Shown here piece by piece: positions 1-64,000 of a DNA stretch of 64,000 nt. The translations under genes were made by a program, and so were the position numbers. Each line of letters opens with the position of its first letter. The first letter of the stretch is position 1. This DNA comes from Eledone cirrhosa (taxonomy: Eukaryota), in contig OZ024763.1 of assembly GCA_964016885.1 (NCBI GenBank), forward strand, positions 26,350,001 through 26,414,000, read 5' to 3'. Below the pieces are notes generated by a model. It was not told where the DNA came from. It saw only the letters and a list, made by a program, of their open reading frames with translations, and made no database searches.

Positions 1-227
1 CTGTTGTTGTGATGAAGATTGGTGGTTGATTGATAAATTGGTCGCGTGCAACGTTGGCGATGGACTCGGGGATATTGCAATTGGTGCAAAGTTGTTGTTG
101 CGTATTAACTGCTGGGGTGGAGATGATTGCCTCCACCCTTTCATCATTTCAGATGTCCGTGATGAAGCTGTGGGCTGCGACAGGGCCATAGTAATGGAAG
201 CAGATTTGTTGTGGTGACCAGACAGTA
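1..227 (-). CDS. spen: SPEN exon, runs off the window (VLSGHHNKSASITMALSQP...SSQQQ)
   Basis: Acceptor gttgttgtttcag; phase-1 frame open to position 1. Confidence 0.82.
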
Positions 228-289
228 CTGAAACAACAACAACAACAATAATAATATTTTTTTTTGTAAAATACATACAAGGCCAGAAC

Positions 290-1062
290 ATCAAGTTTAC
301 CATCCAGAATAAATTTTATCAATCAAAGTTAAGCCTTCCACCCAAATCTACCACTCTAAATTAACTACCATCCAAGTATACCACGTTAGATTAAGTTTAC
401 AATCATAAATTAACTCTACCATCCAAGCATACCACCCAAGATTAATTCTACCATTCAAGATTAACACTACCATGCAAGCCTACCACCCAAGATTAAGTTT
501 ATCATCCAAGACTACAACCCAAGTCTACCAACAAAAATTAACTACCATCCAAAATTACCATCTAAGCCTACCACTGAAAATTAACTCTACCATCCAAGTC
601 TACCACTGAGAATTAACTACCATCCAAGCCTATCACCCTAGATTAACTACCATCCAAGCCCACCACCCAAAATTAACTCTACCATCCAAGTCTACCACTG
701 AGAATTAACTACCATCCAAGCCTATCACCCTAGATTAACTACCATCCAAGCCCACCACCCAAAATTAACTCTACCATCCAACTCTACCACTGAGAATTAA
801 CTACCATCCAAGCCTATCACCCTAGATTAACTACCATCCAAGCCCACCACCCAAAATTAACTCTACCATCCAACTCTACCACTGAGAATTAACTACCATC
901 CAAGCCTATCACCCTAGATTAACTACCATCCAAGCCCACCACCCAAAATTAACTCTACCATCCAAGTCTACCAGCCTAGATTAACTCTACCATCCAAGTC
1001 TACCACTGAAAATGAACTACCATCCAAGCCTATCACCCTAGATTACCATCCAATCCTATCAT
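290..1062. repeat. About 30-bp minisatellite (ATTAACTACCATCCAAG core) with a 92-bp three-monomer higher-order unit
   Basis: ttaactctac recurs at 581, 673, 765 and 857; copies decay toward low coordinates. Confidence 0.9.
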
Positions 1063-1132
1063 GAAAAAGCTAAGTCTAATAAAAAAAAAAAATTTTAAAA
1101 ACAATCAAAAAAAAAAATCAACCAATCAATAC

Positions 1133-1271
1133 CTTTGTGTTGCTGCTCTGATACAGAAGATTGCTGTCGACTAAATTCAGCTTTCAGTCGCATTCTGTCA
1201 GAGGTGTCGGGTCCTATAGATGAGATTGGTTCAAGTGAAGCTCTCATTGGGTTGGGCACCTTCTCGATAGG
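1133..1271 (-). CDS. spen: SPEN exon, 139 nt (PIEKVPNP...EQQHK)
   Basis: Acceptor tgtttcag, donor AAG|GTATTG; phase 0 to 1. Confidence 0.85.
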
Positions 1272-1369
1272 CTGAAACATTTTAAAAGGAAAATATTCTG
1301 ATAAGCAGAGAAAAAAAAATATACACAAGATGCAGTTATTGTTGTTACGATTGGATCACCACCACCACC

Positions 1370-1707
1370 ATCATCATCATTTCATTTTACGTCCACTTTT
1401 CCCTGCTTGCAAAGGTGGGATGGGAACTGATTCTGGCTTGATTTCTACAGCTGGATGCCCTTCCTAACACCAACCTCATTTACAGTGAGTGCTGGGTGCT
1501 TTTTTCCGTGGCACCTCCACGACCACTTTGCAGTGGAATGATAGGGACCCCAGTCCCTATCATCTCATTTCTACAGCTGAGTAAACTGGAGCAATGTGAA
1601 ATAAAGTGTCTTGCTCAAGGAAACAACACATCACCCGGTCTGAGAATTGAACTCACAATCTTTCGATTGCAAGGCCAATGCTCTAACCAACTAAGCCATG
1701 TGCCTCC
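1370..1707 (-). mobile_element. tRNA-derived SINE with RTE-type 3' tail ending in (GAT)n
   Basis: Head GGAGGCACATGGCTTAGTTGG...GAGTTCAATTC (A/B boxes); near-identical copy at 30235-30551; tail GGAAGGGCATCCAGCTGTAGAAA shared with the RTE fragment near 59375. Confidence 0.85.
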
Positions 1708-1761
1708 ATCATCATCATCATTTTTACATGGACTTTTCCATGCTGGTACCATCATCATCAT

Positions 1762-2128
1762 TTAACCCTTTAGCATTTAAACCGGCCATATCCAGATAGA
1801 ATTCTCACCTCTTTCAATTCAAACCAGCTGTAACTGGCCACTGATACTGATGTTAAGGTACTGTTCTCAAAATAAATATCAAAATTTTACACATTCGATA
1901 TTTATATATTTTTCTGTCAGTATCTCTTTAAACCAGCCATATCCAGCCAGAATTCTCTCACCTCGCTCTGTTTAAACCGGCCATAACTGGCTGCTCATAC
2001 TTATGTTAAGGTATTGTCCTCAAAATAAATAATATCAAAATCTTGTAGATTCGATATTATGTGAGATAAAATGTTTATCATGAAAATATAATAGTAAATA
2101 TAGAGTAATATAAATGGTAAAGGGTTAA
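1762..2128. mobile_element. piggyBac-type MITE with internal duplication
   Basis: TTAA-CCCTTTAGCATTTA ... TAAATGGTAAAGGG-TTAA; five more loci in the window. Confidence 0.85.
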
Positions 2129-2589
2129 CATCCACTTCCCTGCTAGCAAGGGTGGGACAGGTCAGTACTGAAGCAGGGCTACTGACCTACCAGACAGGCT
2201 GGAGGAAGATGGTAGAGCTGAGTATAGTGATGATGACGATTGTGATGATGATGCTGCTGATAGTGACGATGATGATGGTGGTGATAGTGATAATGATGAT
2301 GGTGATAGTGATGATGGTGATAATGATGATGGTGATGGCGATAGTGATGATGATGATGATGATGATGATGATGGTGGTAAACATTTACAAAGTTTGTGTG
2401 CCACAGCATGCAATGTTGTTATAATACAGTATACAGTTAAGAAAATGGATGAACACCACAACCTCATGTCTTCAGTCTATCTAACAAATCCTACTAAATC
2501 AAAGCACTCTATCCGACACAAATACTACAAAGCATTCTAACGACTCATTGCTTTGGGTTTATTATATAAACTAAACTAAAAAACTATAT

Positions 2590-5500
2590 CATCTACATTG
2601 GGTTTATAATGTACTAAAATATTATATTAACTAGACAGGGTTTATATAGACTGTACTAAAATATTATATTAACTAGACAGGGTTTATATAGACTGTACTA
2701 AAATATTATATTAACTAGACAGGGTTTATAAAGATTGTACTAAAATATAATATTAACTAGACGGGGTTTATATAGACAGTACTAAAATATTATATTAACT
2801 AGATGGGGTTTATATAAACTGTACTAAAATATTATATTAATTAGATGGGGTTTATAAAGACTGTACTAAAATATTATATTAACTAGATGGGGTTTATATA
2901 AACTGTACTAAAATATTATATTAACTAGATGGGGTTTATATAAACTGTACTAAAATATTAACTAGATGGGTTTATATAGACTGTACTAAAATATATTAAC
3001 TAGATGGGGTTTATATAAACTGTACTAAAATATATTAACTAGATGGGGTTTATATAAACTGTACTAAAATATTATATTAACTAGATGGGGTTTATATAAA
3101 CTGTACTAAAATATTATATTAACTAGATGGGGTTTATATAAACTGTACTAAAATATTATATTAACTAGATGGTTTATATAAACTGTACTAAAATATTAAC
3201 TAGATGGGGTTTATATAGACTGTACTAAAATATTATATTAACTAGATGGGGTTTATATAAACTGTACTAAAATATTATATTAACTAGATGGTGTTTATAT
3301 AAACTGTACTAAAATATTATTAAATAGATGGGTTTATATAGACTGTACTAAAATATTATATTAACTAGATGGGGTTCATATAAACTGTACTAAAATATTA
3401 TATGAACTAGATGGGGTTTATATAAACTGTACTAAAATATTATATTAACTAGACAGGGTTTATATAGACTGTACTAAAATATTATATTAACTAGACAGGG
3501 TTTATAAAGATTGTACTAAAATATAATATTAACTAGACGGGGTTTATATAGACAGTACTAAAATATTATATTAACTAGATGGGGTTTATATAAACTGTAC
3601 TAAAATATTATATTAATTAGATGGGGTTTATAAAGACTGTACTAAAATATTATATTAACTAGATGGGGTTTATATAAACTGTACTAAAATATTATATTAA
3701 CTAGATGGGGTTTATATAAACTGTACTAAAATATTATTAACTAGATGGGTTTATATAGACTGTACTAAAATATATTAACTAGATGGGGTTTATATAAACT
3801 GTACTAAAATATATTAACTAGATGGTTTATATAAACTGTACTAAAATATTAACTAGATGGGGTTTATATAGACTGTACTAAAATATTATATTAACTAGAT
3901 GGGGTTTATATAAACTGTACTAAAATATTATATTAACTAGATGGGGTTTATATAAACTGTACTAAAATATATTAACTAGATGGGGTTTATATAGACTACA
4001 AAAATATTATATTAACTAGATGGTGTTTATATAAACTGTACTAAAATATTAAATAGATGGGTTTATATAGACTGTACTAAAATATTATATTAACTAGATG
4101 GGGTTTATATAAACTGTACAAAAATATATTAACTAGATGGGGTTTATATAAACTGTACAAAAATATTATATTAACTAGATGGGGTTTATATAAACTGTAC
4201 TAAAATATTATATTAACTAGATGGGGTTTATATAGACTGTACTAAAATATTATATTAACTAGATGGGATTTATATAAACTACTAAAATATATTAACTGGA
4301 TAGGGTTTATATAAACTGTAGTAAAATATTATATTAACTAGATGGGGTTTATATAGACTGTACAAAAATATTATATTAACTAGATGGGGTTTATATAAAC
4401 TGTACTAAAATATTAACTAGATGGGTTTATATAGACTGTACTAAAATATATTAACTAGATGGGGTTTATATAAACTGTACTAAAATATTATATTAACTAG
4501 ATGGGGTTTATATAAACTGTACTAAAATGTATTAACTAGATGGGGTTTATATAGACTGTACTAAAATATTATATTAACTAGATGGGGTTTATATAAACTG
4601 TACTAAAATATTATATTAACTAGATGGGGTTTATATAGACTGTACTAAAATATTATATTAACTATATGGGGTTTATATAGACTGTACTAAAATATATTAA
4701 CTAGATGGAGTTTATATAAACTACTAAAATATTACATTAACTAGATGGGTTTATATAGACTGTACTAAAATATATTAACTAGATGGGGTTTATATAAACT
4801 GTTATAAAATATATTAACTAGATGGGGTTTATATAGACTGTACTAAAATATTATATTAACTAGAGGGGGTTTATGTAAACTACTAAAATATTATATTAAC
4901 TAGATGGGGTTTATATAGACTGTACTAAAATATTATATTAACTAGATGGGGTTTATATAAACTACTAAAATATTACATTAACTAGATGGATTTATATAGA
5001 CTGTACTAAGATATATTAACTAGATGGGGTTTATATAAACTGTACTAAAATATTATATTAACTAGATGGGTTTATATAGACTGTACTAAAATATATTAAC
5101 TAGATAGGGTTTATATCAACTGTACTAAAATATTATATTAACTAGATGGGGTTTATATAAACTGTACTAAAATATTATATTAACTAGATGGGGTTTATAT
5201 AAACTATACTAAAATATTATATTAACTAGATGGGGTTTATATAAACTGTACTAAAATATTATATTAACTAGATGGGGTTTATATAAACTGTACTAAAATA
5301 TTATATTAATTAGATGGGGTTTATATAGACTGTACAAAAATATTATATTAACTAGATGGGGTTTATATAAACTGTACTAAAATATATTAACTAGATAGAG
5401 CTTATATAAATTGTACTAAAATATTATATTAACTAGATAGGGTTTATATAAACTGTACTAAAATATTATATTAACTAGATGGGGTTTATATAGACTGTAC

Positions 5501-8500
5501 TAAAATATATTATCTAGATGGAGTTTATATAAACTGTACTAAAATATATTAACTAGATGGGTTTATATACACTGTACTAAAATATATTAACTAGATAGAG
5601 CTTATATAAACTGTACTAAAATATTATATTAACTAGATGGGGTTTATATAGACTGTACTAAAATATTATATTAACTAGATGGTGTTTATATAAACAGTAC
5701 TAAAATATTATATTAACTAGATGGTGTTTATATAAACAGTACTAAAATATATTAACTAGATAGGGTTTATATAGACTGTACTAACATATATTAACTAGAG
5801 GGGGTTTATATAAACTGTACTAAAATATTATATTAACTAGATGGGGTTTATATAGACTACTAAAATATTATATTAACTAGATGGGGTTTATATAAACTAC
5901 TAAAATATTACATTAACTAGATGGGTTTATATAGACTGTACTAAAATATATTAACTAGATAGGGTTTATATCAACTGTACTAAAATATTATATTAACTAG
6001 ATGGGGTTTATATAAACTGTACTAAAATATCATATTAACTAGATGGGGGTTTATATAGACTGTACTAAAATATTATATTAACTAGATGGGGTTTATATAG
6101 ACTGTACTAAAATATGTTAACTAGATGGGGTTTATATAAACTGTACTAAAATATTATATTAACTAGATGTGGTTTATATAGACTGTACTAAAATATATTA
6201 ACTAGATGGGGTTTATATAAACTGTACAAAAATATATTAACTAGATGGGGTTTATATAAACTGTACTAAAATATTATATTAACTAGATAGGGTTTATATC
6301 AACTGTACTAAAATATTATATTAACTAGATGGGGTTTATATAAACTGTACTAAAATATTATATTAACTAGATGGGGTTTATATAAACTGTACTAAAATAT
6401 ATTAACTAGATAGGGTTTATATAGACTGTACAAAAATATTTTAACTAGATGTGGTTTATGTAAACTGTACTAAAATATTAACTAGATGGGTTTATATAGA
6501 CTGTACTAATATATTATATTAACTAGATGGGGTTTATATAAACTGTACTAAAATATTATATTAACTAGATGGGGTTTATATAAACTGTACTAAAATATAT
6601 TAACTAGATGGGGTTTATATAAACTGTACTAAATATTATATTAACTAGATGGGGTTTATATAAACTACTAAAATATATTAACTAGATGGGGTTTATATAA
6701 ACTGTACTAAAATATTATATTAACTAGATGGGGTTTATATAAACTGTACTAAAATATTATATTAACTAGATGGGGTTTATATAAACTGTACTAAAATATT
6801 ATATTAATTAGATGGGGTTTATATAGACTGTACAAAAATATTATATTAACTAGATGGGGTTTATATAAACTGTACTAAAATATTAACTAGATGGGTTTAT
6901 ATAGACTGTACTAAAATATTATATTAACTAGATGGGGTTTATATAAACTGTACTAAAATATTATATTAACTAGATGGGGTTTATATAGACTGTACTAAAA
7001 TATTATATTAACTAGATGAGGTTGGTATAAACTGTACTAAAATATTATATTAACTAGATAGGGTTTATATAGACTGTACTAAAATATATTAACTAGATGG
7101 GGTTTATATAAACTGTACTAAAATATTATATTAATTAGATGGGGTTTATAAAGACTGTACTAAAATATTATATTAACTAGATGGGGTTTATATAAACTGT
7201 ACTAAAATATATTAACTAGATGGGGTTTATATAAACTGTACTAAAATAATATATTAACTAGATGGTTTATATAAACTGTACTAAAATATTAACTAGATGG
7301 GGTTTATATAGACTGTACTAAAATATATTAACTAGATGGGGTTTATATAAACTGTACTAAAATATTATATTAACTAGATGGGGTTTATATAAACTGTACT
7401 AAAATATTATATTAACTAGATGGGGTTTATATAGACTGTACAAAAATGTTATATTAACTAGATGGTGTTTATATAAACTGTACTAAAATATTATTAAATA
7501 GATGGGTTTATATAGACTGTACTAAAATATTATATTAACTAGATGGGGTTCATATAAACTGTACTAAAATATTATATGAACTAGATGGGATTTATATAAA
7601 CTACTAAAATATATTAACTAGATAGGGTTTATATAAACTGTAGTAAAATATTATATTAACTAGATGGGGTTTATATAGACTGTACAAAAATATTATATTA
7701 ACTAGATGGGGTTTATATAAACTGTACTAAAATATTAACTAGATGGGTTTATATAGACTGTACTTAAATATTATATTAACTAGATGGGGTTTATATAAAC
7801 TGTACTAAAATATTATATTAACTAGATGGGGTTTATATAAACTGTACTAAAATATTATATTAACTAGATGGGGTTTATATAAACTGTACTAAAATATATT
7901 AACTAGATGGGGTTTATATAGACTGTACTAAAATATTATATTAACTAGATGGGGTTTATATAAACTGTACTAAAATATTATATTAACTAGATGGGGTTTA
8001 TATAGACTGTACTAAAATATATTAACTAGATGGAGTTTATATAAACTACTAAAATATTACATTAACTAGATGGGTTTATATAGACTGTACTAAAATATAT
8101 TAACTAGATGGGGTTTATATAAACTAATAAAATATATTAACTAGATGGGGTTTATATAGACTGTACTAAAATATTATATTAACTAGAGGGGGTTTATGTA
8201 AACTGTACTAAAATATTATATTAACTAGATGGGGTTTATATAGACTGTACTAAAATATTATATTAACTAGATGGGGTTTATATAAACTACTAAAATATTA
8301 CATTAACTAGATGGATTTATATAGACTGTACTAAGATATATTAACTAGATGGGGTTTATATAAACTGTACTAAAATATTATATTAACTAGATGGGTTTAT
8401 ATAGACTGTACTAAAATATATTAACTAGATAGGGTTTATATCAACTGTACTAAAATATTATATTAACTAGATGGGGTTTATATAAACTGTACTAAAATAT

Positions 8501-11500
8501 TATATTAACTAGATGGGGTTTATATAAACTGTACTAAAATATTATATTAACTAGATGGGGTTTATATAAACTGTACTAAAATATTATATTAACTAGATGG
8601 GGTTTATATAAACTGTACTAAAATATTATATTAACTAGATGGGGTTTATATAGACTACTAAAATATATTAACTAGATGAGGTTGGTATAAACTACTAAAA
8701 TATTATATTAACTAGATAGGGTTTATATAGACTGTACTAAAATATTATATTAACTAGATAGGGTTTATATAAACTGTACTAAAATATTATATTAACTAGA
8801 TGGGGTTTATATAGACTGTACTAAAATATATTATCTAGATGGAGTTTATATAAACTGTACTAAAATATATTAACTAGATGGGTTTATATACACTGTACTA
8901 AAATATATTAACTAGATAGAGCTTATATATAAACTGTACTAAAATATTATATTAACTAGATGGGGTTTATATAGACTGTACTAAAATATATTATCTAGAT
9001 GGAGTTTATATAAACTGTACTAAAATATATTAACTAGATGGGTTTATATACACTGTACTAAAATATATTAACTAGATAGAGCTTATATATAAACTGTACT
9101 AAAATATTATATTAACTAGATGGGGTTTATATAGACTGTACTAAAATATTATATTAACTAGATGGGGTTTATATAAACAGTACTAAAATATATTAACTAG
9201 ATAGGGTTTATATAGACTGTACTAAAATATTATATTAACTAGAGGGGGTTTATATAAACTGTACTAAAATATTATATTAACTAGATGGGGTTTATATAGA
9301 CTACTAAAATATTATATTAACTAGATGGGGTTTATATAAACTACTAAAATATTACATTAACTAGATGGGTTTATATAGACTGTACTAAAATATATTAACT
9401 AGATAGGGTTTATATCAACTGTACTAAAATATTATATTAACTAGATGGGGTTTATATAAACTGTACTAAAATATTATATTAACTAGATGGGGTTTATATA
9501 GACTGTACTAAAATATTATATTAACTAGATGGGGTTTATATAAACTGTACTAAAATATTATATTAACTAGATGGGGTTTCTATAAACTGTACTAAAATAT
9601 TATATTAACTAGATGGGGTTTATATAGACTGTACTAAAATATTATATTAACTAGATGGGGTTTATATAAACAGTACTAAAATATATTAACTAGATAGGGT
9701 TTATATAGACTGTACTAAAATATTATATTAACTAGAGGGGGTTTATATAAACTGTACTAAAATATTATATTAACTAGATGGGGTTTATATAGACTACTAA
9801 AATATTATATTAACTAGATGGGGTTTATATAAACTACTAAAATATTACATTAACTAGATGGGTTTATATAGACTGTACTAAAATATATTAACTAGATAGG
9901 GTTTATATCAACTGTACTAAAATATTATATTAACTAGATGGGGTTTATATAAACTGTACAAAAATATATTAACTAGATGGGGTTTATATAAACTGTACTA
10001 AAACATTATATTAACTAGATAGGGTTTATATCAACTGTACTAAAATATTATATTAACTAGATGGGGTTTATATAAACTGTACTAAAATATATTAACTAGA
10101 TGGGGTTTATATAAACTGTACTAAAATATTATATTAACTAGATGGGGTTTATATAAACTGTACTAAAATATATTAAATAGATGGGGTTTATATAGACTGT
10201 ACTAAAATATTATATTAACTAGATGGGGTTTATATAAACTGTACTAAAATATTATATTAACTAGATGGGGTTTATATAAACTGTACTAAAATATTATATT
10301 AACTAGATGGGGTTTATATAGACTGTACAAAAATATTTTAACTAGATGTGGTTTATGTAAACTGTACTAAAATATTAACTAGATGGGTTTATATAGACTG
10401 TACTAAAATATTATATTAACTAGATGGGGTTTATATAAACTGTACTAAAATATTATATTAACTAGATGGGGTTTATATAAACTGTACTAAAATATATTAA
10501 CTAGATGGGGTTTATATAAACTGTACTAAAATATTATATTAACTAGATGGGGTTTATATAAACTGTACTAAAATATTATATTAACTAGATGGGGTTTATA
10601 TAAACTGTACTAAAATATATTAAATAGATGGGGTTTATATAGACTGTACTAAAATATTATATTAACTAGATGGGGTTTATATAAACTGTACTAAAATATT
10701 ATATTAACTAGATGGGGTTTATATAAACTGTACTAAAATATATTAACTAGATGGGGTTTATATAAACTGTACTAAAATATTATATTAACTAGATGGGGTT
10801 TATATAAACTGTACTAAAATATTATATTAACTAGATGGGGTTTATATAAACTGTACTAAAATATTATATTAACTAGATGGGGTTTATATAAACTGTACTA
10901 AAATATTATATTAATTAGATGGGGTTTATATAGACTGTACAAAAATATTATATTAACTAGATGGGGTTTATATAAACTGTACTAAAATATTAACTAGATG
11001 GGTTTATATAGACTGTACTAAAATATTATATTAACTAGATGGGGTTTATATAAACTGTACTAAAATATTATATTAACTAGATGGGGTTTATATAGACTGT
11101 ACTAAAATATTATATTAACTAGATGAGGTTGGTATAAACTGTACTAAAATATTATATTAACTAGATAGGGTTTATATAGACTGTACTAAAATATATTAAC
11201 TAGATAGGGTTTATATAAACTGTACTAAAATATTATATTAACTAGATGGGGTTTATATAGACTGTAGTAAAATATATTATCTAGATGGAGTTTATATAAA
11301 CTGTACTAAAATATATTAACTAGATGGGTTTATATAGACTGTACTAAAATATATTAACTAGATAGAGCTTATATAAACTGTACTAAAATATTATATTAAC
11401 TAGATGGGGTTTATATAAACTGTACTAAAATATTATATTAACTAGATGGGGTTTATATAAACTGTACTAAAATATTATATTAACTAGATGGGGTTTATAT

Positions 11501-11794
11501 AAACTGTACTAAAATATTATATTAACTAGATGGGTTTATATAAACTGTACTAAAATATATTAACTAGATGGGGTTTATATAAACTGTACTAAAATACTAT
11601 ATTAACTAGATGGGGTTTATATAAACTGTACTAAAATATTATATTAACTAGATGGGTTTATATAAACTGTACTAAAATATTATATTAACTAGATGGGTTT
11701 ATATAAACTGTACTAAAATATATTAACTAGATGGGGTTTATATAAACGGTACTAAAATATTATATTAACTAGATGGGGTTTATATAGACTGTAA
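2590..11794. repeat. About 9.2-kb AT-rich satellite, 42-bp consensus ATATTATATTAACTAGATGGGGTTTATATAAACTGTACTAAA, roughly 220 copies
   Basis: Directly visible tandem array with shorter length variants. Confidence 0.97.
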
Positions 11795-11842
11795 TAAACC
11801 ACTGAGAAATGTAAATGAAATAGGCCAGTACATGAGCCTTAC

Positions 11843-13044
11843 CTGGCCTTTAGGACTTGTTTCTTTAGAAGACACTGGTTGTGGTTGTATTTGGACAACA
11901 CCCACCTGAACAACAGGGTTGGACAGTGCTTGCAAGACCGTTGGAGATCTTTTGCACATATCCTGTCCGATAAAAGAAGGTGATGTGGTCGTCATTGGTC
12001 GTGGACTGTTCACTACTGACTTGTCAATAGTGTGAGCAGCAGCAGCAGCAGCAACGGCAGCAGTTGTTGTCGTCACTATAGTGTAAGGTCCTCCGGAACC
12101 ACTGGGAGATGAGGAGAGATCTCGGCTGCCCAGTTCGGTTTTCAAGTTAATGGAAGGCGGCACTGATTGATGAGAAACTCCTGAATAGATGTGTGACGCT
12201 GGGCCTGCCACTGTGGAAGGGGTGCTGACGTGAGGCGAAGAACTACGCGATCTCTCCGATACCTGCTCATAGAAACCATGGGATCGCTGTATGAGGTTGC
12301 TCACCATGGACTTGTGCTGCGGCATCGGATGTTCTGAATGCTGGGACTGGTGGGTCATTGGTTGTGTCATGTGGATCACCCCGCCGTGAACAGGCTGTGA
12401 ACCTGCTCGAGACGTGACAAGACTCTCTGAAGAGACTGATGGTCCGGTCCTGATATTTGAAACAGGTACAGATTGATGTGGGAACTTTTTAGAATCAGAT
12501 GTCAACTGATGAATAACAGCCGTGTGCTGTTTATTGAGGTCCTTCGGTGGCTTCAAGCTATCAACCTTTGGTTTGAGAGCTTCTGTAGTGTGTTTCAATT
12601 GGTCAATTGGTTTCAAGCTGTCCTTCATGTGTTTCCCTGGTTCATGTTGGTTCTTCAGCATGTCAGGGGTGTGTTTAGGGACCTCGAGAACTAAGTGTTT
12701 CCCTGGCATAGGAGCCTGTTTCTCCAGAATCATACGAACAGTCTCCGACATATCCATTGCGTGTTTAGAAGGTTTCTCATCCGCTTGTTTCAGAATAGCC
12801 TCCATAACTGACTGTTTCGGTGCTATCGTTTCACTTGCTGGCCGTTTGGTCAAATCGATAGATATTTTGTTGTGTTCACTATGGAGTTTGCTTTCATGTA
12901 CAGTTGGCTTGGTAACATCAATTGCCACTGGTGTGTAGTGGCCTTTATTCATTTCTGATGGTCTTAGAGAAGCATCAGGCACTGAAGAAAGAATAGCACC
13001 TGGTGACATCACTGCTGATATTGGTGTTATCTCAGACTGGCTTG
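11843..13044 (-). CDS. spen: SPEN exon, 1,202 nt (ASQSEITP...TSPKGQ)
   Basis: Acceptor cttgcgtctttcag, donor CAG|GTAAGG; frame of ORF 11780..13105; phase 1 to 0. Confidence 0.9.
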
Positions 13045-13264
13045 CTGAAAGACGCAAGAGAAAAGGAAAAAAATAAGAAAAAAATCGACAAATGATTTTA
13101 AACATAAAAATTCAAATTCAATTATAATTTTGTCATGGTAAAATTCTACATTTAGCAACAACTGTCTATTAAGTATTGTTATCTTTAAATCACTTCAACA
13201 TGTCAGTAATCAACATAAACTATAGGGTTTCTCTTAGGAAAACAATCAATCCATCAAAACAAAA

Positions 13265-13412
13265 CTCTCATAAAACTGGGGGTAGTTTTATCTCACAGAA
13301 TTAGGGGCAATTTTATCTCATGGAAATAGAGGAGTTTTATCTCACGGAACTGGGAGCAGTTTTATTTAATAGAATTAGGGGTAGTTTTATCTTAGAGAAC
13401 CGGGGACAGTTT
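13265..13412. repeat. Degenerate ~25-bp tandem repeat, about 6 copies
   Basis: TTTTATCTCAnnGAA(T/C)TnGGGG-like unit repeated. Confidence 0.7.
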
Positions 13413-13506
13413 TTGGGAGGGTTGAAATTATTGAAGGTACAAGTCGACTAGTTATTTACCAAGAGAACAATCCAAAGTAGAAATGAAGGGAGGTGGTAGC
13501 CCTTAC

Positions 13507-16500
13507 CTGCTTGAGTTGGAGCATGTAAAGCTGCCACTAGTGACCCTGTCATATTCCGATTGTGTGGTAGACCTCCCTGAGGAGAGGACAACACACTTCG
13601 GATTAACTCAGCGCTTCTGCTGCGACTTCGAGACTGACGAGAGCGGTTAGTGGGGGCATCGATCATTATGGTCTTGTTAGCTAACGCGGGCACTACAGCA
13701 GGTGCTTGTTGCTCCATCAACACGGGCTTGTTAGTTAACGTGGACCCTCCAGATACTGGCTGCTCCACACACTGGATCACATTCGTTGTAGTAATGGTTG
13801 TCACTTCATTCTCATGGTCAAGTTGCACCTTTCTCTGCACTGTAGAGTCAATAACACTTTCAACACTGTTGTTGTTGTTGTTGTTGTTGCTGTTGTTGTG
13901 TTGGTGGTGGTGGTGATGGCTGTTTGGTGGTTCGCTCGACACAGCAACCTCACTCGGCACTACCGCTGCTACCGGCAGTGTAATTTTACCGACTGCTGCA
14001 CAAGTTGTTGCTGCTGTTGTTGTTGTTGTTGTTGTTGTTAGTGGTGGTGGTGCCGTAGTAATAGTCACTGTTAAAGGCTTCGCAGCTGCCGACATTGTTG
14101 AGGTATCAGACGCCAGATGCATCCTCGAGTTGGAAGCTGCAGTAGAAGTTGTCGGTGGCTCCGCTAAGGGTTGCTCACTCAAGCTTTCAATCGCCTCGCT
14201 TAGAGTCGGAGTTATAACCTCTAGCTTCAACTCGGGACCCTCTGGTGGTGTCGGTGTTGGCGGTGTAAAAGTGGTGTTCAACTCGAGAGGCGCCAGCTTG
14301 GAACAGACAACTTCTGGTAATGTTGTTGACGGTGTTGCCGTCGGTGGCGGTGTTGGTGTTGTTGATGTCGTCGTCGTCGACGACGTTGTTGTTGTTAAAG
14401 TAGTCGGAACTGCTGGAGTCATGTTGGTGACAGAAACAGCTGGGACAACGGTAACAGCTGATACCTTCTTCTTACGTCCTTTACCACGCCGTGTAACGAT
14501 AATTGACTCAGCTGCTTGAGGAGGACAGACTGGTGAACTAGTTATTTTCTTATTTTCTGTTAGATCTTCATCCTGATTAGCAGACAGTGCAAGGACATCA
14601 TTTTCTATGGGATCTGCTCTAAGGGTCACCTTCAGGGAAGGTTTTTCTTCTTTCACGCTCTTAGATACAGTATCCAGGCTCTTGATTTCATCCTTTTTCG
14701 CTGACCGAGTAACCAGAGGCAGTTTTTCCAGCTTCACAACAGGTGAGCCTACTTCTGTTGTTTTGGGAGAGGATGATGCTACAACTGCAGCAGCCTGCGC
14801 CTGAGCTTGTTGTCGTGTCGCTTTGGGAGATCTCGTTTTCGGGGACGCTATACGGGTACGCGGGGAAGTGGTTCTCGGCAACATGCCGGAGTCCATAGCT
14901 TTGTAGTTCGGCTTCCTTCCTCTGCGTGAACGTTGGTACTCCACCTGATTCTCTAGCTTACTACTTTCATCAATGTCTAAAGATGGCATCACAGTGCTCT
15001 TCTGAGCATCAACAACAGAAGACTTTTGGTGAGTGGAGACGCACGTCTCCAACACTGAATTGTCCACTTTCAATGAGTGGTGGTCATCTTTAACATGGCG
15101 TTCAGGTCGTGGAACGCTACGTACCGTTTCCAGCTTGGGTGTATCGATTTCTTCATCATCATCTTCGTCAAAGTCGAACACATCTTTCGCCTTCTGATAT
15201 GGCTTTTCAGCTGTGTCTTCGACAGTGGAAACATTGTCAGTAGACTCCTCTGTGGGGGGCCCTCGCCGAAGAGTGAAGCCACGCGTTCTGCCACGCCGAT
15301 TTGTCTCCTTCTGAAAACGGATAGGTGGTATTTCAACTTTCTTCTCTTTCACTGCTTTATCTTCAACTAAAGGCAACTTGAGAGGAGGTTGCAATGCTGT
15401 TGTTGTTGTTGTTGTTGTTGTGGGTGGTAGTGGTGGTGGTGGTGGTGGTGCAACCAGTGGTTCAATAGCCAGGTTGTCTAAAAGCTGATCTTCCTCAACA
15501 GGAGCTACTGAGCTTTGTTTCTCTTCTTCAAACTTCGATGCCCGAGTACGTCGACTACTCGCCGAGGTGGAAGTGACATTGACGTTGGCTGTAACAGTCC
15601 CGGACGAAATGCTGGTTTTACCACGGTTACGTTTAGGGTACTCACGTACTGGAGTCAATGTTATAGACTTCTTGCTCTCCAATTCCGGTACGGATGGCTT
15701 CATTTCTGGCTCTTCCTTCTGCGGAGAAACTTCTTTCAGTGGTGCACTGCTACCGACAGGCTCCGGCATTTGGCCAATGTCATCTGGAAACTCTGCCTTT
15801 ATCAGATTGGCAACGGCCAGTGCTGTTATATCTGTCGATATGTCTTCACCACTGCTCTCACATTTAACGGTTGCCTGATCTGAACTTGGTTGGGCAGGTA
15901 TTGCACAGGTAGCAGTCCAAACAGACTTCATCTCCTCACCTGATTTATCGACATCGGCAACGACAGCAGCTGCAGCAGCAGCAGCGGCTGCTGCTTGCTT
16001 TCTGCTGTTTCTTCGTTGGCGACGTTTACGGCCTTTCGGTTTCTCCTCTTCCAACTTCAACGGCTTCTCAATCGTTTCCACTTTGTACTGCTCCTCCCGA
16101 TCCTGGTCACCAGCAATCTTCTCCTTCTTTAAAACAATTGACAAAGAAGTCGGCTCTTCTTTAACACTTTCGACAACATCTTCAACTTCTTCCTCGTCTT
16201 TCTCTTGCGAGGACAACTCAGATTCCACCCGAATCTCCTTCTCACGTAAGATTCCTTCTATGGTGGCATCTTCGTCGATTTCCTCCTTCATGTTGAGGGA
16301 ATATTTAGCAATTGCATTTTTAGAGTCGAGAGATGAGGTAGAACATTCTAATTTAGAATTGTCGATGAAAGATTTATCTTTGGTTATTAATTCCTGTTCA
16401 CTTTTGATATTGCTTTCAACAAGATGCTGATTCATGAGTTTCAGTTCTGTAATTCGTGGGTATAGAGTAGGTTTTACATCTTCCAGTTCGTCCTCAAACT

Positions 16501-19500
16501 GGTAACAATCAAACAAGCCGCTTTTAAAGGATTGGCTTTTAATATCTACATATTGCAAGGACCCGAGTACTTCTGGCGAACGCGAGCAAGTGTCTCGGAT
16601 TAATGACCGACAAAAGATTCCGTCTTTCTTCTTATCAGGATCGCGACGGGACACACGACATTTCCTCTCTTTCTTCTCCCTGTGTCGACCTTTCCGTCCC
16701 GATCTCCGCTGTGAAATGGGTTCTTCGTATTCCAGCCCAATATCAGTAGGGATGTTGGTACTTCCAGATTCATTCCACACCCGGACAGGATCCTTCAGGT
16801 TTTCTTGATTGCTAATAACTGTAGAAGCCCCAGACTCAATAAATTCGCTGCAGTTAACAGGACTGTTTTCTAGCTTTGTTTCAATATTTTCCTTGGATTT
16901 TTCACAGGTTTCTTTCTCATTTTTGGAATCAATTGCAATGTTGGTTTTAACATGGCTATGGTCTAATGTTTCTTTGGTTTTTAATGCCTTAACATCAATA
17001 TGTAAAAATGAAGCTGGGTCAGTGTCCTGGTCACTAACATTTTCTTCCACATGTTTCTCAGGTACACACTCAAATTGTTTCTCTTCTGGCACATTATTTG
17101 GAACCTCGTTAACTGGACTAATTTTATTAGAGAGTGGGGAATCAAAGTCTTCCAAAACTTGATAATTGATCTGAGGGTCAAGAATTGTTTCCTGACTGTC
17201 TTCATCTTTGGCTTCAATCTCACAGCTGGTCAAGGGATTGGTTGTAACAGCAATTTCAACTACTTGGTTACTATCGTCTTTCAGATCAAACCCTGTCTTC
17301 GTTTCTTCGTCATCTGCTTTCAAACTTTCGCAGTCATCTAAATCATCGATTGTTAACATGTTTTCCGCAGTCGTTTCCTCTTCTGCATCATTCTCGTCAT
17401 CCACATCGTCTTCGTCGATCCTGAGTGCACCCTCATCGCTGCTAGCACAGTCATCAGATAACTTACCAGACAATAAATCTTTGCTTGAGTCCAGTTTGCC
17501 GAAACCAACAACAGATTCCATTTGTTTGCAGACAGAGCTGTGGTGATTAGTCATTTCTATAAACGAACTAATTAGTTTCGGTTTGTTAGTTAATGGTTCT
17601 GATTTAGGGCTGGCCTTTGGAGCAATTATTTCATCGGTATTTTCCAGTTTTGCACTATCTTTCTCCTTGGCCTCTGTTAATGGAGAATTGAGATCTACGA
17701 CAGTTTCATTGTCGGAAATGGAGTCAATATTTAATTTGCTGCTCAACACAGACGAGACTGGAAGTTCAATCTTATCGATTACTTTATCATCTTTATCTAC
17801 AGAATTATCATCGTAGCCACAGATATCACTGGTATCAATAACCAATTTATTTTCCTGTTCGTCGACATCTCCATAGCTGCCGTCTTTTATATCATTCAAA
17901 TCCTCAGCCAGATTGTCGGTTTCTGTCGAAGAACTTGCAGCTGAATTCACATCAACATCTTCTGACCAAGAAAAGGCCACGTTTTTGCTTTTGTTTCGTC
18001 GTTTTCCCTGACAGGGCTTTACGTTGGTACAGGTTGTGCAACATTTCGGAGGTTTTGCAGGATATGTATCGATTGTTTCAAAGTAAAATTTTGTTTTCGT
18101 ACAACCGAGCCACTCTTGGAAGCGAGATATTTTCTCGGTAGTTTTCCCCGTTCCATCAAAATCCGACGTAACTTCCTCGCAACTTTTATCTTCATTACAT
18201 TCGTTCACTTTTTGGTGATCGCAATGTACTTTCTGATGATCGCAATGTACTTTCTGATGATCGATGTGTACTTTCTGGTGATCGATGTGTACTTTCTGGT
18301 GGTCGGAGTGCACTTTCTGGTGGTCGGGGTGCACTTTCTGGTGGTCGGGGTGCACTTTCTGGTGGTCGGAGTGCACTTTCTGGTGGTCGGAGTGCACTTT
18401 CTGGTGGTCGGAGTGAACTTTCTGGTGGTCCGAGTGAACTTTCTGATGGTCAGAGTGAACTTTCTGGTGGTCAGAGTGAACTTTCTGATGGTCAGAGTGG
18501 ACTTTCTGGTGGTCAGAATGTCCTTTCTGGTGATCATGCAGAACCTTTTGGTGTTCAGACTGAACCTTCTGGTGGTCATGCTGGACTTTCTGGTGGTCAG
18601 AGTGAACTTTCTGGTGGTCAGAATGTCCTTTCTGGTGATCATGCTGAAATTTCTGATGATCATGCAGAACCTTTTGGTGTTCGGGCTGGACTTTCTGTTG
18701 GTCAGGGTGAACTTTCTGGTGGTCAGATTTTCTGGAATCATAAAATTCTTCAAAATTTAATTTATCTTGCTCGTCAAAATCATAAACATCTCCGTCAGTC
18801 TTTTCAACAGCTTGCTGTTGTTGTTGCTGTTGTGGTGGTTGTGGTTGTGGTTGTGGTTGTGGTGGTGGTGGTGGTGGTTGTGGTTGTGATTGTTGTTGTG
18901 GGTAATGCTGTTGCTGTTGTTGTTGTTGTTGCTGGTAGTGGTTATGTTGATGTTGCTGCTGCTGTTGTTGTTGTTGCTGTTTACTCTGTTGAAAATGCTT
19001 AAAATATTGCTGCCGCTGCTGCTGCTGTTGATACTGATGCTGCTCCTCCTCTTCCTCCTCCTCCTCCTCTACCCCCTCCTCCTCCTCCTCTTCCTCATCC
19101 TCATCATTATCATTATCATCATTATCATCACCGTCACCTTGCTGCTTATGTAGCATCAGTTGTTCTTGTATCTGTTGATGCTTCTGTTCATGCTGCTGTT
19201 GTTGTTGTTGTTTTTCCTGTTGGTGTTTCTGTTGTTTTTCATCAGCTTGTTTTTCTTGCTGTTGCTGCTGCTGTTGTTGTTGTTGTTTATCTTCTTGTAA
19301 CAGCGGTTGCTGCTGTTGTTGTTGTTCTTCTTCTTCTTCTTCTTCTTCTTCATCTTCATCTTCATCTTCTTCTTGCGGTTCCACAGAATGAGACTTGGAA
19401 ATGTCATCTTCATAAGGTTTCTCTTCTGGGATGTTCATATCAAAACTTGGAATTTTCTTGCCAATTTTATTAAACAGCGATGCTTCCAGTCCATAGAACT

Positions 19501-22500
19501 TCTGTTCAATTTTCTCGCAGATCTTTTTGTTCATGTCGGAGTTGTTCAACAGTTTCTCGCTTTTGTGGGGAGAATGCAAGCTGTAAACTTTTTTCGAGCG
19601 TTCAATGAAGTTGAACTTCGTTTTCACCTTACACTCTCCCTTCTCGATGAAAAGCTTTGTTGACTTCTCCGGCGGGCAGAGTATGTCGTAGACATCGTCA
19701 GATGCATCGTCAAAGTCATAGATGTGGTGGTCCAGGTTGCGGTTCATGTCTGTGTGTCCCACTGTCTTGTCAATGGGGCTAGACATACGCGCAGAGATTT
19801 TGTCGCATAGCTCGCTGTCAGGTGCTTTGTTCTCCTCACCCTCATCCACGACATTTTTCGGACCACTGCCACCGTTGTCTTCATTCAAGTCTAAATTATA
19901 GATCATTGCGTTTCCTCCTTTCTTTAGGTTGTCACACGGAGCCGACAGTTTGTCAACTGTAGATGCCTTGTTCTCTTTATCGGCCACAGATTTCTCTTCC
20001 TTGATTTCTTCTTTAGTTTCGCTCCTTAGCTCCAGGTTCTTGCTCTTGTCCAGTTCTTGTACAATCTCGGGTGACTCCATTGACACAACGGAACTACAGT
20101 CGTCTTTCAGTAAGAAATAGGGATTTTCAATTTTGAAGTTTTTCATCAATTGTTTTCTAACTTTAATTTCTAGCCAGTCAGGTTTTATTTTATCAGAATT
20201 ACAGTCAGTATTAGGTCTCTTTGCGTCGACAAACACATCAGATACGTTCTCATCCAGTTCTTTGACACTGTAAGGACTGTCAATATCTTTGCTGTCTGAA
20301 TGAGCAGGACTTTCAATTTGGACACCTTTCACTTTGAGGGCACCTAAATCAGTTTGTTCTTCTTGTTCACCATTTGGTTGCTCCGCCTCTTCGTTTAGTC
20401 CCAAGGGGAACAAGAGAAACTCAGGAGCCTTTTCACAAACGTTCTTGGAAAGAAAATCAGAAGCGGTTTTCTTAACTTTCTCTGTCTCGTGAATTTTCTC
20501 AAACTTCTTGATTTGTTCAGAATCCTGAATTTTCTCAGTGATGTTTTCAGATTTCTCAAAATCATAAACGTCTTCTACAACAAGGTCAGCTCTCTCGCTG
20601 TCTCCTCTCTCCTCCTCTATCCCTTCCTCTTCTTCTTCTTCTTCTTCCTCTTCCTCCTCTTCTTCCTCACCGACCGTTGCTTCCAATTTAACGGATTCTT
20701 CTTCTTTTGTTTCTTCTTCACCAATCTCACTTTTCACGTCGGTCTCCAGTGATTCCGTGTCGCTTTGCTTCACTTCTTTCTCGCTGTCTTCAACCAGGTT
20801 GTTATTGTTGTTGATGTTAGTGGTGGTGGTCATGTTGGTCATGGTAGCTTCCTTGATGTCTTCACACGAAGACGTTCTCTTTATCTTGTGTTTGATCTCG
20901 GGGTCCATATCAATGCCCACTTGATCGTTGATAGGCAGAGGAGATGGTTCCATCTTCACCATATCTTCCTCTACTTTAGGACTCACTAAAACCTCAAAGT
21001 CCTTCACTGACATAGATTTCACGTCAGCTGGTTCCTCTTTAGGCTCCTGTTCGCTAGCAAATATATCGTCCTCATCATCTTCCACAAGCGGCATCTTCAA
21101 GACGTTCTTTTTGGAACTTTTCTTTGATTTAGTTTCGTGCTTTTTCTTTTCTTTCTTCTTTTTCTTCTTGCTTTTGGTTGGCTTATTCAATACATCTGGT
21201 GGTTCCTCTTCTGTATCAGCATGATGGCTTTCTTCTAGGTCTTTAGTCACTTCTTCCGCCGGATTAACCCCCAAAAAAAGGCAATCTTCGGTCTTAAGAG
21301 AGAAACCTTCTTTGCTCGATTTTCTCTTCACAAATAGTTTCACCTCTTCTTCCTCGGTAACCACAGTGACGTCAGCTTCGTTGTCGGAAACTGAACAAGT
21401 GATGCCAGAGGTAGTGGATGTTGTCATGGTAGTCCCCACCATAGAAGGGCTCACAGCAGTGCTAGTTGTCGTAATGGTAGTTGTTGTCATGGTCGTTGTG
21501 AAAGTCGTTTGTTCAACCTCAGTTTTAACACATTCACGTCCACTTGGGTAGCCTTCCTCAGACTTTACGTGGAAGTAGTCGTCACCCATGTACGGAATTC
21601 TGGTCGCTTCACTTGTAAGTGGGTTCATAGAGTTTTCAGCAAGGCTACCATCAAATGTCGCTAGAGACTTTAACACAGCAGCTTTCTCCTCCTTGCTTAC
21701 TTTATTGTCTGTTGATCTTTTCGATTTCTTTTTCTTCTTCTCGGATTTCTTCTTTTTCTCCTTGCCAGAAGACTTCTTTCGGCTTGTCTTCTCACTTTTC
21801 TCAACCGGAGCTTCATCTTGGCTGTCTTTCCTAGCGTCGCCAGAACTACTCCGCTGTTCTTGCAATATCAACAACGAGCTGCTTAGTCTTTCTTTTGATA
21901 ACTTTGACGGAATCTCTTTGTAGTCTTTCTCATCTGGATCACTGTCGGACGATACATCAAGGACAGTTTTGGGTTTTTTGTGCAGAGGTCGAGTCTTAGG
22001 AGATGGTTTCTTCGACTCACGTTTACTCGGCATTGGCACAAATGTAGGTGGTTCTTCTTCCGACGAAGAACTTTCAATCACATTGCGTTTCTTTTTCTTG
22101 CTGGATGTTTCATCTTTCTCTTCGATTAGAGTTTCTTTTTTAGAAGCCACAAAAGACGTACTGGTACTGCTTTCATCATCAGTGTTCTGTACGCTGCTCT
22201 CAGTCTCGTCGCTGCGGCTTGGCTTGCTGCCCCGTTTCTTGCGTGTATTCTTCAGTTGACTCAATTTCTTCCTCATGTCTTCCATTTCTTTGTCCTTGTT
22301 GCTGCAGGATCTCCGCTTCACCTTGTCGTACATAGACACGTACGGGCCATAGGCATCGAGGTAGAACTCGCTTTTCTTTTCGTCCCCAGATTTTTCTTTT
22401 TCAGACTTCTCCTTGTCCGACTTTTCAGTTTTCTCCATGCTTTCGGACTTATCGGATTTCTCGGTCTTTTCCGACCGATCTGATTTATCCGACCTGTCTT

Positions 22501-25500
22501 TCTCCGATCTCTCCGGTTTCTCTTTATCTGATTTATCCGGTTTATCGGGTTTGTCCTTGTCAGGTTTTTCCTGTTTGTCTTTATCGGGTTTACCCTTGTC
22601 AGGTTTTTCCTTCTCGGGTTTGTCTTTATCAGTTTTATCTTTATCGGATTTCTCTTTCTCGGATTTTTCCTTTTCAGATTTTTCTACTTTCTCGGACTTT
22701 TCCTTATCAGATTTATCCTTGTCAGACTTATCGCTTTTCTCTCGTTCTACTTTCTCTTTCTCAACTTTCTCACATTTCTCAGACTTTTCACTTTTAGACT
22801 CTTTCTCGGTCTTCTCCATGCGTTCAGTCTTTTCTTTCTCCTGTTTCTCAGACTTTTCACACTTTTCCTTGTCGCTCTTCTTCCTGTCAGAGCTCGGTCT
22901 CGTGCTGCTGTCCTTGCGACTGCGTTCCGAGGCACTCCGACTGCTCTTGTCCGATTTGTGGTGTGTCTTACAAGATTTGCTTGAATCCGCTTCCGATTTA
23001 GTTTGGTCATGTTTATGGTGGGATTTACTGCTCGACTTGGGCGTAGGTTCACTGTCAACTTTCTCACTGTCGTGTTTATGGTGGGACTTACTTGGCTTCG
23101 TACTCTCACTTTCACTCTTATCGTGTTCCCCTTTGCTGGACTTACTTTTGCCAGAGTCTCCATCTTGTTTCTCCTGAGAGTCGACAGATTTGTGATGGGA
23201 TTTCGTTAACAGCTTGCCACCTTCGTTCTCAGATTTATCCCCGTCAGATTTGTGATGAGATTTTGTCATCTTAGAAAGATCAGCTTCAGATTTATCGGAG
23301 TCAGTCTTATGGTGATATTTATTGGGTTTCGACTGACCCTCACTGTCTTGCTCACCGCGATGCTGGCTCTTGCTGGATTTTGAGGCCTCGCTTTTTACAT
23401 TGTCCCCTCCTTTCTCCTTTTCATCTTTGTCTTCTTCAGATTTCCTGTGGGACTTTAAAGATTTAGACGCGGCATCACTTTCGGTTTTCTCATTTTCGGT
23501 TTTATGGCTCGTTCGTCCATTTTTTGAAATGTCAGTATCGGTTTTGTCCTCGCCTTTACTTTTAGACCGACTCTCGGTCTTTGATTTGGATTTGTCTTTC
23601 TTTTCTTTCACCTCCCCATCACCTTTGCTGTCTTTACAACGGTCTTTGTCTACTTTACCCTCGATGCTCTTCGAACGATTCTTCTCCCTTTTCTCCGTCT
23701 TCTCATGTTTCTTATCGGCGTGTGTAGTCTTCGTCTTGGTCTTCTCCTCGACTTCACTGCCTCCGCAATCCTTGTTATTCGACTTACACTTTTCAGAAGT
23801 CCGTTCACACTCCTTCTCAGCTTTTACACTTTTTGACTCCTTTTTCTGCGAAGTTGACTCTGTGGATTTCTTCTCCTCCTTTTTCTCACCTTCGTTTGTT
23901 TCTTTCTTCTCCGTCTTCTCTCGACTAGGTAACTTAGCGAGCTTCTTTTCAGGTGATTTACTGGGTTTGCTTAAAGAACTCGATGACAACTTCTTGTCGC
24001 TGTCTTTGTCGTCTTTCACTTTGTTAGAATCACTGTGTTTTGCCTTCTTCCTGTGCTGCACTGGAGTGGTCACAGGCTGCACTTGGGCCACGAGTGGTTG
24101 AGGTTGAGTCGGAGTTGGTGTTGGAGTCAGTGTTGGTGTCGGAGTTTGACTTTCCTCCTTGATGTGTTGTTTCTCGATACTTTCACTTCTCACAACTTCT
24201 GGTAGTTTTGAGGGAGGACAGGTTTTTGGTTCGGTTTTCATCAACTTATTCCTGACAGGATCGAAATCATCGGACGATTTCCTTTTGCCTAAACAGGAAG
24301 CAGAGGATGTGGACGGTATAGAAACAGGGCTAGGGAGAACATCCCTTTTTTCTTTAGCATCGAATTCACTGGTTTCTTCCAACTTGAGATCTTTCTTTGG
24401 TGGTATCCAGTCAGCACTCTCCTTCTTGGTTTCAATCCCTAAAGGGCCTGTAGCCTCCTTCTTGACCACAGCATCAGGGATGTGGTAAGGTGGACTGAGC
24501 ACAGGGCTCGTACAGCTGACCAGAGGGCTTTCTATGCTGGGTTTCACATAAAGGGAGCTGAATTCAACTGGGGATGAGGTGGATGTTGAAGGTAACACTT
24601 GAGAAGGATCCTCATATTTGACAGCCAAATCAGTTGTGCTGCTGGAGCCGGAAGTAACCAAGTTCTTCTTCATTGGGAGAGGAAACGCATCAGCTAGCGA
24701 TTTGGTAGGGGAGCTGTTAGCAACCGCAGAATTTGACCAGAACTGGGGGGTACTGATGGAGGTGGTGGCGGTGGTGGTCGAAGAGGAGGTGTTGGTGTTT
24801 GTGGTGGTGGTGGTGGTGGTGGAGGTGGTGGTGGCGGTGGTGGTAGTAGTGGCGGTGGCACCTATCACAGGATGTTGGGAATAAACACCAGGAATGAAAT
24901 GTTGGTAGGTGGAGGAGAGGTTCAATGTAGGTACAAAGGGACTGTAAAGGGGGCTGAAATTCTGGGGCATGGTTGGGGGCATTTCTTTGGCAGCTGCTTT
25001 CGTACGGATGTTCATCTTGGGAGGCGAATCTTCCATGTTGATGGTGATCTCCTTCGGTTCGTATTTCTCGTTTATCTGTTCCAAGCGTTTAGAATCTTGG
25101 TCAAATATACTGGACCGCGACAGTAAAGACTTGACAATGTCAGATGGTTCGCTGCGTAAATTGGAAGATAAAACACCGGATCCAGTCAAAGAAGATTCCT
25201 TTTTTTTTATCTTATACTTGCCGTACAATCCAGGAGTTGATGTGTCTACTGGCCGTGGAACTGGCGCCATATTTAGCTTTTTGTCTAACTGGCGGATTTT
25301 CTCGTCCAAAGAAGAACAGCTGAGTTCACTCAAGCTGTCAGATAAATTATCTTCAGCGTCTGGGTTCGGTACCATGGACTTAGAGCCACTCGAACTAGCA
25401 GCTAGGTCCTTGCTCAGCTGGTCCTCTTCTTTTTGGTCCTGCAGGGCAGCTAAACCTGACTCGGGTAAATTTGAATTAGCTGTATCGTGAGAAATGTCAG

Positions 25501-27539
25501 ACAGTGAACCAGCAGGAGACATGACAGGGGATTGGGATTTGCTACTGCTCTGGGGTGAAAAACAAGGTGACCGAACTTTAGGTCCAGCAGGCATTGGTGG
25601 CGGTGAAGGACATAGTTGTGGAGACTCCATAGGAGAAGCATTATGCTTCAATGCAAACCGAGGCAATGGTAAAGAAAGAGGTTCCTCTTTCTTTATTTCA
25701 TGCCGAGGGTCTTGAATGATCTCATCAACTGACATCTCCTTCTTGATAATTTTCGTGCCAGACTCAGAACTCTCCTTCGGAGTTATCATGTGGACCATTT
25801 TATATTCCCTTGATTCCTTGTGAGTGGATTCCGTAGAATCTCGATTGTGTTCCGAGTGCCTGGATTGTTCTTTAAACCGACCGATTACAGTCGACAGTTC
25901 GTCTTTGCCCTCCCTACTTGACCGCCGCACTGTATTGTCGTCGACTTCCATAGCCTTGTGGTCTTTCTCATCGTCACTGCTGAGCACACCACTTCGTTTC
26001 ATTCGGTAGAATCTACCACTACGTACACCAGATATTACATCTTCCCCTTCTAGTTTCTTTTTACGTTTAGGTTTAAACGCCGTCAAAATGACAGTCGGTG
26101 AGGTGATCGTCAGCTCCTCCTCTCCTTCACTGTCCATTCCATCAAGCATCACAACTTTCTCAGCAACCTTTTTCGGTTTTGAAATCGATTCTCCTTGGGT
26201 TTGTTCCAGTAGCCTCCGAGCTTCCATCTGCTTGCGGAAACTCTGAGACGGTTCTAGTTTGCGTTTCTCTTTGCTGTGTAACTCTGCAGCTAGGCCGTGC
26301 CGTAAACTGCCGAGAAGAGTCTCATCCGGTCGAATCTTTCGCGGCACAATACGGCCCCGGCCGTCGTCACGCAGTTCATCGTGCGTTGAGGATTCATTGT
26401 CACTCGTGCTGCCAGCATCCTCAAGTTGCTTCAGTTTCTCAAGCAGCAATCGTTTCTCTCGATGAAGGTGGCCAAGATCAGTCTCGGTGAACGAGCCGTG
26501 ATCTGAGTCATCGTGGGCACTAGAATGACTAGAGCCCGTGTGACTCGGATCCAACAACTTGTGGCGGTTCATTCGACGCTTTTCATGATGTAGTTCTTCC
26601 ACCTTTTTTAGTAGCACCTGGTGTCTATCCTGCATTAGTGATTCTACCAACCGACTTGAAGACGGCTGTTGAGATTTGTGCAGTCGCGACGATAGTATCT
26701 CGTGTTTGCTATCGTCGAATTCTCGACTCTTCTTACGAACTGGTGTTAGCTCAGACCGTAATCGTTCACTCTCCCCTTTCACATAAGACATTGCAGGATT
26801 GGCGAGACACTTGACACTGTACACTTTGTCGTGGTCAACCGCTCGGAGAGATTCAATCTTCTCCTCTGTCCTGCATATCTTTTTAATGTCTCCTGTCCGT
26901 TCAAACTCGTCGAACGGGCTGATTGGTCGAATTTTTGAATAGATGGGAGGCTCTTCCTCCGTGGGTGTTGGTGGCGTCTGTGGTGTCTGGGGGGACTTTG
27001 GTCGAAAAACAGAATCTTTTCTCCTCTCCCGGAGAGGGGTCCGACTTCTACTCCGACTTTCCGTTCGACTCCCACTTTTACTGCGGCTACGGCTTTTACT
27101 TCTCCGCCGCACCGGAGAATGTCTGTAAGAAAAGTCCAAAGTACTGGGGCTGTGGTCCCGGGATGACTGCTTCAACCGATTTTCTGTCCGAGAAGAATAC
27201 TTTATTTTGGATGATGTTGAGTGTCTGTCTGAGATTTCTAAAGAGTGGTGATCAAGCCAGGTGTCGTCATGCCCGGTATCGCTTACTGCGCTATCACTGC
27301 TGTAGTATTCGTACCGGTCTTTACTGAAACTTTCATCGTAACGACTGCCGCGACTTGACTCTTTGTCTAAATTCGAATGTCGGTCTTCCCGATAAGGACT
27401 GTGGTAACGACGAGGCGGAGTAACGTTACTCCGTTCCCTCCTCTCTCTCTGACTGTAACCATATTCTCTCAACTCCTGCTCATAGGAGTCCTCCTCTGTA
27501 AAAGGAGGACCACTTCCTTGGCTGTACTCATCTATGTGC
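13507..27539 (-). CDS. spen: SPEN giant exon, 14,033 nt (about 4,677 codons), disordered region with RS, K/E/D, polyQ/E/T tracts and a His heptad repeat
   Basis: Uninterrupted ORF 13448..27667; acceptor tttctatttctag (27540-27552), donor CAG|GTAAGG at 13506; phases fit both neighbours. Confidence 0.92.
18200..18724 (-). repeat. Coding 21-bp minisatellite encoding 25 x DHQKVHS-like heptads
   Basis: First GAC CAC CAG at 18724, last GAT CAC CAA at 18220, a spacing of 24 x 21 nt. Confidence 0.95.
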
Positions 27540-27614
27540 CTAGAAATAGAAACAATACATGTATTACAACAGAATAACCAGCAAATAAAAAGCAGAATTA
27601 CAACAACAACAGCA

Positions 27615-27835
27615 ACAGTTTCTAATTTAGGCACAAGGCCAACAATTTGGGGGAGAAGAGGGAGCATTAAATCAACCCCAGTATTTCACTGGTATTTTAT
27701 TTTATTAGCCTCAATACTTCACTGGTTCTCTATTATATCAAACTAGTACATGACTGGTACTGTATTATATCAACCCCCCCCCCCCCCCCCCCCAGTACAT
27801 GACTGATACTGGATTTTATCAACCCCAGTACTTGA
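27615..27835 (-). mobile_element. Fragments of the abundant tRNA-SINE (GGCACAAGGCC...ATCGACCCC family)
   Basis: Similarity to the fuller copy at 56067-56253. Confidence 0.7.
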
Positions 27836-27890
27836 CCAAAATAAAGGGAGATAATTCTAGCAAATATGGCTGGTTTAAATGGTAAAACGG

Positions 27891-28107
27891 TTAACTCTTT
27901 AGCTTTTACATTACTCTATATTTACTATTGTATTTTCACAGAAAAGGCTTTACCTCACATAATATCGAATCTATGAGATTTTGATGTTTAATTTCAGAAC
28001 AATACCTTAACATAAATATGAGCAGCCAGTTACAGCCGGTTTGAACAGAAACAGGTGAGAGAATTCTGGCCAGATACAGCCGATTAAAATGCTAAATAAA
28101 GGGTTAA
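27891..28107. mobile_element. piggyBac-type MITE, orientation opposite to the copy at 1762
   Basis: TTAA-CTCTTTAGC ... AAAGGG-TTAA; internal sequence is the reverse complement of the 57240/61644 copies. Confidence 0.8.
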
Positions 28108-28143
28108 GACACGATAATAACTGATTAAAGGTAGCTAGCTTAC

Positions 28144-28344
28144 CTTTGCCTTTGTGTGGTAGGAAATTCTTCTGAGTAAGTGTTTTCTGTGAAATGACGC
28201 CCTCTGTAAGATCCCTGCCGCGACGAGGTGGCAGGAAAGGTTGTCGTACGATTCCTTTTTGTGGCAGTAGTAAACTGTGTTGCCGTAATAGCAGCTACAC
28301 GGGAGGTGGAGGAAACAGTGCTGACATTGCCAGTAGCTTCATAC
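28144..28344 (-). CDS. spen: SPEN exon, 201 nt, phase 2-2 (YEATGNVS...PTTQRQR)
   Basis: Acceptor ctttccctgcag, donor AG|GTAAGC; frame of ORF 28140..28370. Confidence 0.88.
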
Positions 28345-28409
28345 CTGCAGGGAAAGGATGACACCAACAATTAGAAAATTTAGAGTTTAATAATAATAAT
28401 GATGATAAT

Positions 28410-28910
28410 TGTTTCTACTATAGGCACAAGGCCAGCAATTTTGGGGGAGGGGAAAGTCCATTAAATCGACCCCCAGTGCGTTACTAGTAATTTATTTTAT
28501 CAACCCTGTCAGGAAGAAAGGCAAAGCTAACCTCAGCGAATAATGGTTTCTGATTTAGGCATAACGGCCACAATTTGGGGGAAAAGGCGATTAAATCGAC
28601 CCCAGTGCATGACTGGTACTCTATGTTATCGACCCCAGTGCATGACTGGTACTCTATGTTATCGACCCCATAAGCATGAAAGGCAAGGCTAACCTTGGCG
28701 AATAATAGTTTCTGATTTAGGCACAAGGCCAACAATTTTGGGGAGAGGGGAAAGTCGATTGAATCGACCCCAGTTCGTTACTGGTATTCTATTTTATCAA
28801 CCCTGTAAGGATGAAAGCCAAAGCTAACCATGGTAGGATTTGAACTCAGAATGTAAAGGGCCGTAATTCAATGCCACAAAACGCCTGACAATTTTGAAAT
28901 ACTACAGTGA
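28410..28910 (-). mobile_element. Three tandem partial tRNA-SINE copies
   Basis: Repeated GGCA(C/T)AA(G/C)GCC...ATCGACCCC...GAAAGGCAA; B-box complement ggatttgaactc. Confidence 0.8.
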
Positions 28911-28940
28911 ACTTCTATTGAAATAAACAAAGTCTCTAAC

Positions 28941-29125
28941 CGTGCAGTGTCCTCTTTGTAGGCAGATGGGGTTGCAGGTGAATCATAATACTCAAAGCTT
29001 GTTCCTCTGTTGTGTCTATATAAGCGACCCCCACGCTCATCAGGACGTTCTCCAGGCTGCAACTGACCGGTCCATTCCATTTTCTCAAAAAATGCCGTCT
29101 GACAATCCCGACTAGCAAAATCAAT
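28941..29125 (-). CDS. spen: SPEN exon, 185 nt, end of RRM4 and C-terminal helix (IDFASRDCQTAFFEKME...)
   Basis: Acceptor tttgcttgtag, donor CG|GTTAGA; resembles vertebrate VDFANRESQLAFYHCME; follows a 16-kb intron. Confidence 0.93.
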
Positions 29126-29591
29126 CTACAAGCAAACACAAAAGACAAAAATGGGTTCAGCTTAGAGAGTTGAGGTCCAGGACATCTTTTTCAGGGGTTT
29201 TTTTTTTTTTTAAACCCCATCACATTAAAAAAACACACATTGAAACATTTCAAGAGAGTAAAATAAACAAAGTCGTACTGACTCCAATAAAAACTGGAAA
29301 TAATGAAATATTTAACAATATAAAATGTTTTGGTATCTTGTAATAATTGGTTATTTTGGTTAAAAATGTTTTACATATATATGATTAAAAAAAAAGAGAA
29401 AACCTTTGTTTTGTAGCTGAACACACCAATATGAGCCCTAGAAAAATATTAGACCACTACCCACTAGTATTTAGTACAGTTTTAACAGTTAAAAGAGAAT
29501 TCACATCTTCCTTAACTTCATTTACACAAACAATTATTCAAATTATTCGTATTAATTCGAAATGTTAAATAAAGCAAAAAAAAAAAAAAAA

Positions 29592-29627
<36 letters not shown>

Positions 29628-29933
29628 TAAAGCAAATTATTATATTAAGATGTTAGAAGCAGAGTTAGAAAACCAATTACAGTGAAAACAATGTTTTTGT
29701 TGGGTTAAATTATTCAGTTTAGAAAAAAAAATGTTCTTTTTAAATTTCAAAATTTAAAGAAAATCAAAAATGAGTATAAAAAGAAAAAAAACTTAAAAAC
29801 TAATTTACGTGAATTCCCTAAAACAACCAAGCCATCTTAAGTTATAACTTCACCAAAACAAACTACTACAGTCTAAATCAGAGGTTCCCAAACTTCTGTG
29901 TCTCCCAGATCCTGGCTAGGTGCTTTTAACCAC

Positions 29934-30052
29934 AAAGCTACTTAAGATGGAAAAAGATGTTGCCATTAGCCGCTATGAGAAATTCTGACAGATACAAGGT
30001 TTAATTCCTCATGGAGGCTGAAGGCAACTTCTTTTTCCATTTTAAGTAGCTT
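29934..30052. mobile_element. Foldback (palindromic) MITE, short copy
   Basis: aagctacttaagatggaaaaagatgttgcc ... ggcaacttctttttccattttaagtagctt are inverted arms; related to 48488-48712. Confidence 0.75.
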
Positions 30053-30112
30053 CATAGTTAAAAGTACCTATCCGGTATATATATATACATACACTTTGTG
30101 TGTGTGTATATA

Positions 30113-30180
<68 letters not shown>

Positions 30181-30234
30181 TATAAAAGAGAAAACATGAA
30201 TTTTCTGCTTCCCTAACTATATATATATATATAT

Positions 30235-30551
30235 CATCATTTCATTTTACGTCCACTTTTTCCCTGCTTACAAGGGTGGGACAGGAACTGATTCTGGCTT
30301 GATTTCTACAGCTGGATGCCCTTCCTAACACCAACCTGGGTGCTTTTTTGCCGTGGCACCTCCACGACCACTTTGCAGTGGAATGATAGGGACCCCAGTC
30401 CCTATCATCTCATTTCTACAGCCGAGTAAACTCGAGCAATGTGAAATAAAGTATCTTGCTCAAGGAAACAACACATCACCCGGTCTGAGAATTGAACTCA
30501 CAACCTTTCGATTGCAAGGCCAATGCTCTAACCACTAAGCCATGTGCCTCC
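30235..30551 (-). mobile_element. tRNA-derived SINE, same family as 1370-1707
   Basis: Near-identical sequence apart from a short internal deletion. Confidence 0.85.
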
Positions 30552-30623
<72 letters not shown>

Positions 30624-30626
<3 letters not shown>

Positions 30627-30950
30627 GTTCAATCCCTCATAGTGGCTGATGGCAAAATCTATTTCTGTTTTGAATATCTTCTTAGTTATAAACACCTATC
30701 TTGTTATCTAGGAGATACAGGGTTCAACCCCTCGTGGCAGTCGATGGCAAATTACCTGTCTATTTTAAGTAGCTTCATGGTTAAAAGCACTTATCCATTA
30801 CCTGGAAGATATGGGATTGAATTCCTCATAGCAGCCAATGGAAAATTCTTTTTCAGTCTTTTAAGGGTCTCCACCCAATTTTATATTATCTCTGCGCATG
30901 AGCAAATCCCCCTCAACATTAACTATATATGTTCAGCGCTTAAAAGTATA
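30624..30950. mobile_element. Three tandem half-copies of the foldback MITE
   Basis: Repeated gggttcaa..cctcat/g..gatggcaaa..ttttaag arms. Confidence 0.6.
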
Positions 30951-31393
30951 AAGATTTTAAACATTCTTAATCAGTAATTCTAATCTTTGTATAAATATGA
31001 TTGAGCTGGATAGATTTCTGAGCTGCCACAAACTGAGTAGTACTACACAATGGTAGGGATACTATGCAACAGCAAGGACAGTACTATATGGCAATTAGAG
31101 AAGCAGTACTATGGAATAAATGAGAGCTGTATGTATGTATGTATGTACTATATGACAATGTACTATATGACAATTAGAGCAGCAGTACTACGCAACAACG
31201 AAGGTAGCAGTACTACGGTACAGTGAGGGCAATACTACACAATAATCAGGGCTATACTATGACAATAAGAGCAACAATACTACAAAATGCGAGCAGTAAA
31301 TACTATATGTATGTATATGTATGTATTACAATCATAAAGCAAAAAAAAAAAAAAAACCGATGTGATATATATATATATATATATACATACATA

Positions 31394-31469
31394 TACAGGG
31401 TGTCCAAAAAGAATGTACTTCAACAGCATTCTAATCAAAGTGTATATACATTTTTGGGGACAACCTGTA
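31394..31469. mobile_element. Tiny Tc1/mariner-type MITE
   Basis: TA-CAGGGTGTCC ... GGACAACCTG-TA; relatives at 40425-40529 and 55279-55322. Confidence 0.7.
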
Positions 31470-31544
31470 TATAAATATTCATATATATATATATCTTTAG
31501 TATATGTATATAAATATTATATATATATATATATATACATACAC

Positions 31545-31644
<100 letters not shown>

Positions 31645-33949
31645 CATACATACATACACATATATATATATACATATATATATACACATATATATATATA
31701 CACATATATATATATATATACACATATATACATCTATTAGCAGAATCGACTAGCAAATAGCTAAAATACTCTACAGCATTTATACAAGGTATATGAAAAA
31801 ATGAGGCATAGTTTGAAAACATTCTGGAAGGTTTGCTGAGATGAGGAATGACAGTTGAGCTGGAAACCCAGAGCCAAGATCACAGAGGTAGGGTGGATCA
31901 AGACATTTAAGAAGAGGATTTTCATTTCAGGTTCAAAGAGGACTGATGGAAAGCCATTCAATCAAATCTAAAGAAAAAAAATCCCCTCTCACAACTTCGA
32001 TATGGTAGGTTTAATTCAAAGAAAAACCACAGAATATTTAATTTTATTTTACTCAGAAATTGCCACAGAAACTACAATATTTTTCTATTGCTGTGTATCC
32101 CAACCACTCTTAAAAATATTTCTTCTTTCTTACAAATAAAAATGCTTAATTATTTTTAAATTGACTCTTAACGGACATGTATCACATGAAACCACATTAG
32201 CAAGACATTCTTGCAAACAACACTTTGACTGCATCACATTAAATATTAAAATCTTTACACTAATACTGTAAATTTTGATAACAATCTGTCCACTAGTAAA
32301 GATACTATAAACATTTCAATTGACCAAAACCTATTTTTTAGATATTTTCTGCTGAATCATTTACAGGATGTTAAGAGTTAATGGAGAAGACAAGAGGAAG
32401 AGAAGAAATTAATAACTTGTGAGATAATGGAAATATTTCATATCAACATATTGATAACTGTGACCTGAGAATAACAAATTGTAGGTATAACAACCACTAA
32501 CATTATACACACTCACAGGCATATATATAAAGGATTATCGAAGTATATATACAAAATGAGTATGTATAATAAACATACACATAGCCCCACTGTATTTTAA
32601 GCTGTGATCTCATCTCAGCATCCATGTAAGAGGAATGTATATATATTTCAGGATTGTTATCCATCTTCAGTATATGCTTTCTTACTAGAAGGAGACTATG
32701 TTTACGTTTATTATACACAAAACATGCTGTATCTATATATATATATATTTATGTGTGTTCACATATTTATCTTTATTCTGTACCACTGTCTTAGGACTAT
32801 CACTAAACAAAAGATTGTGTGTCTGCTCTCTCTCTCCATATCTATCTATCTATATATATAAATATATGTGTGTGTATCCCAGGTCCAATCAGGGGTAACC
32901 AAAGTAAGTAAGGTACTCAATATATAGCAGAGTATAAATGTTTAATATAGAACTGGCTTCTACAGGACTAGAACTGTTTCATTCGAAGGAGATTTCCTTC
33001 AAATGAAACAGTTCTAGTCCTGTAGAAACCATATATATATATATATCTAGAGAGATAGAGAGATAGATAGGTAGATAGATAGAGAGAGAAAGTGATCTAC
33101 TTTCAGGTGTCGTATTCTAAATCCTTCTGCCTGGCATTACTTTTAAGGTTTGTTTACTAAGAAAATATCAACTGGAAACTGGAGATTTGAGGAAGAGGAG
33201 GTAGAATATAGGAAGCCATTCTGGAAAAGGGAGGGAGGAGGGAGAGAGAGATTTGGACAGCTAAAAAAAAAATATAAAAAGAACAAAACAAAAAAAAACT
33301 AAAATAATTTTTTTTCTGTTTCGTTTTAATTAAATTTTATCTGGACCATTACAGCAAGCAAATGACAAAAAGACAGAGAAAGTGCCAAAAGAAGAGAATA
33401 AATAAATAAATAAATAAATAAATAAATAGATAAAGAAAAAGAAAGAAAGAAAAGAAAAAAATAATAATAAAAATAATAATAAAATTAAAAAAATATCATG
33501 CTAACATAATTTCTTAGAAATGCAGAAAAATACTTCTGCATGCAGTGCCCCTATGAGGTCTGAGCAGTCAACAGTAGAAATATAACATCATGCTTGCTAT
33601 GTTTTAAACGCAGTGGAGTACAAAGTTAACAAAATACTGGGCATTAACCCTCTTGGCGCTGTCGGCAACATATGGCGTCGATAGAGTTACCTCCCCTTAA
33701 TACATGACACAGTGTCAAAGGAAGAAATCCATTAAAAAAAAATTCAGAAGGTTAAGAAAGGGGTGGACAAAATAAGTATGTTGTTTTTGTCTGTTTAATT
33801 TTTTTTCGTTTTTTTTTTTTGGAGGGGGCGAGAGACAGGTCTCTTTAAAAATAATTTATATATATTTTTTTATGGAGGTTTCATACAGCGGAGAAATGTG
33901 TATGGCTAATCATTCGGATGCTGCAAGGCTGGTTGCTCTTATAAAAACT

Positions 33950-35295
<1,346 letters not shown>

Positions 35296-35692
35296 AGTTC
35301 ATTCACATTTACCTCCAACTAAATAAGGACACAAAATTGTTATTAACTTACATTGAGATGTCCACCGAGTCTAAAGTCACCAGTCTACAAAGATCCATTA
35401 AAGGGAAAAAATACTAACTCTCAGAAATCGTAGCAAGTTAATGTGATCAATCAAGATATTAGCAAATATCAGTGAACAAAGTTGTAGTGGAGAGGTGAGG
35501 GGTGGGTGGAGGGGAGGGAGGAATGGGATAGGGTGGGCTGGAATGGAGGGGAGAAGTGTGGAGAGATTAGTTTGGAGGTTAGGGTTAGGGTTAGCACTGA
35601 CCTATGGTTGAAGTAGAAAGCACAACACACAGAAAAACAGACAGAGAAACATATGCATATATTATATATAGAGAGAGTAATAATGAGGGTTT

Positions 35693-35735
<43 letters not shown>

Positions 35736-35863
35736 GGGTGTAGGTATAGTAACAATGAGGGTCTTGGTTGGAATTAGTATGTGTGTATATACATATATAA
35801 CCCATGCTAGCATGGAAGATAGATGTTAATCGATGATGGTGATGATGTTATATATATATATAA

Positions 35864-36035
35864 TTGTTTCTACAATAGGCACAAGGCCAGCAATTATTCC
35901 AGTATATTACTGGTACTTTATTTTATCGACCCCCGTAAGGATGAAAGGCAAAGTTAACCTCGGCAGGATTTGAACTCAGAATGGCAAGGGCCGTAACTAT
36001 GCGTCAAAGCATGGCGTCTGACCCTCTACCGATAC

Positions 36036-36077
<42 letters not shown>

Positions 36078-36260
36078 GTTTCTACTTTAGGCACAAGGCC
36101 AGCAATTATCCCAGTGTATTACTGGTACTTTATTTTATCGAGCCCCATCAGGATGAAAGGCAAAGTCAACCTTGGCGGGATTTGAACTCAGATCGTAAAG
36201 GGACGTAACTCTATGCTGGAAAGCATGGCGTCCGACCCTCTACCGATACTGCCAATCCAC
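35864..36260 (-). mobile_element. Two tandem tRNA-SINE copies
   Basis: Each runs tttctac..ggcacaaggcc..ggatttgaactcag..ctaccgatactgcc; reverse complement of 56067-56253. Confidence 0.85.
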
Positions 36261-36413
36261 ATATAATAATAATAAATGTGAAGTCTAAAATATGAAAAGG
36301 GTTCGATAAGGATTATATATATATATATAAACCCAATTCTTTACTTAAACTTTAATCTGTTCTTATGATGAATATATATATAAAGAGAGAGAGAGAGAGA
36401 GAGATAAAGAATG

Positions 36414-36800
36414 GTGTGCTCATGTGCAGAGATGCTATAAAATAGCTTATGAAATGGGATGAAGACTCTTAACCCTTTAGCTTTTACTTTACTCTATATC
36501 TACTATTGTATTTTTGTGGTAAAGGCTTTACCTCACATAATACTGAATCTATGAGATTTTGATATTTATTTTGAGACAAATATCTTAAGCTGGTTATGGC
36601 CAGTTTGAACAGAAAGAGGTGAGAGAATTCTGGCCGGATATGGCTGGTTTAAATACTAAAGAGTTAAGGATGGGAAAAGAAGTTGCCATCAGCTGCTGCG
36701 AGGAATCAAACCTCGTATCTCCCAAACACGCGGTTTGATTCCTCATAGCAGCCGATGGGTCTTCATCCTATTTTATAAGCTATTTTTCAGCATCTCTGCC
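36414..36800. mobile_element. Foldback MITE interrupted by a piggyBac-type MITE (36469-36667)
   Basis: gaagactcTTAA[MITE]TTAAggatgggaaaagaagttgcc versus empty site gaagacccTTAAagacagaaaagaagttgcc near 48535. Confidence 0.85.
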
Positions 36801-37299
36801 ACTCTTTATATTAACTTTATCCCCTCGGCACTGCGTAAAAGCCTGATAGGTTAGCTATATATATATATATATATGTATATGAAATATGTGAAATAATTAA
36901 ACAAAAACCACTATATTATCAATGGATATATAAATGTTATGAAAGATAAAAGGGTTTGTTTTGGGGCAGGGGGTTTTCGTTTGGTGGGGTAAAGAGAGTA
37001 CATTTTTTTTTTTAAACAGTACAATAAAAAATATATTTAATTTCTCCAGAGTGAAGATAAAATAGAAGTGTCATGACAGTGGTGGTGAGGTGGAAATGGA
37101 AATTTTAGTATTTAGATAATATTAACTCGTACTTATTACGTTGGGAGGTTTTAATTTGAATAAGAACCCTTTAAAATGGCGAGTTCTGTTTCATAGAACC
37201 AGGGACAGGTTGAGATAGGTTGGTATCAAAAGGATTGAAATATTTTATCAAAGGATTTTTAAACATCAGAAAAAAAAGGATGAGAGGGGGGGGGGGGGG

Positions 37300-39690
37300 T
37301 AAATGAGTGTGTAAGGGTTTGTGTGATTCTGATGGTTTGTGAATGAGTGTGTAAGGGTATATGTGATTGTGATGGTTTGTGAGTGAGTGTGTAAGGGTTT
37401 GTGTGATTGTGATGGTTTGTGAATGAGTGTGTAAGGGTATATGTGATTGTGATGGTTTGTGAGTGAGTGTGTAAGGGTATGTTTGTGATGGTTTGTGAAT
37501 GAGTGTGTAAGGGTATGTGTGATTGTGATAGTTTGTGAGTGAGCGTGTAAGGGTTTGTGTTATTGTGATGGTTTTTGAATGAGTGTGTAAGGCTTTGTGT
37601 GATTGTGATGGTTTATGAGTGAGTGTGTAAGGGTTTATGTGATTGAGTGTGTAAGGGTTTGTGTGATTGTGATGGTTTGTGAGTGAGTGTGTAAGGGTTT
37701 GTGTGATTGTGATGGTTTGTGAGTGAGTGTGTAAGGGTTTGTGTGATTGTGATGGTTTGTGAGTGAGTGTGTAAGGGTTTATGTGATTGTGATGGTTTTT
37801 GAATGAGTGTGTAAGGGTTTGTGTTATTGTGATGGTTTGTGAATGAGTGTGTAAGGGTTTGTGTGATTGATGGTTTGTGAGTGAGTGTGTAAGGGTTTGT
37901 GTGATTGTGATGGTTTGTGAGTGAGTGTGTAAGGGTTTGTGTGATTGTGATGGTTTGTGAATGAGTGTGTAAGGGTTTATGTGATTGTGATGGTTTGTGA
38001 ATGAGTGTGTAAGGGTTTGTGTGATTGTGATGGTTTGTGAGTGAGTGTGTAAGGGTTTATGTGATTGTGATGGTTTGTGAATGAGTGTGTAAGGGTTTAT
38101 GTGATTGTGATGGTTTGTGAATGAGTGTGTAAGGGTTTGTGTGATTGTGATGGTTTGTGAGTGAGTGTGTAAGGGTTTGTGTGATTGTGATAGTTTGTGA
38201 GTGAGTGTGTAAGGGTTTGTGTGATTGTGATGGTTTTTGAATGAGTGTGTAAGGGTTTGTGTGATTGTGATGGTTTGTGAATGAGTGTGTAAGGGTTTGT
38301 GTGATTGTGATGGTTTGTGAGTGAGTGTGTAAGGGTTTATGTGATTGTGATGGTTTGTGAATGAGTGTGTAAGGGTTTATGTGATTGTGATGGTTTGTGA
38401 ATGAGTGTGTAAGGGTTTGTGTGATTGTGATGGTTTGTGAGTGAGTGTGTAAGGGTTTATGTGATTGTGATGGTTTGTGAATGAGTGTGTAAGGGTTTAT
38501 GTGATTGTGATGGTTTGTGAATGAGTGTGTAAGGGTTTGTGTGATTGTGATGGTTTGTGAGTGAGTGTGTAAGGGTTTATGTGATTGTGATGGTTTGTGA
38601 ATGAGTGTGTAAGGGTTTATGTGATTGTGATGGTTTGTGAATGAGTGTGTAAGGGTTTGTGTGATTGTGATGGTTTGTGAGTGAGTGTGTAAGGGTTTAT
38701 GTGATTGTGATGGTTTGTGAATGAGTGTGTAAGGGTTTATGTGATTGTGATGGTTTGTGAATGAGTGTGTAAGGGTTTGTGTGATTGTGATGGTTTGTGA
38801 GTGAGTGTGTAAGGGTTTATGTGATTGTGATGGTTTGTGAATGAGTGTGTAAGGGTTTATGTGATTGTGATGGTTTGTGAATGAGTGTGTAAGGGTTTGT
38901 GTGATTGTGATGGTTTGTGAGTGAGTGTGTAAGGGTTTATGTGATTGTGATGGTTTGTGAATGAGTGTGTAAGGGTTTATGTGATTGTGATGGTTTGTGA
39001 ATGAGTGTGTAAGGGTTTGTGTGATTGTGATGGTTTGTGAGTGAGTGTGTAAGGGTTTATGTGATTGTGATGGTTTGTGAATGAGTGTGTAAGGGTTTAT
39101 GTGATTGTGATGGTTTGTGAATGAGTGTGTAAGGGTTTGTGTGATTGTGATGGTTTGTGAGTGAGTGTGTAAGGGTTTATGTGATTGTGATGGTTTGTGA
39201 ATGAGTGTGTAAGGGTTTATGTGATTGTGATGGTTTGTGAATGAGTGTGTAAGGGTTTGTGTGATTGTGATGGTTTGTGAGTGAGTGTGTAAGGGTTTAT
39301 GTGATTGTGATGGTTTGTGAATGAGTGTGTAAGGGTTTATGTGATTGTGATGGTTTGTGAATGAGTGTGTAAGGGTTTGTGTGATTGTGATGGTTTGTGA
39401 GTGAGTGTGTAAGGGTTTATGTGATTGTGATGGTTTGTGAATGAGTGTGTAAGGGTTTATGTGATTGTCATGGTTTGTGAATGAGTGTGTAAGGGTTTGT
39501 GTGATTGTGATGGTTTGTGAGTGAGTGTGTAAGGGTTTATGTGATTGTGATGGTTTGTGAATGAGTGTGTAAGGGTTTATGTGATTGTGATGGTTTGTGA
39601 ATGAGTGTGTAAGGGTTTGTGTGATTGTGATGGTTTGTGAGTGAGTGTGTAAGGGTTTATGTGATTGTGATGGTTTGTGAATGAGTGTTT
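37300..39690. repeat. 40-bp GT-rich minisatellite, about 59 copies, with a 120-bp trimer higher-order repeat
   Basis: Unit GTGATTGTGATGGTTTGTGA(A/G)TGAGTGTGTAAGGGTTT(A/G)T; sequence repeats every 120 nt from about 38300 to 39660. Confidence 0.97.
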
Positions 39691-40424
39691 ATATAAATGT
39701 TTGTATGAGTGAGTGGTTTTCTTTTGATACCTTAAAACAAGACTACAGAGGAGGATGAAGGTAAAATAAAGTGACAAGTGGACATTTTAGTAAATAATAA
39801 TAATACTGACAACTACTTCAATTATAACAACTGATGGTATATATTTTAGAAAAATAGGGGCTGAAAGTAAATTCCCCAAAAAGGAAGGGGTGAGGTGTGG
39901 AGGGGTAAGGCAGGGTGTGGTACGGTGAGGTGTGGTGTCAAGGAGTGAAGTACAGATGAAAAGTTTAATTAAACCTGTGGCTCTCTTTCTATTTTTAGTC
40001 TGGTGGACAATAAACACATTAGAATACAACGAAGAACACAGATCTAAAACCGAAGGGCAGGAGCAGGGACTCTTAAATAAACACACCATAACTATTGATA
40101 TCGAAACCTAATGTACCGAACACAGCAAAATAAGAGAAAAAAAAACCTGGACTGATGGGGGAAAAAAAATCTACTTTATTACAGAATTATTTTTAATAAA
40201 AAGTAAGCGAATGAATATAGAAATAAATTGAACTATAATTAGTATTTCAATTTACCTAACGAGTTAAGACTTGTAAAACAAAGATTCAATGACCAAACAC
40301 AATCTTTACTGAGAAAACATCATCAACATGTTATATTTCTATGGCTTTTTTATTATTATATAACAAAACAGATTCTTTCTGAGACATGTATGTGTGTGTA
40401 TATATATGTATATAAATAAATACA

Positions 40425-40529
40425 TACACGGTACCCCCCAAAAATGTATACACACTTCAACAGCATTCTAATAAATATTGCCTGTACAGGTTATCAAAGT
40501 GTATATACATTTTGAGGGGACACCCTGTA
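40425..40529. mobile_element. Tc1/mariner-type MITE, longest copy here
   Basis: TA-CACGGTACCCCCCAAAAATGTATA ... TATACATTTTGAGGGGACACCCTG-TA. Confidence 0.7.
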
Positions 40530-40542
40530 TATATACATACAT

Positions 40543-40593
<51 letters not shown>

Positions 40594-40916
40594 AACATAT
40601 ACATATATATTTCTAAATTAAGCAGAAAGCTGGCAAAGTTGATTATACCAACTCCAGTACACTACTGGTACTTTATTTTATCGACCCTGGAAGGAAGAAA
40701 GGTAAAGCTGACCCAGGCAGGATTTCAACTCAAAATGTAAAAGAGTGGGAAGAAACTAAAGCTCTACCAATTCTGCCAATCCACCTCTCATATATATTCC
40801 TTTATTACGGTTAAGTAGTGAGTCTTGTAATTCTGGAGGTTCATCTCGAGTTTCAAGATGAGCAGACATATTTAAACTAAAACTTTCTATTATCAATCTT
40901 ATCTCAGAATATTTTG

Positions 40917-41324
40917 TTAACCCTTTAGCATTTACATTACTCTATATATACTATTGTATTTTCATGGTAAAGGGTTTATCTCACATAATATCAAATCTGA
41001 GATTTTAATGTTATTTATTTTGAGAACAATACCTTAACATCAGTATGAGGGGCCAGTTACAGCTGGTTTGAACAGAAAGAGGTAAGAAAATTCTAGCCGG
41101 ATACAGCTAGTGTAACCCTTTAGCATTTACATTACTCTATATTTCCTATTGTATTTTCATGGTAAAGGCTTTATCTCACATAATATCGAACCTATGAGAT
41201 TTTGGTATTTATTTTGAGAACAATATCTTAATATTAGTAAGGGTTCCCGGTTACAACCGGTTTCAACAGAAAGAGGTGAGAGAATTCTGGCCAGATACGG
41301 CTGGTTTCAATGCTAAAGGGTTAA
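40917..41324. mobile_element. Head-to-tail dimer of the piggyBac-type MITE
   Basis: TTAA-CCCTTTAGCATTTAC at 40917 and a second start near 41113; terminal AAAGGG-TTAA at 41324. Confidence 0.85.
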
Positions 41325-41468
41325 GGTATGTTCCAAACACCAGCTTGCTTACATTTACTAAAATCCCTCTAAATTCTTTTATTTTCAAAATTAACATGAA
41401 AGCTTAAGCAATATATTTCTCATCAGAAATATAATAATGAAACGGTTAATTTTTGTAGTCCAGAATGG

Positions 41469-41539
<71 letters not shown>

Positions 41540-41694
41540 ATCCTTGAATTGTCTGATGGATCTGTGTGTGTAGAAGAAACTACAGTGCAACAAGACTCAC
41601 TACTTAGCCGTAATAAATGAATATTAAAACTCTACTTTGGTATTGAGTATTCTTTTCCTTCATCCATCAACTACATACACATAAACACACACAC

Positions 41695-41738
<44 letters not shown>

Positions 41739-41741
<3 letters not shown>

Positions 41742-42345
41742 TGGCTGCCAACTCGTTTTCGAGTACGGCCACTACTTTATATCCATGTAGGAGAACCCCT
41801 ACCGATGCGCTGAACGAGTGTGACTTTTTAGTCCAGCCAGCGACTTGAAAACTCTGGTACAAACGCTACACTTGTGACAATTATTGACACATAGTGCTGG
41901 GCCCATGGTAGCATGTGACGACAAGTGCAGAGAGATCTCCAGATATAAAGCAATGCCTGTGCCGTGAAGCTTTTATAGTGAGCAAAGGCACTGCACAAAG
42001 CCAGTCCCACTCTCTTAACCAAGATGATATTTACCAAAAAGAAGAACAAGTCAACATCATTGGATACCATCAGGGTTGCAGGTGTTATATCAGAGTTTTC
42101 CTTCTCCTAGAATTCTGCCTTGACAAAGGCTAAGGGGTCATCTCTCCCGGTGATTTTGGATGGCCATTGACTCTTAAGAGCTCCTTTGCCCTTTGACAGG
42201 TTTTGTTTTTAGTCCTGCAGGATGTCCAAAGTCACCCTCCTCACCAAGAAACCTTGGTGGGGTTGCCAGTTTAGTCGCCAACGACCCGACCATGAGACAG
42301 GTTGTACTGGGATACATGTTACCAGTAGCACCAACTGGTGACCTG
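41739..42345. mobile_element. Unclassified interspersed repeat, possibly the antisense 5' region of an RTE-like element; diverged copy at 47238-47530
   Basis: Shared blocks ggctgc(c)aactcg.tttcgagta, ctttttagtcc, gaagctttt, catcattggat and gttgcagg..ttatatcagagt in the same order at both loci. Confidence 0.6.
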
Positions 42346-42438
42346 ACACAAATATATATATATACACACACATATCTATATTATATAAAATATTGAAGCC
42401 ATCAAAATGAGTGAGTGATGGGCTCGTCCATCTGCCTC

Positions 42439-42473
<35 letters not shown>

Positions 42474-43710
42474 ACAAGGAATTTACATCCTGAGAGGAGG
42501 AAACTAAATAGGTTTTACTGCTTTCAAACTCAAACATAAACACAAACTCAACAACAACAACAACAACAGATGGTTGGTTTGAGATGTTAAGACAGTGGCG
42601 GCGAAGGAGGCTGGGGCAGGGGGCGAGGGAGGACAGTGGCGCAATGTTACAGGGGAAGCGCTCCACTATGTCGGAAGGATTAACAAGCAGCTAAAAGAGC
42701 CATCAAAGATTCAAGTCACACAAAAGACAACATGCAAATTGTGAAAATACAAAAAAAAAAAAAAGATAGGTAGTGGTGGTGGTGGTAATGAAAAGGAGGG
42801 GGGGGGGACAAAAACACACACAGACACACATACAAAAAAATTAAGAAATTAAAATCCAGCCTTTTAAAGTCATGCATAATTTAATTAGATTCCTGCATAA
42901 TTAATTAGATACCTTGAAAGAAGTAACGAAATAAACATTTAACTACTTTAAAGAAGGGAAGAGGTGCAGGGAGGAGTTGGGTCTTGTAGGTGGGTTGGGC
43001 AGTGTTGAGGGATTGGGGGGGGGGTTCTGTGAGGGGTGGGAGTCTTGCTGGAGGTGGGACATTGGTGAAAGGTGGGCATTAGTGAAGGAGTGGAGCCTTG
43101 CTGAGGTCGGAGCTAGCGGGGAGGGATTGCTGAGTGACAGGGCATTGATGGAGGAGATTTTACTGAGTGATGAGGCCATGCTGTAGGGGGCGGGACATTG
43201 TTAAGGGCGTGGGGACATTAGCAAGCAGTGGGAGGGTTATGGGAGACGGAGGAGAGCAGGGAGGGATTACTGAGTGACAGGGCATTGATGGAGGGGTCTT
43301 ACTGAATGGTGAGGCCTTGTTTGGCACGGGGACAGAGTCTTGCTGGTGGTATGGGGCCCTGCTGGAGCTCATAATCAGGGAGTTAGATGACAACAGAGCC
43401 TAACCTGATTCTCACAAATACAAAAAAAAAAAACAATAAATGAAACAATAGAAAACCTCGAATGTTATGTTTCTATGGAAACAAGAAAGATTCCTTGACG
43501 AGATACTTAACGAGAACAATGATGAGAGATGAAACATTGTGTAATGGTAGAGAGATTTGGGAGAGGTTTCATAGTCAGGAGGAGAGGGATATATACAGCA
43601 GCAGAAGTCATAAGGTATATAGATATGTGTGTGTGTATATGTACATATATATACATATATATACATACATATATACATACACATATTTATACATACACAT
43701 ATCTATTCAT

Positions 43711-43758
<48 letters not shown>

Positions 43759-43787
43759 CAATAAAGATATATAAAACGTGATAGAAC

Positions 43788-43832
<45 letters not shown>

Positions 43833-44644
43833 GTATAATAAAACACCTAAGTCAGGTAGTAGTTAGTGGTCAGGTAGGTGTGGTCAGAGACATACAGTGA
43901 CATCAATTAGTTTAAAGACAAGATTACCCAGATGATTAAATGTTAATTATTTCTGCTTAATTAATCACTAACGATTCAAACTATAAACGTTAGTGACAAA
44001 CAGGAAAATGACTGCTGCTGACATTTCTAAACAACTTTCGTTTAAGAATATCACAGAATACAAAATCCAATCCTATCATGACCAAACCTCCAAAAGCAAC
44101 TAAACAAATTTCGGGCTTCTGTGATGTATTGCATACCAAAACAAAACAGCACATTTATTTCTGAAAAACTGATGAACTCGCATACAATTTGTTCAGGAAA
44201 TAATTGTTTCTACTTTAGGCACAAGGCCAGCAATTACTCCAGCACATTACTGGTACTTTATTTTATCGACCTCATAAGGATGAAAAGCAAAGCTCACCCC
44301 AACGGGATTTGCACTCAGAACATAAAGGCCATTCTGAAGATGACAATCCAACCAAAGATCTTGGAGAAAACTTTGCTGCTGTGTGTAAAGGCTGTGGTAG
44401 TCTTATACATAAAATCAAGGCCATGTTTGTGTCAAGGTCATCGTGGTGGTTTTATACACAAGATCAAAGCCATGTACCAATGTCATCACTCTAGTCTTAT
44501 ACTTAAGATCAAGGCCATATGCCTAAGTCACTATGGTAGTCATGTACCAAGGTCACCATGGCAGTTTGTAGCTCAGGTCAAGTTCAATGTGACAGTTTTC
44601 TACCTCAGGTCAAGGTCACTGTGGCAGTTTTCTACCATCTGACC

Positions 44645-44840
44645 AATGTCATCAGAGCAGTCTTGTACATGAGATCAATGTCATCAGGGCAGTCTTGTAC
44701 ATGAGATCAAGGTCATCAGGGTAGTCTTGTACATGAGATCAAGGTCATCATGGCAGTGTTGTACATGAGATCAAGGTCATCAGGGCAGTGTTGTACATGA
44801 GATCAAGGTCATCAGGGCAGTCTTGTATATGAGATCAAGG
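44645..44840. repeat. 32-bp minisatellite, about 6 copies, with decayed copies back to about 44395
   Basis: GTCATCAGGGCAGTCTTGTACATGAGATCAAG repeated. Confidence 0.9.
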
Positions 44841-45140
44841 CCCCGTGACTACTAACAATTTATATAGAGAGTAAAACCTTCTTTTTCTATTTTTATATAG
44901 TTTGAATTGTAGGCAATTTAAAATAACTGGGAAACTGAGAATAACTTTTAATCATCAATGTAATATCGTATTTAAAATAATTAAGGTTATTGGCTATAAA
45001 AGTAATTAAACAGGTCAGAGGAGGGGGAATATGTAAAAATGTTGGGGGAACAGGGAAGGGGTAAAAAATAAAATATATACAAGGAATAATAATAATAATA
45101 GTAAAAACAAAAACAAAACAAAGGTCACGTGGGGAATTAC

Positions 45141-45368
45141 CTGTATTCGTTTTTTCTTTAAAATTCTGCTGCGCATCTCATTGACTGCATATTGTGCAGT
45201 GTCCATACTGGTGAAATATATTAGTGCTCTGCCTTTGCAGCGGTCAATCACAGCATGACTAACTTCTCCATAACGACCAAACTGTTGACAGAGAAGTTTC
45301 TCGGTCACCAACTCCGACAGGTTGTCCAACCAAACACAGTTGGTCGGCATACTTTTCCCAAACCCCAA
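45141..45368 (-). CDS. spen: SPEN exon, 228 nt, RRM4 (LGFGKSMPTNCVWLDNL...KKRIQ)
   Basis: Acceptor ctcccttttag, donor CAG|GTAATT; phase 0-0. Confidence 0.95.
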
Positions 45369-45654
45369 CTAAAAGGGAGAAAGTTTGATAAAAAAAAAGA
45401 AAAGAAAAGAAAGAAAAAACAAGAATTAGAAAAGAAGATCAAAGATGTATAAAAATGACAGAAGAAAATAAACAAAATAGTTACTCTTTAAGTAATTATT
45501 CTAACACAAGGGGACCAAGACCTCTGGTGTTACACAGTAATACAGAAGATCTGACTTTCCACAGGTATAGGCCAAAGCTGAAGCATATATACAGTATGCA
45601 CTACAGCACTTCACCCTTCCATACATCTTCCATGAGGACAGGCTGAAGTATACA

Positions 45655-46490
45655 TCCAGTGAAGCCACCAGTCCACACTGTAAAGTGGTTGTGATGGTGA
45701 CAGCAAAAAAAACCCAGTCCACACTGTAAATGGTCGTGTAGAAGTCATGACAAAAAGCACCAGTCCACACTGTAAAGTGGCTGTGATGGTGCCATGACAA
45801 AAACCACTCAGTCCACACTGTAAATGGTCATGTAGAAGTCATGACAAAAAGCACCAGTCCACACTGTAAAGTGGTTGTGATGGTGCCATGACAAAAACCA
45901 CTCAGTCCACACTGTAAATGGTCATGTAGAAGTCATGACAAAAAGCACCAGTCCACACTGTAAAGTGGTTGTGATGGTGCCATGACAAAAACCACTCAGT
46001 CCACACTGTAAATGGTCATGTAGAAGTCATGACAAAAAGCACAAGTCCACACTGTAAAGTGGTTGTGATGGTGCCATGACAAAAACCACTCAGTCCACAC
46101 TGTAAATGGTCATGTAGAAGTCATGACAAAAAGCACAAGTCCACACTGTAAAGTGGTTGTGATGGTGCCATGATAAAAACCACCCAGTCCACACTGTAAA
46201 TGGTCGTGTAGAAGTCATGACAAAAAGCACCAGTCCACACTGTAAATGGTCATCTAGAAGTCATGACAAAAAGCACCAGTCCACACTGTAAATGAGCATG
46301 TGGGTATCATGATAAATAGCACCCAGTCCAGACTGTAAATGAGGTTGGCCTTAGGAAGGGCATCCAGCTGTAGAAACCAAGCCAGAATTAGTTCTGTATG
46401 AACAAGACATGGTCACCTGACCTGGCATTGCCCACAACAGGACAACTCATCTAACCCATGTTAGTGTGGAAAAATGATGATGATGATGAT
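45655..46490 (+). repeat. 94-bp dimeric tandem repeat (CAGTCCACACTGTAAA core) running into an RTE/SINE 3' tail
   Basis: Period 94 (gccatgac at 45791 and 45885); continues into GGAAGGGCATCCAGCTGTAGAAA and (GAT)n. Confidence 0.85.
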
Positions 46491-46990
46491 GGTTAGAAGG
46501 ACCCCTCAGTTTGTGTCAAAAGACATGACAAGCTCTCTTCACTCGGTATGACATAGGTGAGATATAGATCCCTTGGCCTGTCTGGCAGGTCAGTAGCCCC
46601 ACTTCAGCACTGACTTGGTCTATGTAGACCAGTCCAACCCTTGCAAGTAGGGAAAGTGGACATTAAATCATGAACTAAGCTCAATATTTCTCAGGGGTTT
46701 TCCAACCTGGAGGTCCCACAAAGATAGTACTGGAGTCGTGTGGTGTTGTGTGGTGTGGTGTGGTGTGGTGTGGTGTGGTGTGGTGTGGTGTGGTGTGGAT
46801 GGGTTATTTGTTCAACCTGGTCACAGCTGAGCTTTATAAGGAAATCAAATTTTCCTAAGAGAAACCTCAGTATTTTTTAAATTTTAATGTTTTACCAAAA
46901 TTACTTGAATATACCAACATTATTATCCTTATTATTAATGAATGTTAACGAGATTAATTAATTAATTAATAAATAGAAATGATAAAGAAC

Positions 46991-47116
46991 CTTAATTTTA
47001 TTAGCTCCTATGTGCTCCCCTTCCATTTTGCGTAATGACTTGACAACACTGGTGATATCTGCATACTGTACAAATGCATAGGCAGATACTGCACCCTGAC
47101 GTTTGATATCAATATC
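46991..47116 (-). CDS. spen: SPEN exon, 126 nt, RRM3 (DIDIKRQGAVSAYAFVQY...NKIK)
   Basis: Acceptor ttctctctctccag, weak donor AAG|GTTCTT; RNP1-like YAFVQY; phase 0-0. Confidence 0.93.
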
Positions 47117-47166
47117 CTGGAGAGAGAGAAATGAGAGAGCATTAGTTTCAAAATTGCAAATAACTC

Positions 47167-47202
<36 letters not shown>

Positions 47203-47782
47203 CACACACACATACGCATATACATAGATACTTACATGATGGCTGCAACTCGATTTCGAGTAATGCCATCACTTGATACTTAAGCATGGGCATTACGGAC
47301 GTGGCTTTTTAGTCCTGGTAGGGACTTGCCTATAACCAGCAATGTCATGCATCTCACAAAATGTCACATATCAAGCGATGCCAGTGCTTGAAGCTTTTTT
47401 AAGTGAGGAAAGGCTTTGCACGGGGCCAATCCACTCTCTGAACATCAAATGCATTTACCCAAAAAGATGAACTGATCTACATCATTGGATGCAAATGAAG
47501 TTGCAGGTTTTATATCAGAGTGAGCTTCTCATACATATAAGAGAGATGCAAATTATTGTCAATGCTCCACTGTTAAGTGGTGACAATGTTGATAGTGGTG
47601 ATGGTGACTGTGGTTATGATGCTAATGGTCGTGGTAATGATGGCAGTGATGATGATGATGATGATGGTAATGATTGTGATAATGATGATTATGACCATGA
47701 TGACAGATTGACTGACAGACTTGACAGATCAATTGACATAATTAACATAATTTCAGATGAAAGAGCAAAGCTTGAAACTTAC

Positions 47783-47931
47783 TATAATTTCCCCAAATGA
47801 CTTAAAGCGGTCCCTCAACTCTTGTGTTGTAATCTCCTTCTCCAGGTTGCCAACAAACAATGTCCGTGTGGCCTTGGGATGATACTCATCACACTCAGCC
47901 TCAGGAGGACGGAATTCATTATCTTCAACTT
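47783..47931 (-). CDS. spen: SPEN exon, 149 nt, start of RRM3 (EYHPKATRTLFVGNLEK...FGEII)
   Basis: Acceptor ttgttaccag, donor GTAAGT; RNP2 motif LFVGNL. Confidence 0.95.
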
Positions 47932-48427
47932 CTGGTAACAATACAGTTAAACAAAAGAAAAGAAAAGAAACGCTTATTAATCTCATAACCACTGGAAATC
48001 CCAACACCACATCCAACATGTACACATATATACACACATACATTATTCAGACATCATATATATATATATATATATAAAAAAACAAATAATGAAACGAAAT
48101 TAAATTTCGTTTCGTTTGTAACTCACTTTTGTATGACTGACGCTTAAACAATTAAGTTAAAAATGTACATCTACATATGCATACTGAAATACTAGTGTGT
48201 ATATGAATACACACACGTATACATATGTAGGTGTAACAAGTCTTTCACTGGTTGCTTTACTGTGAGCAACCCAGCTATTCTGTATGTAAACACACAGACA
48301 AACCGGTTTTTAGAGTCATACTGGTTTTCGGGGGAACACCTTCCCTCTATATATATATATATATATAAGAAATGGTGACCCTAACAGACCTGCTTTTTCT
48401 ACAACAAAATTTTCTCCTCTATCTTTC

Positions 48428-48477
<50 letters not shown>

Positions 48478-48487
48478 CTAATATATA

Positions 48488-48712
48488 TGTGTGCTCATGT
48501 GCAGAGATGCTACAAAATAGGGTGAAGTGAAGTGAAGACCCTTAAAGACAGAAAAGAAGTTGCCATCGGCTGCTATGGGGAATTGAACCCCATATCTCCT
48601 AGCTGGTCTGGGGGATATGGGGTTCAATTCCTCATAGCAGCTGATAATAACTTCTTTTCCAGTCTTTTAAGGGTCTTCATCCTATTTTATAGCATCTCTG
48701 TGCTTGAGCACA
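48488..48712. mobile_element. Foldback MITE, about 225-bp imperfect palindrome
   Basis: gtgtgctca..cagagatgcta..aaaatagg..gaagacccttaaa..gaaaagaagtt..gaattgaaccccatatc is mirrored on the right arm. Confidence 0.85.
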
Positions 48713-48832
48713 CTATTTTTTATATTAACTTTATATTTTCAATGCTTCAAGTCAGAGAAAGTGACTACATATCAGATATATATATATAGTAATCATTTGA
48801 TATCTCAGGTGTAGAGCCCTTGGTCCTTGTTA

Positions 48833-50007
48833 AACAAAGACCCCTAACCTACACACTCATGTGTAGTATAACTAGAGAGATTTAAATAAAGACTACTAAC
48901 CTACACCTTCATGTGTACCGTAACTAGAGAGATTTAAATAAAGACTACTAACCTACACCTTCATGTGTACCGTAACTAGAGAGATTTAAATAAAGACTAC
49001 TAACCTACACTTTCATGTGTACTGTAACTAGAGAGATTTAGATAAAGACTACTAACCTACACCTTTATGTGTACTGTAACTAGAGAGATTTAAATAAAGA
49101 CTACTAACCTACACCTTCATGTGTACCGTAACTAGAGAGATTTAAATAAAGACTACTAACCTACACCTTCATGTGTACTGTAACTAGAGAGATTTAAATA
49201 AAGACTACTAACCTACAGCTTCATGTGTACTGTAACTAGAGAGATTTAAATAAAGACTACTAACCTACACCTTCATGTGTACTGTAACTAGAGAGATTTA
49301 AATAAAGACTACTAACCTACAGCTTCATGTGTACTGTAACTAGAGAGATTTAAATAAAGACTACTAACCTACACCTTCATGTGTACCGTAACTAGAGAGA
49401 TTTAAATAAAGACTACTAACCTACACCTTCATGTGTACTGTAACTAGAGAGATTTAAATAAAGACTACTAACCTACAGCTTCATGTGTACCGTAACTAGA
49501 GAGATTTAAATAAAGACTACTAACCTACACTTTCATGTGTACTGTAACTAGAGGGATTTAAATAAAGACTACTAACCTACACCTTCATGTGTACTGTAAC
49601 TAGAGAGATTTAAATAAAGACTACTAACCTACACCTTCATGTGTACTGTAACTAGAGAGATTTAAATAAAGACCACTAACCTACACCTTCATGTGTACTG
49701 TAACTAGAGGGATTTAAATAAAGACTACTAACCTACACCTTCATGTGTACTGTAACTAGAGGGATTTAAATAAAGACTACTAACCTACACCTTCATGTGT
49801 ACTGTAACTAGAGAGATTTAAATAAAGACTACTAACCTACAGCTTCATGTGTACTGTAACTAGAGAGATTTAAATAAAGACTACTAACCTACACCTTCAT
49901 GTGTACTGTAACTAGAGAGATTTAAATAAAGACTACTAACCTACACTTTCATGTGTACCGTAACTACAGAGATTTAAATAAAGACCACTAACCTACACCT
50001 TCATGTG
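48833..50007 (-). repeat. 52-bp minisatellite containing the exon end and 5' splice site of exon 49993-50081 (23 donor copies)
   Basis: ctaacctaca occurs from 48844 to 49988, a spacing of 22 x 52; the last copy is the functional donor. Confidence 0.95.
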
Positions 50008-50081
50008 CCATAACTTTTATTTTCTTCCCAAAAAACATTTTATCTTGAGAAGCTTCCAACGCCTTTGCAGCATCCTCTGGT
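49993..50081 (-). CDS. spen: SPEN exon, 89 nt, end of RRM2 (PEDAAKALEASQDKMFFGKKIKVMAHEGV)
   Basis: Acceptor ttctgttgcag, donor TAG|GTTAGT; phase 2 to 1. Confidence 0.93.
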
Positions 50082-50190
50082 CTGCAACAGAAGAAATTAA
50101 AGAAATTTAAGACATTTTGCAAAGAATTCATTAAATATTGTGAACTTTTAATCATTTCATTTTTTTTATTTACATATGGGACAATGGTGG

Positions 50191-50222
<32 letters not shown>

Positions 50223-50532
50223 GTGGTAGTAGTGCTGAGTGATAATGATGGTAGTGGAGTGGGTAGGATAATTTTCATAATGATGATGGTAGTGGTTGAG
50301 ATGTTTTTGGTGGTGGTTGTGAAGGTGATTTTCGTGATGGTGGTAGTAGTGATGGTAAAGTTAGTGGTGGTAGTGGTTAAGACAATTGTGGAGATGGTGG
50401 TGGTTGAGATGAGAATTTCGGTGTTGGTGATAAAGATGGTGATAATTAAGATGATGATCACGAAGACAATATTAATGATGATAATTTCTAGAAATGAAAT
50501 TAAGAAAAGAATGGACATAAGAAGCTACTTAC

Positions 50533-50644
50533 TTTCTAAAACTGACCACAGAATATCGTTCTTCTCCTTGTCCTAGCACCTGGACTGAAGTTACTTTACC
50601 ATGCTTTTTATATTCATGAAAAAGCCCATCCCTTAGGCTAGTAT
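50533..50644 (-). CDS. spen: SPEN exon, 112 nt, RRM2 core (DTSLRDGLFHEYKKHGKVTSVQVLGQGEERYSVVSFRK)
   Basis: Acceptor cttttactttacag, donor GTAAGT; translated by hand; resembles vertebrate DTSLKDGLFHEFKKFGKVTSVQ. Confidence 0.95.
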
Positions 50645-50672
50645 CTGTAAAGTAAAAGAAATAATGATAATA

Positions 50673-51320
50673 ATGGTTTTGGATTTAGACACAAGGCCAC
50701 CAATCTGAAGGGGGAGAGAGGAAAGTCGGTTAAATCAACCTCAGTACATTACTGGTACATTATTTTATCGACCCCATGAGGATAAAAGGCAAAGCTAACC
50801 TTAGCGGGATTTTAACTCAGACCGCAAAGGGCCGTAACTCTATGCATCAAAGCATGGTGTCCAACATTCTACTGCCTTAATAATAATAATAATAATAATA
50901 GTTTCTACTTTTGGCACAAGGCCAGCAATTACCCAGTGCATTACTAGTACTTTATTTTATCGACCCCGTAAGGATGAAAGGCAAAGTTGACCTCGGCGGG
51001 ATTTGAACTCAGAATGGCAAGGGCCGTAACTCTATACTTCAAAGCATGGCGTCCGACCCTCTACCGATACTGCCAATTCACCACCCTATCTACTGCCTTA
51101 ATAATAATAATAATTGTTTCTACATTTGGCACAAGGCCAGCAAATACTCCAGTGTATTACTGGTACTTTATTTTATCGACCCCGTAAGGATGAAAGGCAA
51201 AGTTACTGCCTTAATAATAATAATAATGATTTTTTACTATAGGCACAAGGTCAGAAATTTGGAGGGGAAAGAAAAGTGGACCCCAGTGCATTACTGGTGC
51301 TATATTTTATTGACCCCTCC
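50673..51320 (-). mobile_element. Cluster of four tRNA-SINE copies/fragments separated by (AAT)n tails
   Basis: Repeated (g/a)cacaagg.c...atcgacccc...aaaggcaaag blocks. Confidence 0.85.
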
Positions 51321-51346
51321 ACCCAAGATTTCAAGGAGCTACTTAC

Positions 51347-51525
51347 CACTGGATCGAAGAGGTAATCCCATCACACAAATACCAAGTGGCTTCCGTTCCG
51401 TGCTCTGTGTTTCTGCCGTGGAGGATTTACTTGACATCATACTCTGACTCTCCGATTTCGAGTGTTTCTGCCCCGACACAGACACTACAGGCACTCGCCG
51501 GAGACTGCCTCGACTACTCGTTCGA
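51347..51525 (-). CDS. spen: SPEN exon, 179 nt, start of RRM2 (KPLGICVMGLPLRSS)
   Basis: Acceptor ttgttgtag, donor G|GTAAGT; phase 2 to 1. Confidence 0.92.
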
Positions 51526-51545
51526 CTACAACAAATGATATACAC

Positions 51546-51602
<57 letters not shown>

Positions 51603-51716
51603 GCACACACAACATATATATATTTATATATATATATATATATATATATACACAATATATATATATATATAATATACACACACAATATATATATATATAT
51701 ATAATATACACACACA

Positions 51717-51747
<31 letters not shown>

Positions 51748-51853
51748 ACATATATATATATATACACACACACACAACATATATATATATATATATACAC
51801 ACACAACATATATATACACACACAAAACATATATATATACATACACACAAAAC

Positions 51854-51900
<47 letters not shown>

Positions 51901-51951
51901 ACATATATATATATACACACACACAACATATATACATATATATACATACAC

Positions 51952-51989
<38 letters not shown>

Positions 51990-53625
51990 GTCTCTACTTT
52001 TGGCACAAGGCCAGCAATTACCCCGGCGGGATTTGAACTCGGACTGTAAAGGGCCTTAACTCTATGTTGCAAAGCATGACGTGCGACCCTCTACCGATAC
52101 TGCCAATCAATAGTAATAATAATAATAATAATAATAATGGTTTCTTATACAGGCACAAGGCCAGCAATTTGGGGGTCGTGAAGTCGATTAAATCAACCCG
52201 AGTACATTGATGGTACTTTTTTTTTTTTTTTTTTTTTCGACCCTGTAAGGAATGAAAGGCAAAGTTAACCTCGGCGGGATTTGTTCTCAGAATATACAAC
52301 GCCATAAACATAATAATAATGGTTTCTGTTTTATGCACAAGGCCAGCAAGTAAATCGACAGGATTTGAACTCAGAACGTAAAGGAACGTTACTATACGCC
52401 ACAGAGCATGTTGCTGGACGCGCTACCGATCCAGCCTTATACACAATGATAATAATGGTTTCTGATTTAGACACAAGGCCAACAATTTAGAGAAGGGGGA
52501 AAAGTCGATTAATTCAATCAGAGCATTACTGGTACTCTATTTTATCGATACTGTAATGATCAAAGGCAAAACTAACATCAGCTAGATTCGAACTTAGAAC
52601 GTAACGTAAAGGAACGTAAGTAAATGCAGCAAAACATGTTGTCTGACGCTCTACCGATTCTGCCAAGCTACAGCCTTTATGTACACAATAGTAATACGCC
52701 ATCGTTACTTTTGTTATGTTCATTATAACAAGAATAACAAAACAAAAGAATTAAATACACGGGAGATTACTCTACTAAAGGGGGAAATAACTAGCTGTCT
52801 CTGATTACCTCCCCTGAAGGCAAGGGAGATAACTATTCAAATTGAAAATTTTTGTTTTTATTTCGAATTATTTATAATAATTATTTTCTAAATGAATGAA
52901 TGAATGAATGAATTAATTAATTAATTAATTAGTAAGTTATTACAACAGGAGTTTTAACAAACGAACAGTTTCGATAAACGTTCGTTTTGCTTTTCTGTTG
53001 ATGTCCACGAACCATTTATAATTGGTTCATAATAAAGCAGAATTTCTGTCTTACAACATGGTCGCTTATTCTGAACAAACAGGATATATACAGTAAGGGG
53101 ACAGAGAACCCTGGGTTAAAGAGAGAGAGGGAGAGAGAGAAAGAGTGGAGAAATAAGAGGGAAAAGATTGAGTTTTATACATGTTTAATAATTATTTCGA
53201 ATTTGATTTCAAATTTAGACACAAAGCCAACAATTTGTGGAGAGGTAGGAAAGTCAATTATATGGACCTCAGTACATTACTGGTACTTTATTTCATCGAC
53301 TTCGAAAGAATGAAAGGCCAAGTTGACCTCAGTAGAATTTTTTTTTAAACTCAGACGGTAGTAAAGAGCTGGAACGAATACTGCCAAGCATTTTGTCTGA
53401 CGCTCTAATGACTTTCCTAATTTCCTTCGACCTTACAGTTTCAAATTTAAGATCAAGGCCTGCAATTTCGAGGGAAAGGCTAGGGAAAGTCGATTGCCTT
53501 TACCCCAGTACATAACTGGTATTTTACTTTTAGCGACCTTTGAAGGAAGAAAAGCAAAGTTAACCTTGTGGAATTTTTTTAACACAGAGCCTGCCCAGAA
53601 TTTTGTCCAACAACTCTGCCAACCT
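51990..53625 (-). mobile_element. Cluster of about six tRNA-SINE copies/fragments with unique spacer DNA
   Basis: Same diagnostic blocks near 52000, 52150, 52335, 52470, 53220 and 53455. Confidence 0.75.
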
Positions 53626-53758
53626 CTATCGACCTAATTAAACGTTTAATTAATTAGTATAATTAAACCAATCAAGTAATTACTGACTGCCAACCTCTAT
53701 CGACCTAATTAAACGTTTAATTAATTAGTATAATTAAACCAATCAAGTAATTACTGAC
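53616..53758 (-). repeat. 71-bp tandem duplication of the intron start, including the donor GTCAGT
   Basis: ctgccaacctctatcgacc...gtaattactgac at 53616 and 53687. Confidence 0.93.
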
Positions 53759-54244
53759 CTTCTGGAATGTGATCTGGACCGACTGCTTCCCGACGAGGAT
53801 TGACTGTAACCACTACTGGAACTGGAGCGGGATCGACTCCGACTGGAGGAACGAGAAACTGATACAGAACCCTTACGTCTGCTGCTGTGCCGACTGCTCG
53901 CTTGTGAATTCGAACAGGTCGGTGATAGTGTGGGCACCCGGGGCCGATCAAAGCTCTCCCGATCGCTGGCATACTGTTCGTGATAGCGTTCATCAAAGGA
54001 ATGCTTCTGCAAGCTGCTTGTGATGCCGCTGGCCACAGCTGCAGTACTGTTGCCTCCCCCGCTTACAGGCACTACACTGCTCTGGTTCACCCCAGCACCA
54101 CCGCTGACACCACCGGCACTCGTGCTTCCTCCACTGACCGCTGTTGTTGCACCACTCCCCGTACCACTAACGCTGATAACGTTCGCTGCACCCGTGACAG
54201 TGCCCGACACACTGGCACCAACAGATTTTGGTCGTTGAGCTGTC
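53759..54244 (-). CDS. spen: SPEN exon, 486 nt, phase 2-2, Gly/Ser-rich then RS-rich
   Basis: Acceptor tttttctctattgcag, donor AG|GTCAGT; frame of ORF 53743..54210. Confidence 0.88.
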
Positions 54245-54590
54245 CTGCAATAGAGAAAAAAGAGAAGAATACATTTAAAGACAATTCATATAGCATCATC
54301 ATCATCATCATCATCATTACCATCAGACTCACCATCATCATCATTACCATCATCATCATACTTATCACTAACACTAACATCACTATCATAATCATCTCCA
54401 TCGTTACTATCACCCTCTCCATCACCATCATTAGCATTATCAACATCATAATCATCAACATTTTTCCAGTACACTTTCTCTAACAAAAGTCAGATGGGTT
54501 GTCAACAAACTGGGTCACTACTTTAGTGGAGTTATTGACCCTTCAGATTGGCCAGGAGCCTGCAGCTCCCTTTCTTAAAATAAACTACAT

Positions 54591-54826
54591 AACCATTTAT
54601 ACAGCCCTTGACAAAGTGGACTGCTAAACCATTTATTCAGCCCTTGTCCAAATGAACTTCTAAACCATTTATCCAGCCCTTGTCCAAATGGACTTCTTAG
54701 CCATTTATCTAGTTCTTGACAAAATGGACTTCTAAACCATTTATCCAGCCCTTCACTAAATGGACTTCTAAATTATTTATTCAACCCTTGACCAAGTGGG
54801 CTTCTTTACCATTTATTCAGTCCTTG
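54591..54826. repeat. 36-bp minisatellite, about 6.5 copies
   Basis: aaccatttat.cagcccttg.caaa.tggacttcta at 54591, 54627, 54663, 54699 and 54735. Confidence 0.85.
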
Positions 54827-54879
54827 TTACAAAGCAGTCCCCCACACAATATGATAGTCATGATCTTTGACCAACTTAC

Positions 54880-55044
54880 CGCTCATATTGCTTGGTAAAC
54901 GTGGTTCTGTTGCGTTGGTAAGACCTCGACTGATGCTGCACTTGCTCATCATAAGGGTATCTGTTCTCAAACTGGTTTGTTTCCCTTGCGCTGCTGCTGC
55001 CACTGTAATAATACTCCCTGTATGTGTCTTCTTCATCCAAGCTA
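54880..55044 (-). CDS. spen: SPEN exon, 165 nt, phase 2-2 (SLDEEDTYREYYY...FTKQYER)
   Basis: Acceptor ttttgttttacag, donor GTAAGT, open frame joining the next exon; not in the ORF track in this frame. Confidence 0.8.
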
Positions 55045-55364
55045 CTGTAAAACAAAACAAGAGAAAAACAGGATTAAATCACGGTGTCCATAGGCTGATG
55101 GGTTGACAGAATGAAACAGGGTTTGTTTAGTTTTATCTTTCTTATAGACTGCAGAAACCTGGGCAGAAATTAATAATAAATTCTGTGTAAAAAGTTAAAT
55201 AGAAATTAAAAGTGAGACAAGATTTAGCAAACACCTGAAATAGATCAACCATTCTCAGCTTCATTATAAACGCATATATACAGCGTGTCCCCCCAAAATG
55301 TATACATTTTTAGGACACCCTGTGTGTGTGTGTGTGTGTGTGTGTGTGCATGTATATGTGTATG

Positions 55365-55408
<44 letters not shown>

Positions 55409-55624
55409 ATTGGGTATAAATCAAAGTTGTAGCTGCTATGTAGCAGGTACTATTCAAGTTGTTTGGGGCCATCACAACGCACTCAGTGGAGCAAGAAGTT
55501 AATACATTACTGCCCAGAGTAAACAACGGTTAAAAATTTTGACACAAAGAAAAACGACCGAAGTCAGTGGCCATACATATACTATAACAACAAAAAATAC
55601 ATATATATATACAGAGAGAGAAAA

Positions 55625-55733
<109 letters not shown>

Positions 55734-56066
55734 TGTATGTATATACTAGTAGCAGTACCTGGCCTGGCCTTGCCTGGTTTTATGAAAAATATCAGAAAGA
55801 AGCAGATAACCGGCTCTGCAAAATTCCAGCACGCAAGTAAAATCTGTGGCCTATAACTTATAACTATGATATATATACATTAAAACAATATCTATATTAA
55901 ACTTATTACAAGATCAATATAAACTAATATAAACTAAATAACAGATACAGGAATAGGCATGACTAAGAATTTCACTTAGCAACCACATTTCATTTAATGC
56001 ATTACAACAGCTGTTATGTAAGAAATGAAATGTGGTGAAGTTTAAACTTATTGACTTTACTTCATT

Positions 56067-56253
56067 GGTGGATTGGCAGTATCGGTAGAGGGTCGGACGC
56101 CATGCTTTGTAGCACAGTTATGTCCCTTTACGGACTGAGTTCAAATCCCGCCGAGGTTAACTTTGCCTTTCATCCTTACGGGGTCGATAAAATAAAGTAC
56201 CAGTAATACACTGGGATAATTGCTGGCCTTGTGCCAAAAAGTAGAAACAATTA
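56067..56253 (+). mobile_element. tRNA-derived SINE, the only plus-strand copy of this family seen
   Basis: A box TGGCAGTATCGG, B box GAGTTCAAATCC; central GCCTTTCATCCTTACGGGGTCGATAAAAT resembles the Meta-type SINE core (from memory). Confidence 0.85.
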
Positions 56254-56602
56254 TGAATAAATAAATAAAAACACACACCTGGTCGCAATGCATGTGCATG
56301 CCAAGTACACAACACACAAAAAAAAAGGAGAGACAAAAAATAAAAAATCAGTGACTGAGGAGGACACAATGTTGTGTGACAAAAGAGCTTTGGCAATATA
56401 TAAACCATCTGGAAATTTATAATAAATTGAACTGAAAACCAACAGGTGCGAGGTTTTTTATCGACAGCATGACTCTCCCAAAATATAACAATATTGTGTG
56501 AGAAAGAGAGAGTGCGCACGTGAGAAGAAAACAGAAACAACAATGCTAACGCACAGTACAATGAAGAAATGTATTAGTTTAACGCTTGATATAGTAGAAA
56601 AA

Positions 56603-56643
56603 TAGTCCTAACGTTTCGGACACTAGTCCTTCATCAAAAGATA
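56603..56643 (-). ncRNA. Degenerate minimal hammerhead-ribozyme-like motif, probably a Penelope-like element remnant
   Basis: Minus strand UCUU-UUGAUGA-A-GGAC UAGU GUCC-GAAAC-GUU-AGGA; C3 is U. Confidence 0.5.
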
Positions 56644-56746
56644 GAATGAGAAAAAGATGAAATAGAAAGATTGAGAGTAAAAAGAGGAAGGAAAGGGGAA
56701 AATGCTTGGGGGGGCAGCAACAAAAAAACGTATTCATTCAGCCATT

Positions 56747-56928
<182 letters not shown>

Positions 56929-57239
56929 TATTTTTGTATGTTTTGCAAGATTCTTGATGTGAATTTGTGGGTTGAAAGCAGATAGTTATATTTTGGGAGA
57001 AAGACAAGATGAAATAACTAAAACAAAATGAAAACAAAGAGGAAACAGAGGTGAACAAAAATAGTTGTAGAGAAGGTCACAGGATGTGGGATGAAATAAA
57101 TCTGACAAATAAATATTCGAGGAATGGATTAGTTACCTAAACCTAAAAGCCAAAGTGAAACTCAACAGGCACATGTGTTTTTATTGGCAGCATGACCCTC
57201 CCAAAGCAAAACTGTATGTGCCTAAGTTTAGACTCCACA

Positions 57240-57471
57240 TTAACCCTTTAGCATTTACCAGCCATATCCAGCCAGAATTCTCTAGCCTCTTTCTGTTCAA
57301 ACTGGTTGTAACCAGCCACTCATACTGATGTGATGTTAAGGTATTGTTCTCAAAATGAATAACATCAAAATTGCATAGATTTGACATTATGTGAGATAAT
57401 TATGGGAAGTAAAGCCTTTACCATGAAAATAAAATAGTATATATAGAGTAATGTAAATGCGAAAGGGTTAA
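57240..57471. mobile_element. piggyBac-type MITE
   Basis: TTAA-CCCTTTAGCATTTAC ... GTAAATGCGAAAGGG-TTAA. Confidence 0.88.
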
Positions 57472-57717
57472 GGACTTAATGCTACAAATTTTCACAACAA
57501 TCTGTCCACTAGTAAAGATACTATAAACATTTTAAAGATCAATCCATTTGGAAAGAATCGCTGAAAAACCCATTTAAACCATGCCAGCGTAGAAAAATGG
57601 ACGTTAAACGATGATGATGATGATGATGATACATATTAATGAAATATAATCATTAGAAGTAATAAAGCACTGTTTATCATTTAGGTCAATAGATATAATA
57701 ATAAAGTGTAGGAAATA

Positions 57718-58075
57718 TTATGGACATGTTATTAGAATGTCTCAGGAAAGAATCGCTGGACAGATTTGTAGCTCGGAGAACAGAATCACTCCAGGTAGAG
57801 CTGCTACTTCTCCGAATTGTGAGATCACAGCTCTGATACTATGGGCATGTGGTTAGAATGTCTCATGAAAGAATAACTGGACAGATTTTACTGGCAAAAC
57901 CAAATGGCAGGACACCTAAGTAAGATGCTTGGATAACATCCATGAGCTTGATGTTCTTGCTTAGGGATCCAGCCAGATCACTTGGAGATGGTTGCTTCTA
58001 ACAGGACCCACTGGAAGGAGTGTTTGAGGACTGTGCCCCTCATGACTCTCTCAAGAATAAGAGGAAGAGGATGAC
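57718..58075 (+). mobile_element. Decayed LINE RT C-terminal fragments (RTE-like)
   Basis: Two copies translating to (Y)GHV(I/V)RMS(Q/H)ERI.GQI, then a KPNGRTP remnant. Confidence 0.6.
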
Positions 58076-58145
58076 GAGGGAGAAGAAATCCATGTTTAGA
58101 TTGGGGAGAGTGGGAGAGACAGTTTCTTTCACCTTCTCACCTGGT

Positions 58146-58300
58146 ATTGACTATGGTTTAGCTGGCCGTGGGAAATACTATGGTATGTATACACCCCTAA
58201 AGCTGGGCATTGACCAGGGTTTAGCTGGCCGTGGGAAATACTATGGTATGTATACACCCCTAAAGCTGGGCATTGACCAGGGTTTAGGTGGCCGTAGGAG
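58146..58300. repeat. 63-bp tandem repeat, about 2.5 copies
   Basis: attgac..ggttta at 58146, 58209 and 58272. Confidence 0.85.
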
Positions 58301-58545
58301 ATGCTATGTGAAGTACATTCCCTATAACTGCTTCTTTTGCACTTTTCTCCTAAACCATTACACGATGTGCAAGAGTCGGTATGATACAATCAACGGAGGC
58401 AGAAAATGGTGTTGGTAATACGACTAACCAACAAGTTTATATACTAAAAGAATGAGAGTGAAAACCTCCGTGCATCCCACATGCAACTTAGCTATCAAGC
58501 CTAGCTCGGAGCTTGAAATATAAATACACTACACACACTACACAT

Positions 58546-59523
58546 AGTGGACAGCTTCCATTACCTGGGTGATAAAATCAGCAGTAGGGGAGGGTGCTCT
58601 GAAAGTACAGTAGCTAGAGTCAGAACGGGATGGAAAAAGTTCAGAGAGCTTATACCACTATTGGCTGCTAAAGGGTTCTCTCTAAAAATGAAAGGCAGGC
58701 TGTATGATGCCTGCATACGAACAGCAATGTTACATGGCAGTGAGACTTGGGCATTGTGTGCAGAGGATATACGCAGACTGGAGAGGAACGAAGCGTGCAT
58801 GCTCCGCTGGATGTGTAATAGTAATATACGTGTATGGCAAAGCATAAACGAACTAAGGGAGAAATTAGAAATAAGAGGGATCAGATGTTGTTTACTCGAA
58901 AGAAGACTACGTTGGTATGGTCACGTGATGCGCATGAAAGACGACAGCTGTATAAAAAAGTGCAGGGCAATAAAAATAGACGGTAGCTACTGAGTAGGCA
59001 GACCCAGAAAAACCTGAGACGACTTGACAAATTCCGACCTCACACACTTACACCTCTCCAAGACAATGTCACTGGACCGAGATCTTTGGCGCTACACAGT
59101 AATAGAGAAGACCCGCCTTACCTAAATGCAAAGTGAAACCTACTACAGTCAGTAGGCACCTCTAACAAAATACACCCTCCGTCCCACTACCCCCACCCCA
59201 TCCACACCACCCCTTTCGATGTAAAGTTATGTTGGTACCACAACATCCAGCCCGAAACAAATGAGGTCGTGTAGGTGCCACGACAAAAAAACATACAGTC
59301 CACGCTGTAATGTGGCCGTGTAGGTAACACGGTAAAAACCTCCCAATTCCATACTGTAAATGTGGTTGGTGTTAGGAAGGGCATCCAGCCGTAGAAAACC
59401 CGCCAGACAGTCCTATGCGAGCAAGACAACCACTCTTGCCTCAAATGGGAAAACTCCCGTCCAAACCCACGCAAGCGTGGAATATGGACATTAAACGAAG
59501 ATGATGATGATGATGATGATGAT

Positions 59524-59524
<1 letters not shown>
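58546..59524 (+). mobile_element. 5'-truncated RTE-clade LINE: RT C-terminus, 3' UTR and (GAT)n tail
   Basis: FHYLG...ARVRTGWKKFREL...RLYDACIRTAMLHGSETW...RRLRWYGHVMRM, then GRPRKT after an in-frame stop; typical of RTE ORF ends. Confidence 0.9.
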
Positions 59525-59578
<54 letters not shown>

Positions 59579-59989
59579 TATATTTATATACACACAAACA
59601 CACGCGCGTAAATATATATGCACAGACACTCATGATCAGCAAATAAAACAAATTCAGGTCAGAAAGAAACCAACCACTAACACCAACAACAACAACATGA
59701 GGATGAGAGACATGTTTATGTGAGTGAAAATAAGATGAAAGCAAAGAAGCTCTCCGATGAGTCACAATAGTGTGAGAACTGGGTTGATTGTCACAGTTGG
59801 TGAGTTTTGTGTCAACATTTCATATTCAGCTTGATCATTACTACTGGGTGTAGGGTGTGGTGTGATGAATACATAGGTGGGTAGGATATGTGTGTGTGGG
59901 GGGGGGGGGGGGGGAATATATGTACAGATAGGTGTGGAGGAATAGGTGTATATATAGGTGTAGGGGGATAGGTGTGTATATAGATGTGG

Positions 59990-60245
59990 AGGGATAGGTG
60001 TGTGTATAGGTGTGTATATAGATAGGTGTGTGTATGTGTATATATAGATAGGTGTGTGTATGTGTATATAAATAGGTGTGTATGTGTATATAGATAGGTG
60101 TGTGTATGTGTATATAGATAGGTGTGTGTATGTGTATATAGATAGGTGTGTGTATGTGTATATAGATAGGTGTGTGTATGTGTACATAGATAGGTGTGTG
60201 TATGTGTATATAGATAGGTGTGTGTATGTGTATGTAGATAAGTAT
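59990..60245. repeat. 24-bp repeat TAGATAGGTGTGTGTATGTGTATA
   Basis: Directly visible. Confidence 0.9.
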
Positions 60246-61092
60246 GTGTATGGGGGGGGGGGGGGCACACAAAACCCCCAAAAAGTTCAATAGAGACAGC
60301 CAAGACTATAGGGAGCTGTAGTAAAGTACAAGGTATTGCCACTGCTATTGCTGGTGCTGTTGTCATACTCAGGGCCCCTGGTTCAATTCCTGCTGAAGTT
60401 GATAAAAATATATTTCAGTAATACCACACCACCACACCATTACCACCACCACCACCACCACCACCACCACTAACACCGATATACATTGGCCTTGAGCTTA
60501 GAAAAATCAATATGAGACCATATTTTATACACATGAACAAACAAAGATACACAGACATCAACACATGCAAACTAAATACACACACACACACACACACACA
60601 CAGTCATTTGATATTCTTTACAGGTTAATGTTTCATTGAAATAGAGTTAACGATTGTTAATTGTGATGGTTGGGGTAGGGAGCTTGAGAGAGAGAGAGAG
60701 AGAGTGCATGCGGGTGCGTCTTTAGATATTTTCTACTTACATCATGTTAATAGATAATACTATAAATGTTCACAACAATATGTTTATTGATAAAGATACT
60801 ATAAACATTTGAATTAACAAACTTCATTACAGGATGTTAAGAGTTGAGGTTGAAGATAATCCCCAGTTGCAGATGTAAAAAAAAACAAAAAAACTGCTTT
60901 GACATGGTTTAAATTACATGGCACTGGGGTTTTACACAGATGAACTTAAAGGCTGGTATCAACACTTGTAGAAGTGTATTGACCTACATGGAGCATATGT
61001 TAAATAAATAAACATCACAACTTAAACTGATTTTTCCAACTGTCCTTTTCCCACAAACTTTTTGAAATACCCTCATATATGTACAACGTGAT

Positions 61093-61525
61093 AGCACATG
61101 GCTTAGTGGATAGAGCATTGGGCTTGCAATCATGACTTTGTAAGTTCCATTCCTAGACCGAGTGATGTGTTGTATCCTTGAGCAAGACACTTTTATTTCA
61201 CATTCCTCCAGTTTACTCAGCTGTAGAAATGAGTTGCGACATCACTGGTGCCAAGCTGTATCGGCCATTGCCCTTTCCCTTGGACAACATATATAGTGTG
61301 TATATGTACTGTTTATATAGTGTATGTGTGTTTTTATCTCTCTCTCTCTATATATATCACTGTCGCCAAGCTGTATTGGCCATTGCTTTTCCCTTGGACA
61401 ACATCAATGGCGTGGAGAGGAAAGACTGGTATGCATAGGTGACTGCTGGTCTTCTACAAAAACACTTTCCCAAGACTAGTGTCTTGGAGAGGAACTTTCT
61501 AGATACAAATCCCATTGTCATTCTT
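61093..61525 (+). mobile_element. tRNA-derived SINE with the same head as 1370-1707 but a different 3' body
   Basis: GCACATGGCTTAGTGG...CCTTGAGCAAGACACTT...CTCAGCTGTAGAAATGAG shared, then diverges; internal duplication gccaagctgtat.ggccattgc. Confidence 0.8.
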
Positions 61526-61643
61526 GGTATTTACGCTTACCTTTTATATGTACGATAAAACAAGGGCATCAAAGCCACAAACTCACAGGTGCAACAAATA
61601 CAATAAACCCAGCAATTTCTATTTAACATAACACATAATTGCT

Positions 61644-61849
61644 TTAACCCTTTAGCATTTATACCGGCCATATCTGGCCAGAATTCTCTCATCTCTTTCT
61701 GTTCAAACCAGCCACCTATGCTGAAGTTAGGGTATTGTTTTCAAAATAAATAACATCAAAATCTCATAGATTCGATATTTTGTGAGATAAAGCCTTTACC
61801 TTGAAAATACAACAGTAAATATAGAGTAATGTAAATGGTAAAGGGTTAA
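61644..61849. mobile_element. piggyBac-type MITE
   Basis: TTAA-CCCTTTAGCATTTA ... TAAATGGTAAAGGG-TTAA. Confidence 0.88.
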
Positions 61850-61959
61850 ATATATCAGTCTAAGAGATGGAGAGATGTGAGATAAGGTATGGCCATATGC
61901 TGAAGAAACCATTTAGCTTTATTATTTATAGGGCAATATTACAAAGTTATGTCACTAAT

Positions 61960-62240
61960 AACTCAGATATGCAAATTATACCTTCATATATGCAAATTAC
62001 AGTAACACACAACTTCATATATGCAAGTTAGTCACATCTCAGATATGCAAATCATAGTAACGACTCAGTTATGCAAATATTACAGCAGCAACTCAGATAT
62101 GCAAATATCACAGCAACAACTCATATTCAAATTACAGCAACATCTCAAATATGCAAATATTAAAGCAACGACTTAAGTATTGAAATATTACAGCAACAAC
62201 TCAAATATGCAAATTACAGTAACAACTGAGATGTGCAAAC
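61960..62240 (+). promoter_or_regulatory. Degenerate ~26-bp repeat carrying seven perfect octamer motifs ATGCAAAT (candidate POU-factor cluster)
   Basis: ATGCAAAT at 61969, 61990, 62045, 62071, 62099, 62151 and 62207; function is inferred only. Confidence 0.45.
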
Positions 62241-62438
62241 AGTGAGAAATTGAATGTCAGACGATATAATTTTCATATTTGATATATCTACTTCACTAAC
62301 ATGCATCATAGCGACTGCTGCTGCTGCACATCTGACTGCAGAAATCACTGCATTGCTAACATCTATGCACCACAACATTGCAGTTAAGCAGTCACTGCAA
62401 CATCCTATGTAGATCATGTAATCATCTTGATAGAGATT

Positions 62439-62439
<1 letters not shown>

Positions 62440-62470
<31 letters not shown>

Positions 62471-62549
62471 TATACGCCCACATATATACACACACATATA
62501 TATACGTACATATACATATATACACACACATATATATATATATACATAC

Positions 62550-62584
<35 letters not shown>

Positions 62585-62741
62585 CGTATATATATATATA
62601 TATATATATATACATACGTATATATATATATATATATATATATACATACGTATATATATATATATATATATATACATACGTATATATATATATATATATA
62701 TATATACATACGTATATATATATATATATATATATACATAC

Positions 62742-62780
<39 letters not shown>

Positions 62781-62781
62781 C

Positions 62782-62818
<37 letters not shown>

Positions 62819-62819
62819 C

Positions 62820-62856
<37 letters not shown>

Positions 62857-62889
62857 CGTATATATATATATATATATATATATACATAC

Positions 62890-62928
<39 letters not shown>

Positions 62929-62964
62929 CGTATATATATATATATATATATATATACATACGTA

Positions 62965-63002
<38 letters not shown>

Positions 63003-63039
63003 CATACGTATATATATATATATATATATATATACATAC

Positions 63040-63074
<35 letters not shown>

Positions 63075-63291
63075 CGTATATATATATATATATACATACG
63101 TATATATATATATATACATACGTATATATATATATATATACATATACATACGTATATATATATATATATATATATATACATACGTATATATATATATATA
63201 TATACATACGTATATATATATATATATATACATACGTATATATATATATATACATATACATACGTATATATATATATATATATATACATAC

Positions 63292-63335
<44 letters not shown>

Positions 63336-63556
63336 ATATATAAATATACATACGTATATATATAATATATATATATACACACATACATATATAAATATAC
63401 ACACATACATATATAAATATACACACAAATATAGATATACACACACACACACACATATATATATACACACATATATATATATATATATATATACATACAC
63501 CCACATACATATATATGCCCACATATATACGTACATATACACACACACATATATAT

Positions 63557-63603
<47 letters not shown>

Positions 63604-63838
63604 CACCCACATACATATATATGCCCACATATATACGTACATATACACATATACACACATATATATATACTTACGTATATATATATTTATATATATATAT
63701 TATATATATATAAACACATACATATATAAATATACATACGTATATATATAATATATATATATACACATACATATATAAATATACACACAAATATAGATAT
63801 ACATACACACATATATACATGCACACACACACACACAC
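62440..63838. repeat. Compound microsatellite, (TA)n punctuated by CATACG
   Basis: Directly visible. Confidence 0.97.
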
Positions 63839-64000
63839 TAAAACAGCAGAAACAGCTAATCCCAACTGAAAACAACCAGTCTGTCTGTCTGCCTGCCTTC
63901 CCCCCCTCTCTCTCCCTGTCAATCTGTCCCCCCTCTCAATTGAGGGGGGGGGGCTTTCCCCCCACCTTCTCCTGTGTGTCAGTCAATCTGCCTCCTCTTT

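Follow-up and report, generated by a model that had tools for sequence, protein, structure and literature searches.

The window analysed here is a stretch of 64,000 nucleotides from Eledone cirrhosa (assembly GCA_964016885.1, contig OZ024763.1, positions 26,350,001 to 26,414,000 of the forward strand), and all positions below are counted from its first letter. Its minus strand carries twelve modelled exons (11843..55044) of a gene encoding the msx2-interacting protein, also known as split ends (SPEN), which contain 5,718 codons without a stop; the gene continues beyond them. The preliminary description had named the gene SPEN, and homologue matches bear this out: the exon at 47931-47783 matches a scallop 'split end' (88%), the large SPEN exon matches the msx2-interacting protein of Octopus sinensis (95%), and the model has 86-97% identity to the SPEN proteins of O. 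sinensis and O. bimaculoides in three test segments. Three consecutive exons on the minus strand, located from homologues (by tblastn in the case of the second) and from a spliced contig of the run designated X4, are the subject of this analysis: an upstream exon of 112 nt (50533..50644), a coding exon of 89 nt that encodes the end of the second RRM (49993..50081), and a downstream exon of 149 nt (47783..47931) of which the acceptor AG ends at 47932. Joined as 50644-50533, 50081-49993 and 47931-47783, they contain no stop. The label 'RRM2' for the exon at 49993..50081 follows the numbering of human SPEN; in the scallop homologue, one RRM-like segment lies farther upstream.

Several other features of the gene and its surroundings were observed. 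A single coding exon of 14,033 nt (13507-27539, minus strand) includes an internal 21-nt coding repeat of the DHQKVHS type (18207-18727) in approximately 25 copies. Four short SPEN models of O. bimaculoides (P0054, P0057, P0058 and P0061; 603-708 aa) all end where the exon at 29125-28941 ends, the donor of this exon is likewise of the GTTAG type, and P0064 is the same C-terminal piece; these models may represent either a split annotation or a short isoform with RRMs only. On the plus strand, a stretch of 158 codons free of stops (58517-58993) resembles the C-terminal region of a reverse transcriptase from a non-LTR retrotransposon.

The junction between the 89-nt exon and the intron that follows it is straddled by a minisatellite on the minus strand (48830..50007; TRF period 52, 22.7 copies, 96% matches), the first unit of which spans the exon/intron boundary of SPEN exon 50081-49993. 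The motif TGTAG/GTTAG, with the slash at the boundary, is found at 23 of 23 sites from the first donor G at 49992 to the last at 48848, and the spacing between neighbouring sites is exactly 52 nt in all 22 intervals; the 22 extra donors that had been described after this exon are thus all present at 52-nt steps. The 22 full units comprise 11 distinct sequences with 48-52 of 52 positions identical to the majority sequence; the inner 20 are homogenised, with 0-2 differences from it, compared to 4 in each of the end units (1 and 22). Across the array there are 42-44 stops per reading frame. The authentic 5' splice site (49985..49995, with GT at 49992-49991) reads TAG/GTTAGTGG, and was recognised as such because the loose end of the X4 contig before 49993 is 47902-47931. 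The pseudo-donors (48841..49943, recurring every 52 nt from 49940 to 48848) read TAG/GTTAGTAG in 20 instances, with G at +7 in one other and with G at both +6 and +7 in the last. Weak pseudo-acceptors accompany them in each unit (48849..49963): TAG at -23 in 22 of 22 units, CAG at -17 in 15, and AAG at -6 in 18. Of the two AGs that had been described 23 and 17 nt before each donor, the former is therefore a constant feature and the latter has been lost from 7 of the 22 units. The exact match of the unit to the last 15 nt of the exon holds as described, and the true length of the copied exon tail is probably 23 nt (49993..50015), with changes in the preceding 8 nt in this species, because the tail of the unit aligns with the exon back to 50015 with few changes and the unit of a second organism, organism B, matches all 23.

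The donor had also been said to be kept in every copy, which is accurate for TGTAG/GTTAG (23 of 23), but position +6 is changed in the last copy, position +7 varies, and the invariance is not clearly beyond chance. Twelve variant alleles occupy 11 of the 52 columns of the unit, and since the copies share variants, 23 copies do not amount to 23 observations. Within the array, the probability that the 10 fixed donor columns would be free of variants is P = 0.07, and that of an invariant run of at least 11 columns anywhere in the unit is P = 0.64. When some three further differences from organism B (an eye count) are included, P becomes 0.04 for positions -5 to +5, 0.06 for positions -3 to +6, and 0.56 for the GT alone. 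The donor window was chosen after the fact, with P ranging from 0.04 to 0.08 overall, so that the apparent conservation of the donor beyond chance may be taken as a weak hint, at most marginal.

The presence of the array in DNA was assessed with read-derived contigs from five runs in two studies, of which X1, X2, X4 and X5 were compared; X3, which shares its sample with X1 and X2, was omitted. The best share among these runs was 0.46, and none of them was listed as RNA, a blank that says nothing about expression. Contigs were placed on positions 49881-50180 only, which hold the exon and the first two units, and joints between an array donor and 47931 lie outside this direct view. X1 and X2 are two DNA-like runs of one sample, which may be the source of the assembly itself. 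The idea that the assembler inflated the array or made it up draws on that possibility, and on the reach of the compared contigs, which extend to the first two units and none of which crosses the array. Against it, one X1 contig follows the assembly without any difference from the intron upstream of the exon, across the exon and unit 1, and on into unit 2; short contigs of high depth in X1 and X2 carry four variant combinations at unit columns 33 and 46; and 11 distinct sequences are found among the 22 units. The depth of these short contigs per assembled copy is 3.9-6.0 in X2 (8 classes) and more scattered, 4.7-11.2, in X1 (7 classes). Their summed depth in X1 divided by the depth of the flank is 15.2 and 15.7, where the assembly contains the corresponding words 15.4 and 15.9 times; contig depth is not copy number, but these depths match the mix of variants that was assembled. 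An invented array is unlikely, and we regard an assembly artefact of either kind as extremely improbable.

Splicing at the junction was observed in X4, which derives from another sample of the same organism, its kind of run being unrecorded. The single matching contig, 4,981 nt long and with a depth of 16.3, is identical to the window throughout 49993-50081, and its loose ends match, with 30 of 30 letters each, the start of the exon at 47931 and the end of the exon at 50533. In this one spliced contig, the first, authentic donor is used and is joined in frame to the exon at 47931. X4 gives no cover over 49881-49990 and no second junction, which is evidence neither for nor against other splicing, since contigs drop rare variants. 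The peptide across the canonical junction is HEGV-EVEDNEF. Among the 15 of 16 cluster members that were listed, 12 annotated SPEN proteins reach across this junction, from Octopus species that may or may not carry the array, and all 12 exit at HEGV in the same way, with no peptide derived from the unit; the linker at the junction is 17 residues long, as it is in 25 of 26 more distant homologues that span the junction. Six SPEN models of O. sinensis (P0050, P0051, P0053, P0055, P0059 and P0060) add VLFP at the junction, an insertion consistent with use of an acceptor 12 nt upstream, at the intron's far end; where that acceptor would sit (47932-47945, minus strand), the window has TG rather than AG.

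The consequences predicted for splicing within the array were upheld in the main. Read-through to a later donor adds a G and then TAG, one codon on, and inclusion of the 23-nt or the 17-nt microexon yields VTVHMKV or VHMKV followed by a stop. Premature stops of these kinds are expected to trigger nonsense-mediated decay (NMD). The broader assertion that every alternative use truncates the protein does not hold strictly, for the AAG at -6 (in 18 of 22 units) would give an in-frame insert of 6 nt (AAG/GTGTAG/), and splicing to the TAG directly before GT would add nothing and regenerate the donor; the acceptors for both of these events are very poor.

The quality of the sites was estimated from the number of matches, out of 11, between each donor and the U1 consensus. 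The authentic donor scores 7 of 11, within the range of 5-9 of the 12 donors of the gene, and the 22 pseudo-donors score 8 in 20 instances, 7 in one and 6 in one. The extra donors look functional by this measure; GTs scoring at least 8 of 11 number 43 in 24 kb of ordinary intron. For the acceptors, the AG-free zone extends 33-464 nt at the real sites (12 of 12), and 19-22 nt at the AG at -23, 4 nt at the AG at -17, and 9-15 nt at the AAG at -6 of the units. The share of pyrimidines at the AG at -23 (0.65-0.70) is inside the range of the real acceptors (0.60-0.95), and sites that match this AG in quality occur 1.34 times per kb of ordinary intron. The sole YTNAY motif, with its branch-like A, lies 16 nt before the AG at -23, nearer than the distance of 19-37 nt that is reported to be typical (PMC10078293). 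A credible 3' splice site for a poison cassette was not found among the AGs of the units at -23 and -17, given AG-free zones of 19-22 or 4 nt as opposed to at least 33 nt at 12 of 12 real acceptors. A recursive-splicing ratchet point at TAG/GT was rejected as a candidate, the share of pyrimidines there being 0.40-0.50 and all 22 units having a further AG just 3-5 nt before it. No stable fold was found in the pre-mRNA comprising the exon and five units (z = +1.63; 97 of 100 shuffled sequences fold as well), and models in which the sites are gated by structure or rescued by A-to-I editing were dropped because no unusual fold stability was detected.

A related array was recognised in X5, a run from organism B in another study, with five matching records. 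One contig of 65 nt (depth 75.6) is exactly identical to the last 23 bases of the exon, the donor and 19 bases of the intron (50015-49974, 0 differences), and its overlaps with a contig of 48 nt (depth 60), checked by eye, give a closed loop of 53 words, equivalent to a unit of 53 nt. A third contig of 349 nt (depth 17.9) enters from the loop and contains a further donor, in a unit that exceeds the loop by two bases. It then passes into unique sequence by way of a near-copy of the exon tail that agrees in 12 of 13 letters, the letters having been reverse-complemented and compared by eye. By ratios of depth, which is a rough guide, the loop is run approximately 3-4 times before the longer terminal unit. 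In the unit of organism B, the T-rich run is followed by three additional bases, and positions -23 to -16 still carry the letters of the exon; the unit of the window resembles the longer terminal unit of organism B minus three bases (55 - 3 = 52). The donor 10-mer is intact in both organisms, and the rest of the unit and the copy number (estimated by rough depth in organism B) differ. Two other X5 records (19 and 22), which match over 18-42 letters and are either not collinear or have loose ends that do not agree, were discounted as due to chance. The exon body is absent from the matching contigs of organism B, and we infer that its array sits at SPEN, a location that fits because the 65-nt contig starts exactly where exon and unit diverge. 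The terminal microhomology motif of organism B has no second copy in the window, where its one match is the exon itself; the far end of the window's array has diverged, so that the seed is visible only in organism B. On comparison of the two sequences, it is likely that a duplication seeded by microhomology predates the split between the species and that each lineage then amplified a variant of its own; a parallel origin, with one seed shared by both arrays, is a less likely alternative.

Repeated donors at a splice junction are known from several other genes. In intron 7 of human F7, a 37-bp VNTR is reported to contain 5-9 identical donors, with the exon-intron boundary in its first unit (Borensztajn et al. 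2006, PMC1557585). Only the most upstream of these donors is used, the 4-8 pseudo-sites being functional but silent even at a consensus value of 91, and this preference for the first donor was shown by mutagenesis with approximately 50 minigenes (PMC1557585). The SPEN array is like F7 in that the authentic donor is the most upstream, is seen in use, and is repeated head to tail; it differs in having 23 copies of 52 nt with 15-23 exon bases per unit, compared to 5-9 copies of 37 bp with 4 exon bases in F7, and in that the F7 findings come from a mammal and approximately 50 minigenes, whereas splicing of the octopus SPEN array is known from one contig. The same report describes 25 pseudo-sites in intron 2 of IFI6 (6-16) and 15-20 repeats in intron 13 of CBS, in each of which two pseudo-sites are used, these being the next two after the authentic donor, and minisatellites of LMNB2 and of PDGF intron 4 in which the authentic site only is in use (PMC1557585). 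With 22 repeated donors behind the authentic one, SPEN has a copy number similar to these four (10-25), and its one contig shows the authentic donor. In amphioxus, 'mirages' in Adh3 and the globin genes BflGb6 and BflGb9 are described as minisatellite-like tandem duplications of exon-intron boundaries that have AG/GT in their units and variable copy number, and that leave regular splicing undisturbed, only the authentic site being used in Adh3 and the globins (PMC3087553). The SPEN array shares with mirages an invertebrate host, homogenised inner units and divergent end units; it differs from them (units of 10-160 bp) in phylum and in that organism B has a related array built from a different variant of the unit. 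The nearest precedent for a tunable switch is an intronic VNTR of human CUL4A, the length of which is tied to altered splicing and lower expression (PMC12776774, PMC11701250); the passages that describe it mention no donor in the unit, and the effect of length is reported for CUL4A, not for the SPEN array. Head-to-tail units of 10-160 nt, a boundary in the first unit, a repeated splice signal and homogenised inner units are all present at SPEN, and the array is anatomically a member of the class of F7-type VNTRs and mirages, a kind already known from human and amphioxus. A literature search, outside of which lay subscription papers and supplements, found no paper title on the octopus SPEN repeat, and no paper was found that combines a VNTR, a cryptic splice donor, copy number and nonsense-mediated decay (most subscription papers being outside this search).

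The gene is rich in repeats of this general type: 12 arrays of minisatellite type make up 41% of 36.6 kb of its introns. With these 12 arrays of one gene as a small baseline, a start within 25-60 nt of a donor is expected for one or more of them with a probability of 0.15-0.33, so that an array across a junction is no large surprise here. The best fit to the observations is a model in which an intronic minisatellite that straddles a SPEN junction arose from a chance near-match and is tolerated, the first donor being used and the extra donors ignored, and we consider this model probable with good confidence. As a first step, microhomology of approximately 13 nt between the exon tail and the intron some 50 bases further on would have initiated a tandem duplication through slippage or unequal exchange, at a time when this species and organism B had not yet split. 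Each lineage would then have amplified and homogenised a different variant of the unit, leading to 22 copies of 52 nt here and to a 53-nt loop run approximately 3-4 times plus a longer terminal unit in organism B. In splicing, exon definition from the acceptor at 50081 would commit U1 to the most upstream donor, as in F7; leakage to later donors would meet TAG one codon on and be removed by NMD at little cost, and a selected regulatory role would not be needed. This model is favoured by the canonical spliced contig, the 12 of 12 Octopus proteins without unit peptide and the 17-residue linker; by the weak acceptors of the units, the value of P = 0.07 for donor invariance, and introns that are 41% repeat with a 71-nt duplication at another donor; and by the loop and near-copy exit in organism B, together with the precedents of F7 and amphioxus (PMC1557585, PMC3087553). 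Counting against it are the slightly better U1 match of 20 of 22 pseudo-donors than of the real donor (8 versus 7 of 11), the use of two pseudo-sites in IFI6 and CBS (PMC1557585), the derivation of the splicing evidence from one contig of one run, and the conservation of the donor 10-mer in both species (P = 0.04, in a window chosen post hoc).

A rival reading is that the extra sites leak unselected, such that the nearest pseudo-donors (49940 and 49888) or the 23-nt microexon are used measurably and NMD lowers SPEN somewhat. Most pseudo-donors equal or exceed the real donor in strength, read-through and both microexons stop within 1-7 codons, and the use of the next two pseudo-sites in IFI6 and CBS makes some leakage plausible (PMC1557585); set against this, the authentic site only is used in F7, LMNB2, PDGF and the amphioxus Adh3 and globin genes (PMC1557585, PMC3087553), the microexon acceptors are weak, and the contig that crosses the junction is canonical, all of which leaves measurable leakage unlikely. 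Quite improbable, in our estimation, is a selected control element, kept because the number of units sets the dose of SPEN by way of poison splicing and NMD, or because the array sequesters U1 snRNP. An array apparently common to two organisms with the donor intact, values of P between 0.04 and 0.08 for donor invariance, the dependence of splicing on VNTR length reported for CUL4A (PMC12776774, PMC11701250) and the reported frequency of poison-exon control among RNA-binding proteins speak for such a role, but the sequence of the unit and the copy number differ between the two organisms, the AG at -17 has been lost from 7 of 22 units, the quality of the acceptors is at background level, and there is no stable fold to gate the sites (z = +1.63, with 97 of 100 shuffles as good). 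The cellular U1 pool is large relative to 22 sites on the transcripts of one gene, which argues against a sink. It is similarly doubtful, to a high degree, that the array has been kept across octopus species as a heritable dial, more units giving more splicing to stop-bearing forms and so setting the amount of SPEN message that survives NMD. Among the readings offered by the preliminary description, that of a tolerated duplication is thus supported, and those of an NMD switch, a poison microexon and a U1 decoy are without direct support, given the contig with the first donor, the weak microexon acceptors, the marginal conservation, and the publication of the same anatomy from human and amphioxus.

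As a tolerated repeat, the SPEN array illustrates cleanly, in an invertebrate, a peculiarity that is already known, and it suggests that a mollusc can prefer the first donor even when 22 donors of equal or slightly greater strength follow it. Organism B offers a rare view both of the start of such an array, in its microhomology with the exon tail, and of its drift, in the amplification of different variants per lineage. The SPEN array would also be a natural substrate for studies of 5' splice-site choice outside mammals. If it were true that the number of units tunes NMD of SPEN, the array would be a copy-number dial on a developmental regulator.

Other intronic repeats of the gene have features of their own. 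At 53616-53758 (minus strand) there is a perfect two-copy duplication of 71 nt, the unit of which starts at the GT of the donor of the exon at 54244-53759 and the second copy of which is without the exon's AAG in front; this duplication could be either recent or an assembly slip. An array of 9.2 kb (2562-11798; 227.5 copies of an AT-rich unit of 42 nt) fills most of an intron, beginning 44 nt past the donor at 11842, and its unit holds motifs of a T-run followed by AG. The intronic arrays lean toward the 5' ends of their introns (mean relative position 0.26, one-sided p = 0.004, n = 10 without the array studied here), in a post hoc test on the introns of one gene within 1291-55044 that counted two neighbouring arrays as one and excluded the array at 364-1045. 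Further intronic minisatellites lie at 37302-39688 (unit of 40 nt), 45666-46347 (94 nt), 44395-44840 (32-45 nt), 54590-54826 (36 nt) and 364-1045 (92 nt).
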